NCBI GenBank assembly: GCA_964634875.1 | Contig: CAZWKA010000001.1 | Span: 101,600-165,599, forward strand | Source of the DNA: an uncultured Gammaproteobacteria bacterium | GTDB taxonomy: Bacteria; Patescibacteriota; Patescibacteriia; Magasanikbacterales; GWA2-37-8 | DNA: 64,000 nt | Reading direction: 5' to 3' | Part shown: positions 1 to 64,000 of the stretch, in pieces | Position numbering within the stretch: the first letter of the stretch is position 1 | How the letters are laid out: every line of letters begins with the position of its first letter | Notes under the pieces: generated by a model | Told to the model about the DNA's origin: nothing | What the model saw: only the letters and a program-made list of their open reading frames with translations | Database searches by the model: none | Position numbers and translations under genes: made by a program

Positions 1-173
1 CAACCTCGCCCATGGTAAGACCGGAAATATTTTCAATTTCCATGACGCCATCCTTAATTGAGCGGATAATACCCGCTGATTGCCATTGTTTTTTGTCTTC
101 CATCTGCGTGATTGCCTTGTCGAGCATCGATAGGATTTCAGGCAGGTTTTGTTTAGATTTCATAGCTAATAGG
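1..173 (-). CDS. atpA: ATP synthase F1 alpha subunit, N-terminal fragment (gene continues beyond window start)
   Basis: Reverse-strand translation from ATG (complement of 171-173) gives MKSKQNLPEILSMLDKAITQMEDKKQWQSAGIIRSIKDGVMEIENISGLTMGEV. This matches the conserved AtpA N-terminal beta-barrel region (xGxIxSxxDGVxxIxGLxxxMxGE). It sits at the head of atpH-atpF-atpE-atpB on the same strand. Not in the ORF track because it is shorter than 60 aa. Confidence 0.6.
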
Positions 174-190
174 ATGCAAAAGAATAGCTG

Positions 191-673
191 TTAGCGCAAA
201 GCACTGTGAATTTGACCTCTCCAGCTGCCGTCTATCATTTTTCCATCTTTAAAAATGCGGATGCCACCCAAGAGGGCCGGCTCAACCACAAAAGAAACTG
301 CTGCGTTTGGAAACAAAGAAGCGAAATGCTGCTCCATGCTTTTTCGCTCGTCCGCTGAGAGTGAGAGTGGGGACTGGACTGTGATTGCCTCTGACGGTCT
401 GCCTTTGCGTCCGGAAGCGGAAAGGGTGTTGAGGAGTTTTTCTGTGCCAAGACCCTTCTCCATCACGTGCGCCAATGTCTCAAACGAGTCAACAAGCTGT
501 TGTAAATCTTTAAGCGCTTCTTCGCTGCCTACAGCTTTAATATATTCAGCAGCATGGAGCGGTAAAAGGTTTTCTTTTTTGCCCGGGTCAGATAGGTGAT
601 TGTGGGTGTCGCGAATCCAAGCGAGCAAAAGATTTTTAAGCATAGACAATATTAGGGGGTGATAGATTCCCAA
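191..673 (-). CDS. atpH: ATP synthase F1 delta subunit (OSCP)
   Basis: 160 aa. C-terminal GGIRIFKDGKMIDGSWRGQIHSALR resembles the delta-subunit C-terminus. It lies between atpF and atpA in the canonical order. Confidence 0.85.
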   Translation of the reverse strand: MGIYHPLILSMLKNLLLAWIRDTHNHLSDPGKKENLLPLHAAEYIKAVGSEEALKDLQQLVDSFETLAHVMEKGLGTEKLLNTLSASGRKGRPSEAITVQSPLSLSADERKSMEQHFASLFPNAAVSFVVEPALLGGIRIFKDGKMIDGSWRGQIHSALR

Positions 674-1149
674 GCTTCAGAAATACTTTTCTTAACTACT
701 TCTTGCGGAACATTCTTTCCAAGAATTGTGAGGAGCATTTTTTCAATACGTTGTTTAATTTCGGTCTCGATTTGACGGTAGACATCGGCTTTGAGAGCAA
801 CAATTTCCTGGTCAGTTTCACGCAAAAGGCGTGAGCGTTCCTGCTGTACTTCGCGGATCATGTCTTCGGCGCGATGTTCGGCCTGCTCTTTGACTTGGGC
901 GATTTCCTGGCGCATTCTTGTCAGAAGGGCCTTTGTTTCATTTTCTTTGGCGATCAGCTCGGCGGAGAATTTCTTTTTTAACTCCTCGGCTTCAGAAATG
1001 TTCTGGCTGATAAGTTCGCGGCGTTTGTCGAGAAATGAGAGTAGGGGGCGGTAGACAAATTTGCGCAATATTAAAACAATCACGCCAAAATTGACTACGT
1101 AGATGAGTAACGCCCACAAATCAATGCCCAACCCTGAAAGGACGTTCAT
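652..1149 (-). CDS. atpF: ATP synthase Fo subunit b
   Basis: 165 aa with one N-terminal transmembrane helix followed by a long charged coiled coil (EELKKKFSAELIAKENETKALL...). Position between atpE and atpH. Confidence 0.85.
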   Translation of the reverse strand: MNVLSGLGIDLWALLIYVVNFGVIVLILRKFVYRPLLSFLDKRRELISQNISEAEELKKKFSAELIAKENETKALLTRMRQEIAQVKEQAEHRAEDMIREVQQERSRLLRETDQEIVALKADVYRQIETEIKQRIEKMLLTILGKNVPQEVVKKSISEAWESITP

Positions 1150-1161
1150 AGGAAGGAATTT

Positions 1162-1392
1162 TTAGATAACGAATAAGATGATGAGCGAAATAACCAAGGC
1201 ATAAATACCGGTCGATTCACAGATAGCCATGGCGACAACCATGTTTGGAATGATCGCGTCTTTGACTGATGGATTGCGTCCGATGGCTTCCATAGCTTTT
1301 GAAGCTACCATACCTTCGGCGATTGCTGGTGCGATAGATCCGATTCCCATGCAGAAAGCTGCGGCTATTACTTTGAACGAAACTACATCCAT
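1162..1392 (-). CDS. atpE: ATP synthase Fo subunit c
   Basis: 76 aa helical hairpin with the GIGSIAPAIAEG loop motif and the conserved carboxylate (ICESTGIYALVISLIILFVI). Confidence 0.9.
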   Translation of the reverse strand: MDVVSFKVIAAAFCMGIGSIAPAIAEGMVASKAMEAIGRNPSVKDAIIPNMVVAMAICESTGIYALVISLIILFVI

Positions 1393-1446
1393 ATAGGTTA
1401 CTTAGTTAAAATAAGTAAATTAAATTAAATAATTTTAAATTTTTCG

Positions 1447-2238
1447 TTATACCGTCTGCGGGGCTGTTTGTTCTTGGGCGGCTTGTGTTCCGATCGTTCC
1501 GGCAATGAACTGAATTGACAACAACATAAACACGAAAGCTTGCACAAAACCCGAGAAAATACTGATAATCATGAACGGAATCGGTATAAAAAAGGTGGTA
1601 TATATAGAGAGTCCAGTAATTACCGCAACCAGCACTTCTCCTGCAAATACGTTGCCAAACAAGCGGAACGACATGGAAAGGATTTTGGAGATTTCTCCAA
1701 TAATATCGAGTATTCCAAGGAATAAATCTAAAAATGCGTTCCCAAAAGCAGCGGGGGTTCGTGCTTTTAGTAATGGGCCGATTTTAATGTATTTTCCAAT
1801 ATGTGTGAGCGGGGAAGCCGCAAAGGCCAAGACCTGTGCAGAAATAATCATGAGCGCTGCCATAGCGAGGGTTAAAGTGAGATCGCTGGTAGCGGTTCGC
1901 AGCACTGCTTTGCCTCCATAGGTTATCTGGTACAATAATGGTACCATCGAAAATTGGTTGGCAATAACAATAAATAATAAAACGGTCATGATGACCGGAA
2001 AAAATGCTCGAGCTTTTTTTTCAGAACCAAAGGCTGTTCGGAGCTGTTCCAAGACAAATTCGGTGATGATTTCGAGGAGTACTTGCAGTCTTCCGGGGAT
2101 AAGAGCTAAGCGCTTATGTGCCAAAATCGAGCCTGCCGCTATAAAGAGCGTAATAATAAAAGCAGACAAAAGACTGTTACTAATGGCCAGGCTTCCGATA
2201 TAGAATACTGGTTCGGCGGCAAGCGATACATTTATCAT
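1447..2238 (-). CDS. atpB: ATP synthase Fo subunit a
   Basis: 263 aa polytopic membrane protein with a conserved Arg in the C-terminal helix region (SMSFRLFGNVFAGEVL). Immediately upstream of atpE. Confidence 0.85.
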   Translation of the reverse strand: MINVSLAAEPVFYIGSLAISNSLLSAFIITLFIAAGSILAHKRLALIPGRLQVLLEIITEFVLEQLRTAFGSEKKARAFFPVIMTVLLFIVIANQFSMVPLLYQITYGGKAVLRTATSDLTLTLAMAALMIISAQVLAFAASPLTHIGKYIKIGPLLKARTPAAFGNAFLDLFLGILDIIGEISKILSMSFRLFGNVFAGEVLVAVITGLSIYTTFFIPIPFMIISIFSGFVQAFVFMLLSIQFIAGTIGTQAAQEQTAPQTV

Positions 2239-2282
2239 AATGCTTCTACCAAATTAAGACCCACATAGTATAGGCCGAATAA

Positions 2283-2522
2283 TCATGGTTTGTCAAGTAT
2301 TTTTTGTTTTTTCGATTCCAAGATCTTTTTGAGTATTTTTGCGGTAATAATCTGGTTAAACGGAAACGAGATCAAGAGGCCGGCGACCATTAATTTTGGC
2401 TGGGTGTGGAAAACCTGATCCGCCAGGTACCCCGCGCCCATAAATATTCCAATAATCAAAAGAGTGAGGCCAAAAACCTTAAACCTCATCCCCCAGGTAT
2501 ATCCAAATATGTTGCCTGCCAT
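2283..2522 (-). CDS. small two-helix membrane protein upstream of atpB (possible AtpI/AtpZ-like)
   Basis: 79 aa with two hydrophobic helices, at the position where atpI/atpZ usually sits. No recognisable motif. Confidence 0.3.
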   Translation of the reverse strand: MAGNIFGYTWGMRFKVFGLTLLIIGIFMGAGYLADQVFHTQPKLMVAGLLISFPFNQIITAKILKKILESKKQKILDKP

Positions 2523-2636
2523 ACTCGCTATAAGTATTTAAGAAGCCTATTTTAAACTAAAACCTTATTTTTTACAATACAGAGGCGGGGTGGATGTTGG
2601 GGTGAGGAGGCGGTTTTGAGCTGTTCTAAGGTCTTT

Positions 2637-3752
2637 TTAGCGGCAATAGTTGTTCTCAATCACCATTGCTCCTCCAACAAGGTAGAAGCTGCCAGGACTC
2701 CCATCAGCTTGATTCATGTTAATACAGCCTTTGCTGGAAGCCAGATCCAGCTGCCCGACACTGACCGTGGTGGTGCTATTTGCTCCGGAAGACACATGTA
2801 GTTTGGAGGAGGGGGTAGTGGTGCCAATGCCGATATTTCCTGTTGAAACCGTGGTTCCAACGCCAAAGATCCCGGTGCCATAAATAATATTGCCAATATT
2901 GAGTTGGCCCGAGGCTGTTCGGGAGGGTGGCGCGATGTTGGTGCCGATTATGATATTCTGCGAGCCAGTCGTAATGTCGTTGTTATATGCTGCTGATGAT
3001 GTGGCGGCACCGATGATGATGTTGCTTGGGCCAGTGGCACTGCTTCCAGCATTAGCACCAACATACGTGCTATAATCCGAATTATTGGCCACACTGCTGC
3101 CGGCGTATGAACCGAGCGCTGTAACCATGTTGTAGCTGCTGTCCAGTCCACCTTGGCCAAGCGCAGCGTATCCGACGCTGGTATTATCACCTCCGGTCAC
3201 ATTAAAAACCCCGGCATTTAAACCTATGCCTGTATTTCTTTGGCCGGTAGTGTTATACCCCAGGGTGAGTTGGCCTATGGCAATATTGCCGTCACCAGTT
3301 GTATTGTTGAGCAGAGCGCTGTTACCAAAGGCTGCATTTTGCGCACCTGTGGTATTTGCTGTCAGCGCCTGATAACCGAAAGCGTCATTGGCTGTCCCCG
3401 TATCGTCACCAATGGCCGTATTGGCTTTGAGTGCTTGGTACCCAAAAGCACTGTTAGAGCTGCCTGTCTCAGGATTGTTTAGGAGTGCTTGGTGCCCTAC
3501 GGCAGTCGAGAAGTTGGTGCTTGATACTTGGAGTATCAGATTGCCATCAATTTTGTATCCGCCCGAAGTACCGTTCGTGTCCACAGCCCCCGTCGTCGAG
3601 ATGGTGCCGCTCGTGCTTATGTTGCCCGTAGCCACCAATGTTCCGCCGGTAGTGATGTTATTACCGATCGTGGTGGCTGCAAGAGCCGTACCGCCAAATG
3701 CCAGGCCAACTCCGAGTACCAGGAAAGAAAAATGTTTTAAAGTTTTTGTCAT
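2637..3752 (-). CDS. secreted Gly/Thr/Asn/Ala-rich repeat protein (YadA-head / hep_Hag-like short repeats)
   Basis: 371 aa. N-terminal signal peptide (MTKTLKHFSFLVLGVGLAFGGTALA). Reiterated NxAxGxxALxxNTxG and AFGYQAL units. Two Cys near the C-terminus. Confidence 0.55.
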   Translation of the reverse strand: MTKTLKHFSFLVLGVGLAFGGTALAATTIGNNITTGGTLVATGNISTSGTISTTGAVDTNGTSGGYKIDGNLILQVSSTNFSTAVGHQALLNNPETGSSNSAFGYQALKANTAIGDDTGTANDAFGYQALTANTTGAQNAAFGNSALLNNTTGDGNIAIGQLTLGYNTTGQRNTGIGLNAGVFNVTGGDNTSVGYAALGQGGLDSSYNMVTALGSYAGSSVANNSDYSTYVGANAGSSATGPSNIIIGAATSSAAYNNDITTGSQNIIIGTNIAPPSRTASGQLNIGNIIYGTGIFGVGTTVSTGNIGIGTTTPSSKLHVSSGANSTTTVSVGQLDLASSKGCINMNQADGSPGSFYLVGGAMVIENNYCR

Positions 3753-3980
3753 ACAAATAAAAAAATATACTAATATAGTATACCAGAAAATTATAAATTT
3801 TGCTTATGAAACGTTGTAGAGAGTGATTATGTAGTATTTTCTTCTGATCGAACCAGCGAAATCCACGTTAACAGTTTGAACAACAGTGCGCTGGTGGAGT
3901 TTGCTGTTAGGGCATAGCTGCCAGTCAGATAGACAGGTGAAATAGACGATGGTAGAGTAAATTCGATTTTAATAAATTTT

Positions 3981-4613
3981 ATGGAAAGTATTGCTACCTT
4001 ACTCTTTGATGTTGATGGCACACTTCTGGATACACGGGAGTTTATCCTGCAAGCTACGGAGCATTGTTTGTCAGTGCACGGGTTTGCAGTTCCGGATCGT
4101 TCAGTGATCGCGCCTTTGGTCGGCAAGCCGTTCAACGAATATTATGGCACGCTTACCGGTCTCGAAGATACCCTCGTGCTGCAGAACGAGCACCGAAATT
4201 TTCAGCTGGCTAATATGCACCTGTCGGTTCCATTTCCAAAAACACTCAGTACCCTACAAACACTTCAGGAACGCGGTTATAAAATGGCAGTAGTTACGAC
4301 TCGTTCCAAAAAGACCTCGCTGCAGACTTTGGAGCAAGCTGGGTTGGCATCATTTTTTACTGTTGTTATTTCGGCCGAAGATGCTCCTGAGCTGAAGCCA
4401 CATCCCGCCCCACTGTTAAGAGCTCTGGAATTGATGAATGAATCCACAGATTCAGCCACCATGATCGGCGACAGCCATCTAGATATTGAGGCAGGAAAAA
4501 ACGCTGGTATCAAAACCGTTCGCGCGACGTATGGATTTCACGCCGATCATCTCCATGAGCCGGAACCAAATTTTTTTATTGAGGATATTGGTGATTTGTT
4601 AAAACTATTTTAG
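3981..4613 (+). CDS. HAD-superfamily hydrolase (phosphoglycolate phosphatase-like)
   Basis: 210 aa. HAD motif I FDVDGTLLDT, motif II VVTTRS, and a C-terminal GDSxxDxxAGxNAG motif. Confidence 0.75.
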   Translation: MESIATLLFDVDGTLLDTREFILQATEHCLSVHGFAVPDRSVIAPLVGKPFNEYYGTLTGLEDTLVLQNEHRNFQLANMHLSVPFPKTLSTLQTLQERGYKMAVVTTRSKKTSLQTLEQAGLASFFTVVISAEDAPELKPHPAPLLRALELMNESTDSATMIGDSHLDIEAGKNAGIKTVRATYGFHADHLHEPEPNFFIEDIGDLLKLF

Positions 4614-4685
4614 TGGTATTTTCTTAAATTAAGAATATCGGCAAGTAATATTTTTACCTGTTTAAATTTCTTTAATTAACGTAAT

Positions 4686-4822
4686 TTGACAAACATTTTT
4701 AATCATAGTAATCTCAGTATATGAAAAACTCACGCGCCAACAATTCGAATAATAATATCCTGCTCCGCTAGGGTGAGTTTCTTGTTACCAAAAACAAACT
4801 CTCCCGACGCGGAGAGTTTTTT
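4686..4822 (+). promoter_or_regulatory. candidate attenuator: sigma70-like promoter, 16-codon Asn-rich leader ORF (4721-4771), then alternative antiterminator/terminator hairpins
   Basis: TTGACA (4686-4691), 17-nt spacer, TAATCT (4709-4714). ORF ATG AAA AAC TCA CGC GCC AAC AAT TCG AAT AAT AAT ATC CTG CTC CGC TAG encodes MKNSRANNSNNNILLR (6 of 16 codons are Asn). Segment 1 AAACTCAC (4726-4733) is complementary to segment 2 GTGAGTTT (4773-4780). GAGTTT (4775-4780) is complementary to AAACTC (4796-4801). The terminator stem AAACTCTCC/GGAGAGTTT (4796-4819) is followed by a T-run. Confidence 0.4.
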
Positions 4823-4875
4823 AGTTAGCGACGAGGCGAGGGACGAGTCCGTCTGGCTGACTATCCCGACATGGT

Positions 4876-4947
4876 CGTGGGTAATTCCTCTGTAGTTCAA
4901 TGGTAGAACACTCCGCTGTTAACGGAGGGGTTCCTGGTTCGAGTCCA
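4876..4947 (+). tRNA. tRNA-Asn (anticodon GTT)
   Basis: Cloverleaf: acceptor TCCTCTG/CGGAGGA, D-arm GTTC-AATGGTA-GAAC, anticodon stem CTCCG/CGGAG with loop CTGTTAA (GTT), T-arm CCTGG-TTCGAGT-CCAGG, discriminator G. No encoded CCA. Confidence 0.85.
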
Positions 4948-5033
4948 GGCGGAGGAGCTTGTAGTTTTTATCTTTTAGTTAAGCCGTTAAAATGTGATAG
5001 GGTAATTTGGGTATAAATCTATAAAATAAACCT

Positions 5034-5468
5034 ATGAAAGAAATGCAATTCCTGATTGAGATACATGCCGCCAAAGAAAAGGTCTGGGATACGCTGTGGC
5101 AAGACGAAACCTTTCGGCAATGGGCAAGCATTATTGACCCGGGAACATACATGGTTGGCGATCTAAAAGAAGGCAATGAGGTGCAGTTTATCTCTGCTGT
5201 AAATGGGTATGGCGTAACAAGCTTGGTTCAAAAGTTGACGCCCGGTGAATTTTTACGGCTACAACACCGGAGCGATACTAAGGAAGACGGAAAGCAGGAA
5301 CGAAAAAAAGAATGGACGGGCGGCGAGGAAAGCTACTGGCTCAAAGAGCAAGACGGCTCAACAACACTAACTGTTGCATTCAATGTTCCACCAGAATTGG
5401 AAGAATATTTTCAAGCCAATTACCCGAAAGCTTTGGAGCGTGTAAAATTTTTAGCGGAGACAAAATAA
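5034..5468 (+). CDS. SRPBCC-fold (AHSA1/START-like) domain protein
   Basis: 144 aa. Composition and length fit the SRPBCC ligand-binding fold (IEIHAAKEKVWDTLWQDETFRQW...). No catalytic motif. Confidence 0.45.
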   Translation: MKEMQFLIEIHAAKEKVWDTLWQDETFRQWASIIDPGTYMVGDLKEGNEVQFISAVNGYGVTSLVQKLTPGEFLRLQHRSDTKEDGKQERKKEWTGGEESYWLKEQDGSTTLTVAFNVPPELEEYFQANYPKALERVKFLAETK

Positions 5469-5536
5469 ATTTATACGTTTTAATGAAGGTAAAAAAAATC
5501 AGCTTCTCTGACTAGGAAGCTGATTTTATTTTTTCA

Positions 5537-6034
5537 CTATTTTTGTTTTGTTCCGGAGGTGTTTTGGACTGCCTTTGCTTTAGAAGTTGCTTTAAAGACA
5601 TCTTCCATGCCATCTTCTGCGCGATAAATGTTTCTAATGTATGCCTGGAGAAGTTCTTTTGAGGCCGGGATTTCAAGTTGGCTGAGCTGATTGATTGCCC
5701 AATCCAATTTTTTTATATCCCTACGTTTAATGAGGCGTAAAAAATCATCAATTGCCGGTGTATCTGTCACGGCGTAGCCGATGCGGTGAAGTTCCGCGAT
5801 TACCTTGGCTACAGCGGTATCAATTTCTTCTTGGAGAGCGTATAAACCTGCTAAATGATCTATCGTGGAATTTTTGGGAAGTTGGTCAATTTCTTTTTGG
5901 TAATGAGCAATATTGTCAAAAAGTGACGGCATTGTTTGTGCGCTGCCAACCTTTTCCAGCCCCGCTGGGCTTATTTGTTCGTGCATAGTATTGTGGGGGT
6001 TAATTATATTTCTTTGCGACGAGCTAGTTTCCAA
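5537..6034 (-). CDS. hypothetical protein
   Basis: 165 aa ORF with native AT-rich codon usage. No recognisable motif. Confidence 0.4.
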   Translation of the reverse strand: METSSSQRNIINPHNTMHEQISPAGLEKVGSAQTMPSLFDNIAHYQKEIDQLPKNSTIDHLAGLYALQEEIDTAVAKVIAELHRIGYAVTDTPAIDDFLRLIKRRDIKKLDWAINQLSQLEIPASKELLQAYIRNIYRAEDGMEDVFKATSKAKAVQNTSGTKQK

Positions 6035-6483
6035 TGGAAGACGAAGAGTGGAATACCAACAACCAACATAGAAATATCCCGTACCAGGTCGCGTTGTCGC
6101 TGGCTGACCTGATTTTCTTCGGCCGCTGTTTTTGCTTCACGTTCGGCAACAGCGCAATCCTTGCCGTCATAAGTTGTGGTTGCTCCAACCGGGCAAGCTA
6201 CTGGTGAGTTGTAGTAAAGGTAACTGTCGGCTTTGGTAAAAATAAAAGTTTTTAAAACAATGTTAAGGAGATCGACTGCCGAAACGACGAGCATCATGAG
6301 GGCTACAAATGAGACGAGATAGAGATAGAGGGTCTTAATGAGAGCTACTTTATTCGTCGTCGGCGTAGTGTTGTCCATACACATTTTGATTAAAAAATAA
6401 ATAAGTCCAAAAAAGATAAGGAGTACGATACTTATTCGGATACCGACAAAAGCGAGGTCGAAAATGTCTGCCTGAAGATCCAT
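6004..6483 (-). CDS. hypothetical membrane protein
   Basis: 159 aa with three or four predicted transmembrane helices and a Cys-containing extracytoplasmic loop (SPVACPVGATTTYDGKDCAVAE). Confidence 0.45.
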   Translation of the reverse strand: MDLQADIFDLAFVGIRISIVLLIFFGLIYFLIKMCMDNTTPTTNKVALIKTLYLYLVSFVALMMLVVSAVDLLNIVLKTFIFTKADSYLYYNSPVACPVGATTTYDGKDCAVAEREAKTAAEENQVSQRQRDLVRDISMLVVGIPLFVFHWKLARRKEI

Positions 6484-6545
6484 AGATAGTCTGTAATTTT
6501 TTGAGGGGAGGGGTGCGGCCGATCCCCCAATCGGCCGTAGGAAGG

Positions 6546-7310
6546 CTAGACCGCCTTAGTGAGTATGTACCCTTCGTCGTCGACCGTGACGCCGAGGGTG
6601 GCGGTTGTGTGGGTGGGCGGAGGGTCACCATTGGCAAGTCTGCCGTGGTAGCGTTGCCATTGTTCATAAAGTCGATCGGCCCAGCGCCAGAGCGTACTGA
6701 CTTCCCAGTTGTAGTTCTCGTTGCGCCGGTGATGGTCCAGATGCGGGGTGGTCACCCGAGTGACATAGCGCGCCCAGAGCGTGCCAGCTTCTGGTTTGTA
6801 GGAGCTGCAGTGCGCCAGGTAGTGCATCTCCTCTTCCCAGAGAACCCGGAGAAAGACGAAGCTGCAAATATCAGCTACAGCGACCAAGGGGAAGGCAGTG
6901 AGGGTGCCAAGGAGTGTGCCGAGCCCCGAGAGCCCGAAGACAGTGAGAAGCGCGGCAGCGAGGGGAATAAAAATCCACTCCACGCGGGCTTGCTTGCGGT
7001 GGTGAAGCCGGTGATGGCGGGCTGAGCTCGTGTCCGGCACGTTGATAACAAGGCTCCAGAGAGCAATCTTCCGGGGAAGATGATGAAGCCCGTATATGTG
7101 GGCCACCAACTCTGTCGGTGAAACGAGAGCGATGAGGGCTGCGAAGAGGGGCGCTTCCCACCACTGCAAGGATCCGAGAAGTGATCGCACGCCAATCCAA
7201 CAGAGTGCGCCCGCGAGGAGGAGGGCAGAGGTGAAGCGCAAGAACACGACGCCTTGCACCTGCAGAAAGGTCTGGGGTTTCGGGTTTTGCCGAAGCATTT
7301 TTTTCAGCAT
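6546..7310 (-). CDS. fatty acid hydroxylase / sterol desaturase-family integral membrane protein (His-box enzyme) in a GC-rich segment
   Basis: 254 aa with multiple transmembrane helices. Histidine boxes HIYGLHH, HHRLHH(R) and HLDHHRRNENYNWEV are typical of the FA_hydroxylase superfamily. Local GC is clearly higher than the flanking DNA. Confidence 0.6.
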   Translation of the reverse strand: MLKKMLRQNPKPQTFLQVQGVVFLRFTSALLLAGALCWIGVRSLLGSLQWWEAPLFAALIALVSPTELVAHIYGLHHLPRKIALWSLVINVPDTSSARHHRLHHRKQARVEWIFIPLAAALLTVFGLSGLGTLLGTLTAFPLVAVADICSFVFLRVLWEEEMHYLAHCSSYKPEAGTLWARYVTRVTTPHLDHHRRNENYNWEVSTLWRWADRLYEQWQRYHGRLANGDPPPTHTTATLGVTVDDEGYILTKAV

Positions 7311-7359
7311 GACAGCCTCCAGATAGTTTTGTTTTCTTCAACAAAAATTTTTCAAAGAA

Positions 7360-8343
7360 CTAGCGGATGCCGACCAGTTTTCGAACGTCGTTCATGGTTT
7401 TTCCGGCGACTATTCGGGCTTTTTCCGCCCCTGTTTTGAGGATAGTTTCCAATTCTTGGGGGCTGGCCAAAAGTTCGCCTCGACGAGTACGAAAATCTGC
7501 GAAATAATTGGCAACGGCTGCTGCCAATTCTTGCTTTAGGTCTCCATAACGAATGGTACCATCCCTTTCGGCTTTGGCAAGGCCTGCGTAGGTTTCTGCG
7601 TTTCCAAATTCTTTGAGGAGTAACAAGAGGTTTTGAGCGCCGGGGGCATCTGCGCCGCCTTCGGTGGCAGTAACTGCTTTTTTCAATTTTACTTCAATTT
7701 GTTTCTGGTCTTCGCACAGTTCAATAACGTGACCGGCGCCAAGCGATTTGCTCATCTTTTTTGTCGGCTCGAGCAAGCTCATGACTTTGGGGAATTCGGT
7801 CAAAAGATGTTTAGTTTCCGGGAAGTATTCACCGTAGCGTTTGTTGAACGCTCGGGCAATAACGCGAATAAGTTCGATGTGCTGGACTTGGTCTTGGCCA
7901 ACCGGAACCAATGTACCGTGGTAGAGAAGGACGTCGGCTACTTGAAGGATAGGGTAGGTAAACAGTCCGGCGTTAATATTTTTTTCCTGGCGGGCGGATT
8001 TGTCTTTGAATTGCGTCATGCGTTCGAGTTCCGCGACGGGAGTGATACAATTAAAAACCCAGGCAAGTTCGGTGTGCTCGGGAATGTGGGATTGTACAAA
8101 AAAAGTAACGCGGTCTGGGTCAATCCCCAGCGCTAAAATTTCTGCTGCCAGGGTAAGTATTTTATTGCGTCGGTCTTCGGCCGTGTCTTGTCCGGTAAGT
8201 GAGTGGTAGTCAGCAATAAAAAAATAACAATCGTATGTGCCGCTATTTTGGAGTTCGATCCAATTTTTGACCGCTCCTAAATAATTGCCAATGTGGAGGT
8301 TGCCGGTTGGTTGGATCCCAGAGAAAATAACAGGTTTGGACAT
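7360..8343 (-). CDS. trpS: tryptophanyl-tRNA synthetase
   Basis: 327 aa. Class I HIGH-type motif (SGIQPTGNLHIGNYLGA) and KMSKS. Confidence 0.95.
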   Translation of the reverse strand: MSKPVIFSGIQPTGNLHIGNYLGAVKNWIELQNSGTYDCYFFIADYHSLTGQDTAEDRRNKILTLAAEILALGIDPDRVTFFVQSHIPEHTELAWVFNCITPVAELERMTQFKDKSARQEKNINAGLFTYPILQVADVLLYHGTLVPVGQDQVQHIELIRVIARAFNKRYGEYFPETKHLLTEFPKVMSLLEPTKKMSKSLGAGHVIELCEDQKQIEVKLKKAVTATEGGADAPGAQNLLLLLKEFGNAETYAGLAKAERDGTIRYGDLKQELAAAVANYFADFRTRRGELLASPQELETILKTGAEKARIVAGKTMNDVRKLVGIR

Positions 8344-8357
8344 AACAGAAAAATAGT

Positions 8358-9278
8358 TTATTTTTTTACAGTAATAGTTTTTTCTTCTCCAGTTGCACGC
8401 TTAACGCTTTCATCTTCCAAGTTAAAAACAAAATTTTCGTGCCAGGCAGGTTGTCCAGGTTCAGCAGGTGCGACAGTGAGCGTGAAGTAAATTTGTTTTA
8501 AATTCGGACTGATTCCGCGTACGGCCAAGCTTGCAGTAGGGTATATTTTGCAGGTGTTATCAAAGTCTCCGTTTCCGCCGCACTGCAGGCGGGTAGTGAC
8601 TGGAAACATATTTTTACCGTTGACGGTGATTGTATTGATGGTGGTTTCACCATCGGCCCGGCAACTAACAATCCCCTGTGCGTTCGTGGTGGCGCAGGGA
8701 TTTTCATAACCATATTCAATCGTGAACGTTTTTTGTTCCGGTGTGGTTATGTTTAAACGCGTCTCAGCACAAGGATGGACTAGGTGGATTTTAGTAACTT
8801 CTGGCAAATTGTTTTTTGTGGAAATATAATAGTCCGTTTGGTACCAGCCACAAACATCCCCGTCACTAGTAGTAAGTACTGTAACTGTAGGGTCAGAAGT
8901 AGAAAAGAAGGTCGGTTTGTCACCGTTATTGCTGATAAAAACATTTTGTTCAAGCACCTTTCTTCCGCCGTAGCCGTCAGTGTAGAGGTAGACTGTTCGG
9001 TTTGGCTCGTATCCGAGCGTATGGGTGCTGTCAATTTTCCTTTGGACTGATAGGTTTTTAATGTCCGGATTTGTTGCCTCGGTTTCTTGGGCTATTGGTT
9101 GAATGGAATTGACGGGTAAAAATTTTTCTTGTAACTGGCGTTCCAAAACAACAATGCGTTCTGAAAACATTTTGGTGTACAGTATTCCAGTATAGCCGCT
9201 GACGACCGCTGCGATAACAGTGGTAAGCGCTAATCCGCTAATAAAATAAATAATGATTTGTGGTCGAATGCGACTCAT
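8358..9278 (-). CDS. hypothetical N-terminally membrane-anchored extracytoplasmic protein
   Basis: 306 aa. One N-terminal transmembrane helix (IIIYFISGLALTTVIAAVV), then a Thr/Asn-rich, Cys-containing domain. Confidence 0.45.
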   Translation of the reverse strand: MSRIRPQIIIYFISGLALTTVIAAVVSGYTGILYTKMFSERIVVLERQLQEKFLPVNSIQPIAQETEATNPDIKNLSVQRKIDSTHTLGYEPNRTVYLYTDGYGGRKVLEQNVFISNNGDKPTFFSTSDPTVTVLTTSDGDVCGWYQTDYYISTKNNLPEVTKIHLVHPCAETRLNITTPEQKTFTIEYGYENPCATTNAQGIVSCRADGETTINTITVNGKNMFPVTTRLQCGGNGDFDNTCKIYPTASLAVRGISPNLKQIYFTLTVAPAEPGQPAWHENFVFNLEDESVKRATGEEKTITVKK

Positions 9279-9286
9279 AACAACGT

Positions 9287-10132
9287 TTACTGCAGCAGAT
9301 TTTTAAATTCTGAAACTTTGATAATTTTTTTAGTTTTGACGTTAAAGGCGAGGAGTATGTCTATAGGTTTTTTATTTGCTGTTTCGGCATCACTGCCAAA
9401 GTAGTCTGCCCGGGCTGAAAAATATAGTGTTGCGAGTGTTGTATCGACTCCGGCAAATTCGAGGGCGTTAACATGGTACTGTTCAGGAAGATTGGGGAGG
9501 TAGGCAATAGCCGTGCCAAGCATGATCGCTTTATTTTTTTGGTCATAAGAAATACGCGAGATAGCGCGGGCGGCATCGGTGATAATGAGCGCTGCATCAC
9601 TGGTCTGGTAACTCGTTTCAACTGACAGGGCAGTTGCAGCTGTTGTGTCAATATAGTGGAGCTCTCGTTTCGCAAATTCTGTTAGGCCATTAAGCGGTTT
9701 GATGCTAAGAACCGAAATACTCGGTAGGCTCGTGGTAGAAAAAAAAGGTGCCGAAAGTGCCGCGTTCCAGCTGAGGTAAGCGTCAATACGTTTGGAGGGT
9801 TTGTCGGTTGTATCAATATTGAGTTCGTGGGTGTAGGTAGGTTCAACGCGTAAAGCAGTCGTTTGATTGATTGGGTAGCTGACCAGTTTGTCGTTCCCGG
9901 GGCTGCAAAAACTACCGGCGCCTGGTGTGTCATCGGTGGCGAGGTTATTTTTGAGCCGCAAGGTATCGAGTGCCAATTTTTGCGCGGCAAATTCTTTTTG
10001 GTAGAGCGCGTAATTTTCCTGAAGCGCTGTTTCGAACAAGCTGTGCTCCAAATTGTAGACCACTGCTCCACTCACAACTGCGGTGATGAGCATGGAGGCG
10101 AGAAGTGCAGAACCGCGTATGTGTTTATGCAT
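9287..10132 (-). CDS. hypothetical N-terminally membrane-anchored extracytoplasmic protein
   Basis: 281 aa with an N-terminal signal-anchor (SALLASMLITAVVSGAVV). Co-oriented with and adjacent to the previous ORF. Confidence 0.45.
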   Translation of the reverse strand: MHKHIRGSALLASMLITAVVSGAVVYNLEHSLFETALQENYALYQKEFAAQKLALDTLRLKNNLATDDTPGAGSFCSPGNDKLVSYPINQTTALRVEPTYTHELNIDTTDKPSKRIDAYLSWNAALSAPFFSTTSLPSISVLSIKPLNGLTEFAKRELHYIDTTAATALSVETSYQTSDAALIITDAARAISRISYDQKNKAIMLGTAIAYLPNLPEQYHVNALEFAGVDTTLATLYFSARADYFGSDAETANKKPIDILLAFNVKTKKIIKVSEFKNLLQ

Positions 10133-10146
10133 AAGACTTTAGTTTT

Positions 10147-10266
10147 GTCATTGCGAGGAGTGAGGAACAAACGACGTGGCAATCCCCTCGTTTAAAAGTA
10201 GTATTTATTAAAAAAGACTTCTTAGATTCAAGAGGATTGCTTCGTCGCTCCTCTCCTCGCATGGAC
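10147..10266. repeat. palindromic intergenic repeat, family A copy 1 (termini GTCATTGCGAG ... CTCGCATGGAC)
   Basis: Arms GTCATTGCGAGGAGTGAGGAACAAACGACGTGGCAATCCCCTCG and AGAGGATTGCTTCGTCGCTCCTCTCCTCGCATGGAC are inverted copies of each other. They are near-identical to the arms of copy 3 at 36553-36664. Confidence 0.7.
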
Positions 10267-10272
10267 AAAAAT

Positions 10273-10761
10273 TTAATAATGATATTTTCGTCCGTCCGCA
10301 ATCATCATAGCACGATACAGTTGCTCGAGCAAAAATACCCGCGCCATCTGGTGGGTGAAGGTAAGGTTTGAAAGTGAGAGAGCAAATCCGCCGGGCCGTT
10401 TGCCGATGCCGAGGATTGTGTCATCAAGCCCGAGGGGTCCGCCAATAATGACCGTGAGGGCATGGAACTCTTCTCGCCAGGTGGTGACGAGGGTCGAGAG
10501 TTGTACTGAGTTCATGGGACGCCCACGGCCGTCGAGCACGAGTACGAAGGTATCCTTGATTTTGTTAAGCACCCCGACTATCTTGTCGGCTTCGCGCGCT
10601 TTGACGAGTTCGACCGGGTCTTTTTCATTAAAACTTTCTTCTTTAATTTCATGGATGACAACTTCCGCCCAAGGCGTGAGGCGTTTCAGGTATTCGGCTT
10701 CGGCTTCTTGCCAGTATGATTCTTTGAGGCGGCCGACAACGATAAGGTGGAGTGTAGTCAT
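10273..10761 (-). CDS. rlmH: 23S rRNA (pseudouridine1915-N3)-methyltransferase RlmH (SPOUT)
   Basis: 162 aa. Typical RlmH length and layout (MTTLHLIVVGRLKESYWQEAEAEY... and a C-terminal knot region). Confidence 0.85.
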   Translation of the reverse strand: MTTLHLIVVGRLKESYWQEAEAEYLKRLTPWAEVVIHEIKEESFNEKDPVELVKAREADKIVGVLNKIKDTFVLVLDGRGRPMNSVQLSTLVTTWREEFHALTVIIGGPLGLDDTILGIGKRPGGFALSLSNLTFTHQMARVFLLEQLYRAMMIADGRKYHY

Positions 10762-10877
10762 AGTGCCACTAGATTACTGGATTTTGAGAACTTCAGCAAG
10801 CGCTTTGGTTCAGCAAAGATGTTGTAAAAAGAGGTTCAAAATGCTACTATGCGAGTACTCATTATTAAACAAGGACT

Positions 10878-13235
10878 ATGAGCGATCGATTTGGTGCTTT
10901 TCGCGCTGCCCAGGAACAGCAGGAAGCGCAGCATGGCAATAAGTATGCAAAATGGGCCAAGGAAGCCTATCCGGCCAAAAAAAAAGCTGCGGGCGGACAT
11001 GGTCACGACCATGGCCCTGGAGCCGGTAAGCATGACAAGCACGGTGATCACGGACACGATGCTCATGGGCCAAAAAAAGAAAAGCCGTTCATCAAATTTG
11101 AATATGAGAAAGCCCTGGGGACAGCTCCTTTTATCGCTTTTGCCGAAAAATTTATTACCGAGAACAGCCTTGATAGGGAAGTGTTGCTGAAAGACAAGCA
11201 TGAGCTCGCGCAAATCTGGGATCGTTGGCAAACTGCCGACCGAGCGGCTGCAACCATGAAAGATTTTTATAACAACCTTTTGCGACATGATTTGGAAATA
11301 CACACCAAAGATGAAGCTGAAATACAGGCTGCACTGGCAGGAATCGAAGCGTATGTTAACAAGAAAGCCCTTGTTGTTGAACGTGACCCTAGTCGCGGCT
11401 CCGCACGTGAGGCTATCCGTAAAGCAGGTCTGAAAGCGAAAGAAAAGCTTGCTGTTCTCAAACGCGTGCTCCTCTTACCTGAAGTTGAAGGTTATGCATT
11501 GCTTGAAAAAGAAGAAATGGCTGATGAGTTTGCGCCTACCGGAGCAATAGATGTTAGCTACCTTGAGAACATAGAAAAACCAAGGTTGCAATTGATAATT
11601 GATCAAAATGATTTGAGAAAAAAACGCGAAGACCTGCTGCAAAAATTGGGCACCAAGAAAAGCGCTGGTACGATCCGCACCGGTCGGCATATAGTCCAGG
11701 CTGAAAAAGATACTGATCCGGAAATTGTGGCTGCTCGGATCGACCTTATGAATGTTGAGCGGGAAATGGGCGAAAAAGGAATCCCCATTGAAGATCCAAC
11801 CGCCGACGGTCTCGAAGAGATCGCTCAGAAGCTCAAAGATATTAAAGAATTCGAGAGCCATGAAGCCCAGATTAAAAAAACCAGCAAAACGCTGAAACAA
11901 GAAGCTGAAAGTTGGCGCTGGGGAGGGGATGACGAAAAAATGATTAAAAATGCTTCGGAACGTCTCCAAAAATTAGAAGCTATTTTAAATTCAAATAGTA
12001 AAAAGGAACAGGTTCAAATTATTAATGAGCTCAGCCTTCGCCATCGGTATATTAAAGGGCCGGGTATTTTTAATGCCCTTGCCCTTATTGATAAGGTAGA
12101 TTTGAATATCCTTAAAGATGATATCAACCGGCTGCGGGCGGGTATTAGCCAAGAAAAACCCGTCAAGAAGTATCAGGAACAAGCCGCCAGGATTTTAGAT
12201 AGTGCTGGAGAACCTGATCCGGCCAAAGACCGCGCTCGTGAACTCGAGCGTATTGAAAAAGAGCGTCCGGCACTGCAGCTTGCAGAAATTAAAGCTTTGG
12301 GGCTTGAAGGCCGTTATCTCGACTCATCTGGCGCTATTAAAGACGATGTTCTTCGCAACGACGTCAGCTTTAGCGTCCAGACGCTCGACAAGCGTAAAGC
12401 TATGGCTCGCGCTATAAAAGAAAACCTGCTCGCTTTTAAGGATGCGGGTCAATCAGTCCTCGAGGCGGCCCGTGAAACGGTAAAAAAGAATGTAGAATGG
12501 CTGGTGGCTGAAGAAGGGAATATCGAGACAGAAAAAAGTGAGTTGCAGGAAGACGTAGATGCCTGGGAGCGTGAGTTGCCGGAGCACTCCAAAGCCTTAG
12601 CCCAAGACGAGGCTGAATTCAAAAGCCGCAAAGAGGCTTTTGTTATTGCTGAGGATACTTATAAAAAAGATTTGAAAGCACTGAAGGATAAGCCGCCTAA
12701 AGATGCTGCGACCGTTGATGCCGAACGTAGCCGTTTAGAAGGAGAAAAAGTCCGTCTGACTGGAGAAGAAAGAGACATCCAAGACCTGGAGTCAAGGACA
12801 AAGCGACTCAAGAAAGACCTGGAAGATGTGTCGCGGGAGTTTGCAGAGCGTGAAAAAAAATTGGCTGAGAAAGTTCGACGTTCTGAGGAGATACTACTAC
12901 ATTACCGCAAAGCCAAAGATTCAATCCTGGGGTACGATGAGCCGATTAAGGCCGACAGTGCTTTAAAAGACGCGGCAGACAAGCTTGAACAACGGCATAA
13001 AGACCGTCATATGGCTGAAGTAAAAAGTAAGGCTGATACAGTGGTGGCGCTTTTCGCCGATGCCAGTATCAAATATGATGATGTCAAAAAGCGGATAGCT
13101 GCTGCCAAGTTTTCTCTAGACGAAATCAGAGGGGTGCTGAGAAAAAAAATTCAGGAACGCATTGATGCTGACCCGAAACTGCCACTTGATCGGATGGGTT
13201 TGGCAAAAAAATTACTTAAAGAATTGGCTAAATAA
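10878..13235 (+). CDS. large K/E-rich coiled-coil protein with His-rich N-terminal segment
   Basis: 785 aa. N-terminal GHGHDHGPGAGKHDKHGDHGHDAHG stretch. The rest is highly charged with long predicted coiled coils. No enzymatic motif. Confidence 0.5.
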   Translation: MSDRFGAFRAAQEQQEAQHGNKYAKWAKEAYPAKKKAAGGHGHDHGPGAGKHDKHGDHGHDAHGPKKEKPFIKFEYEKALGTAPFIAFAEKFITENSLDREVLLKDKHELAQIWDRWQTADRAAATMKDFYNNLLRHDLEIHTKDEAEIQAALAGIEAYVNKKALVVERDPSRGSAREAIRKAGLKAKEKLAVLKRVLLLPEVEGYALLEKEEMADEFAPTGAIDVSYLENIEKPRLQLIIDQNDLRKKREDLLQKLGTKKSAGTIRTGRHIVQAEKDTDPEIVAARIDLMNVEREMGEKGIPIEDPTADGLEEIAQKLKDIKEFESHEAQIKKTSKTLKQEAESWRWGGDDEKMIKNASERLQKLEAILNSNSKKEQVQIINELSLRHRYIKGPGIFNALALIDKVDLNILKDDINRLRAGISQEKPVKKYQEQAARILDSAGEPDPAKDRARELERIEKERPALQLAEIKALGLEGRYLDSSGAIKDDVLRNDVSFSVQTLDKRKAMARAIKENLLAFKDAGQSVLEAARETVKKNVEWLVAEEGNIETEKSELQEDVDAWERELPEHSKALAQDEAEFKSRKEAFVIAEDTYKKDLKALKDKPPKDAATVDAERSRLEGEKVRLTGEERDIQDLESRTKRLKKDLEDVSREFAEREKKLAEKVRRSEEILLHYRKAKDSILGYDEPIKADSALKDAADKLEQRHKDRHMAEVKSKADTVVALFADASIKYDDVKKRIAAAKFSLDEIRGVLRKKIQERIDADPKLPLDRMGLAKKLLKELAK

Positions 13236-13237
13236 GT

Positions 13238-13525
13238 ATGGTTACCGCTGCTGAACTTGAAACCCTGGTAGCCCAAGAGCGCTGGGAGGAAGCGCTCGCG
13301 AGTCTGGAGGAGTCACTCCGTAGTAGTTTGACCCCGGAAGAACACACGGCTGCTGCAGTTGAGTTGGCGCTGTTGTATGTGAAAATTGATAATGCGTTAA
13401 CCGGCAAGTATCTTGAAAAAACAGCTGAAATCGATGAGCTTCTCAAACAGATTGATGTCCGAGAAGCGGAAATAAACAATGAAGAATCAATCGCTAAGAT
13501 TAAAGACCATATTGATAACCTTTAA
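13238..13525 (+). CDS. small acidic hypothetical protein, likely co-transcribed with the upstream coiled-coil gene
   Basis: 95 aa. ATG lies 3 nt after the preceding stop. Helical and acidic composition. Confidence 0.4.
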   Translation: MVTAAELETLVAQERWEEALASLEESLRSSLTPEEHTAAAVELALLYVKIDNALTGKYLEKTAEIDELLKQIDVREAEINNEESIAKIKDHIDNL

Positions 13526-13542
13526 ATAAAAGAGCTGGGAAA

Positions 13543-14763
13543 TTATTCCCAGCTCTTTTTAAATTCGAGAAAACAATCGTTTTTAATTGCTGCCCGGGTC
13601 TGTTCCATGAGCTTGAGGAGGAAGCTCAGGTTGTGGATGCTCGCCAAGCGCAGTGCTGTCAGTTCGTCGGCGTCAAAGAGGTGGTGCAGGTAACTGCGCG
13701 TATAGTTTTGGCAGGTCGAACAGGCGCAATCCTGATCAATTGGTTTTGTGTCTGTTTTGAATGAACCATTTTTAATATTCAATCGATGTTTTTTGCTGCT
13801 GTCTTTGGTGTAGAGCATGCCGTGGCGGGCGAGGCGGGTGGGGGCTACGCAGTCAAACATGTCCACACCGTGTTCAACCGCAACGAGCAGGTCAAAAGGC
13901 GAAAGGCCGACTCCCATCGCATAATGCGGCTTATCTTCGGGGATAAGCGGGAAAACCCAGTCCAAAATTTTGGCCGTTGCTTCCATATTGTAGCCAATTG
14001 ATTCGCCGCCAATAGCAATGCCATCAAATGGGAGGCTGGCAATAAATCTGGCTGATTCCTCGCGCAGACCCTGGTGAAGCGCGCCTTGGATAATCCCGAA
14101 CAAAAATTGGCGGTAGCCGTGGTGACGGGTATTTTTCTGATGTTCATCAATACAGCGTTTGGCCCAAGCATGGGTGCGAGCAAGTGCGGTCTGCGCATAT
14201 TTTTCGTCGGCATCATCCGGCGTACATTCGTCAAACGCCATGATGATATCTGCCCCAATTTTATGCTGGGTAACAATTGCGCTTTCGGGTGTAAAACGGT
14301 GTTTAGAGCCGTCGATGTGCGACGTAAAAGTTACGCCGTCGTCATCGATTGAGACCAGCTTGCCCTGACTTTCGGTTTTAGATTGCTCTGGGGTTGATTT
14401 ATTTTCCCCTGAAGTAAAGGTGCCCTGGCCAGCTTTTTTTTCTTTTTGTAATCCAAGACTAAACACCTGGAATCCGCCGCTGTCGGTGAGGATGGGTTTA
14501 TCCCAGTGCATGAATTTGTGGAGGCCACCTTGAGTATCGAGCAGATCTTCGCCAGGTCGAAGGTGAAGGTGGTAGGTGTTGCCGAGGATGATTTGGGCGT
14601 CAATGTTTTTTAAATCGGTTTGGTCAAGCGTTTTGACGGTCCCCTGGGTTCCAACCGGCATAAAAATCGGCGTTTCAATGTCGCCGTGGTCAGTATGCAT
14701 GATACCGGTTCGTGCCTTCGTGGCGTTGTCTTTGTGGATAATTTCGAAAAATGGTTTTTCCAT
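13543..14763 (-). CDS. tgt: queuine tRNA-ribosyltransferase
   Basis: 406 aa. PVGTQGTVK, ILGNTYHLHLRPG, catalytic Asp region DECTP, and a C-terminal zinc site (CACSTCQ ... H). Confidence 0.92.
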   Translation of the reverse strand: MEKPFFEIIHKDNATKARTGIMHTDHGDIETPIFMPVGTQGTVKTLDQTDLKNIDAQIILGNTYHLHLRPGEDLLDTQGGLHKFMHWDKPILTDSGGFQVFSLGLQKEKKAGQGTFTSGENKSTPEQSKTESQGKLVSIDDDGVTFTSHIDGSKHRFTPESAIVTQHKIGADIIMAFDECTPDDADEKYAQTALARTHAWAKRCIDEHQKNTRHHGYRQFLFGIIQGALHQGLREESARFIASLPFDGIAIGGESIGYNMEATAKILDWVFPLIPEDKPHYAMGVGLSPFDLLVAVEHGVDMFDCVAPTRLARHGMLYTKDSSKKHRLNIKNGSFKTDTKPIDQDCACSTCQNYTRSYLHHLFDADELTALRLASIHNLSFLLKLMEQTRAAIKNDCFLEFKKSWE

Positions 14764-14840
14764 ATGGTAGAGATACTAAACTATCTTGCCGCTTGGCGCA
14801 AGGCGTGGTATTTTATGACGACTATTCTTATTTTGATGGT

Positions 14841-15554
14841 ATGTCTGAACGCGAAATGTCTTATGAAGAATTAATGGAGGCAATTAAAGATCAGCCCGAA
14901 CCAATCAAGCAACACTCCGCCGAAGCGCAGCGTATCGAAACTGACCCAAACCTGCGTATTGTCGCAACCTACGGATCCGGTGAAAAGGTAGAACGTTTTG
15001 GTGTTGTTCTCGACGAAAACGGTCGCAGCAATCTCAAAAATGAAGCAGCTAAAGAAGCCTTTGATAAAGGCTGGATACGATTTACCGATACGCCCGAAGG
15101 ACGCCGGGTTGGTCTGACCAAAAAGGGGAGTCATTATTTAAATGAGCTAGCGGAAGATGAGGCGGGGCAGTTGCGTTCCCTCGATATTGACCCACGCGCC
15201 CATGTTGAAGTCCGTACGCGTTTAATAGAAGCGATTAAAGATCCGGTTCAGCGTATTTTGAATACGTTTACGGCTCGTTATAAAACATATTTAAGAGACC
15301 AGTACGGCCTTGAGTTTGAGGTGGAGGAAGAGCTCGAAGAAGGAAGGTGTCGAGTGTATCTTATGAATGTTCGAAATGGCGGTAAAAATAGCCGCTCAGT
15401 CCAAGAGGATTTTGTTATCCCGTGCCAGAGCGATCGTGTTTTTAAGCAAGCCTGCACCCTCCTACACGACCGTGTTGTTGATCGCTATAATGTGCTCGAT
15501 AAAAATTTTCCGACAAAAAGAGAAGAAAAAAATGAGGAAGATAAAGTTGCTTAA
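14841..15554 (+). CDS. hypothetical protein
   Basis: Start chosen at ATG 14841 (MSEREMSYEEL...). Track ORF 14751..15554 begins inside tgt, so the start is uncertain. Acidic N-terminus and K/E-rich C-terminus. Confidence 0.4.
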   Translation: MSEREMSYEELMEAIKDQPEPIKQHSAEAQRIETDPNLRIVATYGSGEKVERFGVVLDENGRSNLKNEAAKEAFDKGWIRFTDTPEGRRVGLTKKGSHYLNELAEDEAGQLRSLDIDPRAHVEVRTRLIEAIKDPVQRILNTFTARYKTYLRDQYGLEFEVEEELEEGRCRVYLMNVRNGGKNSRSVQEDFVIPCQSDRVFKQACTLLHDRVVDRYNVLDKNFPTKREEKNEEDKVA

Positions 15555-15559
15555 ATACA

Positions 15560-17581
15560 ATGATTAATTTTGCTCACGAACTTAATGATGAACAGCTCCG
15601 TGTTGTCGAAGCAGGCGATGGCCCATGTTTAGTGTTGGCCGGAGCGGGTAGTGGCAAGACCCGTACGATTACGTACCGGGTAGCCTACCTCCTCGAAAAA
15701 GGAATCCATCCATCACAAATTTTACTTGTTACGTTTACCAACAAAGCTGCCCGTGAAATGAATGAGCGTCTGCACGTGCTCACGGGTGCAAAGTTGCCGT
15801 GGTCTGGAACGTTCCACCATATTGCGTACCGGCTTTTAAAAATCCACGCTGTTCAGCTCGGGTACAAGAATAATTTTAGCGTTCTTGATAGCGATGACAG
15901 TAACGCGATCATCAAGACCTGTGTTAAAAATGTTAAACAGGTAAGCAAAAAATTTCCGTCGGCGAATGTGCTCCATTCGATTTTGAGTTACGCCAAAAAT
16001 ACGGAACTTGCCCTGGAAGAGGTGCTTGAATTGAAATATCCATCATGGCTCGCGCTTGCAGAAGACATTCAAAATGTCGGGCGGGAGTATGAGCAAAAAA
16101 AGAAAGAGGGGAATGCGATGGATTTTGATGATCTGCTCTATAACGCAGCGATACTTTTAAACCACCCTGAAACGCGGCAAAGGTATGCGGAGCAGTTCAA
16201 GTATATTTTAGTTGATGAATACCAGGATACGAACAAGTTGCAGGCGTCGCTGATTAATCGTTTCGCCTCGGTACACCGTAATTTATTGGTAGTAGGGGAT
16301 GATGCGCAGAGTATTTATTCGTTCCGCGGGGCCGATATTAATAATATTTTGGAATTTGAACAAGACTACCCGCAGGCAAAAATTTTTAAATTAGAAACCA
16401 ACTACCGTTCGGTGGCACCGATTCTTGAACTCGCTAACCAAGTGATTGCCAATAATACCAAGCAGTATAAAAAAGAACTCCGTACCATCAAAAACGAAGG
16501 TGACCGGCCTGAGCTCCGGCCGCATGTTGACCAGGGGTCGGAAGCCAGTTTTGTGGTGAAAAAAATAAGTGAGCTGCTGGATACAGGGACATCACCAAAA
16601 GAAATCGCCGTGCTCTTCCGCGCTTCGCACCATTCACAGCGCCTGGAACTGGAATTATCGCGGGCTGGTATTGTGTATGAATACCGCGGTGGTTTGCGTT
16701 TTTTTGAGCGTGCGCATATCAAGGATGTGCTTTCGTATTTGCGTGTTATTGATAACCCCGTTGATACAGCGGCGTGGCTCCGTATATTACTCCGCGAAGA
16801 TGGTATTGGCCCTTCGGCAGCAGACAAATTGATTGCTGCTATTCGCCAGCTTGATTCCTTGGATAACCTGGAAGGATTAGGTGTAAGTATCCTCAGTAGT
16901 AAGGCGTTAGTTGGTTGGAATAATTTTATGAGTATTTGGAAAGCGTTAACGCTGTTGCCTGAAAAAGATCCAAGCATCATGATCGAAGCGCTTTTAAAAT
17001 CGCCGTATCGCGAGTATGTCGAGACGGAATTTATTGATAGCCGCGATCGGCTAGCAGATATCGAAGAGCTCAAATCGTTTGCCGAAAAATACGACGACCT
17101 GAATACTTTTTTGTCCGAAACAACACTGCAGGAGTCTTTTACCATTGCCACTGGCGCATCAGTACAAACGACCGACCCAAAAGATAAAATTGTTCTATCA
17201 ACTATTCATCAAGCCAAAGGGTTGGAATGGGAATATGTTTTTATCGTAAATCTTGCCCGTGGCGCATTTCCGAATGATCGCTCGCTTCAGGAAGAACATG
17301 GACTCGAAGAAGAGCGCCGGTTATTCTATGTGGCAATCACCCGTGCGAAACAAAAATTATTTTTGACGTATCCCTTGGCGAGCGGCAGTTACGGAGATTT
17401 TTTGGCTGGCCCAAGTTTGCTCTTAGAAGAAGTGAATCCAGAGCTCTACGACGACCACGCACTGCTTTCCGTAAATACAACTGTTTTGAATGACCCTACC
17501 AGCGACATTCGGTATGTTTCTGAAGACGAGGAATTTAAAATAAAACCAGGTAGTTTTTTGCGTGATCTTGATGATTTATAA
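15560..17581 (+). CDS. ATP-dependent DNA helicase, UvrD/PcrA/Rep family
   Basis: 673 aa. Walker A LVLAGAGSGKTRTITYRVAYLL, motif II VDEYQDTN, motif III VVGDDAQSIYSFRGA, motif VI VAITRAK. Confidence 0.9.
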   Translation: MINFAHELNDEQLRVVEAGDGPCLVLAGAGSGKTRTITYRVAYLLEKGIHPSQILLVTFTNKAAREMNERLHVLTGAKLPWSGTFHHIAYRLLKIHAVQLGYKNNFSVLDSDDSNAIIKTCVKNVKQVSKKFPSANVLHSILSYAKNTELALEEVLELKYPSWLALAEDIQNVGREYEQKKKEGNAMDFDDLLYNAAILLNHPETRQRYAEQFKYILVDEYQDTNKLQASLINRFASVHRNLLVVGDDAQSIYSFRGADINNILEFEQDYPQAKIFKLETNYRSVAPILELANQVIANNTKQYKKELRTIKNEGDRPELRPHVDQGSEASFVVKKISELLDTGTSPKEIAVLFRASHHSQRLELELSRAGIVYEYRGGLRFFERAHIKDVLSYLRVIDNPVDTAAWLRILLREDGIGPSAADKLIAAIRQLDSLDNLEGLGVSILSSKALVGWNNFMSIWKALTLLPEKDPSIMIEALLKSPYREYVETEFIDSRDRLADIEELKSFAEKYDDLNTFLSETTLQESFTIATGASVQTTDPKDKIVLSTIHQAKGLEWEYVFIVNLARGAFPNDRSLQEEHGLEEERRLFYVAITRAKQKLFLTYPLASGSYGDFLAGPSLLLEEVNPELYDDHALLSVNTTVLNDPTSDIRYVSEDEEFKIKPGSFLRDLDDL

Positions 17582-17654
17582 ATAGTAGTGCTGGCGAACG
17601 AATGTCGGGCTTTGCGCTGGAAAAAATATATTTTTAGTTTTAGTACCTATAAAA

Positions 17655-17683
17655 ATAATCCCGAAACTCGGGATTATTTTTTT
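17655..17683. terminator. bidirectional intrinsic terminator
   Basis: AATAATCCCGAAACTCGGGATTATT stem-loop flanked by A-run and T-run. Confidence 0.6.
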
Positions 17684-17757
17684 CTTCTGTTTACCACGTA
17701 GGTGATCTGCAGAATGAAGTCTCGGACGTCTGGCGGGGTGCCAGACGTCCGGTGGTG

Positions 17758-18165
17758 TTATCTGAGCCGCTCAGCGCCGAAGCGCTCGCGGTGCTTCAGC
17801 TCGCTGAGCCAGCTGAAGCCGTAGAGCCCCAAGCCGACCGCGGCCAGGCCGAGGCAGGGTAGCATGAGGCGGCTTTCGAAAATGCTGCCGGCCAGCACGT
17901 TCATGAGCGTCAAAAAGCCGATCACGATCACGCACGCGAGATCGTACAGATCGAAGTGGTTCCGATCGATGCGCGTTGCCTGGGTGAGCTTCAGGCACGC
18001 GAGAAGTACGGTGCTGAGGAGCTGGACTCCCGCCAGCAACTGGAACTCCGGGGTGGTGAGGCCGCCAGTGGCAATCAGCGCCCCGATCGTGAGCGAGGCG
18101 AAAATACTGGCCTTGGCGGACGTTTCGGCTATAGTGTGCTTGAACATTGTTGTGATCCTCCCCAA
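17758..18165 (-). CDS. hypothetical four-helix membrane protein encoded in a GC-rich segment
   Basis: 135 aa with four predicted transmembrane helices. High GC3 codon usage, unlike the flanking DNA. Confidence 0.45.
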   Translation of the reverse strand: MGRITTMFKHTIAETSAKASIFASLTIGALIATGGLTTPEFQLLAGVQLLSTVLLACLKLTQATRIDRNHFDLYDLACVIVIGFLTLMNVLAGSIFESRLMLPCLGLAAVGLGLYGFSWLSELKHRERFGAERLR

Positions 18166-18592
18166 AAAATGTGGTTTTCTAGCTGAAAAGAGAGTTTTTA
18201 ACTACCTTTTTAGCTAGAAAACAAGGTAAAGAACAACGAAACACCCTAGCACATTTTGAAGGTTTTGTCAAGACTCGGTTGCGTTGTTTTAGCCAAAAAA
18301 GCTATTTAGTAGACCTGCTTAAAATTGAACACGAAATGTTGTTGACAAAAATGAAAAAAACAGGTATTGTATTAATCTTCCTGAAATTCAAATATTGAAC
18401 ACTAAGGAAGCATCGTTCATTACATTAGAGAAGAAGAGCAGAAGTTAGGCAAATTTCCTGAAACAGTCAGAGAAAAAATGTACGGTATGGGCAGAATAAT
18501 CTGTCTATACCTATTGGGTACATTGGTTTTTTATCTGTTTCAGGATTCGGCTCTCGCAAGAGCTAACGCCCGTTATCATCTGTGGAGGGACT

Positions 18593-18787
18593 TTGATGCA
18601 CAGCCAGACCAGCTATTTTGCTGATATCTTCGGGACGCGCCAGAACAACGAGCGGTTGCGGCAGCAGACCTGGAGCCAGCCTTCGTGCTGCGCCGCCTGC
18701 TGCGGGCCGTCCACCTACAAGGTGGGGCACGCGCTCCTCGGCTTGGCGCTCTCACACGCCCCGCTTCTCTTCCTTCTCTTCGCCTAG
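18593..18787 (+). CDS. candidate small Cys-rich protein with hydrophobic C-terminus (GC-rich)
   Basis: 64 aa. SD-like GGAGGG 6-8 nt upstream of the ATG. CC-x2-CC motif (SCCAACCG). High GC3. The alternative frame 18618..19052 is Arg/Pro-rich and probably spurious. Confidence 0.25.
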   Translation: MMHSQTSYFADIFGTRQNNERLRQQTWSQPSCCAACCGPSTYKVGHALLGLALSHAPLLFLLFA

Positions 18788-18987
18788 GCGGCTTAGTCGC
18801 CTCCCGCCCGCCGCGTCTCTCGCCGCGGGCCGACCTTCATGTATCATTCTTGTTTTGAATGCTCCGTGCCGGGCGCTTCATCTTTCGGGATGGAGCGTTT
18901 TTTTAAACAAAAACCCCTGCTATCCTCATCGCTTAACCAGTGTTAAGAAATGGGGAAAGGGCAGGGGTTGGTGTGGGAAGGGCGGCG

Positions 18988-19371
18988 TCAGAACGGGCAG
19001 ACGTGCGCTGCTTGGTCAATCGTATAGATCGGGCTGCCGCCATAGCGGGTAATAAGCGGGCCGGTGATCGCCTTCCGCTCCAGCAGCTCCAGCAGTTGCA
19101 GGGTGCCATCGATGTCGATGCGGCCACCTGTGGCCACCATGATGACGAGCCCGTTGTTGAGGTGGCCGAACAATTGCCGCATCTCCTCGATAACAGCGGG
19201 CGTTCTCCGTTTTTGCTCCGAGAACATGGTAATGAGCACGAGCGTGCTGAAGCTGCCAATACCGGTGTTTTCAGGCGTCACAGTATCTCCGAGGTAAAGG
19301 GTGGTGGGGCTGCTCTGGTATCTGGTGTCTAGAATAAAAAAGCATCCCCACCGTTTTGAATACGATCTCAA
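18988..19371 (-). CDS. hypothetical protein (possible Rossmann-like fold), TTG start
   Basis: 127 aa from a TTG start. Moderate GC. Sequence LVLITMF...LVIMVATGGRIDIDG is suggestive of a nucleotide-binding fold but not diagnostic. Confidence 0.3.
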   Translation of the reverse strand: MRSYSKRWGCFFILDTRYQSSPTTLYLGDTVTPENTGIGSFSTLVLITMFSEQKRRTPAVIEEMRQLFGHLNNGLVIMVATGGRIDIDGTLQLLELLERKAITGPLITRYGGSPIYTIDQAAHVCPF

Positions 19372-19473
19372 AACAAAGTACTTTACGCTAAAAGTCTATT
19401 CTTGTCAAACCTAAAAGGTTTTTTGACAAATTTTTTTGTTAGTTCCATTATACGAACTAATAGGGAGACGACA

Positions 19474-19767
19474 ATGTCAAATCAAGCACCACAAACGCTA
19501 TCGCCTGAACTTCCCGTCCTGCTTGAGCACGCCACAGGAGTTGCGAGGGGAACTGCCCCTAACTGGCCCGTTCCTGTGTTATGGGTGGTTATGGTGGTTG
19601 CGCTTGGTGCCGCCGGGTTCCTTTTGGCAACTGGCCCGCCGGTGTGGCACGCGCACAATCCGCCTACCCACCACCCCCAGTATTGGCCGCTCTGTCTCGG
19701 GCACCCGCCAGTTATCGCGCCCCCGCCCGGACAACCAGGTCTCGTCCCCTTATCGCCCAGCCAGTAA
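19474..19767 (+). CDS. small single-pass membrane protein with Pro/His-rich tail (GC-rich)
   Basis: Start moved to ATG 19474, which has an AGGGAGA SD 6 nt upstream. Sequence MSNQAPQ...PVLWVVMVVALGAAGFLLA... The track ORF starts at 19402, before the likely promoter. Confidence 0.35.
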   Translation: MSNQAPQTLSPELPVLLEHATGVARGTAPNWPVPVLWVVMVVALGAAGFLLATGPPVWHAHNPPTHHPQYWPLCLGHPPVIAPPPGQPGLVPLSPSQ

Positions 19768-19837
19768 CAAGTTGGCCTAGCCCAGCTTGCCTGGCCTCCT
19801 TCCTATAACCAGACTTGTTTAGAGGAAGGGGAGACGC

Positions 19838-19866
19838 TTGACAGAAAACCACAATTCACGTACTAT
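19838..19866 (+). promoter_or_regulatory. sigma70-like promoter of the str operon
   Basis: TTGACA (19838-19843), 17-nt spacer, TACTAT (19861-19866), about 135 nt upstream of rpsL. Confidence 0.5.
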
Positions 19867-20001
19867 CGAGGCACAAGAACGTACCAAAAATCGTGGCTGA
19901 TGGAGTAATACGTTGCTTTTTTATTTACCAACCGGTTTCGGTACGCAAGGAGCGGCTTAGAACTGCCCGCTGTTTACAGACTGAAATCATCTAAATACGC
20001 T

Positions 20002-20433
20002 ATGCCAACAACAAACCAAATGATCCGCAAGGGACGCACGCCGAAAGTACGGAAGACCAAAACTCCGGCTTTGCAATTTACGGTAGATAACCTCCACCGC
20101 AAAGTAACCTATTTCCGCAAAGGCACCAGCTTCAAACGCGGTGTTTGTACCAAGGTCTATACCACTACTCCTAAAAAACCTAACTCAGCGCTGCGCAAAG
20201 TCGCGAAAGTCCGCCTGAGTAACGGCGTTGAAGTTATCGCCTATATTCCGGGCGAAGGCCACAACCTCCAGGAACACTCCATCGTGCTTATCCGTGGTGG
20301 CCGTGTCAAAGATTTGCCAGGTGTCCGCTACCATATCGTACGCGGTATTTATGATACTCAAGGAGTAGCGAGCCGTCGTCGTGGCCGCAGTCTGTATGGC
20401 AACAAACGTCCGAAAGCAGCTAAGAAGGCGTAA
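20002..20433 (+). CDS. rpsL: 30S ribosomal protein S12
   Basis: [12 protein letters not shown]...[59 protein letters not shown]. Confidence 0.97.
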
Positions 20434-20434
20434 G

Positions 20435-20512
20435 TAAACAGTAAGCAGTAAACAGTAAATAGAAATACTGGTACTGCATAAACTGTTTACTATTTACTGT
20501 TTACTATTTACT
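20435..20512. repeat. palindromic intergenic repeat, family B copy 1 (GTAAACAGTAAGCAGTAAACAGTAAA / CTGTTTACTATTTACTGTTTACTATTTAC)
   Basis: Inverted arms between rpsL and rpsG. Identical arms recur at 21008-21089. Confidence 0.7.
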
Positions 20513-20515
20513 ACT

Positions 20516-20992
20516 ATGCGTGGAAAACCAGTCAAAAAGAGAGATATTCTTCCAGATCCTAAATACGGCAATCTTGTCTTAGCCAAATTTATCAATCACG
20601 TCATGAAGGGTGGTAAGAAAACGACTGCTCAAGGCGTCGTCTACCGTGCGCTCGAAGTTGTCAGTGAAATGACTAAGAAAGATCCTCTAAAAGTTTTCGA
20701 AGAAGCCATGAAAAATGTGCAACCACAGGTAGAAGTACGCTCTCGCCGTGTTGGCGGTGCGAACTACCAGGTGCCAATGCCGGTTCGAGGTGAACGCCAG
20801 GTAGCGCTCTCGTTCCGCTGGATTATTGATGCTGCTCGTAGCAAAAAAGGCCAGCCTATGCACCAGCGCCTTGCAACTATTCTGATTGATGCCCAGCAAG
20901 GACTTGGGGATGCTATCAAAAAGCGCGACGACATGCACCGTATGGCCGAAGCTAACAAAGCGTTTGCTCACTTTGCACGTTTCACCAATTAA
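20516..20992 (+). CDS. rpsG: 30S ribosomal protein S7
   Basis: 158 aa. KFINHVMKGGKKTTAQ, VEVRSRRVGGANYQVP. Confidence 0.97.
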   Translation: MRGKPVKKRDILPDPKYGNLVLAKFINHVMKGGKKTTAQGVVYRALEVVSEMTKKDPLKVFEEAMKNVQPQVEVRSRRVGGANYQVPMPVRGERQVALSFRWIIDAARSKKGQPMHQRLATILIDAQQGLGDAIKKRDDMHRMAEANKAFAHFARFTN

Positions 20993-21007
20993 TAATGTGT
21001 GACCAGG

Positions 21008-21089
21008 GTAAACAGTAAGCAGTAAACAGTAAAAAGAATTTTTACTGTACGCTGCACCTACTGTTTACTATTTACTGTTTACTATTTAC
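21008..21089. repeat. palindromic intergenic repeat, family B copy 2
   Basis: Same arm sequences as 20435-20512 with a different loop, between rpsG and fusA. Confidence 0.7.
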
Positions 21090-21096
21090 TTACACT

Positions 21097-23178
21097 ATGC
21101 CCCGAGAATATTCACTCGAAAAAACGCGTAATATCGGCATCATGGCTCACATTGATGCTGGTAAAACGACTACCACCGAACGTGTGCTTTTTTACACCGG
21201 TAAGAAACACAAGATTGGTGAAGTGCACGAAGGTGAAGCCACTATGGACTGGATGGAACAGGAAAAAGAACGTGGTATCACCATTACTTCGGCTGCTACT
21301 ACCTGTTTTTGGAAAGGCCATCGCATTAACATTATTGATACACCAGGCCACGTAGACTTTACCGTAGAGGTAGAACGCAGTCTTCGTGTACTTGACGGGG
21401 CGGTTGCTGTTTTTGACAGCTCCCAAGGTGTTGAACCTCAGAGTGAAACTGTCTGGCACCAGGCCGATAAGTACCATGTTCCTCGCATTGCCTTTTTAAA
21501 TAAAATGGACAAGCTTGGCGCTGACTTCTACATGAGTCTTGCTTCCATCAAGGAACGCCTTACCAAAGAAGCCTACCCAATTCAACTTCCAATCGGCCAG
21601 GAAAGCACTTTTTCTGGGTTGATTGATCTTATTGAAGAAAAAGCTTTTAAATTCGAAGGCGACAAAGGTCAGAATATTATCGAGATGCCGATCCCGGAAG
21701 ATATGAAAGAGCAGGTTGCTAAATACCGCGCTGAACTTATTGAAAAATGTACCGAAGCTAATGATGCCTTGATGGGTAAAGTCCTCAATGGCGAAGCGCT
21801 GACGATTGATGAAATTAAAACCGCTATTCGCACACTCGTCTTGAAAGGCACCATGTACCCAGTGCTTTGTGGTTCAGCTCTTGCCAACATCGGTGTACAG
21901 TTCATGCTCGACGGTGTGGTAGCGTACCTCCCAGCTCCAACTGATGTAGCTGAAATTGTCGGTACCAATCCAGATACCGAAGCTGAGGAAACACGCAAAC
22001 CAAGTGACAGTGAACCTTTCTCTGCGCTTGCTTTCAAAGTTGCAACTGATCCATTCGTCGGTAAACTTATTTTCTTCCGTGTCTATTCTGGTGTGGTTAC
22101 TGCTGGTAGTTATATTTATAATTCAAGCAAAGGAACCAAGGAACGTATGGGTCGCATCGTCCGTATGCATGCTAACAGTCGCGAAGATGTAAACGAAGTG
22201 TACGCTGGTGAAATTGCGGCAGCGATTGGTCTTAAAGACGTCCGTACCGGGGATACCCTTTGTGACGAAGACAAGCAAATCGTCCTCATCCGCCCAACGT
22301 TTGCTGAACCGGTTATTTCGATGGCGATCGAGCCAAAAACCAAAGTTGACCAAGAAAGAATTGGTATGGCTATGGCCAAACTCGCTGAAGAAGATCCAAC
22401 GTTTAAAGTACACACCGATCAGGAAACCCTCCAGACAATTATCTCTGGTATGGGTGAACTTCACCTCGATATTATCGTTGACCGCATGAAGCGCGAGTTC
22501 AAGGTGGAAGCTAATGTCGGTGCGCCGCAGGTAGCATTTAAAGAAACCATTCGCTTGTCAGCGGAAGCTGAAGGTAAATATGTTAAGCAGTCGGGTGGTA
22601 AAGGTCAATATGGACATTGCTGGCTCCGTGTGGAACCGCAAACTGACCCAACTAAAGGCGACTTTGAGTTTGTTGATGAAGTTAAGGGTGGTGTGATCCC
22701 GCGTGAGTTTATCCCGGCTATTCAAAAGGGTGTTAAAGAAACTCTTACTAAAGGTATTCAGGCTGGTTACCCAATCGTGAACATGAAAGTGACGTGTTAC
22801 GATGGTTCATACCACGATGTTGACTCTTCAGAAGTTGCGTTCAAATTAGCTGGTTCGATGGCCTTCCTCGCCGCCTGCCGCAAAGCTAACCCGGTGATTC
22901 TTGAGCCAATCATGAAAGTTGAAGTGGTTACCCCAGAACAGTTCATGGGCGACTCCATCGGCGACCTTAACTCCAAGCGTGGTCAGATTCAGGAAATGAT
23001 TGATCGTGGTCAGATGAAAGTTGTGAAAGCCATGGTGCCCTTGGCAAGTATGTTCGGCTATGCCACAAGTTTGCGCAGTATGACCCAGGGTCGCGCGAGC
23101 TATAGTATGGAATTTGATCATTACGCCGAAGTTCCAAACAATGTTGCCGCAACCATTATTGCTGGTAGTCAGAAATAA
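21097..23178 (+). CDS. fusA: elongation factor G
   Basis: 693 aa. G1 [10 protein letters not shown]3 DTPGHVDF, G4 NKMD, and EF-G domains IV and V. Confidence 0.97.
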
Positions 23179-23307
23179 TTTTAGATCCAAGTATTACAAA
23201 CCACCCTTCTTTGGAAGGGTGGTTTTGTTTTTGGTTGAGACCTCGATTATCTTGACGAATGGGGTAAAAAGTGGTAGTAAATCGTCGATAGTGGAGGCAG
23301 GAAAACC

Positions 23308-23907
23308 ATGCAACGACGAAGTTTGCTTCGGGTTCTCGGGCTGACTGCTCTAGGTGTGCTGTCCGGTTGTAGCCTCTTGAGCCGCAGAGACGATGATCTG
23401 CCAACTGGCAACGGCTCGTATGTGGATACCAAGACGGGCTGGGTTAAGCGTCCTGACGGGACCATGACCGACGATATCGACGTGTACAACGGGGCGCTCG
23501 ATGAGATCTGCCAGGAGCACTTCAAACGCTCTCGGGTCATCCCCGCCATGCTCGGCTCGCTACGGTTCAATTTCATCGAGTCGGACTTTAAGTGCCCCAA
23601 GTGTAAGGTGGGGATGCTGGAAGCCAAGCCCCTTGAAGATGAGTTTATCCCGCCGGAGCCGGGGGATAAGAGCGGTGGCAGGGGTTTCTTTCAGGTCTAT
23701 GGCTATTGTGATCAGTGCGGGGAACGCTCGCCGGTAAAAGGCGCCGTTGTTCCTGCGCCCGCGCTCGCCATGGTCTATGAGGAGGAAGCCTCGGGTCTCG
23801 TGATCCCGGTGCCGATTGGTGGGTGGCTTGCGCCCCGCTTCTCTGGTATCCGGCTGCCGTCATTGCCGCCGCTGCGCGTCCCTCTGGAGCCAGTGTTCGT
23901 ACCCTAG
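23308..23907 (+). CDS. GC-rich lipoprotein with C4 zinc-ribbon-like motif
   Basis: 199 aa. Signal peptide and lipobox LSGCS. CPKCKVG ...(x37)... CDQCGE. Upstream promoter TATCTTGACG + 17 + TAGTAA (23252-23280). High GC3. Confidence 0.55.
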   Translation: MQRRSLLRVLGLTALGVLSGCSLLSRRDDDLPTGNGSYVDTKTGWVKRPDGTMTDDIDVYNGALDEICQEHFKRSRVIPAMLGSLRFNFIESDFKCPKCKVGMLEAKPLEDEFIPPEPGDKSGGRGFFQVYGYCDQCGERSPVKGAVVPAPALAMVYEEEASGLVIPVPIGGWLAPRFSGIRLPSLPPLRVPLEPVFVP

Positions 23908-24099
23908 CACCTCTGCGAAGAGGTTCTCTTTCACACCATAATTCCCGCCCACAGCCGACCTCACCGTCGGCTCAATAAAAAACCACTCAATCTCAATTGG
24001 GTGGTTTTTTATTCCTATCTTGACAAAACCCTGTTTTTCGGGTAGCGTAAAAAAGTCCCAATTGAGGCTTCAAACGATCGTCATAGGAGGTCGTCCCCC

Positions 24100-24384
24100 A
24101 TGAGTACTGCCAGTAAGAACGTTCGTACCGAGCATGATTTTGATGATGAAATCACTGATCCTGAGTTCGATGGGCGGCTCAGTGATCTGGATCTGCAGTT
24201 GTTCCAGGCCGCGACCACCTCAGTCGGGCCGCGACCCACGTCTGAAGTGCCCCCGATCCACACGGGCTCTCTGCGTACCGTGGGTTCGGGTCAGCATGGC
24301 AGCGCGAATGCCGGCCGTGTTGACTATCGGCCGCCTTCGGACAACGTTCCGGCCATCATTCCCCCGCAGAAGCGAAGGGGCTGA
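24100..24384 (+). CDS. hypothetical small protein (GC-rich)
   Basis: 94 aa. Preceded by CTATCTTGACA + 17 + TAGCGT (24019-24047) and SD AGGAGG. Acidic N-terminus and Pro-rich C-terminus. Confidence 0.35.
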   Translation: MSTASKNVRTEHDFDDEITDPEFDGRLSDLDLQLFQAATTSVGPRPTSEVPPIHTGSLRTVGSGQHGSANAGRVDYRPPSDNVPAIIPPQKRRG

Positions 24385-24675
24385 GACCTTTTTTGCCGGG
24401 GAACCCGTCTAGCTACTCTTTTGCCCTACCGAGGGATGGTATCCTTGTGGTTGTGCAGAGCAGTTTAGACGCGTTCCTCGGTTCTTCTTCATCTTATTTC
24501 TTAATGCCCTAAAAAGGGTATTTTTTTATTTTTAATAATATTTTTTGGCTAAAAATATGAGTTTTAAAGTTCCCCACACCCCTATCTATTGACAGGTAGG
24601 AGGTGTCGTGCTAGGGTGATTTTGCCAATCTTCTTTTGATCCTTCCCGTCCTCAACAGCGTTCAGGAGGTCACTC

Positions 24676-24834
24676 GTGAAGAAGTCCCGCATCTGCAGCA
24701 AGTATTCGATTCTCGGCGGCACGTCCATCATCGACTACGACAGCGGCGAGGCCTGCACCGGCGGCGTCCAGCACGGCCAGCGCAGCGGCAACTCGCGCGC
24801 CGGCGGCGCGGGCGACGGCCTCCACGCCAAGTAA
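24676..24834 (+). CDS. candidate 52-aa Gly/Ser/Cys-rich peptide (GTG start) with strong SD and dedicated promoter
   Basis: AGGAGG (24664-24669), then GTG at 24676. Product MKKSRICSKYSILGGTSIIDYDSGEACTGGVQHGQRSGNSRAGGAGDGLHAK. Nearly every codon ends in G/C. Upstream CTATCTATTGACA + 17 + TAGGGT (24583-24617). Absent from the ORF track (shorter than 60 aa). Confidence 0.35.
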   Translation: MKKSRICSKYSILGGTSIIDYDSGEACTGGVQHGQRSGNSRAGGAGDGLHAK

Positions 24835-25110
24835 GGCGCGGCGGCCACGGTTCGGGGGCTCCAACCAGTAAGTAAGCAGGCGCGGCAGCCAGCGGCGTGA
24901 CAGCGATGTCACACCCCGCGGGCGCGGCGCCGGCAACTTCTGGAAGGAGCCCCCGGGCCCTTCCTTTCTTAAAACATGAATACCTGACCACAGGTGTTTT
25001 TTTATTTATACAGGCCAAAGCGCTTTATTTGTGGGTAGTTTGACCAAACGGGTAAAGCGTTTTATAATGGCAAGTAATGGAGATTTGCTTCTTTTCTGCT
25101 TTAGACAATT

Positions 25111-25539
25111 ATGAAAAATAACCAAATAAACCGCGTTATCAATTTGGTTCGTAAAACTGGCGACCGCGTCGTCGTCATGGACCAGGAAACCGAAGAAGTG
25201 CTGGTCATGATGCGTCTTGATGAATATGAGAATCTCATGGATTTTGCTTTGCCTGGTGGAGAAAGTGGGCCTATGCCTGACTTTGAATCTTGGGATCATG
25301 AAGCCGAAGGAATGGTCGCTGGAGACGAATCAGATGAGCAGTCGTTTGACCTGGCCGACCACGCTGCTGAATTGAAATCGCGGGAAGCCGTCGCCCCAGT
25401 GGCAGCGGTGAACGAAAAAAAGCTTGAGTTTAGTGAAGATTGGGAGAAGCCGGTGTCTACCAATGTACCCGAAGAAGACTTGTCAGATGTGCCGGAAGAC
25501 GAAGAAGAGCCGCGTTTTTACCTGGAACCGGTCGAGTAA
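25111..25539 (+). CDS. acidic hypothetical protein
   Basis: 142 aa, very acidic (D/E-rich C-terminal half). Native AT-rich codon usage. Confidence 0.4.
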   Translation: MKNNQINRVINLVRKTGDRVVVMDQETEEVLVMMRLDEYENLMDFALPGGESGPMPDFESWDHEAEGMVAGDESDEQSFDLADHAAELKSREAVAPVAAVNEKKLEFSEDWEKPVSTNVPEEDLSDVPEDEEEPRFYLEPVE

Positions 25540-25776
25540 AGCATTAAAGCCTTGGAAAAACAGGGGTTTGTCCACATCCCTCGCTCTTGCCAAGGCTTTT
25601 TTTATTTGCTATAGTGTCGCCACGTGTGTGAAGGCCTCTTTTTAGGCGTTTTTTGCGCGTAGTGATGCCTTGAACACAAAAAGTACTCAACTATTTTATT
25701 AAAAATTAGTAGCAGCGGCTGGACATAAAGCTGAAGCGACCACTCGCCAAAGCGCCGCGTAAAGTTTTTTAATCAT

Positions 25777-26967
25777 ATGGCCGATTTCGTCCGAAATAAG
25801 CCACACGTCAACATTGGTACCATTGGTCACGTCGACCACGGTAAAACTACGACCACCGCAGCCATCCTCAAGGTTTTGACTGCTCATGGTCAGACTGCTC
25901 AGAACAAAGGTGTCGATGATTTGGATAAAGCCCCAGAGTCAAAAGCTCGTGGTATTACCATTTCAACTGCTCACGTTGAATACGAAACTGCCGCTCGTCA
26001 TTACGCTCACGTTGACTGTCCAGGTCACGCTGACTACGTAAAAAATATGATTACTGGTGCCGCCCAGATGGACGGTGCTATCCTCGTTGTTTCCGCAGCT
26101 GACGGCCCAATGCCTCAGACTCGTGAACATATCCTTTTGGCTTCTCAGGTAGGTGTAAAACATATTGTTGTTTACCTCAATAAAGTTGACATGGTTCAAG
26201 ATAAGGAACTTGTTGACCTCGTTGAAGAAGAAGTCCGCGACCTTCTCAAGAAATACAAATACCCAGGCGACACCGTACCGGTTATCCGCGGTTCTTCGAT
26301 GAAGGCCCTCGAAAATCCAACCGATGAAGCTGCTGCCAAACCAATTCTCGACCTCATGAAAGCGGTTGATGAATATATCCCAGACCCAGTCCGCGCCACC
26401 GATCTTCCTTTCCTTATGCCGGTTGAAGATGTCTTCTCTATTGAAGGCCGTGGTACTGTTGTTACTGGTCGTATCGAACGCGGTGTTATCCACGTTAACG
26501 ACGAAGTTGCTATCGTTGGTTTGAAAGAAGATGTTGTTAAGACTGTTGTTACTGGTATTGAAATGTTCAACAAAAGCCTCAAAGATGGACAAGCTGGTGA
26601 CAACGCCGGTCTCCTTCTTCGCGGTACCAAGAAAGAAGATGTTGAACGCGGTATGGTGCTTGCTAAACCAGGTTCCGTTACTCCGCACACTGAATACGAA
26701 GCTGAAGTTTATATCCTTACCAAAGAAGAAGGTGGACGTCACAAACCTTTCTTCAAGGGTTACAAGCCTCAGTTCTATATCCGCACTACTGACGTTACTG
26801 GTGAAATCGAACTTCCAGCTGGCACCGAAATGGTTATGCCTGGAGACACCATTAGTATCGTTGTAAAACTTATCGCCCCAGTTGCGCTCGAAGAGAAGAT
26901 GAACTTCGCTATTCGCGAAGGTGGTCGTACCGTCGGTGCTGGTGTGGTAACTAAGATTCTTAAATAA
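25777..26967 (+). CDS. tuf: elongation factor Tu
   Basis: 396 aa. [21 protein letters not shown], and a typical EF-Tu C-terminus. Confidence 0.97.
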
Positions 26968-27043
26968 TAAGCGAAGGGTCGTCCCGACACATGTCGGGAC
27001 GACCCCTTTTGCTTTGTTCATTCAGTTCTTTATCTTGCGTAAC

Positions 27044-27385
27044 ATGACCGCTACAAGCAAAACTGTACAGAAAGATGAGGGTATTAGCCGTATTCGCATC
27101 AAAATCCGCGCATACGACAACCGCATTATTGATCAGGCCACCAAGACGATCGTCGAAACCGCCGAACGCCACGAAGCCAAGGTAATTGGTCCAGTACCGC
27201 TCCCAACGGAGAAAACCAAGTTTACCGTTAACCGTTCTACGTTCGTCCACAAAGACGCTCGTGAGCAGTATGAAATGCGTGTGCATAAGCGTTTGATCGA
27301 CATTATCAATGCTAGTCCGAAATGCGTTGATGCCCTTATGGGTCTCAGCCTTCCCGCTGGTGTCGATATCGAAATCAAGATGTAA
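27044..27385 (+). CDS. rpsJ: 30S ribosomal protein S10
   Basis: Start set at ATG 27044 ([25 protein letters not shown]...). The track ORF begins 10 codons earlier. Confidence 0.9.
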
Positions 27386-27463
27386 ATCGTCCAAAGTGTA
27401 GCGGCCCTACCGAGTAAAAGAGTAGGGCCCGCAAAATAAGGTAAAATTTCGTTTTCCACAGCC

Positions 27464-27736
27464 TTGACAAGCCGTTCTAAATGCGGTAAGCTGGTGGAAG
27501 TTAAAAAAAGAGCCCTCGCTCAACTTAATAAGATCCCTGCAGTTAGCCAAGAAAATGGGAAAACATTAAGAAGAAACAATGGCTCACGAGGAGTAAAAAC
27601 TTGAAAATACCAAACCAAGCCATTTCCTAGAAAATCGCGCTCTGGTACTGTATATTCGCGAGACTTTAGAAAGGCTAGAAGCACTGTATGCTATCAACTC
27701 AATTGTTGATTGCGTCCTGGTGCTTCTAGTTTTTTG
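27464..27736 (+). ncRNA. candidate non-coding transcript between rpsJ and rplC (promoter to intrinsic terminator, no ORF)
   Basis: TTGACA (27464-27469) + 17 + TAAGCT (27487-27492). About 240 nt without an ORF longer than 6 codons. Strong terminator CTAGAAGCAC ... GTGCTTCTAG + TTTTTTG (27675-27736). An upstream hairpin GGCCCTAC/GTAGGGCC (27403-27430) follows the rpsJ stop. Confidence 0.35.
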
Positions 27737-27817
27737 TTAAAATGACAAAAATAAGAAGCACTACAACAAAGTTAGTCACGAATTGTTTTCAATAAGTTAC
27801 CAATGTTGCACACGTAT

Positions 27818-28531
27818 ATGAAATTCATTCTCGGCAAAAAGATGGGCATGACCCAGGTTTTCTTAAAGAGTGGTGAGGTTGTACCGGTTACTAAAGTTGT
27901 TGCTGGCCCGTGTCAGGTGGTCCAGGTCAAACAAGACCAAAAGAACGCCACGACAGCGCTTCAGTTAGGTTTTGGTGAAAAGAAAGAATGGCGTCTAGCA
28001 AAACCAGAAGCAGGACATTTGAAGGGTTTAGCTCCCGTCAGTGAACTCCGAGATTTTGTATCTGACCAAGCAGGCATTGACCGCGGTGACGTCGTTACTG
28101 TGGAAACATTTGTTCCAGGTGATCTGTTAAATGTTGTTGGAACTTCCAAAGGTAAAGGTTTTGCCGGTGTTGTAAAACGCCATCATTTCCGTGGTGGTCC
28201 AGCATCCCATGGTCACAAAGATAACCTTCGCGCCCCTGGTTCCATTGGTGCTGGTGGTGTGCAACGTGTTTTTAAAGGTATGCGCATGGCTGGACGTATG
28301 GGTGGCGAACGTGTCACGGTTAAAAATTTGGAAGTTGTGGAAGTACATCCAGAAACAAATGAACTGTATATCAAAGGCGCTGTTCCGGGTGGCCGCAATG
28401 GCCTGCTCCTTTTGAGCGCTCTGGGTGAATTGAAAGTTACCAAGAAAAATGCTCCAGCCGCTCCAGTCGAAGCTGCTCAAACTGAAACCGCTCCTGTTTC
28501 CGAACCAGCGGTAGAAGCACAAGCAAGCTAA
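27818..28531 (+). CDS. rplC: 50S ribosomal protein L3
   Basis: Start at ATG 27818 (MKFILGKKMGMTQVF...). Confidence 0.93.
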   Translation: MKFILGKKMGMTQVFLKSGEVVPVTKVVAGPCQVVQVKQDQKNATTALQLGFGEKKEWRLAKPEAGHLKGLAPVSELRDFVSDQAGIDRGDVVTVETFVPGDLLNVVGTSKGKGFAGVVKRHHFRGGPASHGHKDNLRAPGSIGAGGVQRVFKGMRMAGRMGGERVTVKNLEVVEVHPETNELYIKGAVPGGRNGLLLLSALGELKVTKKNAPAAPVEAAQTETAPVSEPAVEAQAS

Positions 28532-28551
28532 ACTTACCCGTTACAAGTTAC

Positions 28552-29187
28552 ATGCATATGAAAGCAAAAGTCTACAATCTTTCAGGTAAAGAAACCGGAG
28601 ACATGGAACTCCCGGAAGATATTTTCAACATTGCCGTTAAACCAGAAGTAGTGCACGAAGTTTTTGTTGCCCAAATGAACAACCAGCGTGAATCTTGGGC
28701 AGATACCAAGAATCGCGGTGAAGTTCGCGGTGGTGGTAAAAAACCATGGGCACAGAAAGGTACTGGCCGTGCTCGTCACGGTTCGATCCGTTCCCCGATC
28801 TGGAAGGGCGGTGGCGTAACCTTTGGTCCATTATCTATTAGAAATTATAAAACAAAAATTAATAAAAAGACCCGTCGTTTGGCAACCCGCATGTGTCTTA
28901 GCGACAAAGTCCAAAGTGGTGCACTCTTGATCGTGGAGAACTTTACTTTTGCTGAATCAAAAACCAAACTGATGGCTGCGGCTCTCAAAGCCCTTCCAAC
29001 CAAGCAAAAATCATTCTTGATTGTATCGGCTGCTAACGATGAAGCGCTTATCAAAATTTCCCGGAATGTCCCGCGCGTTAAGAACCAGGTTGCGACCGAC
29101 TTATCAGTCATGGATCTTCTACAGAGCCAGGCTGTCGTGATCACCAAAGAAGCCGTTGAAAAAATTGTCGCCACCTTACAAAAATAA
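28552..29187 (+). CDS. rplD: 50S ribosomal protein L4
   Basis: 211 aa. KNRGEVRGGGKKPWAQKGTGRARHGSIRSP. Confidence 0.93.
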   Translation: MHMKAKVYNLSGKETGDMELPEDIFNIAVKPEVVHEVFVAQMNNQRESWADTKNRGEVRGGGKKPWAQKGTGRARHGSIRSPIWKGGGVTFGPLSIRNYKTKINKKTRRLATRMCLSDKVQSGALLIVENFTFAESKTKLMAAALKALPTKQKSFLIVSAANDEALIKISRNVPRVKNQVATDLSVMDLLQSQAVVITKEAVEKIVATLQK

Positions 29188-29211
29188 TCTACTTACCTTA
29201 GACAGCAGTAT

Positions 29212-29652
29212 ATGGGATTACTCGACCGTTTTACCAAAAAACAAGTTAAAGAAAAACTTGACGCCACCAAGGCTGATTCGACCGATACCAAACCGGCTGT
29301 TTCTAAGGCTGCAAAAAAAACTAAAACTGAAGAGGCTCCAGCTGACAAGAAAAAGGCCTCGTTGCACGGAACTTCATACCGCGTCTTGGTTCGCCCTCTG
29401 GTGACCGAAAAAACTGCCCGCCAGGAAAGTGTTAACAAGTATACTTTTGTGGTGGAGCGTTCAGCTACCAAGCTAGAAGTAAAACGTGCAATCAAAGAAT
29501 TGTATGGTGTTATGCCGGTAACTGTAGCTGTTTCCAATTTGCAAGGTCGTCGTGTCCGTTTTGGCAAGTATGCTGGCCGCCGCAGTGATTACAAAAAAGC
29601 AATTGTTACCTTGGCAAAAGGCAGTTCAATTACCATTCACGAAGGAGTCTAA
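29212..29652 (+). CDS. rplW: 50S ribosomal protein L23 with ~50-aa Lys/Ala-rich N-terminal extension
   Basis: The core YRVLVRPLVTEKTARQ ... matches L23. The N-terminal 50 residues are K/A/T-rich and low-complexity. Confidence 0.88.
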   Translation: MGLLDRFTKKQVKEKLDATKADSTDTKPAVSKAAKKTKTEEAPADKKKASLHGTSYRVLVRPLVTEKTARQESVNKYTFVVERSATKLEVKRAIKELYGVMPVTVAVSNLQGRRVRFGKYAGRRSDYKKAIVTLAKGSSITIHEGV

Positions 29653-29666
29653 TTCTCACCCCCTGT

Positions 29667-30509
29667 ATGGCTATTAAAATTTACAAACCAACATCCCCTG
29701 GCCGCCGCCAATCAAGTGTCGACGCATTCGCCGACATTACTAAGCACAAACCAGAAAAAAGCCTGATCAAGATTTTGCAGCCAAAAAGTGGCCGCAACAA
29801 CCAGGGTCATATTACGGTTCGCCATCAGGGTGGTGGTGCCAAGAAATTTTATCGTTTGGTTGATTTTAAACAACAGCGCTTTGGCGTTGAAGCAACGGTT
29901 TTGGCAATCGAATACGATCCAAACCGCACTTCCCGCATCGCCCTTATTGAATATAGTGACAAAGTTAAATCGTATATCCTCGCTCCTGAAGGTTTGACCG
30001 TGGGAGACAAGATTCAATCAGAAAAGGGTGTGAACGAAGCTAAAGTCGGCAACCGCATGCCCCTTGAATTCATCCCAGTTGGTTTGTTTGTTCATAATGT
30101 TGAACTAACACCCGGTAAAGGAGGGCAGATGGTTCGCGGTGCAGCAATGGCTGCCCAGCTCGTCGGTAGTGAAGGACGGTATGCTCAGTTGAAATTACCT
30201 TCTGGTGAAGTTCGTGCGGTTTTGAAAGAATGTGCTGCCACAATCGGCATGCTCGGTAACTCAGACCACCGCTTGATCCGTTGGGGTAAGGCCGGCCGTA
30301 TGCGCCATCGCGGTATTAAGCCAACGGTTAAAGGTAAAAATATGAACCCTGTCGACCACCCGCACGGTGGTGGTGAAGGCCATAGTCCGATTGGTCAGAA
30401 ACGTGGTCCGCAGACGGTTTATGGTAAAGCTGCTCGCGGTGTCCGTACTCGCCAGCCACAGAAATGGAGCAACAAGTTTATTATCAAGTCCCGCCGCGCT
30501 CGCGCCTAA
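29667..30509 (+). CDS. rplB: 50S ribosomal protein L2
   Basis: 280 aa. GRNNQGHITVRHQGGG, NPVDHPHGGGEG. Confidence 0.97.
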   Translation: MAIKIYKPTSPGRRQSSVDAFADITKHKPEKSLIKILQPKSGRNNQGHITVRHQGGGAKKFYRLVDFKQQRFGVEATVLAIEYDPNRTSRIALIEYSDKVKSYILAPEGLTVGDKIQSEKGVNEAKVGNRMPLEFIPVGLFVHNVELTPGKGGQMVRGAAMAAQLVGSEGRYAQLKLPSGEVRAVLKECAATIGMLGNSDHRLIRWGKAGRMRHRGIKPTVKGKNMNPVDHPHGGGEGHSPIGQKRGPQTVYGKAARGVRTRQPQKWSNKFIIKSRRARA

Positions 30510-30536
30510 CTATATCCACTTTAAAGTTACTACTGT

Positions 30537-30857
30537 ATGTCTAGAAGTCTTAAAAAAGGTCCTTACATCGATCCACGGGTCGTCAAAAAAGTGACGGCAC
30601 TCAAGGATAGCGGCAAACGCACGCCAATTAAAACTTGGTCCCGCGCTTGTGTTATTACACCAGAAATGGTCGGCGTTACCTTTTTAGTACATAACGGTAA
30701 GGACTTTCTGACAGTATTGGTTGAAGAAAATATGGTTGGACATCGCCTTGGTGAAATGGCGCCAACGCGCAAGTTTATTCGCCATGGTGGTAAGATGGCT
30801 AAGGAAGAAGCTGGCAAATCAGCTGCTCCAGCCGCCCCCGCTGCTAAAAAGAAATAA
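30537..30857 (+). CDS. rpsS: 30S ribosomal protein S19 with Lys/Ala-rich C-terminal tail
   Basis: [11 protein letters not shown] ... HNGKDF ... [13 protein letters not shown], with tail [18 protein letters not shown]. Confidence 0.93.
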
Positions 30858-30860
30858 TCT

Positions 30861-31322
30861 TTGCATATGAAGGAAGTACAAGCCCATTTACGATTTTTGA
30901 GACAGAGCCCGCGTAAGGTTCGTTTGGTTGCGGATCTTATCCGTGGCAGGCGCGCTGAACGTGCGGTGAATACATTGTCGCTATTGAACAAGGTTGCTGC
31001 TGGCCCGCTCTTGAAACTTTTGAAATCAGCAATGGCCAACGCCACTCACAACTTTTCTCTCCCTGTTGGGACTTTAAAAGTAGCCAAGATTACGGTTGAT
31101 GGTGGTCCAGCCCTGAAACGCTGGATGCCGAAAGCCCATGGCCGCGCTACTCCGGTTCGCGAACCTACTTCACATATTACGATTGTGTTGACTGGCGAAG
31201 GGGTTGAAAAACAAGAAACCAAAACAGAAGAAAAAGTAATTGATGCTACCGAAGTTGTCGAAGAAAAACCAAAGAAAAAACCGGCAGCTAAAAAAACCGC
31301 TACTAAAGCTAAGACTAAATAA
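30861..31322 (+). CDS. rplV: 50S ribosomal protein L22 with Lys-rich C-terminal extension
   Basis: RQSPRKVRLVADLIRGR matches L22. About 45-aa K/E/T-rich tail. Confidence 0.92.
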   Translation: MHMKEVQAHLRFLRQSPRKVRLVADLIRGRRAERAVNTLSLLNKVAAGPLLKLLKSAMANATHNFSLPVGTLKVAKITVDGGPALKRWMPKAHGRATPVREPTSHITIVLTGEGVEKQETKTEEKVIDATEVVEEKPKKKPAAKKTATKAKTK

Positions 31323-31353
31323 TTTTACTCCACATCTCTAAAGCTCTAATGCT

Positions 31354-32073
31354 ATGGGTCACAAAGTACATCCGAAAATTCATCGCATTCCCTTTATCTT
31401 CCCTTGGGATTCCCGTTGGTTTGGCCGCGGCCGACAATTGCCGGAATTTTTAAAGCACGAAGTGCAAACCCGCCAATACCTCATGAAGAAATTGCGCGAT
31501 GCCGGTATCGACTCTATCAGTGTTGAGCGTTCACCAAAAGAATTCGTGATTACGATCCTAGCTGCAAAACCAGGTGTTATCATCGGACGTAGTGGACAGG
31601 GTCTCGAAGATCTGCGGAAAGAAATTGAGAAAAAAATCTTGGGCTTCAAGCTCAAAGTAAAATTAAATATCCAGGCAGTTACGAATCCCGCTCTCTCTGC
31701 TGCCATCGTGGCTCAGAGTGCTGCAGACGAAATTGAACGCCGCTTGCCTTTCCGCCGTGTTATGAAGCAAGCAATCCAGAAAGTGATGTCTGCTGGTGCC
31801 AAGGGAGTTAAGATGAAAATGGGTGGACGGTTGAATGGTGCTGAAATTGCCCGTACCGAAAAATTGGCTGATGGTAAAATGTCCTTAATTACGATCCGCA
31901 GCAACGTTGATTACGCTACTGCGGAAGCTCAGACCATGTACGGCAAGATTGGTATCAAAGTTTGGATCTACCACGGTGAGACTTTTGGCCGCCATGATAA
32001 GTTTGAAAAGAAAGAAACTAACCAGAATAACGAACAGAAACCAGCTCAGCGCCAGACGACTACAAAAAAATAA
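31354..32073 (+). CDS. rpsC: 30S ribosomal protein S3
   Basis: 239 aa. MGHKVHPKIHR, KH domain, GRLNGAEIARTE. Confidence 0.96.
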   Translation: MGHKVHPKIHRIPFIFPWDSRWFGRGRQLPEFLKHEVQTRQYLMKKLRDAGIDSISVERSPKEFVITILAAKPGVIIGRSGQGLEDLRKEIEKKILGFKLKVKLNIQAVTNPALSAAIVAQSAADEIERRLPFRRVMKQAIQKVMSAGAKGVKMKMGGRLNGAEIARTEKLADGKMSLITIRSNVDYATAEAQTMYGKIGIKVWIYHGETFGRHDKFEKKETNQNNEQKPAQRQTTTKK

Positions 32074-32104
32074 CCTTTGATATTACGAATTTGGATTTTG
32101 AGAT

Positions 32105-32521
32105 ATGCTTTTACCTAAAAAAGTACAACACCGCAAATGGCATAAAGGCCGCCGTCGCCAAAAAGGCGTCGCTACTCGTGCTAACAACCTCAGTTTCGGG
32201 GACTTCGGTCTCAAGAGCGAGAGTTATGGCTGGGTAACGAGCCGCCAAATTGAAGCGGTCCGCCGTGTTTTGACGCGCTATGTCCGCCGCGGTGGCAAGA
32301 TCTGGATTCGTGTATTCCCAGATAAACCAGTTACCAAAAAAGGTAATGAAACCCCGATGGGTGGTGGTAAAGGTGCTCCGGATCATTATGTAGCCGTCGT
32401 AAAACCTGGTACCATGCTATTTGAGATGGTTGGTGTAACTCCGGAAGCAGCGAAAGAAGCGATGCACCTGGCCGGTTACAAATTTGGGTTAAAGACCAGA
32501 TTTATTGAAAAACAAAAATAA
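32105..32521 (+). CDS. rplP: 50S ribosomal protein L16
   Basis: 138 aa. [23 protein letters not shown]. Confidence 0.96.
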
Positions 32522-32527
32522 AATCGT

Positions 32528-32719
32528 ATGGAATTTGCTGAACTTAAAAATAAAAATGTTACCGAACTCAAGGAAATTTTGGCCGATCAGCGTGCCCTTC
32601 TTCGGGAATACCGCTTCAAAGCCAAAGCGAACGCCTTGAAGCAGGTACACCTGGTCCCAGCTGCCCGCAAAATTGTCGCCCAAGTGGTAATGCTGTTAAA
32701 AGATAAACAAAAAGCTTAA
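32528..32719 (+). CDS. rpmC: 50S ribosomal protein L29
   Basis: 63 aa helical hairpin (ELKNKNVTELKEILADQRALLREYRFKA). Confidence 0.9.
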   Translation: MEFAELKNKNVTELKEILADQRALLREYRFKAKANALKQVHLVPAARKIVAQVVMLLKDKQKA

Positions 32720-32720
32720 T

Positions 32721-32984
32721 ATGGAAAAAACTACTACCCCCATTAAACACGTTCGCCAATTTACCGGCCTGGTCGTATCAACTGGTATGCAGAAGACTAT
32801 TACGGTAAAGATTGATGCGATGAAAATGCACCAGAAATACCAGAAAAGCTACCGGGTTAGTCGCAAATACCATGTGCATGATGAAAAAGGCGATGCCAAG
32901 GTGGGAGATATGGTTGAATTTAAGGAATGCCGCCCCTTGTCTAAGACCAAACGCTGGACACTGACCGCTGTTTTAAAAAAGTAA
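32721..32984 (+). CDS. rpsQ: 30S ribosomal protein S17
   Basis: 87 aa. GLVVSTGMQKTITVKID ... KYHVHDEKGDAKVGDMVEFKECRPLSKTKRW. Confidence 0.95.
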   Translation: MEKTTTPIKHVRQFTGLVVSTGMQKTITVKIDAMKMHQKYQKSYRVSRKYHVHDEKGDAKVGDMVEFKECRPLSKTKRWTLTAVLKK

Positions 32985-32991
32985 TGTAGTG

Positions 32992-33070
32992 GTCATTTCG
33001 AGCGAAGCGATAAATCTTTCGAAGAAAGAATTAAGGTTGTAGAAAGATTCCTGGCTTCGTTCGGAATGAC
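32992..33070. repeat. palindromic intergenic repeat, family A copy 2 (GTCATTTCGAGCGAAGCG ... GCTTCGTTCGGAATGAC)
   Basis: The inverted termini have the same consensus as copies at 10147, 36553 and 62852. Located between rpsQ and rplN. Confidence 0.6.
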
Positions 33071-33106
33071 AGTAAAAGAAAATAAAGAATTTATAATTTT
33101 GATTGT

Positions 33107-33478
33107 ATGATCCAACACCGCTCAATGCTGAATGTCGCCGATAACGCCGGAGCTAAAAAACTCCAGTGCATCCGCGTCCTTGGCGGCTATAAAAAACGTT
33201 ATGCCCAGATCGGGGATATCATCACCTGCGTCGTCAAAGAAGCAGCTCCTCGTGGCATCGTCAAAAAGAGCGAGGTGGTCCATGCTGTCATTGTCCGCCA
33301 GCGCAAAGAATACCGACGCGTTGACGGTACCTATATCCGCTTTGATGAGAATGCCGCTGTAATTATTGACCGTAAGAGCAAAGAACCGAAAGGTTCGCGC
33401 ATCTTCGGGCCAATCGCCCGCGAGCTCCGCACCAAAGGTTTTCAAAAGATTATTTCCTTAGCTCCGGAAGTTTTATAA
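33107..33478 (+). CDS. rplN: 50S ribosomal protein L14
   Basis: [27 protein letters not shown]. Confidence 0.97.
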
Positions 33479-33502
33479 ACCTGCTTCCAACTCATATCGA
33501 TT

Positions 33503-33808
33503 ATGAAAATTAAAACTAACGACAACGTCAAAGTTATCAGTGGTAAAGACAAAGGAAAGACCGGCAAGGTCATCCAAGTTTTTAAAGCTGAAGGAAAAGT
33601 TGTTGTCGAAGACGTTAACAAAATCAAAAAACATATCCGTTCCCGGAAGCAAGGAGAAAAAGGACAGGTGATTGAGCTCTCTGGCCCGATGGCCGCAAGC
33701 AAAGTCATGTTGGTCTGCCCACGCTGTTCAAAACCAACTCGTATTGGCGCCAAAATCGATGGCGACAAAAAATTCCGTGTTTGTTCTAAATGCCACGAAG
33801 TAATCTAG
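33503..33808 (+). CDS. rplX: 50S ribosomal protein L24 with C-terminal CxxC...CxxC zinc ribbon
   Basis: KOW motif VISGKDKGKTGKV. C-terminal CPRCSK ... CSKCHE. Confidence 0.92.
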   Translation: MKIKTNDNVKVISGKDKGKTGKVIQVFKAEGKVVVEDVNKIKKHIRSRKQGEKGQVIELSGPMAASKVMLVCPRCSKPTRIGAKIDGDKKFRVCSKCHEVI

Positions 33809-33815
33809 CTATTAT

Positions 33816-34358
33816 ATGACGAAAAATCTGTACGAACGCTACAAAACCGAGATTGTGCCAGCGCTCATGAAAGACGCGGGCTACAAGAACGTCATGCAAG
33901 TACCGAAAATTACCAAAGTGGTTGTCAATGTTGGTGTTGGCCGATTCGTGAAAGAAGCTAATTTCATTGATAACGTTGAAAAAGTTTTAACTAAGATTAC
34001 TGGTCAGAAGCCAATCCGTACCAAGGCCAAGAAATCTATTTCCAACTTCAAAATCCGTGAAGGTATGGAAATTGGTGTGGTTGTAACCCTCCGGGGTCCC
34101 CAGATGTACCAATTCCTCGAAAAACTCCTTCGTGTTACTTTCCCTCGCGTCCGTGATTTCCATGGTATCTCTGACAAGGCCTTCGACCGCCAGGGCAACT
34201 ACACGATTGGTTTCAAAGAAAACATTGCCTTCCCGGAAGTAAAGATGGAAGAGATCGACAAGGTTCACGGTCTCCAGATCATTGTTGCTACAACTGCCAA
34301 GAGCAAAGAAGAAGGAAAAAAGCTTTTGGGTGCACTCGGTTTCCCTTTTAGTAAATAA
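33816..34358 (+). CDS. rplE: 50S ribosomal protein L5
   Basis: 180 aa. RYKTEIVPALMK, ITLRGPQMYQFLEKL. Confidence 0.96.
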   Translation: MTKNLYERYKTEIVPALMKDAGYKNVMQVPKITKVVVNVGVGRFVKEANFIDNVEKVLTKITGQKPIRTKAKKSISNFKIREGMEIGVVVTLRGPQMYQFLEKLLRVTFPRVRDFHGISDKAFDRQGNYTIGFKENIAFPEVKMEEIDKVHGLQIIVATTAKSKEEGKKLLGALGFPFSK

Positions 34359-34384
34359 TTTCTTACTCGTTACTCCTCTTACGT

Positions 34385-34570
34385 ATGGCTACTCAAGGAC
34401 AAATCGCCAAATCAAACCGCAAACCAAAATTCTCTACCCGTATTGTACGACGCTGCTGGAAATGCGGCCGTCGCCGCGGGTTCATGAGGCATTTTGAGTT
34501 GTGCCGCATTTGTTTCCGAGAGCTCGCAAATAACGGCAAGATTCCGGGGATCCGCAAGTCGAGTTGGTAA
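34385..34570 (+). CDS. rpsZ: 30S ribosomal protein S14 type Z (zinc-binding)
   Basis: 61 aa. CWKCGRRRGFMRHFELCRICFRE (C4 site). Confidence 0.93.
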   Translation: MATQGQIAKSNRKPKFSTRIVRRCWKCGRRRGFMRHFELCRICFRELANNGKIPGIRKSSW

Positions 34571-34613
34571 TTTACTTTTTCAAAATCATATCCAATCTAA
34601 AAATACTTAACGT

Positions 34614-35003
34614 ATGATGACTGATCCAATCGCTGACATGTTAACCCGCATCCGGAATGCCTCAATGGTTCATAAGAAAGAAGTGGCTATTCCGTTCTCC
34701 AAAGTCAAAATGGCTATTGCCACGATTTTGGTTCGCGAAGGTTATTTGACCAAAGCGGAAGAACTGGTTGACAAACACCCGTATCTTTTGGTGACCCTGA
34801 AATACAATAATGGCACGCCAGCGATCCAGCACATCAAGCGTATTTCGACTCCCGGCCATCGACAGTATATCAAAAAGGACAGCATCAAACGTATTTTGAA
34901 TGGCTACGGGATGGCAATACTTTCCACTTCGCAGGGGATGATGACTGACCAAGAGGCCCGCAAGGCAGCCGTTGGCGGCGAGCTTATCTGCGAGATTTAT
35001 TAA
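34614..35003 (+). CDS. rpsH: 30S ribosomal protein S8
   Basis: DPIADMLTRIRNA and a C-terminal GGELICEIY. Confidence 0.96.
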   Translation: MMTDPIADMLTRIRNASMVHKKEVAIPFSKVKMAIATILVREGYLTKAEELVDKHPYLLVTLKYNNGTPAIQHIKRISTPGHRQYIKKDSIKRILNGYGMAILSTSQGMMTDQEARKAAVGGELICEIY

Positions 35004-35017
35004 ACTTTTTTACGCAT

Positions 35018-35563
35018 ATGTCTCGTATTGGAAAAAAAATCCTCACCCTTCCCGCTGGCGTAACTGTGGAGATCAGCGCGACAAGTATTTCAATGAAAGG
35101 CCCTAAAGGCGAATTGAAGCTTGCATTGCATCCGCATATTAGTATCGTAAAAAACGATGCTGAAATATCGGTAAAAACGGTCAACGAAGAAAACAAGCGC
35201 GACCGTGCCCTCTGGGGAACCTTTGCCAGCCTTCTCGAAAACATGCTCGAAGGCGTTACCAATGGTTTTAAAAAGCAACTTGAAATCAACGGTGTTGGTT
35301 ACAAGGCTGCACTCAAAGGCAAGGCTTTGTCTTTGGAAGTTGGTTATTCCCATCCGGTAGAATTTGAAGCGCCAGCAGGGATTACCTTTAGTGTAGAAAA
35401 AAATCTCATTACTGTTGAAGGTATTGATAAGCATTTGGTTGGTGAAACGGCTGCACAGATCCGCGCCATCAAGAAACCTGAGCCGTATAAGGGCAAGGGT
35501 ATTAAATATCTTACCGAAGTCATCCGTCGCAAGGCTGGTAAGACTGCGGCAAAGAGCGCATAA
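35018..35563 (+). CDS. rplF: 50S ribosomal protein L6
   Basis: MSRIGKKILTLPAGV ... two-domain L6. Confidence 0.96.
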   Translation: MSRIGKKILTLPAGVTVEISATSISMKGPKGELKLALHPHISIVKNDAEISVKTVNEENKRDRALWGTFASLLENMLEGVTNGFKKQLEINGVGYKAALKGKALSLEVGYSHPVEFEAPAGITFSVEKNLITVEGIDKHLVGETAAQIRAIKKPEPYKGKGIKYLTEVIRRKAGKTAAKSA

Positions 35564-35578
35564 TCAACGTATACTCCT

Positions 35579-35953
35579 ATGAAACGATTATTGACCACAA
35601 CTAAAAATAAACTGCGCCAAGTCCGGCACCTCCGGGTTCGTGCCCTAGTGAAGGGTACTGCGATGAAGCCTCGTCTTTCTGTATTCCGTGGCAACAAAGC
35701 TATGGAACTCCAGCTGATTGACGATGCAGCAGGTAAAACACTGTGTGCTGTTAAAACGACTGAAGTAAAGGCAAAAGTGGCGGAGGGACGCAGTGCAAAA
35801 GCCTCGCTCGGTTACTTGGCCGGTAAACTCCTGGCCGAAAAAGCAGCGGGGAAAGGTATTAAGGCTGTTGTTTTTGACCGCGGCGGATATAGCTATCATG
35901 GACGCGTAGCAGCTGTTGCTGATGGTGCCCGTGAAGGCGGTTTAGTTTTTTAG
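35579..35953 (+). CDS. rplR: 50S ribosomal protein L18
   Basis: 124 aa. PRLSVFRGNKAMELQLID ... VFDRGGYSYHGRVAAVADGAREGGL. Confidence 0.95.
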   Translation: MKRLLTTTKNKLRQVRHLRVRALVKGTAMKPRLSVFRGNKAMELQLIDDAAGKTLCAVKTTEVKAKVAEGRSAKASLGYLAGKLLAEKAAGKGIKAVVFDRGGYSYHGRVAAVADGAREGGLVF

Positions 35954-36032
35954 CTCTCCTTAGCTTCGCTCTGGTGAAGCAAATTTTACAGATACTTATA
36001 ACTTTCTATTAGAAAAACTACTTAAACAGACT

Positions 36033-36539
36033 ATGCAAAAACCATCCGATCACAAACGAGGCCGTCGCAATGAGGAAAAGAGTGAATTCGAGCAATACAT
36101 TCTTGATTTGGCGCGCGTCACTCGTGTTACCGAAGGTGGCAAGCATATGAGCTTCCGCGTCTGTATCATCCTCGGCGATCGCCATGGCCGCGTTGGCTAC
36201 GGTGTTGCAAAAGGCGCAGATGTCCAGTTGGGCGTTGAGAAGGCTGTGCATCAAGCCAAGAAGCGTATGATCACTGTGCCGATCATAAAAGAAACGATTC
36301 CTCACGCTGTGGTCCGCAAGTTCAAAGCTGCCGAAGTCATGTTAAAGCCTGCCCCTAGAGGTTCTGGTATCATTGCAGGCGGTGCTGTTCGTTCGGTGCT
36401 CGATCTGGCTGGTATTCCAAATGTTTCGTCTAAAATTTTAGGTAAAACTAAAAACAAGATCGCCATTGTTAAGGCAACCTTTGACGCTTTAAAGAGTTTC
36501 AAGCGTGTGGCCCCAAAGAAGCGTGAAGATAAAGTGTAA
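36033..36539 (+). CDS. rpsE: 30S ribosomal protein S5
   Basis: 168 aa. RVTRVTEGGKHMSFRVCIILGDRHGRVGYGVAKG. Confidence 0.96.
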   Translation: MQKPSDHKRGRRNEEKSEFEQYILDLARVTRVTEGGKHMSFRVCIILGDRHGRVGYGVAKGADVQLGVEKAVHQAKKRMITVPIIKETIPHAVVRKFKAAEVMLKPAPRGSGIIAGGAVRSVLDLAGIPNVSSKILGKTKNKIAIVKATFDALKSFKRVAPKKREDKV

Positions 36540-36552
36540 GGTAAGTAAGGGT

Positions 36553-36664
36553 GTCATTGCGAGCAAAGCGCAGCAATCCCCTGGATTAAGTACTGGCTAT
36601 TTAAAAAGTATTTCTAAAACCGAGGGGATTGCCACGTCGGTCGTGCCTCCCTCCTCGCAATGAC
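36553..36664. repeat. palindromic intergenic repeat, family A copy 3, at the position where rpmD (L30) is normally found
   Basis: Arms GTCATTGCGAGCAAAGCGCAGCAATCCCCTGG and GAGGGGATTGCCACGTCGGTCGTGCCTCCCTCCTCGCAATGAC. The reverse complement of the right arm nearly matches the left arm of copy 1 at 10147. Confidence 0.7.
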
Positions 36665-36672
36665 AAATTAAT

Positions 36673-37110
36673 ATGTTACAACCCCACACAATCAAAGCGG
36701 CCAAAGGTGCCAAGCACCGCGTAAAACGCGTCGGCCGCGGTAACGCTTCGGGACACGGTACTACAGCTACCCGTGGTGGCAAGGGTCAAACTGCCCGCTC
36801 CGGTGGCCAGCGTGGTAACCAGGCTCGCAGCTTCAAACGCCTCTTGCAGTCCACACCAAAACTGCGCGGTTTTACGAGTTTCAAAGCCCGCCCAGCCGAG
36901 GTGTATCTTGAAGATTTGGAAAAGCATTTTGCTGCCGGTGATTTGGTGACACTTGTCACGCTTCATGAGAAAAAACTCATCCCAACAGCTGCAAAGTCCG
37001 CTAAAATTTTAAACTCCGGCAGCTTGACTAAGAAGCTTATATTTCAGGGTATTAAAACAACCAAGGCTGCCGCTGAAAAGATTACGGCTGCAGGTGGTGA
37101 AGTGAAGTAA
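36673..37110 (+). CDS. rplO: 50S ribosomal protein L15
   Basis: 145 aa. KRVGRGNASGHGTTATRGGKGQ. Confidence 0.95.
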   Translation: MLQPHTIKAAKGAKHRVKRVGRGNASGHGTTATRGGKGQTARSGGQRGNQARSFKRLLQSTPKLRGFTSFKARPAEVYLEDLEKHFAAGDLVTLVTLHEKKLIPTAAKSAKILNSGSLTKKLIFQGIKTTKAAAEKITAAGGEVK

Positions 37111-37188
37111 AAACATCAAGGTTTCGCTTCGCTCCACCTGTCTACCGGCAGGCAGGTTCGGGATTACAATAAGGTAATTACCATTCTT

Positions 37189-38466
37189 ATGTGGGAAAAA
37201 ATCCAACAAATTTGGAAGATCAAGGACATCCGCAATAAATTGCTGTTTGTCTTGGCTATGCTGGTGGTCTATCGTTTGGTTGCCCATATTCCGATCCCGG
37301 GTGTCAACGTTGAGAACCTCCGTACATACCTTGCTGGCAACCAGATCTTGGGGCTTTTGAATATTTTTTCCGGCGGTACGCTCCAGAATTTTTCGATCAT
37401 CATGCTTGGAGTTGGGCCGTACATTACCGCGTCAATCATCATTCAGCTTTTGACCATGCTTATCCCGAGCATGGAAGAGCTCAGCAAAGAAGGTGAATCT
37501 GGTCAGCAAAAAATCAGTCTCTACACTCGTTGGCTTGCTTTGCCTCTCGCAATTTTGCAGGGGTACGCTACTATCAAATTATTGACTCAAACTTCTTCGT
37601 TGCCAATTTTGACTGATTTGTCGATGTTCCGTTTGGTTACTATTTTGGCTACCATTACTGCCGGAACCATGTTCCTTATGTGGATTGGTGAGCTTATTAA
37701 TGAAAAGAAAGTAGGTAATGGCCTTTCACTCCTTATTTTTGCTGGGATCGTGGCTTCGCTTCCGGGTACTGTTCGCAATGCCCTCATTAACTACGACCCC
37801 TCAAATCTTTCTCTCTTTATCGCTTTTGGTATTATCGCGCTCATAACGATTGTTGGTGTAGTTTTCATCAGCGAAGGGCAGCGTAATATCCCGGTTACCT
37901 ATGCCAAGCAAATGCGTGGTCAATCATCATATGGCGGCGCTTCAACCCATCTACCGTTCCGTGTTAACATGGCTGGCGTTATTCCAATTATCTTTGCGAT
38001 CTCACTGATCCTTTTCCCATCTATGATTGCCCAGTTTTTTGTCAGCGCTAAAAGCGTCTGGCTCTCAAACCTGGCAGTCGGTACTATTAAGTTGTTCCAA
38101 AACCAAATCTTCTACGCCGCTTTGTACTTTGCGCTCGTTGTTGGCTTTACCTATTTCTATACGGCTGTTATTTTCCATCCGCAGAAAATTGCCGAGAACC
38201 TTCAGAAACAAGGTGGTTTCATCCCCGGTATCCGCCCTGGCAAAGAAACTGAGCACTACATTGGCCAAACTATGAACCGCCTGAATTTAATCGGAGCGTT
38301 GTTCCTTGGTTCGATTGCTATTTTGCCCCTCATCGTTCAAGGCTTTTCTGGTACGCAGGCCTTCACTATCGGTGGCACCAGCATGCTCATCGTAGTAGCA
38401 GTGGCGATTGAAACTGCTAAACAGATCGATGCGCAGCTGACAGTGCACGAGTACGACAAGGTTTAA
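37189..38466 (+). CDS. secY: preprotein translocase subunit SecY
   Basis: 425 aa with 10 transmembrane helices. GGTLQNFSIIMLGVGPYITASIIIQLL, GEGQRNIPVTYAKQ. Confidence 0.96.
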   Translation: MWEKIQQIWKIKDIRNKLLFVLAMLVVYRLVAHIPIPGVNVENLRTYLAGNQILGLLNIFSGGTLQNFSIIMLGVGPYITASIIIQLLTMLIPSMEELSKEGESGQQKISLYTRWLALPLAILQGYATIKLLTQTSSLPILTDLSMFRLVTILATITAGTMFLMWIGELINEKKVGNGLSLLIFAGIVASLPGTVRNALINYDPSNLSLFIAFGIIALITIVGVVFISEGQRNIPVTYAKQMRGQSSYGGASTHLPFRVNMAGVIPIIFAISLILFPSMIAQFFVSAKSVWLSNLAVGTIKLFQNQIFYAALYFALVVGFTYFYTAVIFHPQKIAENLQKQGGFIPGIRPGKETEHYIGQTMNRLNLIGALFLGSIAILPLIVQGFSGTQAFTIGGTSMLIVVAVAIETAKQIDAQLTVHEYDKV

Positions 38467-38482
38467 ATAAATTTTCAAAATA

Positions 38483-38511
38483 AAAAATCCCGGCTATGTC
38501 GGGTTTTTTTA
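38483..38511 (+). terminator. intrinsic terminator after secY
   Basis: AAAAAATCCCGGCTATGTCGGGTTTTTTT. Confidence 0.65.
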
Positions 38512-38736
38512 TTTGGCAGTTGGTTCAACTATATCAATTTCGAGTGCGAACAGGTGCCCTCCCCTGTGGTAATCGGTAGTGCCAAGAAGGCTTTTTTTGA
38601 ATCTTTTCTAAGATACATGGGCACAAACCTGGCAAGCAGGGATTATTGCTTTATGTAAACTAGAAGCTTGATTATTTAGAGGGTATTTGATACGCTAGGT
38701 CGGTAAAATAGCGACAGCTAAAGGCTATTATTTAGT

Positions 38737-39393
38737 ATGAAAAAAATAATTATCCTGGTTGGTCCGCCTGGCTCAGGCAAAGGTACTCAGGCTAAAAAAA
38801 TTGCTGAAAAGCATAACTACCGCCATATTTCGACGGGCGACCTGTTGCGGGCTCTCGATGCCGACGAACAAGCGGTGCCCGAGGAGCGCCAGGCAATGAA
38901 TGACATGAAGCAGGGCAAGCTCGTGGCCGACTGGCTCATTTTCCGGCTCGCTTTTCGCGCTATTGACCGCGCCTTGTCCGAAGGTCGAGGTGTGGTACTC
39001 GATGGGGCGATCCGGAATATTTCCCAGGCTGAAGAATATCAGAAATATTTTAAGGATAAGGGTCTCGAACAGGAAGTGGTGGCTATTGAAGTTGCCCTCT
39101 CTGACGAAGAAGCCTTTAACCGACTTGGTTACCGCCGGGTGTGCAGCCAGTGCGGCGAAATCGTCCGGGCGATCCCGGAAAATACAGACTCCACTTGTCT
39201 CAAGTGCGGAGGTGTGCTGACTACCCGCCCTGATGACGCCGAAGCGGTGGTAAAAAAACGGATTGCCCAGCAAGGCAATGTTGCACTCACGCCGATTGTT
39301 CAGTTTTATAAGGATGCGGGAGCGTTAGTGTCGGTAGACGGCGCACAATCAATTGAAATGGTAGAAAAACAAATAGAAAAAATTTTAGTTTAA
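38737..39393 (+). CDS. adk: adenylate kinase (zinc-lid type)
   Basis: 218 aa. P-loop GPPGSGKGTQ. Lid CSQCGE ... CLKCGG. Confidence 0.93.
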   Translation: MKKIIILVGPPGSGKGTQAKKIAEKHNYRHISTGDLLRALDADEQAVPEERQAMNDMKQGKLVADWLIFRLAFRAIDRALSEGRGVVLDGAIRNISQAEEYQKYFKDKGLEQEVVAIEVALSDEEAFNRLGYRRVCSQCGEIVRAIPENTDSTCLKCGGVLTTRPDDAEAVVKKRIAQQGNVALTPIVQFYKDAGALVSVDGAQSIEMVEKQIEKILV

Positions 39394-39398
39394 AGTCC

Positions 39399-39475
39399 TA
39401 AGCAGAGTAGGCAGAGTAAGTACTAAGTAAAATTTGTACCTACACTGCTTAGAACTTACTCTGCCTATCTTGCTT
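39399..39475. repeat. intergenic palindrome (AAGCAGAGTAGGCAGAGTAAGT ... ACTTACTCTGCCTATCTTGCTT)
   Basis: Roughly 22-bp inverted arms between adk and map. Shares an AGTAAGTA-type core with family B and the (AGTACTT)n array. Confidence 0.55.
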
Positions 39476-39489
39476 CACTAAGCAAAAAT

Positions 39490-40314
39490 ATGTTAATCAA
39501 GAGTAAAAAAGAAATCGCCCTCATCGCTGAAGGCGGAAAATTAATGGGTGAAATCTTGAGCGAGCTCAAAGTGTTGTGTAAGCCAGGCATGTCAACGCAT
39601 ACCATTGATCTTCTGGCTGAGAAAAAAATTCTCGCCGTTGGCGGCAAACCGGCTTTTAAAGGCTACACCACTCACGCCACTGACATTCCGTTTCCGGGAA
39701 CGATTTGTGCTTCGGTGAACACCGATCTTGTTCATGCTATTCCCCGTAAAGATGTCATCCTCAAAGATGGTGATATTTTTACGATTGATATTGGTATGGA
39801 ATACCCAGCGGGAAACAGTAAGCGCGGCCGCGGTTTTTTTACCGATACAGCAATTACTTTTTCAATTGGCGAGATTCCCCCCAAGACCAAAGAATTGCTC
39901 CGGGTTACCAAAGAAGCGCTTGAAGTTGGAATGCGGGCGGCAAAGCCTGGTAACAGTGTTGCGAGTATTGGTAAAGCAGTTGAATCGTATGTAAAAAGCC
40001 AGGGTACGTATGGTGTGGTGCGTGATTTGGTTGGGCATGGTGTTGGTCACGAAGTTCACGAGCAGCCGAATATTCCAAACTATTATGACCCGGGGTTGGA
40101 GTCAATTATCTTGAAGCCGGGTATGGTGATTGCTATCGAACCAATGATCTCGATCAGTAAAGAGCATCGGGTAGTAGCCAAGCCCGATGGTTGGACGATC
40201 GCTATGCGCGACAATGCGCTCTCGGCTCATTTTGAGCACACACTTGTGATTACCGCGAAGGGGAATGAGGTGGTGACGAGACGGCCGGGGGAGAGTAAAG
40301 AGGTACTTTGGTAA
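39490..40314 (+). CDS. map: methionine aminopeptidase type I
   Basis: 274 aa. Pita-bread fold with metal ligands in DIGMEY, VGHGVGHEVHE and IEPMIS. Confidence 0.93.
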   Translation: MLIKSKKEIALIAEGGKLMGEILSELKVLCKPGMSTHTIDLLAEKKILAVGGKPAFKGYTTHATDIPFPGTICASVNTDLVHAIPRKDVILKDGDIFTIDIGMEYPAGNSKRGRGFFTDTAITFSIGEIPPKTKELLRVTKEALEVGMRAAKPGNSVASIGKAVESYVKSQGTYGVVRDLVGHGVGHEVHEQPNIPNYYDPGLESIILKPGMVIAIEPMISISKEHRVVAKPDGWTIAMRDNALSAHFEHTLVITAKGNEVVTRRPGESKEVLW

Positions 40315-40316
40315 AT

Positions 40317-40766
40317 GCCAAAATCCTAATTTCAAATGACAAATAAAATGTCAAAGGCTCAAAATCAAAAGTATGATTTGGAAGAGCGAACCGCACAGTT
40401 TGGGGAAGAAGTAATCCGCTTTCTTCAGAAACTAAATAAAGATATAGTTACGTCTCCTTTAATTAGTCAACTTGTTAGATCGGCTACGAGCATTGGTGCT
40501 AATTATTGTGAGGCGGATTGTGCGGAATCAAGAAAAGATTTTGAATATAAAATAGGAATTTGTAAAAAAGAGTCTAAAGAAACAAAGTATTGGTTTAGAA
40601 TGCTGGCGACAGCTTTGCCTCAAGAAAAAGAAAAATGCCGTGAGCTCTGGAAAGAATGCAATGAATTTAACTTGATATTTTCAGCGATTATCAGAAACTC
40701 TCGTAAAAATAAAAATTAGAGCTTGGGATTTTTGTTTGACATTTGAAATTAGGATTTTGACATTTC
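40317..40766 (+). mobile_element. IVS-like cassette: four-helix-bundle ORF bracketed by ~24-bp inverted repeats (AAAATCCTAATTTCAAATGACAAA / TTTGACATTTGAAATTAGGATTTT)
   Basis: The left repeat (40317-40344) overlaps the ORF start. The right repeat (40731-40766) lies just past the stop. 23 of 24 positions are complementary. A related empty repeat pair is at 54277-54326. Confidence 0.5.
40336..40719 (+). CDS. four-helix-bundle protein (23S rRNA intervening-sequence protein family, TIGR02436-like)
   Basis: 127 aa. QLVRSATSIGANYCEA matches the family signature (xLxRSAxSIxxNIAEG). K/E-rich helical composition. Confidence 0.7.
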   Translation: MTNKMSKAQNQKYDLEERTAQFGEEVIRFLQKLNKDIVTSPLISQLVRSATSIGANYCEADCAESRKDFEYKIGICKKESKETKYWFRMLATALPQEKEKCRELWKECNEFNLIFSAIIRNSRKNKN

Positions 40767-40769
40767 ATT

Positions 40770-41165
40770 ATGAATATTCTCGCCCTCGATTATGGCCGTA
40801 AACGCATTGGTGTTGCCTGGGTAGATACTGGGATCAATGTTGTCTTGCCGCTTGGAGTGATTGAAAACACTGGCGAAGCTGTTTTTACAAAACTTGCGGA
40901 TTTGATAAAAAAAGAAAATGCAGACACGGTGGTTATTGGTTTGCCTACGGGGATGGATGGCAGTGAAAATGAAAACACTAAAAATATTCGAGCTTTTGGT
41001 GAAAAACTAGAAAAGTCAATTAGTACTCCAATCGTTTTTGTTGATGAACGTTTTTCTTCGCGCCAAGCAGATGCCATGGGTCAAGGGGTGAGCCGGGATG
41101 AGAAGTCGGCGATGGTGATTTTGGACAGTTACCTTGAGAGCGTAAGGCGAAAAGCTAAAAATTAA
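40770..41165 (+). CDS. ruvX: Holliday-junction resolvase-like nuclease YqgF/RuvX
   Basis: 131 aa. ILALDYGRKRIGVAW, VVIGLPTGMDGSEN, FVDERFSSRQA. Confidence 0.85.
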   Translation: MNILALDYGRKRIGVAWVDTGINVVLPLGVIENTGEAVFTKLADLIKKENADTVVIGLPTGMDGSENENTKNIRAFGEKLEKSISTPIVFVDERFSSRQADAMGQGVSRDEKSAMVILDSYLESVRRKAKN

Positions 41166-41233
41166 AAATAGCAGAGTCGCCGCGGCGACACGACAGTTTT
41201 AAATTTTTCGTTGTAAGCTTTTAGTTTTTACAC

Positions 41234-41962
41234 ATGTTATCCATCGTCCTCAAACGCCACGACTTCCGGGAAAGCGACCAGTTCATCACTCTGTTTACCG
41301 ACGAGTCTGGCAAGCGTGAAGCCTTGGCGCGTGGTGTTAAAAAAATTACGAGCAAACTTTCGGCTTACCTGACGCCGTTTTTTATTATTGAAACAGAATT
41401 AGTGCCGGGCAAGGAAACCGATCTTTTGATCATGGCCCAGCCGTACCAGGTTTTTCGCAACATTCCTGTTGATTTTGAAAAGATGTCGGTGGTAGGGTAT
41501 GCTGTGCAGTTGGTTGATGCGCTCACCGTACTCAAGCACCCGGAACCACGGATTTTTTCGCTCCTTGCAAGTTTTTTAGCGGCTTGTGACGGGGGTGGTC
41601 ATGACTCCGAGACTGTAGTTGCCAGCTTTACGCTTAAACTGCTTGCCCTGCTGGGGTGGCAGCCAGAACTGATGAAATGCCTTGTTTGCGGCAAGGTTTT
41701 GGGTAACGAACCTGGTCAATTTAGTGTGGCCGAAGGAGGGGTGCGGCATGCGACGTGCCCGAGTGTACGGCAACCTGTCGCCGGAGTGCCTGATGTCTTT
41801 CTATCATCTGCCGATAGAATTATTTTTCAAAAATTATTGACTGGCTCGTGGGATGAGCAGGTTAAAAAGGTTTCAGAACAAATCCTTAGTTTGTCGTATG
41901 TATATTTTTTGTACCATCAGCAGGGCTCCACTAAGATCGGCCGTTTTAGATTGACAGTCTAA
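41234..41962 (+). CDS. recO: DNA repair protein RecO
   Basis: 242 aa. OB-fold N-terminus (VLKRHDFRESDQFITLFT). Zinc motif CLVCGK ... HATCPS. Confidence 0.8.
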   Translation: MLSIVLKRHDFRESDQFITLFTDESGKREALARGVKKITSKLSAYLTPFFIIETELVPGKETDLLIMAQPYQVFRNIPVDFEKMSVVGYAVQLVDALTVLKHPEPRIFSLLASFLAACDGGGHDSETVVASFTLKLLALLGWQPELMKCLVCGKVLGNEPGQFSVAEGGVRHATCPSVRQPVAGVPDVFLSSADRIIFQKLLTGSWDEQVKKVSEQILSLSYVYFLYHQQGSTKIGRFRLTV

Positions 41963-42092
41963 GCTGGTTGTGGTAGGTTGAATTTTGTTTTCAGTACGTG
42001 GTGGAAGAAAAAAGTATCTTTTGCCACTGGCCTAAAATCGCGCGGAGGGCGCGAAATAGGGCTAGCGGTCTACAATCAAGAGGAGACCCTTC

Positions 42093-42464
42093 ATGAAGAG
42101 CACCTGGTTACTTCCTTTGCTTTTTGGCTTTGGCTGTAGGGCGGCGCCGCTGCCCATCTCTGATAACCCGGTGGCTGTCAGGGAGACAGTGGCGAGCTGC
42201 GAGTCGCCGCAGCGTACGTGGTCGGACTGCGCTGTGGCCTGTGTCCGCAAGGTGAATCTGGATCACGAGTACGACCCGGCGATCGACCTCTGCCGGCGAC
42301 AGCACCCCGACAACGTCAAGGGTGTGGTGGCTTGTCTCAACGACAAAGTCCCCGACTACACCGCCGCCTTCCGCGCCTGTACCAAGGACGACGGCTGCGA
42401 CAAAATCCGGGAGAACCATCCCGGCTGCTTCGGGCCTGAGGCCGTGAACCTGCCTTCGAGCTAG
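42093..42464 (+). CDS. GC-rich secreted Cys-rich protein (single copy of a ~90-aa 8-Cys module)
   Basis: 123 aa with a signal peptide. Cys spacing SCESPQRTWSDCAVACV ... CRRQ ... ACLND ... ACTKDDGCDKIRENHPGCFGPE is shared with both halves of the next ORF. High GC3. Confidence 0.55.
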   Translation: MKSTWLLPLLFGFGCRAAPLPISDNPVAVRETVASCESPQRTWSDCAVACVRKVNLDHEYDPAIDLCRRQHPDNVKGVVACLNDKVPDYTAAFRACTKDDGCDKIRENHPGCFGPEAVNLPSS

Positions 42465-42642
42465 TCTCGGAACAACTGCAGCTTCCTTTTGACCTGGAGC
42501 CGACACTGTCGGCTCCAGTACTGTTTAAAATTAGCCGCTGACATTTTGGGAATAGTCATTAGTCGATATAGTTTCGTATAATGACTGGTTCTAAGGCGCA
42601 TGTGCTGCGTTGTCGAAGCCAGGGTTTTTATCGGAGGGAATC

Positions 42643-43263
42643 ATGTGGAAATTATACACCGGATTGTTGGTGGTTGCTGCTGGCTGTACCTCGCTGGCAA
42701 ATGTTCAGCGGCTGCGACCAGATACGCCGGTTGAGCCGTGTCACGAGGTGCAAAAACGCTACGGCGATTGCAGTCTGCTGTGTGCACAAAAGGCAGATCC
42801 TACCCAAGCAACCAATGCTGTGCTCGACAGTTGTGGCGAGAAATTCAGTGAGAGCATTGATCGGATGTTGGCTTGTTACGAAGCGGAGGCTCCGGAACAA
42901 GCGGTCGCTTACCGTTCGTGCATGCAAGACAGCGGTTGCACGAACGTCCGAGAAAGTCGGGCCAGCTGTTTTGGAGAAGGTGTGCCAACAGGTATAGCTG
43001 TCCAAGGTGATGGTCGCGATTACGAATCATGCCGAGAGGTTGAGGTGGCGTACAATGCCTGTGCGCTGAGCTGTGCTGAGCGGATTGATCCCGATGGTCC
43101 GACAGCCGATTTAATAAAGCGTTGTGCACGTGAGCTACCACCGGACACCTGTTATCGCGAGGGTAGCCCAAAAGCGCCCCAGTTCATGTGGTGCCTAAAA
43201 GCGAATGGGTGTATGGTGCGCCGCACCTTGCGTCCCGAGTGCTTTGTTCCGACTGGTGAGTAG
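42643..43263 (+). CDS. GC-rich Cys-rich lipoprotein (two tandem copies of the same 8-Cys module)
   Basis: Start at ATG 42643 with SD GGAGGGA. Lipobox AAGCT. Repeat 1 is EPCHEVQKRYGDCSLLCAQ ... CGEKF ... ACYE ... CMQDSGCTNVRESRASCFGEG. Repeat 2 is ESCREVEVAYNACALSCAE ... CARE ... CYRE ... CLKANGCMVRRTLRPECFVP. Confidence 0.55.
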   Translation: MWKLYTGLLVVAAGCTSLANVQRLRPDTPVEPCHEVQKRYGDCSLLCAQKADPTQATNAVLDSCGEKFSESIDRMLACYEAEAPEQAVAYRSCMQDSGCTNVRESRASCFGEGVPTGIAVQGDGRDYESCREVEVAYNACALSCAERIDPDGPTADLIKRCARELPPDTCYREGSPKAPQFMWCLKANGCMVRRTLRPECFVPTGE

Positions 43264-43433
43264 GACAGTTCACGATATCTTCGTCCTAATTAGAGAGCCG
43301 ACAAACGTCGGCTCTCATATTGTTTTTGTATTAAAAAAACCACGTTAACAGCGTGGAAGATGGAAGTGTTGGATTAAGTTCTCCCGCCCCAAGAAAGTGT
43401 TGGGACGGGAGAACTTATGGGTGAAAGGAGCGC

Positions 43434-44420
43434 TTATTCGATGTAGCGGTGGGTATCAAAGCCCTCCGGCAGTTCGATCTCATCCAGGTGGAGGAAGGCA
43501 ACTATCGCGATGCGCAGCGCATCGGGGTGAAGTTGCTTGGGCTGCGGAACCTGGACAACACCGTGGTACAAGGGCTTCAGCCGGCCGCCGGTCAAGAGGA
43601 AGGGTTTGCAGGCGTTGAAGAGAAGGGGGCGGTTCGGCTCTGAACTGATCGGTACCCACTCATACGGCTTGCAGGGGTTGAGCCCGGGCGGATGGGGTGT
43701 CGTCAGAACATGGTCCAGATGTTCGCCGCGGTCGTCATGAAGCGCTTCCAGAGCATGTCGTGGTTGCGCGCCTTGCAGACCGGGCCCGCTTTCGTAGGCC
43801 GCATAGGTGAATGCCGAGCGATCGTTATGTCTGCCACCGATTTCGCCCGTAGTATCTTTTCGACGGCCTGTATAACCGAGAATCCGTATCACATCAAAAT
43901 TGTCTCGACCCTCTCGCCCGACCAAGGGAGTCATCTGCGTGCCCAACAAATCATCAAGCTCGCGCACGATTCCACGTGCATGATCTTGAAACCGTCGGAG
44001 CAATGACTGGCAGCTGAAGAGTAACCGCCGATGTTCTCTGAGGAATTCGGGGTTGAACTGGGTCAGCTTGTCGAACAGGGGAGCGCGGAAGTGGAACGTC
44101 TTTTTGTGATCCTTCTCCCGCTCAGGATTCGTTGGATCCGGTTGGCCAACAGATTCCCAGAACCCAGTATCCCAGTCTGGGGGCTGGCCAGGCTTTGAGA
44201 TCATATTGAATGCCCAAGCTCTCGGTTCCTTGGGGGGATTGTCGATCAAGTCCAGAAAATCCCTGACGATCAACGGAATGAGGTCGTCCGTTCTGAGTTC
44301 AACGCGCGTGATTCGGTCGCGGAGAAGTTCTTGTGCGTGGGCTCGATTCCGTGCAAGGTCCATTGTCATGGGCACACTCCTTCTAACTCGCCAGTATAGC
44401 CGAGCCAAATATTTTTGCAA
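43434..44420 (-). CDS. 2-oxoglutarate/Fe(II)-dependent oxygenase-like protein (IPNS/ACCO-type HxD...H)
   Basis: 328 aa. HNDRSAFTYAAYESGPGLQ resembles the HxD ... GLQV strand. YEWVPISSEPNRPLLFNA ... LYHGVV resembles WxxVxPxPxxxVVNxGD ... HRV. Moderately GC-rich. Confidence 0.45.
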   Translation of the reverse strand: MQKYLARLYWRVRRSVPMTMDLARNRAHAQELLRDRITRVELRTDDLIPLIVRDFLDLIDNPPKEPRAWAFNMISKPGQPPDWDTGFWESVGQPDPTNPEREKDHKKTFHFRAPLFDKLTQFNPEFLREHRRLLFSCQSLLRRFQDHARGIVRELDDLLGTQMTPLVGREGRDNFDVIRILGYTGRRKDTTGEIGGRHNDRSAFTYAAYESGPGLQGAQPRHALEALHDDRGEHLDHVLTTPHPPGLNPCKPYEWVPISSEPNRPLLFNACKPFLLTGGRLKPLYHGVVQVPQPKQLHPDALRIAIVAFLHLDEIELPEGFDTHRYIE

Positions 44421-44574
44421 CTCTATTTTCCATTTATTTTTTATGCAGTGGGTATATAAAAATAAAAACAGCCTTTTGAAAAAGCTGTTTTTAAGGGAGG
44501 CCGACGGTGGTATCAGCAGGAGTCAGCCGTTTGAATGAGCGTTGTTAGGTGTGTGGTTCTTGGTCTCTTGGGTG

Positions 44575-45123
44575 CTACTCGCATCCCCACGACGTGTCGC
44601 CTTGCCACCCGGCGAAGCGGGTGTCGTCCGTGTCGCCCCGCACCTCCTGGGTGGGCGGCTCCTTCGGCTCGTTGCAGGTGAAGCGGCATTCGGCCTCAAT
44701 GTGCACATCCGGCTTCGTGAACATGTGCATGTCGCGCCGCTCACCAGTCTTCTTGTTGACGGCGACGGCGCTCGAAATCATCTGGGGGTGGGTAGTGAGC
44801 TTGTAGGCGGTCGCGCCCTCGCAGAACGGGATCGGATTCGGGTTGCAGAGGGCGTAGAAGGTTCCTGCTGGCGATCGTGAGATCTCGAGGATGTAGACCT
44901 TCTGATCCTTGTTCGGGGCGGGCGGCACATTGCAGGCGAAGCTCTTGCCGCCGTCATTGTTCGCTAGCACCACCTCCGGCTCAGAAGACCCCTCCAGGAA
45001 GGCTGAGTTCGTAGTATCGAGTGGGTGCTCCGTCGCCACGACTGCTTCTCGCTGCAAGACCGGCGCGGCGCATGCGCCCGCCATCAACGCTGACACTGCC
45101 ATCCAATTACGCATGCTGGTCAT
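44575..45123 (-). CDS. GC-rich secreted Cys-containing hypothetical protein
   Basis: 182 aa. Signal peptide MTSMRNWMAVSALMAGACAAPVLQ. Six further Cys. A minus-strand CTATCTTGACA motif lies upstream at about 45188-45201. Confidence 0.5.
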   Translation of the reverse strand: MTSMRNWMAVSALMAGACAAPVLQREAVVATEHPLDTTNSAFLEGSSEPEVVLANNDGGKSFACNVPPAPNKDQKVYILEISRSPAGTFYALCNPNPIPFCEGATAYKLTTHPQMISSAVAVNKKTGERRDMHMFTKPDVHIEAECRFTCNEPKEPPTQEVRGDTDDTRFAGWQGDTSWGCE

Positions 45124-45271
45124 GAACGTACCTCCTTGAGTGCGCTGGGCGGTGTGCCCAGCGCAGGAAGTATACTTAACACATTTTTAGAGAATGTCAA
45201 GATAGTTCACAGATAATTTTCCACTTGCCTTTTTGGCTAAAAAGGGCTACGCTAAGCCAGTGCTATGTTAC

Positions 45272-45308
45272 AAGTACTTAGTACTTAGTACTTAGTACTT
45301 GGTACTTA
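45272..45308. repeat. tandem heptamer array (AGTACTT)x5, each unit containing the palindromic hexamer AGTACT
   Basis: AGTACTTAGTACTTAGTACTTAGTACTTGGTACTTAC, about 25 nt upstream of asnS. Confidence 0.7.
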
Positions 45309-45332
45309 CAACTTACTACTCGTTTTAACCGT

Positions 45333-46631
45333 ATGTCCTCAATCTGCCTTTCCAAAAATCTCCACGAACACATCGGTGAAGAAGTCGTTATTCGCGGTTG
45401 GCTTTATAATAAACGTTCCAGCGGTTCGATCGCTTTTTTGGAAGTCCGTGATGGTTTTGGTTGGGTGTCGGCCGTCGCTTCTAAAAGCGCAGTGCCCGAG
45501 AGTGTCTGGGACGCTATTGAAAAACTGACCCAGGAATCCTCGCTCACGCTGAAGGGTTTGGTTAAAGTGCACCCGAAGCGTGCTAATGAGTATGAGGTTG
45601 AGGTGCGAGATGTTGAGATCATCCAGCTCGCTACCGAATATCCAATTGCCAAGAAAGAACATGGCCCGGATTTTTTGATGGAGAACCGCCACTTGTGGCT
45701 CCGGAGTAAACAACAGTGGGCAATTTTGCGTGTGCGCGACGCCATTATTATGGCCATCAACGAATATCTACATCAGGAAAATTTTATCAAAGCCGATAGC
45801 CCGATTTTTACACCCAATGCCTGCGAAGGGACGACGACTCTTTTTGCTGTACCGTATTTTGATTTAGGCACGGCCTATTTATCCCAATCTGGGCAGTTGT
45901 ATATCGAAGCAGCGATTGCCTCGGTGGGGCGCTGTTATGATTTTGGTCCAGTTTTTCGAGCGGAAAAAAGTAAAACCAAACGTCATCTCACTGAATTTTG
46001 GATGATGGATGCCGAAGGTGCCTTTGTTGAACATGAAGAAAATTTGCAAATTCAAGAAGGATTGGTGCGCCATATCGTGCGTTATTGTTTGGAACACTGT
46101 AAACAAGAGTTGGCTATTTTGGAACGCGACACTGCCAAGCTCGCACAGGCTGACGCACCGTTCACGCGCTACACGTATGACCAGGCGATTGTAAAATTAA
46201 ACGAACTTGGGTCTGATATTAAATATGGTGAAGACTTGGGCAACGATGATGAGGGGCTTTTGACCAAAGACAGTGTGGTGCCGGTCTTTATCGAAAAATG
46301 GCCCAAGGGTATTAAGCCGTTTTATATGAAACGCGACCCGAGTAACCCCGAACTAGTCCTGAATGATGACCTGATTGCGACCGATGGTGGGGGAGAGTTG
46401 ATTGGGGGGTCACAGCGTGAAGAAGATGTTGACGTGCTCATTGAACGTATTAAGCACGAAGGGCTCAACATGGAAGATTATGAATGGTACCTCGACCTGC
46501 GTCGCTATGGCAGCGTCCCACATTCTGGCTTTGGCATCGGCCTCGAGCGGGCGGTGCGCTGGATTACGGGTGTCGAGCATATTCGGGAGTGTATTCCGTT
46601 CCCACGGACGATTGGCCGTTTAAAACCATAA
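45333..46631 (+). CDS. asnS: asparaginyl-tRNA synthetase (class IIb)
   Basis: 432 aa. N-terminal OB anticodon-binding domain. Class II motifs FRAE and GGSQRE. C-terminal GLERAVRW and FPRTIGRLKP. The length fits AsnRS rather than AspRS. Confidence 0.85.
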   Translation: MSSICLSKNLHEHIGEEVVIRGWLYNKRSSGSIAFLEVRDGFGWVSAVASKSAVPESVWDAIEKLTQESSLTLKGLVKVHPKRANEYEVEVRDVEIIQLATEYPIAKKEHGPDFLMENRHLWLRSKQQWAILRVRDAIIMAINEYLHQENFIKADSPIFTPNACEGTTTLFAVPYFDLGTAYLSQSGQLYIEAAIASVGRCYDFGPVFRAEKSKTKRHLTEFWMMDAEGAFVEHEENLQIQEGLVRHIVRYCLEHCKQELAILERDTAKLAQADAPFTRYTYDQAIVKLNELGSDIKYGEDLGNDDEGLLTKDSVVPVFIEKWPKGIKPFYMKRDPSNPELVLNDDLIATDGGGELIGGSQREEDVDVLIERIKHEGLNMEDYEWYLDLRRYGSVPHSGFGIGLERAVRWITGVEHIRECIPFPRTIGRLKP

Positions 46632-46890
46632 AATTGATAAGCAAAAAAATCCCTCTAAAAAAGGGATTTTTTTGCTTAGTATAGCCAAAAAAACACGTGG
46701 ATAACTAGGGGCGAGTCTATCTTGACAACAGTCCGGTTTTGTGCTAGGGTCAGTAGTACTCGATTTTGAGTATAGCTTTTTGAAAAATAAGGCCTTGAGG
46801 ATGGGTACGAGCTTATTTAGCTATAAATAGGCTGCTATCCCGCCTCGAGACCTTCAACGTTCCAGTCTATCAACGTTCCAGTCCATAGGA

Positions 46891-47934
46891 GTGCAAGTCA
46901 TGAAGAACTCTCGTTTCCCGAACGTCCTCGTCCTCGCCCTGGGGCTGCTCGCCCTGGGTGCGAACTCGGCCAGCGCCGAGGAGCACTTCACTGGCCCCTA
47001 CCAGGACGTCACGCGCGCCGTCGTGCCCGACAAGCCCGCCGCCCCCAACTACAAGGAGATGGGCGAGAGCCTGTCGTCCTGCACGCCGCTCTACGGCGAC
47101 GCCGAGTGCCGCAAGCGCCTCGGCCTGCCCGCCTCGGCCGCCCCCGTCCCCGCCGCGCCGTCCGCCACCCAGAAGCCCACCGCCCCCGGCACCAAGGTCG
47201 TGAACAACAACCGCGTCGTCGCCGGCGGCAGCAAGTCCGTCGGCTCGGCGGCCCGCGCCACGGGCCTCAGCGAGGCCATCAGCGGCCGCGGGATCTTGGG
47301 CAGGGGCGGCAAGTACTTCGGGTTCGGCATCTACGTGCCCATCACCATGCTCCGCGGCTACGATGGCTTCGACGCCCGCCAGGCGCCGGTGCTCGGCGGC
47401 CTCGGACTCATCCTGCGCGGCGAGATGTTCAGCATGCTCGGCCTGCCCATCGGCTGGCAGATCTACGGCGGCTGGGAGAAGGGGTCAGTGCTGACGGTGC
47501 GCCAGGTCGACCTCGCCAAGGGCGAGATCAACGAGGCCTCCGGCGGCAACAACGCCGACCATCTCACCATCGGTGCTGCCCCGACCATCGGCCTGGGCCC
47601 GTTCAAGGCCTTCCTCGGCTACGCCTACCGCTACCGCCTCTCCAGCGCGACCGGCCCCAGCGATGACAAGCTCGTCGTCGTTCCCTCGGCGTCCGGGCAC
47701 GCCTTCGAGATCGGTGGCCGTGCTGACCTGTTCGGCGGCAGCGTCTCCATCTCCGCCCTGGTCGTGCCGGGCTGGGGGGAGACCTTCTACCCCGACTCCA
47801 AGGATCACCCCGGCGCGCTGAAGCTCAACCTGCCGAGCCTCGGCGACCGCATGTTCCCGGGCAAAGCGGGAGATCTCGTCCAGACGAACGAGAGGCTGAT
47901 CCTCCTCCAGCTCAGGATCGCCTTCTTCGGCTAG
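46891..47934 (+). CDS. very GC-rich secreted Ala/Pro/Gly-rich protein
   Basis: 347 aa. Signal peptide MKNSRFPNVLVLALGLLALGANSASA. PAAPxAT linker, Gly-rich C-terminal domain. GC3 is near-saturated. Upstream CTATCTTGACA + 17 + TAGGGT (46714-46750). Confidence 0.55.
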   Translation: MQVMKNSRFPNVLVLALGLLALGANSASAEEHFTGPYQDVTRAVVPDKPAAPNYKEMGESLSSCTPLYGDAECRKRLGLPASAAPVPAAPSATQKPTAPGTKVVNNNRVVAGGSKSVGSAARATGLSEAISGRGILGRGGKYFGFGIYVPITMLRGYDGFDARQAPVLGGLGLILRGEMFSMLGLPIGWQIYGGWEKGSVLTVRQVDLAKGEINEASGGNNADHLTIGAAPTIGLGPFKAFLGYAYRYRLSSATGPSDDKLVVVPSASGHAFEIGGRADLFGGSVSISALVVPGWGETFYPDSKDHPGALKLNLPSLGDRMFPGKAGDLVQTNERLILLQLRIAFFG

Positions 47935-48070
47935 ACTGCCGCTATCCACACCCATCCCCGCCGCCGGCGCACCACTCGTCTTCCAAGACTTGAGTGGTGC
48001 GCCGCGGCTCTCCAATTAAATTTCTAAGGTTCCTTAGAGGTTTTGAGGAGAGAGAAACTTCTTAAAAAAA

Positions 48071-48101
48071 GCCTGTCACCAATTGGTGGACAGGCTTTTT
48101 T
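48071..48101 (+). terminator. intrinsic terminator
   Basis: GCCTGTCACC AATT GGTGGACAGGC followed by TTTTTTA. Confidence 0.55.
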
Positions 48102-48184
48102 ATAAGCATTGACAACTTGGCTTAAATATGGTACCCCATAAGCTTCCCTGGTCAAAATAACCTTTTTCACCTAAAGGGGTGAAC

Positions 48185-48829
48185 ATGTACTTTGTCAGAC
48201 GTTGTGCTCGTTTTCTCGTGGTCGCTGTGGCTCTGGTTCCGTTGTTTAGTATTGCGGGTTGTAACTTCCTGCGCTGGAACAGCGGAGGGAGCCAAGGGGA
48301 CAAGCCGACCGGGAGCGACACGGTTGGTAGCAGCGGCTGTGAAGGCCGTGAGTTCTGTGATGACACCACCGGCGACACAGAGGCCCAGGCAGCCTGTAAA
48401 GCCTACCGCACGTGTCTTGCAGTAACAGCTGTCGACGATCCGATGGGCTTGGGTGTGACCAAAAGCCCTGGGATTTCTGAGCCTGCTGGTACTGCCGCGG
48501 GTGCCAATTGCAATGCGGTTAAAGAGTGTCCCAAAAGTCCGACAGGCAACCACGTGTTCCGGCCAGACGATCCGCCTGAGTTTACCTATGAGGTAGACGA
48601 TGACGGTAGTTGCACCAGGACCAAGATGTTCCACTGCATCTATTGTGGTACTACCTACTCACATGCCGCGCCTCCTGAGCAGGTCACCTTGTCGGACATG
48701 CTGCGCGACCATGAGGCGGCTCTGCGACAGCAGAGCCCTGCAGCAGGGCATATCGCTTCGGTCATGCAGACTGCTGAGATGGTCGCCCGGCGACTGAAGT
48801 TGCCTGGGGTTTGTTCGCCAAGCCGCTAG
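48185..48829 (+). CDS. GC-rich lipoprotein, paralog pair 1 member a
   Basis: ATG 48185 follows SD AAAGGGG. Lipobox IAGCN. Shares CEGREFCDDT, AACKAYRTCLAVTAVDDP, CNAVKECPKSPTGNHVF and CIYCGTTY with 48957-49703. Confidence 0.6.
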   Translation: MYFVRRCARFLVVAVALVPLFSIAGCNFLRWNSGGSQGDKPTGSDTVGSSGCEGREFCDDTTGDTEAQAACKAYRTCLAVTAVDDPMGLGVTKSPGISEPAGTAAGANCNAVKECPKSPTGNHVFRPDDPPEFTYEVDDDGSCTRTKMFHCIYCGTTYSHAAPPEQVTLSDMLRDHEAALRQQSPAAGHIASVMQTAEMVARRLKLPGVCSPSR

Positions 48830-48956
48830 ACAGCATCCTCATTCTTTTCCATCCAACCTATCGTAGCGGCCAGTAGCGCCGCTCTTCTGTGCCACGCATG
48901 AGCAGTTCGTGCTGGGCAGCGAAGAATAGACATTTTAAAAAATGGAGGGAGCCAAG

Positions 48957-49703
48957 ATGATTCGAAGACACTCGCGTTACTTCGACCGTTGCGCGCCAGG
49001 CGTCCTTGGTTTGGCACTTGTCCTTTTTGGCGGTTGCAACTTTATCGGCAAGCTCGGAGGCGCCTCCGGAGACAAAGGGGGTGCCGAAGCGCCGGCTGCG
49101 AATCTGCGCTGTGAGGGACGGGAGTTCTGCGACGACACCAGCACCGACCCCGAAGCGCGCGACGCCGCGAAAGCCGCGTGTGAAGCGTACCAGAAGTGTC
49201 TTGCTACTGTTGCCGTTGACGATCCACAGAACTTGGGTGCGGCAATGAACCGTGGTGGTTCATTAGGTTCAGGGCCTGCTGATGAGGCTCGGTGTGATGC
49301 GGTTCAAGAATGTCCGCATAGTCCAACTGGTAATCATATCTTCAAGGGTGAAACGCCGCCCAAGTACATGTATACCGTCGACAAAGATGGCGCCTGCTGG
49401 AAGCAGGAAAAGATGGATTGCTCCGTGTGCGGCACGACCTACTGTGGCTATGCGCCGAAAATCAAAATCGGCCACAACGAGCTCCGACGTTCTCGCGCGG
49501 AAGCCTTCCAGAAAAGCAATGATGCCAACGCCGCCTACCAGCGAGCAATGGCGGATGGTGTGACTGGGGACGCCTTATTCGCGTTCCAGTGGACGGCTGA
49601 GGTTGCACGGCAGTACTACACCGTTTTATTCGGCGCTTACGACACCGCCGAGACGTTTGCGATTGATCACGACAAGCCGTTTCCCTGTGCACCCATGGAG
49701 TAG
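48957..49703 (+). CDS. GC-rich lipoprotein, paralog pair 1 member b
   Basis: ATG 48957 follows SD GGAGGGA. Lipobox LFGGCN. CEGREFCDDT, AACEAYQKCLATVAVDDP, CDAVQECPHSPTGNHIF and CSVCGTTYCGY are conserved with 48185-48829. Confidence 0.6.
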   Translation: MIRRHSRYFDRCAPGVLGLALVLFGGCNFIGKLGGASGDKGGAEAPAANLRCEGREFCDDTSTDPEARDAAKAACEAYQKCLATVAVDDPQNLGAAMNRGGSLGSGPADEARCDAVQECPHSPTGNHIFKGETPPKYMYTVDKDGACWKQEKMDCSVCGTTYCGYAPKIKIGHNELRRSRAEAFQKSNDANAAYQRAMADGVTGDALFAFQWTAEVARQYYTVLFGAYDTAETFAIDHDKPFPCAPME

Positions 49704-49866
49704 TTCCTTCATCGATTCGTCCTGCTCAGGTGGTTGTTGAGCGGGTCGTAACCCTGCCGTTCTTACAACGGCTTTCTCATTCATAGTCTAAGTTTTTAGC
49801 TTGGAAGATGAGTCCAGAAAAAGCAGTTCGTTAAGACAATCAAAACCCAACAGCGAGGTGAATGTT

Positions 49867-50499
49867 ATGCCTATTCGTTCTTCAGCTTTGCTCTTCACGA
49901 TGCTGCTGGCAGGCTGTACCTGGTTGACCCAGAAGAATCCACAGCTGGAAGGCCAGTCCAACGGGTTGACCGGCCTGGTGGCTGGCGCCATTGCCGATAC
50001 CTTGATTGAAGGCCTGTCGCCATCGTGTACAGACACCGGAGCTTGCCAGGAAGATCCGAACGGGCAGCTGTGCAAGGAGTATCGCCAGTGTTTGCAGGCA
50101 GAGATTGACGGCTCGAAAACCGGTTTGGCTGCTGGCCCCATGCGCGGCGGCCGTCGCCGGGGCAAAGTTGCAGCGATCACTCCCGAAGGCGAAGCTTGTG
50201 ATACCGACACGTCCTGCCCGCATACCATGTTCAAACCCGGCACGCGAACGGTTAAAGTTTGGGTCGAGCCGCGCATACTTGGTAGTGGCGGAACCTATGG
50301 CCGGTGCTGGCAACAGGTTACGGCTATCTGCGCTGCGTGCGATCAGCCCGTTGGCTCCCCGCCAACTCCGGCTTCGGTTGAAGAAATCAAGAAGCTCAGC
50401 CAGATCATGTTTCCGGGTGACATCTGGAACGAAATTTTTATGGCGATGGTCAACCAAGGGGGTTGTTGGGACGAGCCCTGGGTTCCGGCTTTCCAGTAG
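49867..50499 (+). CDS. GC-rich lipoprotein, paralog pair 2 member a
   Basis: ATG 49867 follows SD GAGGTG. Lipobox LLAGCT. LIEGLSPSCTDTGACQEDPNGQLCKEYRQCLQAEIDG is paralogous to the N-terminus of the next ORF. Confidence 0.6.
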   Translation: MPIRSSALLFTMLLAGCTWLTQKNPQLEGQSNGLTGLVAGAIADTLIEGLSPSCTDTGACQEDPNGQLCKEYRQCLQAEIDGSKTGLAAGPMRGGRRRGKVAAITPEGEACDTDTSCPHTMFKPGTRTVKVWVEPRILGSGGTYGRCWQQVTAICAACDQPVGSPPTPASVEEIKKLSQIMFPGDIWNEIFMAMVNQGGCWDEPWVPAFQ

Positions 50500-50609
50500 C
50501 CCTGCCCCCCCACAAAAGCGGCCGAACAGGGTTCGGCCGCGCCCTTCAGTACTGTTCGCAAGTTTTACTTGCGCCCAGTAGTGAGTGACACCAATCCACG
50601 AGGTGCAAC

Positions 50610-51164
50610 ATGGTCAAAGTAGGAGTATGTTACAAGCCCACACTTGTCTTGATGTTGTTGTTGGGTGGTTGTAAGTGGTTAGTTACTCCAACAAATCCCG
50701 AGCTTGCCAATGCTGGCGGGGGTAGTTTTGGAGGCTTTGTTGGCGGTTTGATTGAAAAAGGTTTGCAGCCAACCTGTCAGCGACCCGAATCTTGCGATAG
50801 CGACCCTGATAGCCAAGAGTGCCGTGACTACCGCCAGTGCGTGGTGGATGAAATCAGGAATGGCGGTGGTTCTGCTGAGTCGTCGGGTAGTGGGGGATCA
50901 GATCCCGCTGCTCCCGGAGCTGCCTGTGGCACCGATGTCACGGACTCCCCGCCAGAAGACGAAGCGGAGGAGAAGGAAAAGGCTCGCTGTCCGGTTTGCG
51001 GAGGTCCGATGAAGCGTAAGTCGCGACCGATGGTCGTAGACTTTGGTGCAAATCCCTACCGCATGTGGCAGTACCAGTGCACGAACCGAGGTGTTTCGCG
51101 CGGCGGGCAGTTCGGTCACGGCGACTTTTCCGGTCGACGCTGGCCGCTCAAGCCCGCCGAGTAG
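50610..51164 (+). CDS. GC-rich lipoprotein, paralog pair 2 member b, with C4 zinc-ribbon-like motif
   Basis: SD GAGGTG. Lipobox LLGGCK. LIEKGLQPTCQRPESCDSDPDSQECRDYRQCVVDEIRNG. CPVCGG ... CTNRG. Followed by a hairpin at 51192-51221. Confidence 0.6.
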   Translation: MVKVGVCYKPTLVLMLLLGGCKWLVTPTNPELANAGGGSFGGFVGGLIEKGLQPTCQRPESCDSDPDSQECRDYRQCVVDEIRNGGGSAESSGSGGSDPAAPGAACGTDVTDSPPEDEAEEKEKARCPVCGGPMKRKSRPMVVDFGANPYRMWQYQCTNRGVSRGGQFGHGDFSGRRWPLKPAE

Positions 51165-51392
51165 CACCATCCCCATCCCTGCCTTGACAAGCCAACGTTG
51201 ATCGCATCTGCGATCCGTTGGCTGCTTATCCTGCACGCTAGTAAGTTGGCGTACGGGATAAAAAGAAAATCACTCGGAAACGAGTGATTTTCTTTTTCTA
51301 AGGCATTAAGGCCTATCTTGACGATAGTCGGTTTTCGTGATACCACGTTCTGTACAATCATTTTTGCCCTTGGGGGCAGGAGAAGAAATCCA

Positions 51393-51908
51393 ATGAAGCG
51401 ACGACTTTTGGGTTCTGTTGTCATGTTTTTAGCTTGTGTGACAGGTTGTGCTGCGTCATCGAGCTATCAGTCAGAGCCTGCTTCAACAGGTGTTGAGCCA
51501 ACTAATCCCCATCCCGCCTATTGGGGCCAGCTCCAGGCAGGGTTGGTTGATACAGGTCCGGTGCTGGTTGATCGAAGCTGTGACGACGCGGACGTAGTTG
51601 GTGCTGCGTCTGCGGCCAGCGACGAGGAGATCCCAGCGTGTGTCCACCCGCTCGCCCAGAATCCATGTCTCGTTGATAGTGAGGAGCAGTCGTATCAGCC
51701 TGACCCGGTTGGGGTTGGTGGTGAGGGCCGTTTCTTCGCCGGCCAGCGCTATGCGCTTGTTTTTGAGGTAAGCAAGGCGGTTGGCTGCCGGGCATCGTTG
51801 CGCTGGCTTTGTGGTACAAGTCGGGTTCTGCGGTGGACCAAGGTGGCGCGAGATCGCCTGCCACCCGAGCTCAATGAGTTGGCTACCCACATCGGCGCCT
51901 GCCAGTAG
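51393..51908 (+). CDS. GC-rich lipoprotein (fifth gene of the array)
   Basis: ATG 51393 follows SD AGGAGA. Lipobox VTGCA. Upstream CTATCTTGACG + 17 + TACCAC (51313-51346). Six further Cys. Confidence 0.55.
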   Translation: MKRRLLGSVVMFLACVTGCAASSSYQSEPASTGVEPTNPHPAYWGQLQAGLVDTGPVLVDRSCDDADVVGAASAASDEEIPACVHPLAQNPCLVDSEEQSYQPDPVGVGGEGRFFAGQRYALVFEVSKAVGCRASLRWLCGTSRVLRWTKVARDRLPPELNELATHIGACQ

Positions 51909-52025
51909 TAAGCTCGCTTCGCAGTGAGCCAACGTCGAGCAAACAGCTCGACGCCTTCCTCTACCTTCTGTTAGGGAATGTAGCGGAAGGCAAAAAAACC
52001 TGACCACAATGGTCAGGTTTTTTAT

Positions 52026-52982
52026 TTAAGGTTGGAGGGTGATGATTGCTACTTCCGGTGGGGTCAAAAAACGGATCGGCCCGCCAGACTCACTTACTCC
52101 GACGGTAGTAAATAATTTCTTACCATCAATCTCAGTCAGTCCGCGGTAATATTCAGGGCCTAGCTTCATGGCGGCATGCCCCAAGGGACCAATTATGGGC
52201 AACCAAATTTGCCCTCCGTGCGTATGCGCCGCCAGTGTTACTACTGGTTGGGTTTCGGTGTCTGGCCATAACAAGACCCCATCGGGATTATGGACAACCA
52301 AAATAAGTGGGGCAGTCTTGTTCCATTTTTTTAATTCATCAAAAGTATTCATCTCGCGGTAGACATCATCCATGCCAAACAAGCAAATTCTTTGCTCATT
52401 AATTTTTGGGCAACCTAGTTGGTCTTTAAGGAGTGTCAGCCCCATATCCTTCATTTTTTTCTCAACAACTGTCGACTGGTCGGCGGCCAGCTGCAGGCCG
52501 TAAGCGGCATACCCGTATTCGTGATTGCCCATGACATAGTATGTTGGGAAATGTTTGGGCAGTTCACGCAAGGGCTCTAGATATTCGGTTTCGTCCAAGC
52601 TGGTCCCGTGGTTGTAGACGTTGTCGCCAGCGATGACGACCATATCAGGTTTTGCCTCGATAATTTTGTTGACTACTTTTTGTGCCCAAGCTGCTTTTTT
52701 ATGTTCGCCGACATGGAGGTCTCCGATAAGGGCGATCCGAATTGATTTTTTGATGTCGGGAGTAGTAATTTTTTCTTCGTGGATAACTAATCGATTAATT
52801 TCAATAAAGCGCGCATCAAACGCCATAAGTATTCCACTGCCCAAGATTCCAATACAGCCCCAGGCAATAATTCGGTGGCGGCCTAAAAATACCGTTTTGC
52901 TTTTTTGGTCACGATAGAAAAAATAAATAAGAATTCCGGCAACGAGTACGTATCCGTAGAGTATGATGAGATACACATTCAT
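52026..52982 (-). CDS. membrane-anchored metallophosphoesterase (calcineurin-like)
   Basis: 318 aa with one N-terminal transmembrane helix. GDLHVG, GDNVYNHG and GNHEYG metal-binding motifs. Confidence 0.8.
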   Translation of the reverse strand: MNVYLIILYGYVLVAGILIYFFYRDQKSKTVFLGRHRIIAWGCIGILGSGILMAFDARFIEINRLVIHEEKITTPDIKKSIRIALIGDLHVGEHKKAAWAQKVVNKIIEAKPDMVVIAGDNVYNHGTSLDETEYLEPLRELPKHFPTYYVMGNHEYGYAAYGLQLAADQSTVVEKKMKDMGLTLLKDQLGCPKINEQRICLFGMDDVYREMNTFDELKKWNKTAPLILVVHNPDGVLLWPDTETQPVVTLAAHTHGGQIWLPIIGPLGHAAMKLGPEYYRGLTEIDGKKLFTTVGVSESGGPIRFLTPPEVAIITLQP

Positions 52983-53112
52983 AGAAAAGTGAAGCTACGC
53001 TCAAAGTATAACATACTTTAATTTTCCAAACGAGATTCCCCCCCCAACCTGTGTTCGTTTTTTCTTAAAAAGTAAAATAAATACAGCTCCCGGTTGGGGA
53101 GCTGTATTTATT

Positions 53113-53215
53113 TTGGTGCCCAGAGTGAGAAGCTCACGCGTCACTTCGTTCCTTCACGGCAACCTGCGGGTTTCCGTGTGCCTTCCACCGCAAGTAGGGA
53201 AATATTTCCCCTACC
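53113..53215 (-). other. degenerate duplicate of the tRNA-Leu 3' end (acceptor/T-arm-like, with CCA) followed by a structured ~90-nt segment
   Basis: On the plus strand, GGTGCCCAGAGTGAGAA (53115-53131) matches AGTGCCCAGAGAGAGAA at the 3' end of tRNA-Leu (53240-53256) at 16 of 17 positions. No cloverleaf can be drawn. Contains hairpins GTGAG-AAG-CTCAC and the perfect palindrome GTAGGGAAATATTTCCCTAC. Confidence 0.3.
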
Positions 53216-53240
53216 ACCCTTTGTTCGATTCTTATTTTAG

Positions 53241-53324
53241 TGCCCAGAGAGAGAATCGAACTCTCATGATGTCGCCATCGCGGGATTTTGAGTCCCGTGC
53301 GTCTACCAGTTCCGCCATCTGGGC
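53241..53324 (-). tRNA. tRNA-Leu (anticodon CAA), type II with long variable arm
   Basis: The reverse complement folds as acceptor GCCCAGA/TCTGGGC, D-arm GCGG-AACTGGTAG-ACGC, anticodon stem CGGGA/TCCCG with loop CTCAAAA, a 14-nt variable arm, T-arm GAGAG-TTCGATT-CTCTC, and discriminator A. Confidence 0.85.
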
Positions 53325-53488
53325 CTGAAAAATGCAAAGCGTAAAGTGAAAAGTGTAAAATACACATGTCGCAAAGCGACTCCTTTATTTTTAACTTTTC
53401 GTTTTTAGTTTTGCGCTTTAATAATAGTCCAATATTGTTTTTCTGTCAACGGTTATGCTATACTATGAATACTTTTATTATCCGTGGT

Positions 53489-54265
53489 ATGTCCGTCGTC
53501 ATTTCTGTCGTTAACCAAAAAGGAGGGGTTGGTAAGACCACAACGGCCGTTAATTTGGCTGCAGGTATTGCCGAAACCGGCAAATTTGTCTTGCTTGTGG
53601 ATCTTGATCCGCAGGGGAATGCGACGAGCGGTCTTGGTCTCAAAAATGAAGGTCTGGTGCGTGGCCTCTACCACGCCATCATGGGTCAAGAACGCCTCCA
53701 TGACGTTATTTCAAACACGGCGCATGCCGGTCTCCGGGTTGTGCCAGCTACGCCTGATCTAGCAGGCGCCAATGTGGAATTGGTTACGGTCGAAGGCCGC
53801 GAAACCAAACTTTCTGACATCCTCAGTGAAATCAAGCATGCGTACGATTACATTATTATCGACTGTCCGCCATCCCTGGGTATCCTTACGCTCAACGGTC
53901 TGGTTGCTGCGGACCATATCCTGATTCCGGTCCAAGCTGAATATTACGCCCTCGAAGGCTTGGGTCAACTCCTCAAAACCATCGAACTTGTTCGCGACAA
54001 TATCAAACCTGAGCTTAGTGTCCTTGGGGCAATTCTTACCATGTTTGACACCCGCAACCGTCTGAGCGAAGAAGTTTTACAAGAGTTGTATAAATATTTC
54101 CCCAACACCATTTTCCGCTCCGTCATTCCGCGCACTGTTCGCCTTGCCGAAGCCCCCAGTTATGGTAAGAGCATTTTCCATTACGAACCGAGTGGAAAAG
54201 CGGCGAAGGCGTATGAACGGTTAACCAGAGAAGTGCTTGAGTATTTTGACAGTAAAAATAGTTAG
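53489..54265 (+). CDS. soj: chromosome partitioning ATPase ParA/Soj
   Basis: Start set at ATG 53489 (MSVVISVVNQKGGVGKTTT, deviant Walker A), giving 258 aa. The track ORF extends 41 codons further upstream. Confidence 0.9.
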   Translation: MSVVISVVNQKGGVGKTTTAVNLAAGIAETGKFVLLVDLDPQGNATSGLGLKNEGLVRGLYHAIMGQERLHDVISNTAHAGLRVVPATPDLAGANVELVTVEGRETKLSDILSEIKHAYDYIIIDCPPSLGILTLNGLVAADHILIPVQAEYYALEGLGQLLKTIELVRDNIKPELSVLGAILTMFDTRNRLSEEVLQELYKYFPNTIFRSVIPRTVRLAEAPSYGKSIFHYEPSGKAAKAYERLTREVLEYFDSKNS

Positions 54266-54276
54266 TTTTTAATGAT

Positions 54277-54326
54277 AAAATCCTAATGTCAAATGTCCAA
54301 TCATTTGGAATTTGACATTAGGATTT
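54277..54326. repeat. solo copy of the cassette inverted-repeat pair (AAAATCCTAATGTCAAATGTCCAA / TTGGAATTTGACATTAGGATTT) with no ORF between the arms
   Basis: The arms are 20 of 24 identical to those bracketing the four-helix-bundle ORF at 40317-40766. Here they are separated by only about 4 nt. Confidence 0.6.
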
Positions 54327-54340
54327 AGAAATTTACGCAT

Positions 54341-55192
54341 ATGTCCCTCGGACGCGGCCTTGGCGCCTTGATTACTCCTACAACAAGCGGACGGAGCAAA
54401 ACTCCAGCAGCTGGCAAAAGCGACGAAAAAGTCTGGCAGATACCGCTGTCAGATATTCACGCGAATCCTAGTCAGCCGCGCCGTACGTTTTCGCCCGAAG
54501 AATTGTCTGAACTCGCCGAATCCATTAAGGAACACGGCGTTTTGCAGCCTATCCTGGTCAGCGAACTGCCAACGGGCGGCTACGAGATTATTGCTGGTGA
54601 GCGGCGTTTTCGTGCTTCCCAAATTGCCGGCCGTTCCACAGTTCCGGTCATTGTCAAAGAACTGGCTGACCGTGAAAAATTAGAAGTCGCCCTCATCGAA
54701 AATATTCAGCGCCAAGATCTCAACCCGATCGAAGAAGCTGTTTCGTTTCAGCGGCTCATTGATGAGTTTGGCTTAACTCAAGAACAGGTCGCCGTTAAAG
54801 TCGGCAAAAGTCGCTCTGCTGTAGCCAACACGGTGCGCCTGCTCGACTTACCTGAGGAAGTGCAGACAGCGCTCGTCAACAAACAGATCACTAGCGGTCA
54901 AGGCCGTGCGCTTCTGGCGCTACCGAGCGCAGCCGACCAGCTGGATACATTGCATTCGATGGTGGGTAAAAAAATCACTGTTCGCGAACTGGAACAAACT
55001 GCTGCCGCCAAGCGACCGGTTCAAGGTGCTCTTCGTCGTGACCCTAACATTGTCTATTTTGAAACCCAAATCCGTTCGTCACTCGGCGCCAAAGCCGCTA
55101 TCAGCGAACGTGGAGGTAAAGGTGTGATCACCATCCAGTTCCATTCACCCGATGAGTTGGCTGATATTGTTAAAAAAATAATCGAAGAATAA
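54341..55192 (+). CDS. parB: chromosome partitioning protein ParB/Spo0J
   Basis: 283 aa. GRGLGALI, ParB box GERRFRA, and an HTH. Confidence 0.9.
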   Translation: MSLGRGLGALITPTTSGRSKTPAAGKSDEKVWQIPLSDIHANPSQPRRTFSPEELSELAESIKEHGVLQPILVSELPTGGYEIIAGERRFRASQIAGRSTVPVIVKELADREKLEVALIENIQRQDLNPIEEAVSFQRLIDEFGLTQEQVAVKVGKSRSAVANTVRLLDLPEEVQTALVNKQITSGQGRALLALPSAADQLDTLHSMVGKKITVRELEQTAAAKRPVQGALRRDPNIVYFETQIRSSLGAKAAISERGGKGVITIQFHSPDELADIVKKIIEE

Positions 55193-55196
55193 AAAG

Positions 55197-55231
55197 TAAA
55201 AAACACAAAGTACAAAATACTTTGTGTTTTT
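55197..55231. terminator. bidirectional intrinsic terminator between convergent parB and rel
   Basis: AAAAAACACAAAGTA CAAAA TACTTTGTGTTTTTT. Confidence 0.65.
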
Positions 55232-55246
55232 TATTGTAAGTTATTT

Positions 55247-56752
55247 TTATTTTTTATCTTTACTTTTTGGCAAAATAAATTTAAGCCAATTGCTGAGTGA
55301 AGTATTTTTAAGTCCGCTCTTGATTTGTCCCTTTGCCAGGTGTGTCTTCACCGACTTCAGCCAGTCCGGGGAAGGTCCTTTACGGTTTTTATCTGTGATA
55401 ATTTCGACGACGTCGCCACTTTTGAGGCAGTCGCTCAGTGAGACTAACTGATCGTTGACGCGTGCGCCGCTGCACTTATTGCCGATCTCACTATGAATAT
55501 GGTAGGCAAAATCAACGGGTGTGGCATTCTCGGGCAGGTCAATGACGTCACCCTGAGGTGTAAAGACAAAAATATGATTTTGAAAAAAATCCACCTTAAG
55601 CTCTTCGAGGTCAGATTCTTTAACTAAAATTTCTTTTTGAATGCGTGCCAGTTCCTTGGCCCACGCAATATCTTTTTGTGGCAGCCGGGCACCTTGTTCA
55701 TCGTACAGCCAATGCGCGGCCACACCAAATTCTGCTTCGTCGTGCATGGCTCTTGTACGGATCTGGAATTCCACGATTTTTCCGCCCTCGCAAAACACCG
55801 TCGTATGGAGCGACTTATAGCCGTTGGGTTTCGGCTGGGCAATATAATCTTTGATGCGACCCTTGAGTGGGCGCCATAGTTTGTGGATGATGCCAAGTGT
55901 GGCATAGCAGTCGCCAACGTTGCCGACAATAATCCGAAGTGCCACGATGTCGTAAATTTTATCAGTCTGCCAATCCTTTTTCAGTAGTTTTTGGTAGAGG
56001 CTATATAATTGTTTTTTACGCCCATGCGTCTCGAGCAACTTCACATCAGCCTTCAGAAGTTCTGTCCTGATCTGAGCCATTACTTTTTCGACATAGGGTT
56101 CTTCATCACTAAAAACACGGTCGCGCAGGGCAACGGTGCGTTCGTATTCTTTGGGGTAGACATACCGGAACGACAAATCTTCGAGCATCCCTTTGAATTC
56201 ACCCATACCCAGGCGGTGGGCGATTGGGGCGTAAATTTCCAGACTTTCAAGCGCAATACGATAACGCTTTTTTTCGGGCAGTGAATCGAGGGTGGACAGG
56301 TTGTGTACGCGGTCGGCGAATTTGATGATCATGACCCGCACGTCTTCGGCCATGGCCACGAACATTTTGCGCAGGTTCTCGATGTAGCGTTCCACGCCGC
56401 GGTACTTCAGTTTACCCAATTTAGTGATCCCTTCGATCATTTTGGCAATATCCGCGCCAAAGTTTTTTTCAATTTCAGCCAAGGTTACCGGGGTATCTTC
56501 GGGTACGTCGTGGAGCAAAGTTGCCAAAATAATACTTGGATCCATCCGCATTTTTGACAAGATATACGCTGCCGAAAGCGGGTGGATAATGTAGGGTTCC
56601 CCGGTTTTTCGGAATTGTCCTTCGTGTGCCTTGGCCGCAAAATCATACACTAAACGCACCAAAACAGAATCTGTTGTCGGGTGGTAGGATTTAATTTCCC
56701 GGATGAGGTGGTCAACCGTAAGGTCTGGGGGAATAATGATTTTATGGCTCAT
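55247..56752 (-). CDS. rel: bifunctional (p)ppGpp synthetase/hydrolase Rel/SpoT homolog (HD + synthetase + TGS; no C-terminal ACT/RRM)
   Basis: 501 aa. HD hydrolase motif (HDVPEDT), synthetase domain (DIVALRIIV ... GYKSLHTTV), and TGS (IFVFTPQGDVIDLPENATPVDFAYHIHSEIG). Confidence 0.88.
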   Translation of the reverse strand: MSHKIIIPPDLTVDHLIREIKSYHPTTDSVLVRLVYDFAAKAHEGQFRKTGEPYIIHPLSAAYILSKMRMDPSIILATLLHDVPEDTPVTLAEIEKNFGADIAKMIEGITKLGKLKYRGVERYIENLRKMFVAMAEDVRVMIIKFADRVHNLSTLDSLPEKKRYRIALESLEIYAPIAHRLGMGEFKGMLEDLSFRYVYPKEYERTVALRDRVFSDEEPYVEKVMAQIRTELLKADVKLLETHGRKKQLYSLYQKLLKKDWQTDKIYDIVALRIIVGNVGDCYATLGIIHKLWRPLKGRIKDYIAQPKPNGYKSLHTTVFCEGGKIVEFQIRTRAMHDEAEFGVAAHWLYDEQGARLPQKDIAWAKELARIQKEILVKESDLEELKVDFFQNHIFVFTPQGDVIDLPENATPVDFAYHIHSEIGNKCSGARVNDQLVSLSDCLKSGDVVEIITDKNRKGPSPDWLKSVKTHLAKGQIKSGLKNTSLSNWLKFILPKSKDKK

Positions 56753-56853
56753 GGTATGGTCATAAGTTAGTAAGTAGTAAGTTTATAAGTATTTTAAAAC
56801 TTTTAAAATTACTGCTTACGGCTAGTACGTTACCTTAGCATTCTAGAGAGGTC

Positions 56854-57111
56854 TTGACAAGAAGCGAAAAATGTGCTATACTGTACTTGTGATACTAAGT
56901 TCAAAACTTTAGCGCCAACACACCACCTTTGTTAGTAATAACAGAGGTGATGCTGTTTTTAAGGGCTTTTTAGGCCTAAAAGCTTGCTTTTTAAACAGTT
57001 TTGTGCTAGACTGGCTTTCGTAGGCTCTCTACAGGGCCTTAGTATCACCATTGGCATCAAGGTTTTCCTTAGAGGCCTACTAAAAAATCCCTGGTAACAG
57101 GGATTTTTTAG
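56854..57111 (+). ncRNA. candidate structured ncRNA (6S-like closing stem) from a consensus promoter to an intrinsic terminator
   Basis: TTGACA (56854-56859) + 17 + TATACT (56877-56882). GTGATACTAAG (56889-56899) is perfectly complementary to CTTAGTATCAC (57038-57048), closing a ~140-nt internally structured region. Terminator AAAAAATCCCTGGTAACAGGGATTTTTTA (57083-57111). No ORF. Confidence 0.4.
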
Positions 57112-57225
57112 TTTGTATTTTTTTCTTCAGAGAAGTACCGAAATTATTTCAGTTATTCATTTGAAGGGCCGGACGCTTGGGGAAGCGTCGCGGCCGGGTA
57201 GTTCCTGGGTGCAGGAACTGGGGGG

Positions 57226-57756
57226 CTAGTGGGGCTTGAGGGCAAGGTTCTGGGTGGCCGGCACCCGTCCCTCGCGGCCGTAGAAGTCGGGGCGCTCCTG
57301 GTCGCCGTAGCGGCGGCGCACGGGCATGTCGACGGGGGCGTGGTCACACTCCCGGGCCGGCGGCGTCTTGCGCGGGGTCTGGGGCGGCGGGGTGTCGAAG
57401 ACGACCTTGCCGTTCTCAATGCGGAAGTGGTACTGGGCCTGGCCGTGATAGGCGAAGAAGTGCCGCCCATCCGGGATCATGCGTGCCGTCGCCACACGCT
57501 GCGCCTTGTTGAGCGCGAGCTGGTGGGTGTGGCAGAGGCTGGACTCCTCACACGGCGTGCCATCCGACCAGATGCCGGGGCAGCGCTCGGGCGTCGCCTC
57601 GTCGTTGGCGAGGCGGACGAAGCGCCCGCCATCGTCCATCTTCACTATGTACCAGTGACCCTGGAACCAGAACCGCTTGCCGGCCCGGAAGTTGAGGCTG
57701 CGGGCGTGCCGGAAGGCAAGGTCGATGTCAGGCTGACTGTGGGGCTTGACGAGCAT
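57226..57756 (-). CDS. GC-rich hypothetical protein (no signal peptide)
   Basis: 176 aa with high GC3. Cys/His-containing (CPGIWSDGTPCEESSLCHTHQ). No match to a known motif. Confidence 0.4.
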   Translation of the reverse strand: MLVKPHSQPDIDLAFRHARSLNFRAGKRFWFQGHWYIVKMDDGGRFVRLANDEATPERCPGIWSDGTPCEESSLCHTHQLALNKAQRVATARMIPDGRHFFAYHGQAQYHFRIENGKVVFDTPPPQTPRKTPPARECDHAPVDMPVRRRYGDQERPDFYGREGRVPATQNLALKPH

Positions 57757-57806
57757 GGGAATCCTCCTCAGTGTACGTGGGTGCTGGCCCTGGGGAACCA
57801 GCTTGA

Positions 57807-57861
57807 ATCGGCGTGATTATGACCTAGTATGGACAGGATACTAGGTCATAATCACGCCGAT
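57807..57861. repeat. perfect 24-bp inverted repeat with 7-nt loop at the edge of a GC-rich segment
   Basis: ATCGGCGTGATTATGACCTAGTAT GGACAGG ATACTAGGTCATAATCACGCCGAT. Confidence 0.75.
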
Positions 57862-58001
57862 TGGCAGGCAAACCAAGGAATATTGTTAAAAAGAACAACT
57901 ATGCAGTATAGCCCAAAAACCGGTTTTTGTCAATAAGCGCCCCCCCCCAGAATAAAAAACAGCCCTAGGGAAGGGCTGTTTTAGAAAATGAGTGGGGCAG
58001 G

Positions 58002-60242
58002 TTACGGCGCATCAGCCGCGTCCGAAGCTTCTTTTTTATACTTGCATTCTTTGCTGCTGCATTTGATAACGCCTTTGGCAGCGTACACAAGTGGGTCGCC
58101 GGAGTCTGGGCACATTTCGCCGGTTGGTTTTTCCCACAGGGCAAATTCGCAAGCGGGGTATTTGTTGCAGGCAAAAAAGAGTTTACCGCGCTTACTTTTT
58201 TTCTGTATAATATCTCCCTCTTTGCATTTTGGACACTTGAGATTGGTTTTAATTTCAATTGATTTAAGATGTTTGCAGTCTGGATATCCGGTGCACCCCA
58301 GGAATTTACCAAACCGTCCGTGCTTAATCTGCATCGGCTTGCCGCATTTCTCACAAATTTCGTTTGTTGTTTCCGCTGGGGCAGGGGTTTCGCCGTCGTT
58401 CGCCAGTGGTTTGGTGTTTTTGCAGTCCGGGTAACCAGTGCAAGCTAAAAATTTACCAAAGCGCCCTCGTTTGATGATCATGGGCTTGCCACACTTCTCG
58501 CAGACTTCGTCTGTGGTTTCTTCGGTCAGTTTTTTCTTGTCGATCTCAGCATCTTTAGCATCCAAATTTTCTTTGAACGGGTGGTAAAAAACCGAAATAA
58601 TCGGCTGCCATTCTTTGGTACCTTCGGCGATCTCGTCGAGGTTTTCTTCCATTTGGGCAGTAAACTGGAAATCCACGATCTGGGGAAAGTGCTCCACCAG
58701 CAAATCATTTACCAGGTAGGCAATATCTTTGGGCTGCAGCTTTTTTTGTTCATTACGCTCCACGTAACCGCGGTCTTCGATCGTGGCAATCGTTGGGGCG
58801 TAGGTGCTCGGGCGGCCGATACCAAACTCTTCGAGCGCTTTAACCAGGGTCGCATCTGAATAGCGGGCGGGCGGTTCCGTAAAATGTTGTTCTGGTTTTA
58901 TTTCTTCAGCCGTAGCCGTGTCGCCAACATTCACTGTGGGCAGCAAATTTTCTTTGGTTTTTTCTGGGTAGAGTTTTAAGAAGCCATCAAAGGTAATCGT
59001 TTGGCCGGTCGCATGGAAGACATAGTTATTTTTGCTTTCTACGTCAATCGCGACCGAATTGAGTTCGGCATCAGCCATCTGAGTGGCCACCGCACGGCGC
59101 CAAATTAAGCCGTACAATTTGGCTTGGTTTTTTTCGAGGAACGGTTCGACCGTCTCGGGAGTACGGAGAGCCTCGGTCGGCCTTATTGCTTCATGTGCTT
59201 CTTGGGCATTTTTATTCTTGTTCTTAAATTTCCGCGGTTCGACGAGTTGATATTTTTTACCAAATGATTCGCCGATTACGGCCTGAGCCTCACCCAAAAA
59301 TTTGTCTGACAAATTAACGGCGTCAGTACGCATGTAGGTGATAAGACCAACCTGGCCTTCGCTACCAATTTCGACACCTTCGTACAATTGCTGAGCAAGA
59401 CGCATAGTTTGCTTGGCCGAAAAGCCGAGGGTGTTGTTGGCCTCCTGTTGCAGGGTCGAGGTGGTAAAGGGTGGTGGGGGAGTGCGTTTGGTTTTTTTCT
59501 GATCAATGTCCTTGATGGTGTAGGTTGTGCCTTCCAAGTCTTTAAGAATTCCGTCGACCTGTTCTTTATTTTTTAAATCCAGCTTATCAATTTTTTTATT
59601 TTTGATCGCATTCAATTTTGCTTCAAAAGTTTCTTTGTTACACGCAAACACGCCTTCAATTGACCAGTATTCTTCCGGTTTAAAGTTTTGAATCTCGCGT
59701 TCGCGTTCAACTACCAGGCGTACGGCCACTGACTGGACGCGTCCGGCTGATAAGCCGCGGGCGATTTTGCGCCACAAAAATGGTGAGAGGTTATACCCAA
59801 CCAAACGGTCCAGAACGCGCCGGGCTTGCTGGGCATCAACGAGCTTGAGGTCGAGGTGGCGCGGGTTTTCAATCGCGTGCTCAATAGCGGCTTTGGTAAT
59901 TTCATGGAAGGTGATCCGATCCGCTTTTTCTGGTTTAATATCGAGGATGTGGGCGAGGTGAAAAGAAATCGCCTCTCCTTCACGGTCCTCATCAGTTGCA
60001 AACAAGACGTGGTCAGCTTTTTTCGCTGCATCCTTGAGCTCCTTTACGACCGCTGCTTTGTCTTTGCTCACGATATACTGTGGTTCAAAGCCATGTTCAA
60101 TATCAACGCCGAGCTTTGATTTAGGCAGGTCGCGCACATGGCCAAAAGAAGACAAGACTTTGTAGTTCTTGCCCAGGAATTTGCTAATAGTTTTGGCTTT
60201 GGTGGGGGACTCTACGATGACCAAGGTCTTCATAGTTTGCAT
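58002..60242 (-). CDS. topA: DNA topoisomerase I with three C-terminal C4 zinc ribbons
   Basis: 746 aa. Toprim N-terminus (KTLVIVESPTKAKTI), active-site Tyr region, and three CxxC ... CxxC repeats (CEKCGKPM ... CTGYPDC). Confidence 0.95.
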   Translation of the reverse strand: MQTMKTLVIVESPTKAKTISKFLGKNYKVLSSFGHVRDLPKSKLGVDIEHGFEPQYIVSKDKAAVVKELKDAAKKADHVLFATDEDREGEAISFHLAHILDIKPEKADRITFHEITKAAIEHAIENPRHLDLKLVDAQQARRVLDRLVGYNLSPFLWRKIARGLSAGRVQSVAVRLVVEREREIQNFKPEEYWSIEGVFACNKETFEAKLNAIKNKKIDKLDLKNKEQVDGILKDLEGTTYTIKDIDQKKTKRTPPPPFTTSTLQQEANNTLGFSAKQTMRLAQQLYEGVEIGSEGQVGLITYMRTDAVNLSDKFLGEAQAVIGESFGKKYQLVEPRKFKNKNKNAQEAHEAIRPTEALRTPETVEPFLEKNQAKLYGLIWRRAVATQMADAELNSVAIDVESKNNYVFHATGQTITFDGFLKLYPEKTKENLLPTVNVGDTATAEEIKPEQHFTEPPARYSDATLVKALEEFGIGRPSTYAPTIATIEDRGYVERNEQKKLQPKDIAYLVNDLLVEHFPQIVDFQFTAQMEENLDEIAEGTKEWQPIISVFYHPFKENLDAKDAEIDKKKLTEETTDEVCEKCGKPMIIKRGRFGKFLACTGYPDCKNTKPLANDGETPAPAETTNEICEKCGKPMQIKHGRFGKFLGCTGYPDCKHLKSIEIKTNLKCPKCKEGDIIQKKSKRGKLFFACNKYPACEFALWEKPTGEMCPDSGDPLVYAAKGVIKCSSKECKYKKEASDAADAP

Positions 60243-60321
60243 ATAAACATTCAGAGTGTATGGTTTTTTGACGGTTTTGTCAATTGTTGTATACTAATTG
60301 TATTCATGCTAATCATTTTTT

Positions 60322-61101
60322 ATGTTAACTGAAAGTCAAAAAAAGAACCTGGGTGTAGCCGCAGTTATTATCGTTGTCCTTGCTGGTGTCGGTCTTCTTG
60401 CCTATAACATTAAGCGTGGGAGTGGCCCCGAAGAGCGCGAGTTTATAGTTGCGCCATCTCCGGTACCGGAAGCCGAGATAGTAACCGTGCGCACCGAAAA
60501 TAACAATCTTTTTGTTTTTGAGCGTGCCGGTGCCGCCATTGGCGAGCTGCTGGTTACCCCAGAAATGAAAACGATGACCCTCCTGCGGCAGGTTGGGGAC
60601 TTTGCCTATTTTAAAACGTTTCCTGAGGGCGGGGACGGGTATCTGCTTTTTAACTCAAGCGCACCACAACTTGTGCGTATCGATAGTCGTGACGGTGCGA
60701 TTACTACCATCAAGAAGGATGGTCGGCGGATTGAGGATATTTCCCCCAACGGCCAATTTATCGCCTGGACTGAATATAAAGAGAATGGCGACAAGAGTAT
60801 CGTTGTTGAAGATGTCGTAGCAAAAAGCGAACAATCTTTTCCTGTTGAAAAAAAATATTCCCAATTTGGTGATGCTCATTTCTCGAGCGACAGTACCCAG
60901 CTTGCCTATGCTGCGGCCATCGGTTTTCCTGGCAAAGAGAACGGTGTTGTCTATGTTATTAATTTGAAAGATGCCACTACCAAGGTAAACGCTTCGACAG
61001 GACAAGGGAATACCTACTACCGTGTACGTGGTTGGCGCGACAACGGCGATGTTGATTCTGTTGTACAATCGGGTGATTCGACTGATTTTAAGATGAAATA
61101 A
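60322..61101 (+). CDS. N-terminally anchored hypothetical protein with TolB/PD40-like beta-propeller repeats
   Basis: 259 aa with an N-terminal transmembrane helix. DISPNGQFIAWTEY and FSSDSTQLAYAA resemble PD40 repeats. Confidence 0.45.
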   Translation: MLTESQKKNLGVAAVIIVVLAGVGLLAYNIKRGSGPEEREFIVAPSPVPEAEIVTVRTENNNLFVFERAGAAIGELLVTPEMKTMTLLRQVGDFAYFKTFPEGGDGYLLFNSSAPQLVRIDSRDGAITTIKKDGRRIEDISPNGQFIAWTEYKENGDKSIVVEDVVAKSEQSFPVEKKYSQFGDAHFSSDSTQLAYAAAIGFPGKENGVVYVINLKDATTKVNASTGQGNTYYRVRGWRDNGDVDSVVQSGDSTDFKMK

Positions 61102-61191
61102 TTTTAAACAGCTAAATGCGGAAAAAGACCTGCTTGCAAGCGCGAGCAGGTCCAGTTTCCTAAAATTTTCTCTCCAGGAAGTTTGAGTAAA

Positions 61192-62277
61192 CTAAAGGAT
61201 AATATACATCATCCCACCCACATTTTTAACGAGACCCTTCATTTCCATTAGTACTAAACTGCCGTTCACCGCTTGACTCGGGAGAGCGGTATTTTTTATG
61301 ATGAGGTCAATGTGAGTCGGTTCGTGCGAAAGTACTTGTACAATCGCAGCTTCCACGGGAGAGTCGGGCAGCGGTCGTTGTTTATTGGGAATGGGGTTGC
61401 TCAGGTGTTTGAGCTGCAGTGCTTCGATAATATCTGTTCCCTTGGTAACAAGTAGTGCGCCTTGGGCAATGAGTTTGTTACATCCTTCACCATTGATGTT
61501 CATTAAGGCGTGGGGCACTGCAAAGACATCGCGGTTATAATCAAGTGCGGCACGGGCAGTGATAAGCGCACCAGATTCGAGCGGCGCTTCGATAACAAGC
61601 GTGCCGAGCGTCAATCCGGCAATAATCCGGTTGCGAGCGGGGAACGAGTATGCTGTCGGTGCAAAACCAGGTGGGTATTCCGAAACCACTGCCCCACCAC
61701 ATTCAATAATTCGTTCGGCCAGACGCTGGTGTATTGTTGGTGTAATGTTTTCTTTATTCACACCTGAGCCAAGCACAGCAATAGTTGGAGCCTTGGCTCG
61801 GAGCACGGCTTCATGAGCAACACCATCAATCCCGAGCGCTAGTCCGCTCACTACCACGACGCCTTGTTCGGCTAGTTCGCGCGCCAATTGTTCGCAGACT
61901 TGTTTGCCGTAACCGGTTGCTTTGCGTGTGCCGACTATTGCGACTGCCGGAGAGCGGTCGAGAGAAGTCAGGCTGCCGCGGATAAACAGTGTATGCGGCG
62001 GATCGTTGATCTCACCGAGGAGTTTGGGGTAGGCGGCTTGCCCGATTGAGACGGTGCTAATACCTTCTTTTTCAAGCGTCTGAAAAATCTTTTCACTGTC
62101 TGTCGCTTCACGCCAGCGGATAAATTCGTCAGCGATAGCGGCGTCAAGTCCGGCAGCAGTTATTTCTTCGAGTTCAGCTTCCCAAAGGCTGGCAAGGTTT
62201 AAAAAACGCGCTGTTAATTTTTTATAGCGCGGGTACGTGATTTTAGGAAAATGCGCCAAGAGGGCGTGATAGTCCAT
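61192..62277 (-). CDS. dprA: DNA-processing protein DprA/Smf
   Basis: 361 aa. Rossmann-like core IVGTRKATGYGKQVCEQLARELAEQGVVVVSGLALGIDGVAHEAVL. Confidence 0.85.
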   Translation of the reverse strand: MDYHALLAHFPKITYPRYKKLTARFLNLASLWEAELEEITAAGLDAAIADEFIRWREATDSEKIFQTLEKEGISTVSIGQAAYPKLLGEINDPPHTLFIRGSLTSLDRSPAVAIVGTRKATGYGKQVCEQLARELAEQGVVVVSGLALGIDGVAHEAVLRAKAPTIAVLGSGVNKENITPTIHQRLAERIIECGGAVVSEYPPGFAPTAYSFPARNRIIAGLTLGTLVIEAPLESGALITARAALDYNRDVFAVPHALMNINGEGCNKLIAQGALLVTKGTDIIEALQLKHLSNPIPNKQRPLPDSPVEAAIVQVLSHEPTHIDLIIKNTALPSQAVNGSLVLMEMKGLVKNVGGMMYIIL

Positions 62278-62298
62278 GGAATTATAATGTCCAGGTAC

Positions 62299-62820
62299 TT
62301 AGAGTATTTTTTTAAGTTCCAAAAGCGCCCGTTCGGTTGCCTCGTGCAGTTGTGCCAGCTCTTCTTTGGCAAATTTGCCCAAAACAAATTCCGCCGTATC
62401 CTCGATTGGGTATTCCATGGTGGCAACACCGATCCGGATCCGCCAAAAATCTTTGGTACCCAGGTGCTCAATTATTGAAGCGACGCCGTTGTGCCCGGCC
62501 GCTCCGCGGTCTTTCTGAACCCGGAATTTACCGAGCGGAATATCTTTGTCGTCGTGCACGACGACAACTTTGGCTGGGGACAACTTATAAAAATCAACCA
62601 GGGCGCGAGTGCTCAGACCTGATTCGTTCATGAATGTTTGCGGTTTCGCCGCAATTACTTTTTGGCCGTCAATTTCGAGTGTAGCAATTTCGGCCTGAAA
62701 TTTTTTTTGCAGCATGAACTCAGTAGTGCCTGCCAAGAGGTCAAGCGCCATAAAACCAGCATTGTGGCGGGTTCGTTCGTATTGTTTCCCGGGGTTACCA
62801 AGTCCAATAATAAGTTTCAT
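62299..62820 (-). CDS. pth: peptidyl-tRNA hydrolase
   Basis: Start set at ATG 62820 (MKLIIGLGNPGKQYERTRHNAGF). The track start at 62856 would overlap the family A repeat. Confidence 0.92.
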   Translation of the reverse strand: MKLIIGLGNPGKQYERTRHNAGFMALDLLAGTTEFMLQKKFQAEIATLEIDGQKVIAAKPQTFMNESGLSTRALVDFYKLSPAKVVVVHDDKDIPLGKFRVQKDRGAAGHNGVASIIEHLGTKDFWRIRIGVATMEYPIEDTAEFVLGKFAKEELAQLHEATERALLELKKIL

Positions 62821-62851
62821 ATGTTCATTGTAGCACGTACCTACAAACACT

Positions 62852-62945
62852 GTCATTCCCGCGTAAGGGGATACAGGGTGCGTAGTATATAGCTTGCTTG
62901 CTGGGATTCCTGCCTGTCCGGTAGGCAGGCCTACGCGGAAATGAC
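62852..62945. repeat. palindromic intergenic repeat, family A copy 4 (GTCATTCCCGCG ... CGCGGAAATGAC)
   Basis: The inverted termini match the family A consensus. Between pth and der. Confidence 0.6.
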
Positions 62946-62968
62946 AGGTGAGCGCCGGGCTCTGCCAT

Positions 62969-64000
62969 TTACCGTTTCATCTTCGTCAGTTTGATAATGA
63001 TCGGTGTCGCGAAGAATTTGAATTGTAGGCGCATCTGGTTAGCCAGATAGTGTACATACGACATATGTACCGACGTGCCTTCCTTGATAAAGAGTTCAAA
63101 CGTTGGGGGGCTCGTTTTGATTTGGGTGAAGTCGTAGATTTTTGGGTGGCGGACGCCTTTGCCACGGGTTGGCAGGTGGCGTTTGGTCGCGCGTTTGAGG
63201 AAGGTGACCAGCGTGTCATGGTCAAGCTCTGTGTGGCGGTCTGCCCAAGCTTCGGTCAGGAGCGGAAAAATTTGGTGCACGCGGTAGCTCGTCTTCGCGC
63301 TGACAAAAACAATCGGGGCGTAATCGAGGTGGGGGAATTTTTTGTATAAGTCTTTTTTGACATCGTTACGGAACGAGTCGGTATTGTCTTCGGCCTCATC
63401 CCATTTGTTGACGACGATGATTACGCTCTTGGTATGCTCACGCAGGAGCCCGGCTAGCTGTTGGTCTTGGTCTGTAACCGGTTCGGTCGCGTCGAGCAAG
63501 AGGAGTACGATATCCGAACGGTCAATGGTGGCAATACTTTTGTTAATGCCGAGGTGCTCGAGTTCACCAGATACTTTAGTCTTGCGGCGGATACCTGCTG
63601 TGTCAACAAAAACCATTCTGACTCCGTCAACTTCAACGAGCGTATCGTGCGGTTCGCGCGTGGTGTGTGGCATGTCGCTCACAATTACACGGTCTTCACC
63701 AATAAGCTTGTTAAACAGCGATGACTTGCCGACGTTTGGTTTGCCGACGAGTGCAATCTTGATGGCTGGTAATTCTTCAACCTGTTTTGGCCGCTTAGTT
63801 TGTTTGTTTAAGAGTTTATATAATACGTCCAAGAGATCGCCAACATTACTGCCATTGGCAGCCGATACTGGGAAAGGTTCGCCCAGGCCGAGTTTTTGCC
63901 ATTCATGATCATAAATACGGGAATGGATAACCAGGTTGTCTGCCTTGTTGCCTACCAAAATAATTGGAGTCTTCTTTTTATTTTTTGCTAAACGTTTCCC
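62969..64000 (-). CDS. der: GTPase Der/EngA, C-terminal ~340 aa (gene continues beyond window end)
   Basis: NKAD (G4 of the first GTPase domain). Second G domain GKPNVGKSSLFN, DTAG, NKWD. C-terminal KH-like domain. Confidence 0.85.
   Translation of the reverse strand, partial: GKRLAKNKKKTPIILVGNKADNLVIHSRIYDHEWQKLGLGEPFPVSAANGSNVGDLLDVLYKLLNKQTKRPKQVEELPAIKIALVGKPNVGKSSLFNKLIGEDRVIVSDMPHTTREPHDTLVEVDGVRMVFVDTAGIRRKTKVSGELEHLGINKSIATIDRSDIVLLLLDATEPVTDQDQQLAGLLREHTKSVIIVVNKWDEAEDNTDSFRNDVKKDLYKKFPHLDYAPIVFVSAKTSYRVHQIFPLLTEAWADRHTELDHDTLVTFLKRATKRHLPTRGKGVRHPKIYDFTQIKTSPPTFELFIKEGTSVHMSYVHYLANQMRLQFKFFATPIIIKLTKMKR

Follow-up and report, generated by a model that had tools for sequence, protein, structure and literature searches.

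A four-helix-bundle gene enclosed by inverted heptanucleotide arrays in the map-ruvX spacer, a putative cassette of the rRNA intervening sequence type outside rRNA

The nature and origin of the intervening sequences (IVSs) of bacterial rRNA, together with the role of their conserved ORF, have been in question since the early 1990s, with nearly all work having addressed only a few rRNA copies. The Coxiella IVS ends in a 28-bp terminal stem and contains three tandem GACAGAT heptamers, as well as a degenerate one, directly 5' of the S23p ATG, with heptamer copy number varying between strains; RNase III cuts where the first heptamer begins, and the element has a G+C content of 36%, as compared to 42.5% for the genome (PMC4990558). 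ORFs annotated as 23S_rRNA_IVP are known from insertions in both 16S and 23S rRNA of the Candidate Phyla Radiation (CPR) (PMC11270868), and eighteen 23S_rRNA_IVP genes are known from within cas operons (PMC3936711). At helix 25 of 23S rRNA, IVSs without an ORF are found in Salmonella, Helicobacter and Proteus, where an extended stem-loop takes the place of the helix tip.

Among spacer elements, the Correia (nemis) sequences of Neisseria and the enterobacterial ERIC sequences are short, have inverted ends and are co-transcribed, their hairpins serving as RNase III substrates; they contain no ORF, are not composed of 7-nt arrays and present defined target duplications. Heptanucleotide arrays of the TAACTGA type have been described in Beggiatoaceae, cyanobacteria and Bacteroidetes, where they lie directly 5' of start codons and contain stops in all frames, and a translational role has been proposed for such start-codon-proximal arrays (PMC4679880). 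In the searchable literature, which leaves subscription journals mostly outside, genes of the four-helix-bundle or GxxExxY kind are not linked to 7-nt arrays beyond the local case of the Coxiella IVS. Nor was a description found there of the cassette architecture considered below outside rRNA, although coverage of that literature is incomplete and an earlier description is possible.

The locus under study lies in a window of 64 kb, namely, the whole stretch of 64,000 nucleotides that was analyzed. Between map and ruvX, an inverted repeat and an ORF occupy the entire spacer (Table 1). The two arms, the first-listed inverted pair of the window, measure 36 nt each, are complementary at 33 of 36 positions (92%) and are separated by 381 nt. 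An earlier reading, made from the sequence alone, had described 24-bp repeats complementary at 23 of 24 positions, the left one overlapping the start codon; the inverted repeat and its position over the start codon are real, while the arms turned out to be longer. Indeed, the left arm begins within the stop codon of map, and either of the candidate start codons lies inside it. The G+C content of the cassette (~33%) is lower than that of the window (48%). When the window was searched for the 18-mer core of the arms, allowing up to three mismatches, exactly four occurrences were obtained, as compared to 0.08 expected, and the four arms, i.e., the map-ruvX pair and a second pair in the parA-parB spacer, align in register. 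The arm repeat type is thus represented by two copies in the 64 kb, and by many ORF-less copies among the matches listed in other genomes. The map-ruvX cassette carries the sole four-helix-bundle gene of the window, in which many hairpins of other repeat types are also found.

Table 1. Features of the map-ruvX cassette and of hairpins elsewhere in the window
Feature	Position	Strand	Description	Remarks
Inserted cassette	40315..40768	+	454 nt, ~33% G+C	Homology to relative L201 ends at 40314/40769
Left arm	40313..40348	+	AAATGCC, AAAATCC, TAATTTC, AAATGAC, AAATAAA, then ATG	Starts in the stop codon of map; takes in the two candidate ATGs (40336 and 40348)
Four-helix-bundle gene (TIGR02436/PF05635)	40336..40719	+	127 aa	Alternative start at 40348
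Right arm	40730..40765	+	Left arm inverted	Ends 4 nt 5' of the ruvX ATG
map (methionine aminopeptidase)	39490..40314	+	Upstream host gene	Peptidase_M24 annotation on an identical contig; homologues
ruvX	40770..41165	+	Downstream host gene, recO next	Pfam RuvX, E 3.9e-32
ORF-less hairpin, parA-parB spacer	54278..54326	+	Arms 54278-54301 and 54303-54326	
(GTAAACA)n hairpin, rpsL-rpsG spacer	20433..20512	+	~7-nt units of another sequence type, ORF-less; element of the same class	
(GTAAACA)n hairpin, second copy, rpsG-fusA spacer	21008..21090	+		
Stem-loop, adk-map spacer	39400..39475	+	Without a clear 7-nt period	No TRF call
Hairpin, tRNA gene-parA spacer	53326..53412	+	Arms of 7-nt units	Repeat and fold analysis

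The product of the ORF was considered by profile searches, in which it scored above the cut-offs of both TIGR02436 (E 3.5e-21; 75.4 bits, cut-off 24) and PF05635 (E 1.1e-14; 55 bits, cut-off 33.8), bearing out the TIGR02436 signature that had been noticed in the sequence. Of the motif GxxRxxxSxxxNxxE, as stated for proteins of these families (PMC3936711), residues R48, S52, N56 and E59 are conserved (LVRSATSIGANYCEA), with the leading G being replaced by Q in the subfamily to which the protein belongs. The AlphaFold model, generated with 35 homologues as input, comprises four helices (pLDDT 90.3), and its top matches in the PDB were 2RLD (TM 0.73-0.85), which is also the closest solved relative by sequence (E 1.8e-13), and 2GSC (TM 0.66-0.83). 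Its assignment to TIGR02436/PF05635 is thus secure. Residues 1-12, predicted to be disordered, are encoded by repeat units; the N-terminus MSN(K/D), common among the homologues, corresponds to ATGTCAAAT, and the array thus extends into the coding region. Within the family, dN/dS values of 0.07-0.13 were obtained, and the ORF is accordingly under purifying selection.

Comparison of orthologous loci, which the sequence-only reading had put forward as a check, revealed the cassette to be missing from the closest relative among the matches listed (L201), which comes from the same sample and in which Map is 86% identical. There, the map-ruvX junction reads TGGTAA-GT-ATGAAT, such that the spacer comprises 2 nt, as compared to the 454 extra nt in the window, with homology stopping exactly at the two ends of the cassette. 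The cassette is therefore an insertion. The mobility suggested earlier is, moreover, reflected in two cassettes (L125 and L128) that share 90% nucleotide identity in unrelated flanks. At the one junction considered, which makes for a weak test given flanks of 76-80% identity, no clear target-site duplication was seen (empty, TAA-GT-ATG; filled, TAA-[ATGCC...TTCATT]-ATG), and no transposase, integrase or other mobilizing enzyme was found within or beside the cassette. In two further relatives (L203 and L204), unrelated minus-strand ORFs lie between map and ruvX, an arrangement uninformative as regards the cassette.

Insertion sites are diverse, the 146 neighboring proteins of the sampled cassettes falling into 114 clusters. 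Orientation, by contrast, is nearly uniform: at 45 loci both neighbors lie on the same strand as the cassette, as opposed to a single locus where both lie on the opposite strand. With medians of 43 and 70 nt, the gaps on the two sides correspond in essence to the lengths of the arms. Arms and ORF are inherited together, with core usage in the left arm being correlated with that in the right arm (rho 0.50-0.58) and the composition of the arms following the identity between proteins (Mantel r -0.36, p 0.001).

To describe the arms beyond the window, 80 loci with close homologues of the protein (60-68% identity) were taken from metagenomes, among the matches listed, and provided 74 testable genes. 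These loci, addressed by pattern-based scans with simple ORF calls serving as genes, are dominated by groundwater CPR and include some near-duplicates. Nearly all of the 74 genes were bracketed by arrays of ~7-nt units, in forward orientation 5' of the gene and inverted 3' of it. Bracket scores were mostly 14-33, whereas among 185 size-matched control ORFs from the same loci the median score was 8 and the 95th percentile 12.9. Autocorrelation within the arms was maximal at a lag of 7 (0.45-0.48 vs. about 0.27). The core of the arrays, C[T/A/C]AAT, is present about four times per arm and is strand-polarized (4.1 per arm, as compared to 0.17 for the wrong strand), with 141 of 226 consecutive cores being spaced by 7 nt. 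The arms are, as such, inverted arrays of ~7-nt units and not a private 24-mer, in a design common to thousands of loci. Since almost all related genes sampled are enclosed in this manner, the stem-loop cassettes look to be mobile and not confined to rRNA. In many sampled cassettes, the arms are merely 72-80% complementary, and nested hairpins were found 3' of several.

Those 'control' ORFs that scored highly proved to be additional cassettes, containing GxxExxY (TIGR04256) genes or members of two other TIGR02436 subfamilies, each enclosed by inverted arrays of another repeat unit. The same design was observed in cultured cyanobacteria, where plasmid genes annotated as 'four helix bundle' or 'S23 ribosomal' are concerned, for instance those of Nostoc ATCC 53789, N. 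punctiforme and Geminocystis; the Geminocystis copy sits between parA and parB. Arrays with a 7-nt period flank the cyanobacterial four-helix-bundle genes, with one exception to their inverted arrangement, namely, a Pseudanabaena cas6-4HB-cas4 locus (L213) in which the arrays are direct. The TAACTGA arrays and the cyanobacterial STRR sequences share with the window cassette a period of 7 upstream of start codons, yet are described as direct repeats unlinked to four-helix-bundle genes, whereas arrays of the window type form inverted pairs around a cargo gene.

The second repeat pair that had been noticed upstream of parB, without an ORF and with nearly abutting arms, was likewise confirmed, its arms being 88% complementary and 1 nt apart (Table 1) and its RNA fold reaching -27.6 kcal/mol (z -7.7). 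Its interpretation as an empty cognate site (54277-54326) was not sustained. In relatives, the parA-parB spacer measures 1, 10 or 41 nt; truly empty junctions are thus of 1 or 10 nt, while the 41-nt spacer, from a 92% relative, contains the right arm only. On these sequence comparisons, the hairpin is best described as a copy of the element without the ORF, or as what is left of one, and not as a vacant target. Stable folds are likewise predicted for the ORF-less hairpins of the window in general (z -5 to -7.7). The adk-map stem-loop is missing in L201, where the adk-map spacer is 24 nt long, and at the tRNA-parA site relative L205 contains a different hairpin of the same kind. When the 18-mer core was sought in species-representative genomes, the matches listed comprised 71 isolated chance occurrences, 31 arrays without a near inverted partner, 20 ORF-less hairpins and 1 match adjoining a four-helix-bundle ORF, corresponding to a ratio of ORF-less hairpins to ORF-bearing copies of ~20:1 in what is a biased sample.

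The parallel with 23S rRNA IVSs that the sequence-only reading had drawn gained support from a Patescibacteria metagenome-assembled genome (L103) brought up by the 18-mer search, in which an ORF-less hairpin of the arm repeat type (AATTTCTAATTTCTAATTTCTAATCAAATCCTAATTTCAAATG...) forms an insertion of ~170 nt in 23S rRNA. The insertion occupies the terminal loop of a 23S rRNA hairpin (Rfam model positions 573-600) in the helix-25 region, a classical IVS site, and carries window-type C[T/A]AAT repeats, including the 18-mer AAATCCTAATTTCAAATG. In common with other helix-25 IVSs, it is an extended stem-loop that replaces the helix tip, lacks an ORF and lies in rRNA; the counterpart in the window is the parA-parB hairpin. 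In the 80 homologous loci, no rRNA motifs were detected, and an ORF-bearing rRNA copy with such arms was not recovered there.

Comparison with the ORF-bearing 23S rRNA IVSs of Coxiella burnetii (helix 45) and Leptospira revealed the same protein family, a stem of ~28-36 bp around the ORF, 7-nt repeats before the start codon, as in the Coxiella heptamers (PMC4990558), a G+C content below that of the host, sporadic presence, and the existence of both ORF-less and ORF-bearing forms. The differences are that the window cassette lies between protein-coding genes of an operon and not in an rRNA helix, that its family shows strong purifying selection on an ORF that in Coxiella is reported to be decaying and untranslated, and that RNase III excision has been shown for rRNA IVSs, whereas for the window cassette a stem is predicted. 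The cassette thus presents the complementary termini, the S23p-family ORF preceded by 7-nt repeats, the sporadic presence and the foreign G+C content of an IVS, but in the map-ruvX spacer and not at one of the rRNA helix tips (helices 9, 25 and 45) by which IVSs are defined. In architecture, it thus matches an ORF-bearing IVS in everything except location. In this manner, the profile matches, the arms and the map-ruvX location uphold the earlier proposal that a stem-loop cassette outside rRNA carries a gene of the IVS family.

At the RNA level, the minimum-free-energy fold of the cassette (-124.9 kcal/mol, z -4.4) is one in which the arms pair and close the cassette. The arm duplex of the window copy (-64 kcal/mol) is the strongest among 72 cassettes, which fits a recent arrival of this copy. 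Across cassettes, duplexes between cognate arms (-33.8 kcal/mol) were stronger than those between non-cognate arms (-27.2 kcal/mol; p 2e-5), with shuffled arms giving -17.1 kcal/mol; the pairing potential comes mostly from the common repeat motif. No excess of G-U pairs over A-C mismatches was seen on the sense strand, the duplex energies being -33.8 kcal/mol for sense and -34.9 kcal/mol for antisense. In the absence of such a bias, selection for an RNA stem is not demonstrated, and a role at the DNA level or as a protein-binding array fits equally well. A G+C-rich stem followed by a T run was not detected at the cassette arms or at 54278-54326, and matches to promoter consensus sequences in the cassette were at chance level only. 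A start codon within the predicted stem would be expected to impede translation, even though selection on the protein is evident.

Taken as a whole, the locus is best read as an IVS-type selfish cassette that has an mRNA spacer, and not a helix of rRNA, as its site, a reading that we consider to be, on balance, probable. The unit consists of a left array of ~7-nt repeats, the four-helix-bundle gene and the inverted array, and is inserted exactly between the stop codon of map and the start codon of ruvX. Since the cassette lacks a convincing promoter or terminator and points in the same direction as the host operon, it would most likely be transcribed by read-through from the upstream genes. 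In the transcript, the arrays are predicted to pair in a stem of ~36 bp that loops out the cassette; should such a stem form in vivo, the map stop codon would again be placed beside the ruvX start codon, as in the empty allele, where 2 nt separate them. By analogy with rRNA IVSs, the stem may be an RNase III substrate, in which case cleavage would free the four-helix-bundle RNA and part the flanking cistrons, much as 23S rRNA is harmlessly fragmented. If stem cleavage is harmless, rRNA helix tips and operon spacers would be places where cassettes are tolerated. The protein presumably serves the element, probably as a nucleic-acid binder like its relative Avd. ORF-less hairpins such as that between parA and parB would represent either remnants or the form without cargo, which is far more common. 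Cassettes would spread at the DNA level, possibly through recombination between arrays of the same type, with ORF-less hairpins as landing pads.

That reading can be extended further, if only tentatively. Inverted 7-nt arrays enclosing a four-helix-bundle or GxxExxY gene may make up one large, hitherto unrecognized mobile superfamily, rRNA IVSs included, in which the cargo protein recognizes its own repeat type and, without a transposase, drives insertion together with host RNase III or the recombination machinery; we regard this as possible, albeit rather unlikely. Also possible, yet less likely than the IVS-type cassette, is a DNA transposon or MITE-like element, in which the arrays would be terminal inverted repeats or hairpin ends acted upon in trans, the RNA stem being a by-product. 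Candidate enzymes would be the GxxExxY PD-(D/E)XK nuclease of sister cassettes or the four-helix-bundle protein, with ORF-less hairpins then being non-autonomous. Presence and absence at orthologous map-ruvX and parA-parB sites, cassettes of near-identical sequence with unrelated surroundings, arms inherited together with the ORF, the preponderance of ORF-less hairpins (~20:1 in the biased sample of matches listed), the hairpins nested 3' of several cassettes, wobble pairing without sense-strand bias and a degree of complementarity that differs among cassettes, as it would were the ends to degenerate once inserted, are all in line with such an element. However, the one well-defined junction shows no clear target-site duplication, no transposase or integrase lies in or beside the cassette, and the 45:1 co-orientation calls for the added assumption of selection on transcription, while the rRNA helix-tip copies and published RNase III processing point to RNA-level tolerance as essential. 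The transposon explanation complements the IVS-type cassette more than it excludes it. The window element resembles the MITE-like, RNA-processed palindromes of the Correia and ERIC type, but with a selected ORF and 7-nt arrays.

We think it unlikely that the cassette is instead a domesticated regulatory module, with 7-nt hairpins as the intercistronic punctuation of this lineage, acting in processing, stability or translational coupling, and the protein as a host RNA-binding regulator. Such a role would agree with the hairpins and long stem-loops of other window spacers (rpsL-rpsG-fusA, adk-map and tRNA-parA), with the strong purifying selection on the protein and with the translational role proposed for start-proximal 7-nt arrays in other phyla (PMC4679880). 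At the corresponding junctions of close relatives, however, neither hairpins nor cassette are present, such that these are dispensable, and relatives have different hairpins at the same site; the G+C content of the cassette is foreign to the genome, the insertion sites are very diverse, and a single four-helix-bundle gene is found in these 64 kb amid many hairpins of other repeat types. Far less probable still are ordinary intrinsic terminators, the outcome that the sequence-only reading had named as fatal to its proposal, or an inverted repeat that by chance brackets a small ORF to which it has no relation. A+T-rich intergenic stem-loops and the occurrence of similar motifs at many unrelated sites might suggest as much, but the arms show no terminator-like site, lie 381 nt apart and are found at sites within essential operons, the 18-mer core count far exceeds expectation (4 vs. 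0.08) and the architecture recurs around ~74 homologues and not around control ORFs; the core count, this recurrence and the missing terminator signal contradict such a reading. Equally remote is the possibility that the gene is the Avd accessory remnant of a diversity-generating retroelement. Avd is a small, nucleic-acid-associated protein with a four-helix-bundle fold. The window protein shares its fold, small size and, presumably, such a role, and its model matches bAvd (4DWL) at a TM of about 0.6-0.7, more weakly than it does 2RLD and 2GSC; other subfamilies match the Avd model weakly. The window protein itself, however, gave no match to NF033474 at E <= 0.01, its neighbors are the housekeeping genes map and ruvX, and neither the window nor the sampled loci contain an adjacent reverse transcriptase, nor is a template repeat found next to the window locus. 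Identity with Avd was, as such, rejected on the basis of the unmatched model and the housekeeping neighbors.

As regards the IVS family, the ~80 related loci examined imply that rRNA is a minority habitat and that the design of the element is mostly encountered in operon spacers. Thousands of natural insertions, in filled, ORF-less, half-arm and empty alleles, would thus become available as material on how such elements move and what their hosts tolerate. Heptanucleotide repeats of cyanobacteria and other phyla are, moreover, tied to a specific cargo gene. For annotation, 'four helix bundle protein' genes within cas, par and ribosomal-protein operons would be hitch-hikers and not parts of those systems. 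Should the superfamily reading be true, the elements would span CPR, cyanobacteria, Planctomycetes and Deltaproteobacteria, would account for many of the intergenic 'heptanucleotide repeats' of bacteria, and would have hairpin loops and operon spacers as their targets.

Cassettes built of inverted 7-nt arrays were found to carry more than one kind of gene. In the metagenome contigs L150, L146, L136, L135 and L195, genes encoding GxxExxY proteins (TIGR04256, PD-(D/E)XK-like) lie in inverted-array cassettes of their own, with repeat units such as ACGAATT and GCGAATA, and these same contigs also carry cassettes containing the four-helix-bundle gene. The GxxExxY gene is a second type of cargo in the same kind of element.

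In several homologue loci (L136/L139, L141, L163, L171, L181 and L197/L200), the stretch 3' of the four-helix-bundle stop codon, as far as the right arm, has a whole further hairpin, without an ORF, nested in it. These nested hairpins retain the centre AATAAAAT(G)...CATTTTATT, which suggests that they were inserted into elements already in place or arose by duplication inside them. Long tandem arrays of the motif seen in the arms of the window cassette were found in one genome, that of Candidatus Falkowbacteria LH_S3, where they are distributed over many contigs (L074, L004, L044, L058, L070, L091 and L104, among others), as exemplified by AAATCCTAATGTCAAATG, with a period of 18 nt. These arrays often lie at contig ends or beside runs of N, with other 7-nt arrays adjoining.

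Examination of the window revealed further hairpins in operon spacers, together with other repeats and a larger interval (see the table).

Repeat features and segments in the window and GxxExxY genes, each in an inverted-array cassette, in other contigs
Feature	Locus	Positions	Setting
(GTAAACA)n and complement, hairpin	window	20433-20512	one side of rpsG, within the rpsL-rpsG-fusA operon
(GTAAACA)n and complement, hairpin	window	21008-21090	other side of rpsG, same operon
Hairpin	window	39400-39475	adk-map spacer
Segment of ~3.3 kb	window	about 42000-45330	between recO and a tRNA synthetase gene
G+C of 61-65%	window	42100-42500	codes for a Cys-rich protein whose N-terminus is signal-like
Direct array, (AGTACTT) x 6.9	window	45273-45320	just 5' of a gene at 45333 for a class II aminoacyl-tRNA synthetase
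Hairpin	window	53326-53412	tRNA-parA spacer
Perfect 25-nt palindrome AATCGGCGTGATTATGACCTAGTAT, 7-nt gap, complement	window	57806-57862	overlaps the end of ORF 57229-57816
GxxExxY gene	L150	3511-3954	
GxxExxY gene	L146	1809-2243	
GxxExxY gene	L136	1868-2299	

Because the two (GTAAACA)n hairpins flank rpsG, this gene was counted as bracketed by inverted repeats, with a bracket score (a measure of inverted repeats enclosing an ORF) of 26. The adk-map hairpin is missing from the relative with 86% Map identity, in which the spacer is 24 nt long, while in the 92% relative (L205) a different hairpin of 7-nt units occupies the place of the tRNA-parA hairpin. Turnover of these two hairpins is fast.

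In relatives L203 and L204, recO is directly followed by the tRNA synthetase gene. None of the four ORFs in the segment that separates these genes in the window has a Pfam match, and the segment is probably a separate insertion. The (AGTACTT) array is direct only, with no inverted partner, and resembles the TAACTGA arrays of Beggiatoaceae in being located upstream of a start codon. The palindrome does not show the 7-nt-unit construction, and the ORF that it overlaps has no Pfam match.

Repeats of the C[T/A]AAT type found in the window arms were also detected in assemblies labelled as non-CPR phyla, namely, a Pirellulales metagenome-assembled genome (L094), where they accompany a four-helix-bundle gene, and assemblies labelled Deltaproteobacteria or Desulfobacterales (L006, L113, L119 and L026). 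This is due either to horizontal spread on a wide scale or to errors in binning. Among cyanobacterial plasmid copies, Nostoc sp. ATCC 53789 pNsp_c (L211) and N. punctiforme pNPUN02 (L214) share a syntenic operon, in which the four-helix-bundle gene follows a 288-nt gene in one plasmid and precedes it in the other. The repeat units also differ (GGGAAAA-type and GGAGTCA), and the two cassettes seem to have been inserted independently, in spacers next to each other. Pseudanabaena galeata pPg_01 (L213), with the gene order cas6-four-helix-bundle gene-cas4, departs from the inverted design: its arrays are direct, the upstream one being (AGCTAAA) x about 16 and the downstream one (AAAGCCA) x about 10.

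Finally, alignment of the window four-helix-bundle protein with its close homologues revealed that NYCEADCAE replaces the usual NIAEG in this subfamily, and that three cysteines (C58, C62 and C76 in the window protein) are invariant or nearly so. These residues might serve in metal binding or redox sensing.

Follow-up and report, generated by a model that had tools for sequence, protein, structure and literature searches.

In the tiny genome of an uncultured Candidatus Magasanikbacteria (CPR/Patescibacteria), the interval between RecO and AsnRS is probably a variable slot for accessory genes, and the genes in it are of two unrelated kinds. One is a cytoplasmic 2-oxoglutarate (2OG)-Fe(II) oxygenase (gene C), and the other is a set of ORFan lipoproteins (genes A, B, and D). 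The account that we favor, and consider likely, is that the oxygenase stands alone and that these genes are not an enzyme and its substrates. We analyzed a stretch of 64,000 nucleotides (the window), and all coordinates refer to it. The AsnRS loci place the genome among the Magasanikbacteria, at 81% identity or less. The assembly junction that joins RecO, A, B, and C was recovered at 100% in an independent Logan assembly, and one of the loci that we fetched (L002) is 100% identical to the window. In most relatives, RecO directly adjoins AsnRS or other genes intervene.

Judging from sequence signals, the four genes are separate transcription units. Each has a ribosome binding site and is followed by a terminator-like hairpin, and B, C, and D each have a promoter-like site (in B and C, a sigma-70-like promoter of their own). 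Gene A (42093–42464, + strand; ribosome binding site GAGGAG) is followed by a hairpin at 42494–42518 (+), which is CTGGAGCCGACACTGTCGGCTCCAG and then a T-rich tail. Gene B (42643–43263, +; GGAGGG) has a sigma-70-like promoter at 42553–42582 (+; TAGTCA, an 18-nt spacer, and TATAAT, with 10/12 matches). The hairpin after B (43293–43316, +) has a stem core, GAGCCGAC/GTCGGCTC, in common with the hairpin after A. Gene C (43434–44369, − strand) has a sigma-70-like promoter at 44393–44420 (−; TTGCAA, a 16-nt spacer, and TATACT) and ends in a hairpin at 43340–43356 (−; CCACGCTGTTAACGTGG, then T7). Gene D (44575–45123, −; AAGGAGG) has its hairpin at 44463–44493 (−), between D and C.

Upstream of D, at 45196–45205 (−), lies an extended −35 motif, CTATCTTGAC(A), which is also found at 24015, 46717, and 51313, upstream of three other GC-rich accessory genes (at 24100, 46891, and 51318). 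The window contains these 4 exact copies of CTATCTTGAC and 9 matches with up to one mismatch, compared to 2.45 expected. The shared promoter motif of the earlier note is present upstream of D, but it is absent upstream of A, B, and the oxygenase. A k-mer search found no promoter motif of 8 nt or more that is common to A, B, C, and D.

Gene C is best read as a divergent 2OG-Fe(II) oxygenase of the IPNS/DAOCS-like class; this prediction combines a family profile with a structure model. Both are needed because scanning C itself against Pfam fails: no family matches even at E ≤ 1, and the gathering threshold of PF03171 is not reached. Using exhaustive HMMER searches, we assembled a family of 52 members, of which 51 sequences were used for the conservation and Pfam counts. 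PF03171 matches 38 of 51 homologs at E ≤ 0.01 (best 1.6e-11), but not C, whose predicted membership is transitive only. In the PDB, the family profile matches 3oox (5.5e-22), 3on7 (5.3e-20), thymine dioxygenase (1.8e-16), and the nucleotide halogenase AdaV (3.5e-10), and its HxD, H, and RxS align with PDB 2OG oxygenases. The H-N-D ... H ... R arrangement in the ORF at 43434–44420 (−) is conserved across the family: H181, H269, and R286 do not vary, and the conservation of D183 is 90% or more. H181 (43827–43829, −), D183 (43821–43823, −), and H269 (43563–43565, −) line up with the HxD and H residues in 3oox and 3on7, as expected of a facial triad, and by homology they would hold Fe(II). Similarly, R286 (43512–43514, −) aligns with the RxS arginine of 3oox and would bind the C5 carboxylate of 2OG. 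The serine of RxS is replaced by alanine in C (R-I-A), while P0002 has R-T-S.

The AF2 model of C (pLDDT 89.5, pTM 0.88) is a double-stranded beta-helix with 214 Foldseek matches in the PDB at E ≤ 1e-3. The best 50 of these 214 consist entirely of 2OG oxygenases (probability 1.00; TM 0.5–0.65). The top matches, at about 1e-8 to 1e-10, are EFE, 3on7, AdaV, DAOCS, T7H, and IPNS; gibberellin oxidases are also among the structural neighbors. C has a lineage-specific, His-rich insertion of ~33 amino acids (residues ~203–236) that is absent from all relatives.

The earlier note had described C as a 328-aa IPNS/ACCO-like oxygenase. The class stands, but the protein most likely has 311 amino acids and starts at the ATG at 44369, because this ATG has a ribosome binding site (AGAAGGAG) and is where homologs begin. 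The first codon of the 328-aa ORF, the TTG at 44420, falls within TTGCAA, the −35 hexamer of the promoter-like site of C.

Other searches with C or its family gave few hits. phmmer of C against PDB sequences found only noise (FliG, E of about 1), no NCBIfam model matched any member of the family, and tblastn of C against plasmids had no match. A word-indexed search for homologs of C returned itself and one relative (53% identity), and a two-sequence alignment of the oxygenase found no related loci in GTDB representative genomes or JGI metagenomes. Our literature search found no paper on Magasanikbacteria plus 2-oxoglutarate. Overall, C appears to belong to a small and divergent family of oxygenases, a new subfamily that is apparently centered on CPR bacteria.

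Homologs of the oxygenase are found in the RecO-AsnRS slot of at least five other loci from Magasanikbacteria (L003, L004, L006, L008, and L087; RecO, then the convergent oxygenase), and in L025 the oxygenase is beside AsnRS. None of these loci has a gene with the Cys-rich module of A and B. (A 123-aa ORF beside the oxygenase homolog in L005 was considered as a candidate, but it is not a Cys module.) Other family members stand alone beside unrelated housekeeping genes. Several relatives keep the oxygenase gene in this position and orientation, so it is probably an older resident of the slot that has been lost from most of them. C is 26–33% identical to its orthologs, which is similar to RecO (32–42%). 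In several lineages the orthologs are GC-rich (54–61%, versus 43–47% for their flanks), which could reflect repeated transfer into one hotspot instead of vertical descent.

C would oxidize a soluble substrate: a small molecule, a nucleobase, or a nucleotide. Could it act instead on a macromolecule involved in information processing, such as a ribosomal protein, a translation factor, or a base within a nucleic acid? In six loci, the oxygenase adjoins RecO at the end of a cluster of ribosomal proteins, SecY, Adk, and Map; in L088 it is beside S16/KhpA, and in L093 it is beside EF-G. The profile matches to thymine dioxygenase and AdaV also fit this idea. However, tiny CPR genomes have mostly housekeeping neighbors anyway, and the oxygenase invariably forms a unit by itself, convergent or divergent, that most relatives lack. 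Also, the ribosomal and translation-factor hydroxylases are, to our knowledge, of the JmjC/cupin or PHD type, and none of them is IPNS-like. We consider a macromolecular target improbable.

The oxygenase shares its slot with proteins of an unrelated kind. Gene A encodes a 123-aa putative lipoprotein and gene B a 206-aa one. As the earlier note had it, A contains one copy of a ~90-aa module with 8 cysteines (residues ~28–118), and B contains two in tandem (B1, residues ~25–115; B2, residues ~121–206). The cysteines are at positions 36, 46, 50, 67, 81, 96, 102, and 112 of A; at 33, 43, 47, 64, 78, 93, 99, and 109 in B1; and at 130, 140, 144, 161, 170, 184, 190, and 200 in B2. Their spacing is identical in A and B1 (10, 4, 17, 14, 15, 6, 10), and in B2 it is 10, 4, 17, 9, 14, 6, 10. 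The three modules align well: all 8 cysteines as well as P, G, R, F, and P are invariant. The proposed ending, CFG(P)E, does not hold as a strict rule, but CF[G/V] does. The similarity of the modules is well beyond chance, as pairwise BLASTP gives E values of 5e-14 (A/B1), 2e-12 (B1/B2), and 9e-8 (A/B2).

The AF2 model of the module, built from only three sequences, is all-alpha (pLDDT 85.7). Once at the cell surface, each module would fold as a small bundle of helices, presumably stapled by four disulfides. The module has no match in Pfam, the PDB, or BFVD, and known families of Cys-rich extracellular domains (in Pfam, or as PDB folds) gave no significant profile or fold match. Foldseek gave only non-significant matches (a saposin-like chain of AOAH, E = 6; Vanabin2, E = 8.8). 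From its sequence and model, this is apparently a new disulfide-rich helical domain of lipoproteins, without sequence or fold relatives. A search of metagenomes for loci related to B found nothing, and neither did tblastn of B against plasmids. In word-indexed searches, B and D each returned only themselves. The search with B did not return even A (about 28% identity), so relatives near this identity or below it would escape. By these word-indexed searches, A, B, and D seem to be ORFans, so far seen in this genome only.

Gene D encodes a 182-aa putative lipoprotein with 7 cysteines that is unrelated to the 8-Cys module. The earlier note had reported signal peptides on A and B and a lipobox on one of them. 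The signal peptides hold up, and we find lipoboxes in A (WLLPLLFGFGC, Cys15), B (YTGLLVVAAGC, Cys15), and D (MAVSALMAGAC, Cys18). All three match [LIVMFWSTAG]2-[LIVMFYSTAGCQ]-[AGS]-C, which we take to be the PS00013-type pattern, and each has a K or R within its first 7 residues. (We looked for a positively charged n-region, a hydrophobic h-region, and a cysteine at position 15–35.) Sec would export A, B, and D, and each would then be lipidated at its lipobox cysteine. Six more genes have lipobox patterns, and five more genes for Cys-rich lipoproteins lie past AsnRS with no oxygenase alongside. In the window, GC-rich genes for ORFan lipoproteins occur more widely, alone or in tandem between core genes, and A, B, and D are among them. 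Pfam, NCBIfam, and PHROGs gave no direct match to any of A, B, C, and D or to the gene at 46891, and tblastn of the 46891 protein against plasmids had no match either.

ORFans in GC-rich DNA might be chance ORFs rather than real genes. GC-rich DNA does yield long ORFs in several frames here, and A, B, and D have no homologs outside this genome and no family matches. But the three modules keep eight cysteines in register at 26–32% identity, the helical model is confident despite its three-sequence input, and the GC3 of A and D is well above their overall GC. Furthermore, each gene has a ribosome binding site, a lipobox signal peptide, and a terminator, and B and D have promoter-like sites. The case for D is weaker, as it involves only these signals and GC3. 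It is very unlikely that A, B, and/or D are chance ORFs.

If A, B, and D are genuine exported proteins, then is C their hydroxylase? The earlier note had suggested that C hydroxylates Asp, Asn, or Pro of the neighboring Cys-rich proteins. The genes lie within 3 kb and are all compositionally atypical, and each of the three modules has the same two invariant prolines. But at least 6 other loci have the oxygenase, and 0 of these have the Cys module. An HMM for the module found nothing in the 86 fetched loci except L002, and protein and metagenome searches turned up no gene with the module either. The note had specified beforehand that a lack of co-occurrence in other genomes would count against this function, so the functional reading fails. 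Nor do the genes appear to be co-transcribed: A and B run convergently toward C, and terminators separate each gene from the next. C has no signal peptide or lipobox. In Pfam, C has no match to AspH (PF05118), P4H (PF13640), or JmjC; the family matches PF03171, plus one stray, and the structural neighbors of C are mostly enzymes of small molecules or nucleotides. The putative substrate is all-alpha rather than EGF-like, and the five Cys-rich lipoprotein genes past AsnRS lack an adjoining oxygenase. We consider an enzyme-substrate module extremely unlikely.

The earlier note also suggested that C is a small-molecule tailoring enzyme that was acquired together with the Cys-rich genes, which would make A, B, C, and D one island from a high-GC donor. 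The GC content of these genes is 55–63% (62% for A, 55% for B, and 63% for D), versus about 46–48% for core genes, and core genes bound the interval. However, the oxygenase occupies the same slot by itself in relatives whose AsnRS is 73–81% identical. Also, GC3 varies widely (0.79 for A, 0.52 for B, 0.63 for C, and 0.82 for D), and the intergenic spacers are AT-rich, like the host, and contain their own promoters and terminators. We found no integrase, tRNA, or flanking direct repeats bounding the 42–45 kb patch (in an Rfam scan of 40000–53500, the sole match was a tRNA-Leu), and no biosynthetic core genes are nearby. A single island seems unlikely to us, although the four genes, all GC-rich, could conceivably share one acquired patch.

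A broader speculation, which we consider unlikely, takes the 8-Cys module to be a novel helical fold stapled by disulfides. Besides the module genes, the GC-rich ORFan genes number 15 or more (GC3 as high as 0.94); they are inserted one by one between core genes of this Magasanikbacterium, whose GC is roughly 46%, and many lie behind the shared CTATCTTGACA promoter element. All of these together might be a recently imported and co-regulated repertoire of surface proteins from a high-GC donor, possibly the host of this symbiont. The GC-rich oxygenase and a FA-hydroxylase-like gene (6546–7310) might then come from the same imported layer of O2-related accessory genes. If so, islands would both mediate and record the association with a host.

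Because the hydroxylase-substrate module does not hold up, these genes do not indicate a new post-translational system. What they do offer is a previously unnamed subfamily of 2OG-Fe(II) oxygenases, apparently CPR-centered, with about 50 clusters at 50% identity, so that O2-dependent chemistry recurs in organisms that are usually called anaerobic fermenters. The 8-Cys lipoprotein domain adds to the poorly understood surface proteomes by way of which CPR bacteria are thought to contact hosts. And this genome, a clear case of bimodal GC in CPR with ORFan lipoprotein genes placed singly among highly conserved core genes, could help in studies of how streamlined symbionts acquire genes.

How do these proteins compare to known systems? 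Like IPNS, DAOCS, and ACCO-like oxygenases (the PF03171 core), C has a double-stranded beta-helix, an N-terminal alpha/beta region, the HxD...H triad, and the RxS arginine. Unlike them, it is below detection by Pfam, has alanine for the RxS serine and a His-rich insertion, and lies outside any biosynthetic cluster. Its closest solved structures are the uncharacterized proteins CC_0200 (3oox) and SO_2589 (3on7), followed by thymine-7-hydroxylase, AdaV, EFE, and DAOCS. AspH (which acts on EGF domains) and the prolyl 4-hydroxylases share the superfamily's Fe(II)/2OG hydroxylation chemistry with C. AspH and the collagen prolyl 4-hydroxylases operate within the secretory pathway and have signals that target them, whereas C has no signal peptide and shows no affinity to these subfamilies by sequence or structure, and its candidate substrates are helical.

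The 8-Cys module resembles saposin-like, CFEM, and vanabin domains in being all-alpha and, as predicted, extracytoplasmic (these have 80–100 amino acids and 6–9 or more cysteines), but its cysteine pattern differs and it does not match them in Pfam. Genomic islands in Patescibacteria are one precedent (PMC12455944). For the lipoproteins, the nearest precedent is from Peribacteria, another CPR group, whose Cys-rich exported proteins have signal peptides, lack functional annotation, vary at the level of strains, and have been proposed to act at the surface or in attachment (PMC4736985). By analogy, the most plausible role of A, B, and D is as variable proteins of the cell surface or of host interaction. 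Those of Peribacteria are very large, averaging about 1,655 amino acids (PMC4736985), while the putative lipoproteins A and B are small and consist of one or two copies of a ~90-aa module.

The window covers part of the core of a small genome: it encodes EF-G, EF-Tu, a ribosomal-protein operon, SecY, Adk, Map, RuvX, RecO, AsnRS, ParA/ParB, RelA/SpoT, TopA, DprA, Pth, and EngA. The loci that we fetched with the AsnRS protein, which is 81% identical to that of the best GTDB representative, place the genome in Candidatus Magasanikbacteria (CPR/Patescibacteria). Four ORFs lie between RecO (41234-41962, + strand; Pfam RecO_N/RecO_C) and AsnRS (45333-46631, +; Pfam tRNA-synt_2). Genes A (42093-42464, +; 123 aa) and B (42643-43263, +; 206 aa, with ATG 42643 as the best start) encode one and two copies of an 8-Cys module, and are convergent to the putative oxygenase C (43434-44369, - strand; 311 aa). 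D (44575-45123, -; 182 aa) encodes another Cys-containing protein. Because RecO and AsnRS are adjacent, or separated by unrelated genes, in most representatives of the Magasanikbacteria, this interval is a variable accessory slot and the oxygenase is sporadic. About five tandem copies of the heptamer AGTACTT (45266-45310) lie directly upstream of the AsnRS start codon. Also, a 127-aa AT-rich ORF (40336-40719, +; 34% GC) between Map and RuvX resembles, by eye only, a four-helix-bundle protein of the 23S rRNA intervening-sequence type. This ORF is not at that position in two related loci (L004 and L006).

The earlier note took C for an IPNS/ACCO-like oxygenase. C itself has no match in Pfam, NCBIfam, or PHROG, even at permissive thresholds, nor among PDB sequences, so the profile search that the note proposed succeeds only through the relatives of C. 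When 1.84 billion representatives were searched exhaustively with HMMER, 52 relatives came up (E ≤ 1e-3); two have E ≤ 1e-30 and the remainder are 27-39% identical. PF03171 (2OG-FeII_Oxy) matches 38 of the 51 proteins in the family alignment (best E = 1.6e-11), and none of them matches any NCBIfam model. Eight residues do not vary across this alignment (D87, K89, R162, Y166, H181, H269, R286, and F292), and at least 90% of sequences conserve D183. Among solved 2OG oxygenases, the family profile matches 3oox (5.5e-22), 3on7 (5.3e-20), and thymine dioxygenase (1.8e-16), followed by GA2ox, AdaV, EFE, and DAOCS; the H-x-D, H, and R-x-S of the family align with the corresponding motifs. The AlphaFold2 model of C is confident (pLDDT 89.5, pTM 0.88), and its Foldseek neighbors are EFE, SO_2589, AdaV, DAOCS, T7H, GA oxidases, ANS, and IPNS (E = 4e-10 to 3e-8, probability 1.00). 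From the PF03171 matches, the profile hits in the PDB, and the structural neighbors of the model, we infer indirectly that C is a 2OG-Fe(II) oxygenase of the IPNS/DAOCS/ACCO-like class, as the note had guessed. C and its relatives form a subfamily that is new and divergent, within an enzyme superfamily that is very well known.

About 33 residues of C (~203-236) form a His-rich insertion that has low pLDDT and is found in no relative. Mechanically, the ORF of C extends to TTG 44420 (328 aa), but translation very probably begins at ATG 44369, because the homologs begin there, a AGAAGGAG ribosome binding site lies just upstream, and TTG 44420 is part of the -35 hexamer of a promoter-like site (TTGCAA-16-TATACT). 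C has no signal peptide and no lipobox.

In five other loci (L003, L004, L006, L008, and L087), the slot likewise holds a homolog of C that is convergent to RecO. The homolog in L003, which is 39% identical, directly adjoins RecO. In a sixth locus (L025), the homolog adjoins AsnRS. None of these six loci has a Cys-module gene, and across 86 fetched loci our HMM for the module matched only L002, an independent assembly of the window locus that is 100% identical. C is 26-33% identical to its syntenic homologs, as compared to 32-42% for RecO and 73-81% for AsnRS. C has thus diverged about as much as RecO, and these identities would fit a history of vertical descent with loss. More distant members of the family stand alone near other housekeeping genes, namely S16/KhpA/SMC in one locus and EF-G, with a diversity-generating retroelement (DGR), in another. 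Of two others, one is in a CPR-like contig and one is in a contig that does not look like CPR. Among the loci that we compared, the C family has no conserved gene partner.

In four relatives, the C homolog is immediately preceded on its own strand by a short ORF for a hydrophobic product of 52-91 aa (L004, 7671-7829; L006, 3419-3652; L008, 9628-9903, -; L087, 5685-5849). In the window, D occupies this position. The retroelement beside EF-G (RVT_1 + bAvd; 5094-8405 in L093 and 3580-6891 in L094) adjoins the distant C-family member, and the adjacent VWA-domain gene may be its target.

The three 8-Cys modules align, as the earlier note expected. All eight Cys are invariant, along with one Gly, one Arg, one Phe, and two Pro. 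Overall identity is about 26%, yet each pair is significant (A/B1, 5e-14; B1/B2, 2e-12; A/B2, 9e-8). After the lipobox Cys, the Cys spacing is 10,4,17,14,15,6,10 in A and exactly the same in the first module of B; in the second module of B it is 10,4,17,9,14,6,10. The module HMM found no further copies in the window. The predicted structure that the note called for is confident (pLDDT 85.7, from an alignment of just the three paralogs) and all-alpha, with six helices; its four disulfides are presumed. Foldseek found nothing significant (best E = 3.7 in the PDB and 2.2 in BFVD), and a profile search of PDB sequences gave no match. The module is a small Cys-rich domain of putative lipoproteins; it is new, but its kind has been noted before in CPR bacteria.

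A, B, and D each have a basic residue near the N-terminus and a match to a PS00013-type lipobox pattern, with the Cys at positions 15, 15, and 18, respectively. A Shine-Dalgarno sequence precedes each gene. By shared-word or close-identity searches, B and D matched only themselves among 5.8 billion protein clusters, and B had no relative in JGI metagenome contigs or plasmids; since the B query missed even A in these searches, B and D are ORFans in the sense of lacking close relatives.

Each of the four genes is followed by a terminator-like hairpin (A, 42494-42518, +; B, 43293-43316, +; C, 43356-43340, -; D, 44493-44463, -), and B and C each have a promoter-like site of their own. The hairpins after A and B share the stem core GAGCCGAC...GTCGGCTC, which suggests that the duplication of the A and B units included their terminators. 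The shared promoter motif of the earlier note does exist: CTATCTTGAC(A/G), an extended -35 element, has four exact copies (24015; 45196, -; 46717; 51313). If one mismatch is allowed, there are nine hits, versus 2.45 expected. The exact copies precede D and three other GC-rich accessory genes, but the motif is not upstream of A, B, or C. It could be the site of a shared regulator or sigma factor for the accessory set.

The accessory genes differ from the core in composition. Core genes have 42-51% GC, versus 62% for A, 55% for B, 56% for C, and 63% for D (GC3 of 0.79, 0.52, 0.63, and 0.82), and in the spacers, where the promoters and terminators lie, GC drops to host-like levels again. Gene composition in the window is bimodal: at least 18 accessory ORFs of 54-70% GC lie in six patches (6546-7310, 17758-19767, 23308-25018, 42093-45123, 46891-51908, and 57226-57816), alone or a few at a time, with highly conserved core genes on either side, in one case fusA and tuf. 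No integrase, tRNA, or flanking repeats bound the patch at 42-45 kb. Orthologs of C in six loci (L001, L003, L004, L006, L008, and L088) have 54-61% GC (GC3 0.57-0.76) within flanks of 43-47%. This contrast spans several lineages, and it may be due to amino-acid composition or to repeated transfer.

Cys-rich lipoproteins are not special to the RecO-AsnRS spot. Five consecutive Cys-rich ORFan genes (48179-51908, +; 9-13 Cys, 57-58% GC) all have lipobox patterns and include two paralog pairs (48179/48942, 42% identical; 49801/50610, 36%). Another GC-rich gene for a Cys-rich lipoprotein (23308-23907) lies between fusA and tuf. The relatives have no such genes between AsnRS and tRNA-Leu. The GC-rich ORFan lipoprotein genes could also be a surface repertoire that is co-regulated and was imported recently, from a high-GC donor or from the host, but this seems quite unlikely.

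Two other GC-rich genes are of interest. A 347-aa ORF (46891-47934, +) is strikingly foreign by composition (70% GC and GC3 0.94, versus ~46-48% GC for the genome). Its product combines a signal peptide of the SPase-I type with a Pro/Ala-rich linker and a C-terminal half that is rich in Gly and has alternating residues. It ends in FFG, and its C-terminus resembles that of a beta-barrel; it has no Pfam, NCBIfam, PHROG, or plasmid match. A 254-aa ORF (6546-7310, -; 59% GC, GC3 0.70) has a sub-threshold hit to Pfam's FA_hydroxylase (E = 9.5e-6; 26.5 bits versus a cutoff of 31) and could encode a second enzyme of this CPR accessory layer that depends on O2.

The earlier note proposed that C hydroxylates the neighboring Cys-rich proteins. 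The recurrent synteny without module genes, the separate transcription signals, the convergent orientation, and the Cys-rich lipoproteins elsewhere in the window speak against this. So does the predicted topology and class of C, which is probably cytoplasmic, resembles mostly oxygenases of small molecules or nucleotides, and has no affinity to the protein hydroxylases AspH, P4H, or JmjC; its candidate substrates, moreover, are helical rather than EGF-like. On the whole, we think that C and the Cys-rich proteins are probably not enzyme and substrates; we hold the specific roles of A-D with less confidence.

A, B, and D, which have been seen so far in this genome only, would be exported by Sec and anchored via the lipobox Cys, with the modules of A and B presumably locked by four disulfides as compact helical bundles on the cell surface. 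By analogy to the Cys-rich, strain-variable exported proteins of Peribacteria (PMC4736985), they may be variable surface or host-contact proteins. Such a role would fit the abundance of genomic islands in Patescibacteria (PMC12455944).

C would be a stand-alone cytoplasmic Fe(II)/2OG oxygenase that binds the metal with H181, D183, and H269 and 2OG with R286, and acts on a soluble substrate. In C, Ala replaces the Ser of the RxS motif. By both sequence profile and Foldseek, it mostly resembles oxygenases that act on small molecules or nucleotides. Its strongest characterized neighbors by sequence are T7H, which acts on a nucleobase, and AdaV, which acts on a nucleotide, so a nucleobase or nucleotide substrate is a lead, but only a lead.

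Follow-up and report, generated by a model that had tools for sequence, protein, structure and literature searches.

The genome analysed is that of an ultrasmall bacterium of the candidate phyla radiation (CPR), a Candidatus Magasanikbacteria member (Patescibacteria), with an AsnRS 74-81% identical to those of Magasanikbacteria MAGs. In the window, by which we mean the whole 64-kb stretch of DNA under analysis, a GC-rich insertion of 5.4 kb (46632-52025) separates the AsnRS gene from a metallophosphoesterase (MPE) gene; in seven relatives (L004, L006, L007, L008, L012, L015 and L017) the two genes are spaced by 30-83 bp. The insertion contains a gene for a secreted protein, g0, followed by the lipoprotein genes g1 to g5; the five-lipoprotein array described in the initial annotation is part of this larger insertion, which also includes g0. 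Misassembly could be excluded, as two independent Logan contigs (L184, with AsnRS and g0, and L001, with g1-g5 and MPE) are 100% identical to the region, apart from a 17-nt gap between them (47972-47988) that falls in a GC-rich palindrome. The features of the island, together with a lipoprotein gene encoded elsewhere in the window, are the following:

23308..23907, + strand: family D lipoprotein, LSGC21, CxxC...CxxC, at a locus separate from the island
46638..46678, unstranded: bidirectional terminator after AsnRS, 17-nt perfect inverted repeat with A/T runs, left edge of the insertion
46717..46746, + strand: g0 promoter-like element upstream of g0, CTATCTTGAC, -35 TTGACA
46900..47934, + strand: g0, predicted Sec-type secreted protein, cleavage between ASA and EE, 70% GC
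47968..48005, + strand: GC-rich hairpin at the 3' end of g0, inside which both Logan contigs break
48008..48058, + strand: ultraconserved non-coding hairpin, CUCUCC..AAAUUUCUAA-loop-UUAGAGGUUU..GGAGAG plus AGAAAC
48063..48102, + strand: intrinsic terminator hairpin with T-run, followed by a putative g1 promoter (TTGACA at 48109)
48185..48829, + strand: g1, family A lipoprotein, 214 aa, lipobox IAGC26, 10 mature Cys
48957..49703, + strand: g2, family A lipoprotein, 248 aa, FGGC27, 11 mature Cys
49867..50499, + strand: g3, divergent family A lipoprotein, 210 aa, LAGC17, 10-Cys spacing as in g1/g2
50610..51164, + strand: g4, family B lipoprotein, 184 aa, LGGC21
51260..51297, unstranded: hairpin terminator closing the g1-g4 unit, 17-nt perfect inverted repeat with A/T runs
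51313..51342, + strand: g5 promoter-like element containing CTATCTTGAC
51393..51908, + strand: g5, family C lipoprotein, 171 aa, VTGC19 or FLAC15, 6 mature Cys
51993..52023, unstranded: bidirectional terminator between the convergent g5 and MPE, 14-nt perfect inverted repeat, right edge of the insertion

All five lipoprotein ORFs are present, co-directional on the + strand, at the starts first proposed (48185, 48957, 49867, 50610 and 51393), and the good SDs attributed to them were found as a GGAG/GAGG/GGGG motif located 4-9 nt upstream of each of the five ATGs. The signal peptide and lipobox read in every product were assessed with a PROSITE PS51257-style rule (basic n-region, hydrophobic h-region, [LVI][ASTVI][GAS]C, Cys at residues 15-35), which all five proteins pass. 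In the case of g5, the VTGC proposed as lipobox fits the classical L-[AST]-[GA]-C lipobox but fails the rule at position -4, and the protein passes through FLAC15; in the L181 orthologue, LVGC followed by AA is aligned with the VTGC and AA of g5. Nine credible lipobox ORFs were counted in the 64 kb, all nine within GC-rich ORFan islands.

Sequence comparisons bore out the two paralogous pairs of the initial annotation. Specifically, g1 and g2 are 42% identical over 202 aa (E=2e-48) and contain every one of the shared motifs quoted for them, and g3 and g4 are 39% identical over 74 aa at the N-terminus (E=2e-13). In addition, profile comparison by hhalign linked g3 (probability 91%, E=1e-6) and g4 (95%, E=3.5e-8) to the g1/g2 profile, and found g5 to be unrelated to g1-g4, a separate family. 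The three proteins g1, g2 and g3 have in common the cysteine spacing C-x5-C...C-x5-C...C-x5-C...C-x7-C-x2-C...C, the N-terminal C-x5-C...C-x5-C module of which is also found in g4, followed there by a C-terminal part with CPVC plus single Cys/His residues. An alignment of seven family A members has 12 invariant columns (5 of them Cys and 1 His), and the invariant residues include C119, H127, C147, C155 and C158. The AF2 model of g2 comprises small beta hairpins, one short helix and, at the C-terminus, a confidently modelled helical hairpin.

Cysteine accounts for 3.9-5.3% of the mature island lipoproteins, compared to 0.8% of core proteins, and the counts are mostly even (10, 11, 10, 8 and 6 from g1 to g5). 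The CxxC...CxxC zinc ribbon that had been assigned to both g4 and the 23308 product stands for the latter (C96-x2-C99 ... C134-x2-C137) and falls for g4, where CPVC (127-130) is followed only by a single Cys at 157, where the L177 orthologue has C-x2-H. In g1-g3 we observed one CxxC plus a CP...H element, which does not amount to the two-knuckle zinc-ribbon pattern. Given that the proteins are exported, disulfides are an equally good reading of the cysteine pattern as zinc.

With regard to g0, the signal peptide is followed by an Ala/Pro-rich linker and by a Gly-rich all-beta C-terminal domain. The predicted model resembles 8-stranded outer-membrane barrels, and g0 may fold as an 8-stranded beta-barrel; the comparison with the eight-stranded outer-membrane barrels of the OmpA N-domain, OmpW and NspA concerns g0 only. 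No close homologue was found in 5.8e9 proteins, and no match in plasmids. The GC richness reported for the array is real (GC 0.57-0.59 versus 0.45-0.48 for core genes). GC3 is 0.94 in g0, with a strong period-3 signal in the g0 frame, and reaches 0.79-0.91 in other island ORFs, versus 0.42-0.53 in core genes. The intergenic regions of the island are host-like and AT-rich (GC 0.41-0.51, except one of 0.60).

The shared promoter noted for the fifth gene, CTATCTTGAC, occurs in 4 copies in the window against 0.07 expected, including those upstream of g5 and g0, whose promoter-like elements form a 30-nt repeat, 80% identical; it is also kept upstream of the g5 orthologues in L177 (2311) and L181 (6798). 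The hairpins said to end the array correspond to the terminators at 51260-51297 and 51993-52023. Three transcription units, namely g0 alone, g1-g4 and g5, are the best explanation of this arrangement. Between g0 and g1, the ultraconserved hairpin comprises 16 pairs with one compensatory change (MFE z=-5.4), and its G.U pairs make it specific to the + strand. Its 25-mer 48034-48058 is 100% identical in L082 and L177-L180 and has 2 mismatches in L181; no Rfam family matched it. The position of the adjacent terminator (48063..48102) is conserved in L177, L181 and L082, where its sequence differs.

As anticipated in the initial annotation, characterised homologues are lacking: the products of the island genes are all ORFans. 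An exhaustive HMMER search of 1.84 billion (1.84e9) representative proteins recovered only five genuine relatives of g1/g2, some of them on short contigs and the others, in L083, L181 and L177, between AsnRS and MPE as in the window; every relative with informative context occupies this slot of related genomes, with differing gene sets, and family A thus appears, on the evidence of these searches, to be endemic to Magasanikbacteria-type loci. Orthologues of g5 adjoin MPE in L177 (38%) and L181 (33%), and the g4 orthologue L177:1672-2196 is 42% identical (E=8e-41), with E values for g4 and g5 orthologues ranging from 8e-41 to 5e-25. In L083 and L181, homologues of the family D lipoprotein belong to the AsnRS-MPE island, with three copies in L083. 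The islands compare as follows:

Window: g0, A, A, A', B, C
L181: g0', A, A, D, C
L177: A, B, C
L083: X, g0, D, D, D, A, Y

Copy number and content therefore vary between genomes, the middle operon being A, A, A', B in the window, A, A, D in L181 and A, B in L177. The divergence ascribed to the family is also borne out. In the genomes with related islands, core proteins are 77-94% identical to those of the window and island lipoproteins 33-45%; dN is 0.05-0.15 for core genes (0.15-0.27 for MPE) and 0.49-0.72 for the island, about 10-fold higher in the lipoproteins. Synonymous sites are saturated even for core genes, and for this reason the dN/dS comparison suggested in the initial annotation cannot separate relaxed constraint from diversifying selection.

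All together, these data are best explained, with a probability of about 0.55, by a lineage-restricted, hypervariable envelope-protein island of surface lipoproteins, held by disulfides or metal. According to this model, g0 would be exported by Sec, and g1-g5 would be signal-peptidase-II substrates, anchored on the outside of the cell membrane by lipidation of the lipobox Cys. Their small domains, stabilised either by 3-5 disulfides or through Cys/His metal sites, would be presented on linkers of 25-40 residues rich in Gly, Ser and Pro. Diversification of the families would come from tandem duplication (of g1, g2, g3 and, in part, g4), from rapid replacement of amino acids around a cysteine scaffold that stays constant, and from the gain, loss and swapping of genes, the swapping probably through recombination in the conserved flanks. 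The roughly 10-fold faster change with respect to the neighbouring housekeeping genes points to a probable location at the cell surface, where a role toward another organism, host cell or phage, is the most likely; no enzymatic role is suggested for the island proteins. Some observations weigh against this reading, which leaves the high GC3 unaccounted for: relaxed constraint would explain the fast divergence as well as diversifying selection does, machinery for programmed variation is absent, and among the ORFs of the window that were scanned neither lgt nor lspA turned up. For another CPR lineage, an Lgt has been described (PMC4736985).

The composition of the island would also fit an unlikely alternative, that of foreign cargo which a recent horizontal transfer brought in from a high-GC diderm, possibly the host, and which has little or no function here. 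An OmpA/OmpW-like barrel plus lipoproteins would make sense in a diderm donor, the GC3 of g0 and of the other island ORFs departs from that of core genes, the g0 model resembles outer-membrane barrels, and the insertion interrupts a conserved synteny. However, family A has no homologue outside Magasanikbacteria-type loci among the 1.84e9 representatives, the 5.8e9 proteins hold no close homologue of g0, and the intergenic regions are host-like, with promoters common to other loci. ORFs, SD sites and cysteine scaffold are intact in all genomes; moreover, homologous islands occupy the same slot in genomes with saturated synonymous sites, and the island is therefore old or recurrent and not the product of a single recent event. 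Slightly less likely still is that the lipoproteins handle metals or act in redox chemistry, their Cys/His clusters binding zinc, copper or iron, or serving as thiol-redox centres, at the membrane surface for metal acquisition, storage or detoxification in an anoxic habitat rather than for recognition. The invariant Cys and His of family A, the CxxC...CxxC motif of family D and weak, sub-threshold zinc-ribbon Pfam matches for g4 speak in its favour. Housekeeping metal proteins are normally conserved and widespread, whereas these families are limited to few genomes, diverge about 10-fold faster than the core and vary in copy number; in addition, the mostly even Cys counts fit disulfides, g4 is missing the second CxxC knuckle, and transporter or chaperone genes are not adjacent.

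Small lipoproteins are common phage morons, and the unusual composition of the island, a tRNA-Leu gene some 1.2 kb away from its right edge and a very weak match of g5 to an Rz-like spanin (E=0.085) would be compatible with a prophage or mobile-element remnant, carrying lysogenic-conversion lipoproteins of superinfection-exclusion or spanin type, or integrative-element cargo. We consider this improbable: PHROGs gave nothing below E=0.07, 50,697 phage records and IMG/VR yielded no match, plasmids none to g0, and the MPE gene keeps the island apart from the tRNA. Likewise, neither an integrase, nor flanking direct repeats, nor an insertion at the tRNA 3' end was found to mark an integrase-mediated island or prophage. 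That the genes are non-functional, decaying or spurious is largely refuted. Long ORFs arise easily in GC-rich DNA, many overlapping ORFs are found in this GC-rich stretch and the products are all ORFans, but there is conservation at the protein level, with invariant Cys/His across at least 7 sequences, and the g4 and g5 orthologues have the E values given above; SD sites, signal peptides and terminators are in register, and the period-3 signal falls in the g0 frame.

A far more speculative proposal, to which we assign little weight, is a two-part contact device of an episymbiont. In this case g0 would be an OmpA/OmpW-like barrel, exported by a cell that itself lacks an outer membrane and inserted into that of a diderm host. 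The Cys-rich lipoproteins of the symbiont membrane would serve to bind this barrel, or other molecules on the host surface. Their hypervariability would then follow specificity for particular host strains, expression of both parts would be coupled through the ultraconserved RNA hairpin that lies between g0 and g1, and the high GC3 would reflect intense recombination, or repeated allele capture from the host gene pool.

Returning to the envelope-protein island, it can be compared with known surface-variation systems. The Vlp/Vsp/Vsa loci of Mycoplasma (Mollicutes) are tandem co-directional lipoprotein paralogues with divergent mature regions and strain-variable copy number, and the island resembles them in its tandem co-directional lipoprotein paralogues, fast mature-region divergence and copy-number differences, as well as in its setting, a genome-reduced, host-dependent bacterium with a single membrane. 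The Mycoplasma proteins, however, are Cys-poor and made of tandem repeats, with switching by homopolymer tracts or site-specific inversion, whereas those of the island are Cys-rich globular modules with no sequence relationship to them. Repeat and ORF scans of the locus revealed no repeats, invertible elements, homopolymer switches, silent cassettes or recombinase; specifically, for Mycoplasma-type phase variation, no homopolymer or short tandem tract, no inverted repeats flanking promoters and no recombinase ORF. The vls and paralogous lipoprotein loci of Borrelia also combine surface lipoproteins with a GC content markedly above the rest of the genome and rapid diversification, as seen here. 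Variation at vls proceeds by gene conversion from promoterless silent cassettes; in the island, by contrast, all genes are complete and each carries an SD and a signal peptide of its own, no such cassettes are present and homology is lacking. Closer in lineage, Peribacteria, also CPR, encode signal-peptide-bearing, Cys-rich, strain-variable extracellular proteins with a proposed role in attachment, which average about 1,650 aa and were not described as lipoproteins (Anantharaman et al. 2016, PMC4736985). The island proteins differ in being predicted SPII lipoproteins of 171-248 aa from unrelated families.

The island thus represents a concrete candidate set of surface molecules, comparably organised between genomes, in an uncultivated lineage. 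Little is known about how CPR bacteria recognise their hosts and attach to them, except in a few Saccharibacteria that have been cultivated and in which type IV pili are the dominant theme. What is new here are three or four lipoprotein families that combine a constant arrangement of cysteines with surfaces that change quickly, associated with a possible beta-barrel protein and a strongly conserved RNA hairpin; should the genes encode ordinary lineage-specific envelope proteins, the value of the finding would be mainly descriptive. Since the genomic slot is constant, the locus is easy to find and compare across metagenomes. Finally, high GC3 is retained in fast-evolving genes despite saturated synonymous sites, a compositional puzzle with relevance for the debate on bacterial GC content and recombination.

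An ORF listing of the 46.5-53.5 kb region returned five plus-strand ORFs at the positions proposed in the initial annotation, each preceded, as that annotation had also described, by a Shine-Dalgarno-like motif 4-9 nt before the ATG (AAAGGGGTGA, TGGAGGGAG, GCGAGGTGA, ACGAGGTG and GCAGGAGAAG). These genes, here g1 to g5, lie in an island together with g0, which encodes a Sec-signal protein (predicted cleavage ASA|EE).

Features of the island and its flank (window coordinates)
45333-46631: AsnRS, core gene upstream of the island
46632-52025: island, between AsnRS and the metallophosphoesterase (MPE) gene
46900-47934, plus strand: g0, secreted protein
48185 (start), plus strand: g1, lipoprotein, family A
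48957 (start), plus strand: g2, lipoprotein, family A
49867 (start), plus strand: g3, lipoprotein, divergent family A (A')
50610 (start), plus strand: g4, lipoprotein, family B
51393 (start), plus strand: g5, lipoprotein, family C

The AsnRS gene shares 74-81% identity with those of Candidatus Magasanikbacteria/Patescibacteria MAGs. In seven such MAGs, a convergent MPE follows AsnRS after 30-83 bp, succeeded by tRNA-Leu, parA, parB and relA/spoT; in the window, the two genes are separated by 5.4 kb, arranged in three units (g0; g1-g4; g5) bounded by perfect hairpin terminators, in line with the hairpins proposed at the array end. Two independent Logan contigs from SRR12762304, one carrying AsnRS and g0 (L184) and the other g1-g5 and MPE (L001), match the window at 100% and leave a coverage gap of just 17 nt within a GC-rich palindrome. 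Therefore, chimerism and contamination are excluded. The assembly break was rejected as a clue to population heterogeneity at g0, since the Logan contigs break inside this palindrome.

MPE and parA are separated by a tRNA-Leu(CAA) gene (53240-53324, minus strand). A copy with 87% identity was found in the comparison contig L083 (11623-11707), directly after the island at the contig end, and no MPE was seen across the 350 nt from island to tRNA. In other Magasanikbacteria, the AsnRS-MPE gap harbours unrelated insertions of 0.7-2.5 kb (L002 11454-11846, L009 11408-12118, L003, L016 and L019), some of which are GC-enriched; one of these, in L009, encodes a 236-aa protein carrying CxxC...CxxC. Variable genes thus seem to favour this gap, which would be a general hotspot for them.

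All window ORFs of at least 90 aa were screened with a PROSITE PS51257-style lipobox rule, consisting of six non-charged residues followed by [LIVMFWSTAG]2-[LIVMFYSTAGCQ]-[AGS]-C, where the Cys must fall at residues 15-35 and a K/R within the first seven. The lipoboxes assigned to the five products were borne out: g1 (IAGC26), g2 (FGGC27), g3 (LAGC17), g4 (LGGC21) and g5 all passed. Specifically, the g5 site passing the rule as written is FLAC15, while VTGC19 matches the classical L-[AST]-[GA]-C lipobox and aligns, as VTGC|AA, with LVGC|AA of the L181 orthologue. Elsewhere in the 64 kb, credible lipobox ORFs occur only at 23308, 42093, 42643 and 44575 (minus strand), and these likewise lie within GC-rich ORFan patches.

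Alignment upheld both proposed paralogous pairs: g1 and g2 share 42% identity over 202 aa (E=2e-48), with every quoted motif found, and g3 and g4 share 39% identity over 74 N-terminal aa (E=2e-13). In addition, a profile built from the seven members of the g1/g2 family matched g3 (probability 91%, E=1e-6) and g4 (probability 95%, E=3.5e-8), and gave no alignment with g5. The relationship of g1, g2 and g3 is settled by their Cys positions, which describe a single scaffold, C-x5-C ... C-x5-C ... C-x5-C ... C-x7-C-x2-C ... C.

Cys positions in the family A proteins
g1: 52, 58, 71, 77, 109, 115, 143, 151, 154, 210
g2: 52, 58, 75, 81, 113, 119, 147, 155, 158, (163), 244
g3: 54, 60, 69, 75, 111, 117, 147, 155, 158, 200

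The g4 protein keeps the first four scaffold Cys and diverges afterwards. Cys makes up 3.9-5.3% of the mature g1-g5 proteins, compared to 0.8% of core proteins (n=14), with mostly even counts (10, 11, 10, 8 and 6), and the family A alignment contains 12 invariant columns, five of them Cys and one His. The CxxC...CxxC ribbon attributed to both g4 and the 23308 product is present in the latter but not in g4, which has CPVC plus isolated single Cys residues.

Each of the five products forms a singleton cluster. When g1 and g2 were searched exhaustively with HMMER against 1.84e9 representatives, nine matches resulted: the two queries, five genuine relatives and two repeat proteins judged spurious.

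Relatives of g1/g2
P0013: L083, downstream of an AsnRS with 80% identity to that of the window
P0010, P0011: L181, between AsnRS (91%) and MPE
P0009: L177-L180, adjoining MPE
P0008: short contig, behind a 71%-GC beta-rich ORF

Island layouts, from all-against-all BLAST and an uncalled ORF in L181
Window: g0, then A A A' B, then C
L181: g0', then A A D, then C
L177: (...), then A B, then C
L083: X g0 D D D A Y

Family D is that of the 23308 lipoprotein; the L177 members of families B and C are at 1672-2196 and 2378-2875, respectively. These layouts differ in gene content: the families share one slot and travel as a group whose membership varies, and copy number does vary across related genomes. 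The uncalled ORF (L181 6873-7370, plus strand) is a 165-aa g5 orthologue with lipobox LVGC; it overlaps a called 117-aa minus-strand ORF, and the public gene call is probably wrong.

The proposed lack of characterised homologues was confirmed: g0-g5 and the other island ORFs gave nothing above noise in Pfam, NCBIfam, PHROGs and PADLOC, and sequence-profile searches of the PDB with families A, B and C gave no match. A word-indexed search of 5.8e9 proteins (g2, g0 and the g0 alignment) recovered nothing beyond the query itself or the single homologue already known, a weak negative because the index missed g1 with g2 as query. No relatives emerged from GTDB representative genomes scanned with the g1/g2 alignment, nor from JGI metagenomes scanned with automatic patterns or with the degenerate pattern G-x-C-x7-C-x2-C-[GHR]-T-T-Y, all 92 matches to which were chance by tblastn. 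IMG/VR, INPHARED phages and PLSDB plasmids were likewise without match.

The array is GC-rich, as reported: g1-g5 have GC 0.57-0.59, GC3 0.56-0.64 and GC2 0.51-0.54, the high GC2 being due to an Ala/Gly/Pro/Cys-rich composition. By comparison, g0 reaches 70% GC and GC3 0.94, against 0.42-0.53 (about 0.48) in window core genes; most island spacers are host-like (GC 0.41-0.51). Across genomes, island genes have GC3 0.54-0.95 versus 0.43-0.57 in core genes, and the g0-type gene in first position is always at about 0.9 (0.94, 0.92, 0.89 and 0.95), g0 and its L181 counterpart sharing only weak N-terminal similarity (E=0.001). This persistence is anomalous, since a foreign signature evolving neutrally should have been lost to divergence. 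Recombination rate has been reported to correlate positively with gene GC content, with hotspots in adaptive regions (PMC11879095), and by analogy such a link could account for the island GC3.

A cytosolic Cys/His-rich ORFan between relA and topA (57226-57756, minus strand; GC3 0.91) has a counterpart with 28% identity and GC3 0.86 in the same slot of L181 (12469-13071), and is another fast-evolving GC3-rich gene at a fixed position.

Protein identities between the window and L177/L181 were taken from BLAST or codon alignments, and island genes were compared with their positional counterparts.

Divergence of core and island genes
AsnRS, ParA, RelA: protein identity 91-94%, dN 0.05-0.07
ParB: protein identity 80-85%, dN 0.11-0.15
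MPE: protein identity 67-77%, dN 0.15-0.27
g1, g2, g4, g5: protein identity 33-45%, dN 0.49-0.72

With pS at 0.70-0.82, almost every pair is saturated at synonymous sites, core genes included; therefore dN/dS cannot tell positive selection from relaxed constraint, and was rejected as a test. It is the cysteine scaffold that stays conserved.

The best-supported reading is that the locus encodes lineage-restricted, hypervariable, membrane-tethered, Cys-scaffolded surface proteins, which would diversify through duplication in tandem, fast substitution and the swapping of genes between conserved flanks. Recent foreign cargo appears unlikely: no outside reservoir was found, genomes saturated at synonymous sites have the slot in common, and the promoters are of host type. 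Somewhat less probable still are metal or redox lipoproteins, against which stand the restricted distribution, fast evolution and variable copy number of the families. We consider a phage or mobile-element remnant very improbable, with phage, plasmid and integrase signals all absent, and protein-level conservation refutes spurious ORFs.

With regard to the hypervariable surface-protein reading, the observation made in the initial annotation stands and its interpretation holds in part; for the presumed episymbiont, we infer a role towards a host cell or phage as the most economical explanation. A precedent is found in Peribacteria, whose Cys-rich extracellular proteins vary by strain (PMC4736985). 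The island proteins are new families, while variable arrays of surface lipoproteins are an already known kind of system in reduced, host-dependent bacteria; what is new here is the cysteine scaffold, the fixed slot, the GC3 anomaly, and the association with a conserved RNA hairpin and a possible beta-barrel.

AF2 modelling of g2 (seven sequences, pLDDT 66) gave confident parts comprising a helix at 51-85 and, at 117-248, small beta hairpins that lead into a long helical hairpin. The g0 model (two sequences) was weak (pLDDT 41) and drew eight long antiparallel strands, Gly-rich, poorly charged and hydrophobic on one face. As a lead and not a result, this low-confidence model resembles 8-stranded barrels of the OmpA/OmpW/NspA type; such a barrel would be unexpected here, as the lineage is thought to have no outer membrane.

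The shared promoter ascribed to g5 was recovered: CTATCTTGAC occurs four times in the window, compared to 0.07 expected, in all cases before GC-rich ORFan genes, g0 and g5 among them, and the g5 copy is kept before the orthologues of L177 and L181. The island promoters (46717, 51313, 24015 and 48109; counterparts in L177, L181 and L082) read TTGAC(A/G), then roughly 17 nt of spacer, then TGnTA(G/C)(G/C)nn, the last standing where a TATAAT-like -10 box is expected; they were missed by a sigma-70 consensus scan.

Between g0 and g1 lies a non-coding hairpin (48008-48058, plus strand), followed by a terminator at 48063-48102. Three other genomes (L082, L177-L180) carry its 25-mer TTAGAGGTTTTGAGGAGAGAGAAAC with 100% identity, and L181 carries it with two mismatches, the adjoining genes sharing just about 40% protein identity. 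The hairpin is plus-strand specific by its G.U pairs, with one compensatory pair and z=-5.4, and matches no Rfam family; its possible roles are those of an sRNA, 3'UTR element or protein-binding RNA. An integron-like (attC) reading was dropped because of its single copy in the window.

A second GC-rich ORFan island (42093-45205) lies on the opposite side of AsnRS; in L083, RecO adjoins AsnRS. It contains two paralogous Cys-rich lipoproteins, at 42093-42464 (FGFGC) and 42643-43263 (VAAGC, 16 mature Cys), a 328-aa cytosolic ORFan (43434-44420, minus strand) that has a homologue (39%) in L181, as well as a lipoprotein (44575-45123, minus strand; MAGAC, GC3 0.82) with a CTATCTTGAC promoter at 45196. 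Finally, the family D lipoprotein (23308-23907), located after fusA, carries its CxxC...CxxC motif and a Pro-rich C-terminal tail; within this locus (23247-24400), a variant promoter motif, TTATCTTGAC, occurs at 23247 and an exact CTATCTTGAC at 24015, before a 94-aa acidic ORFan (24100-24384).
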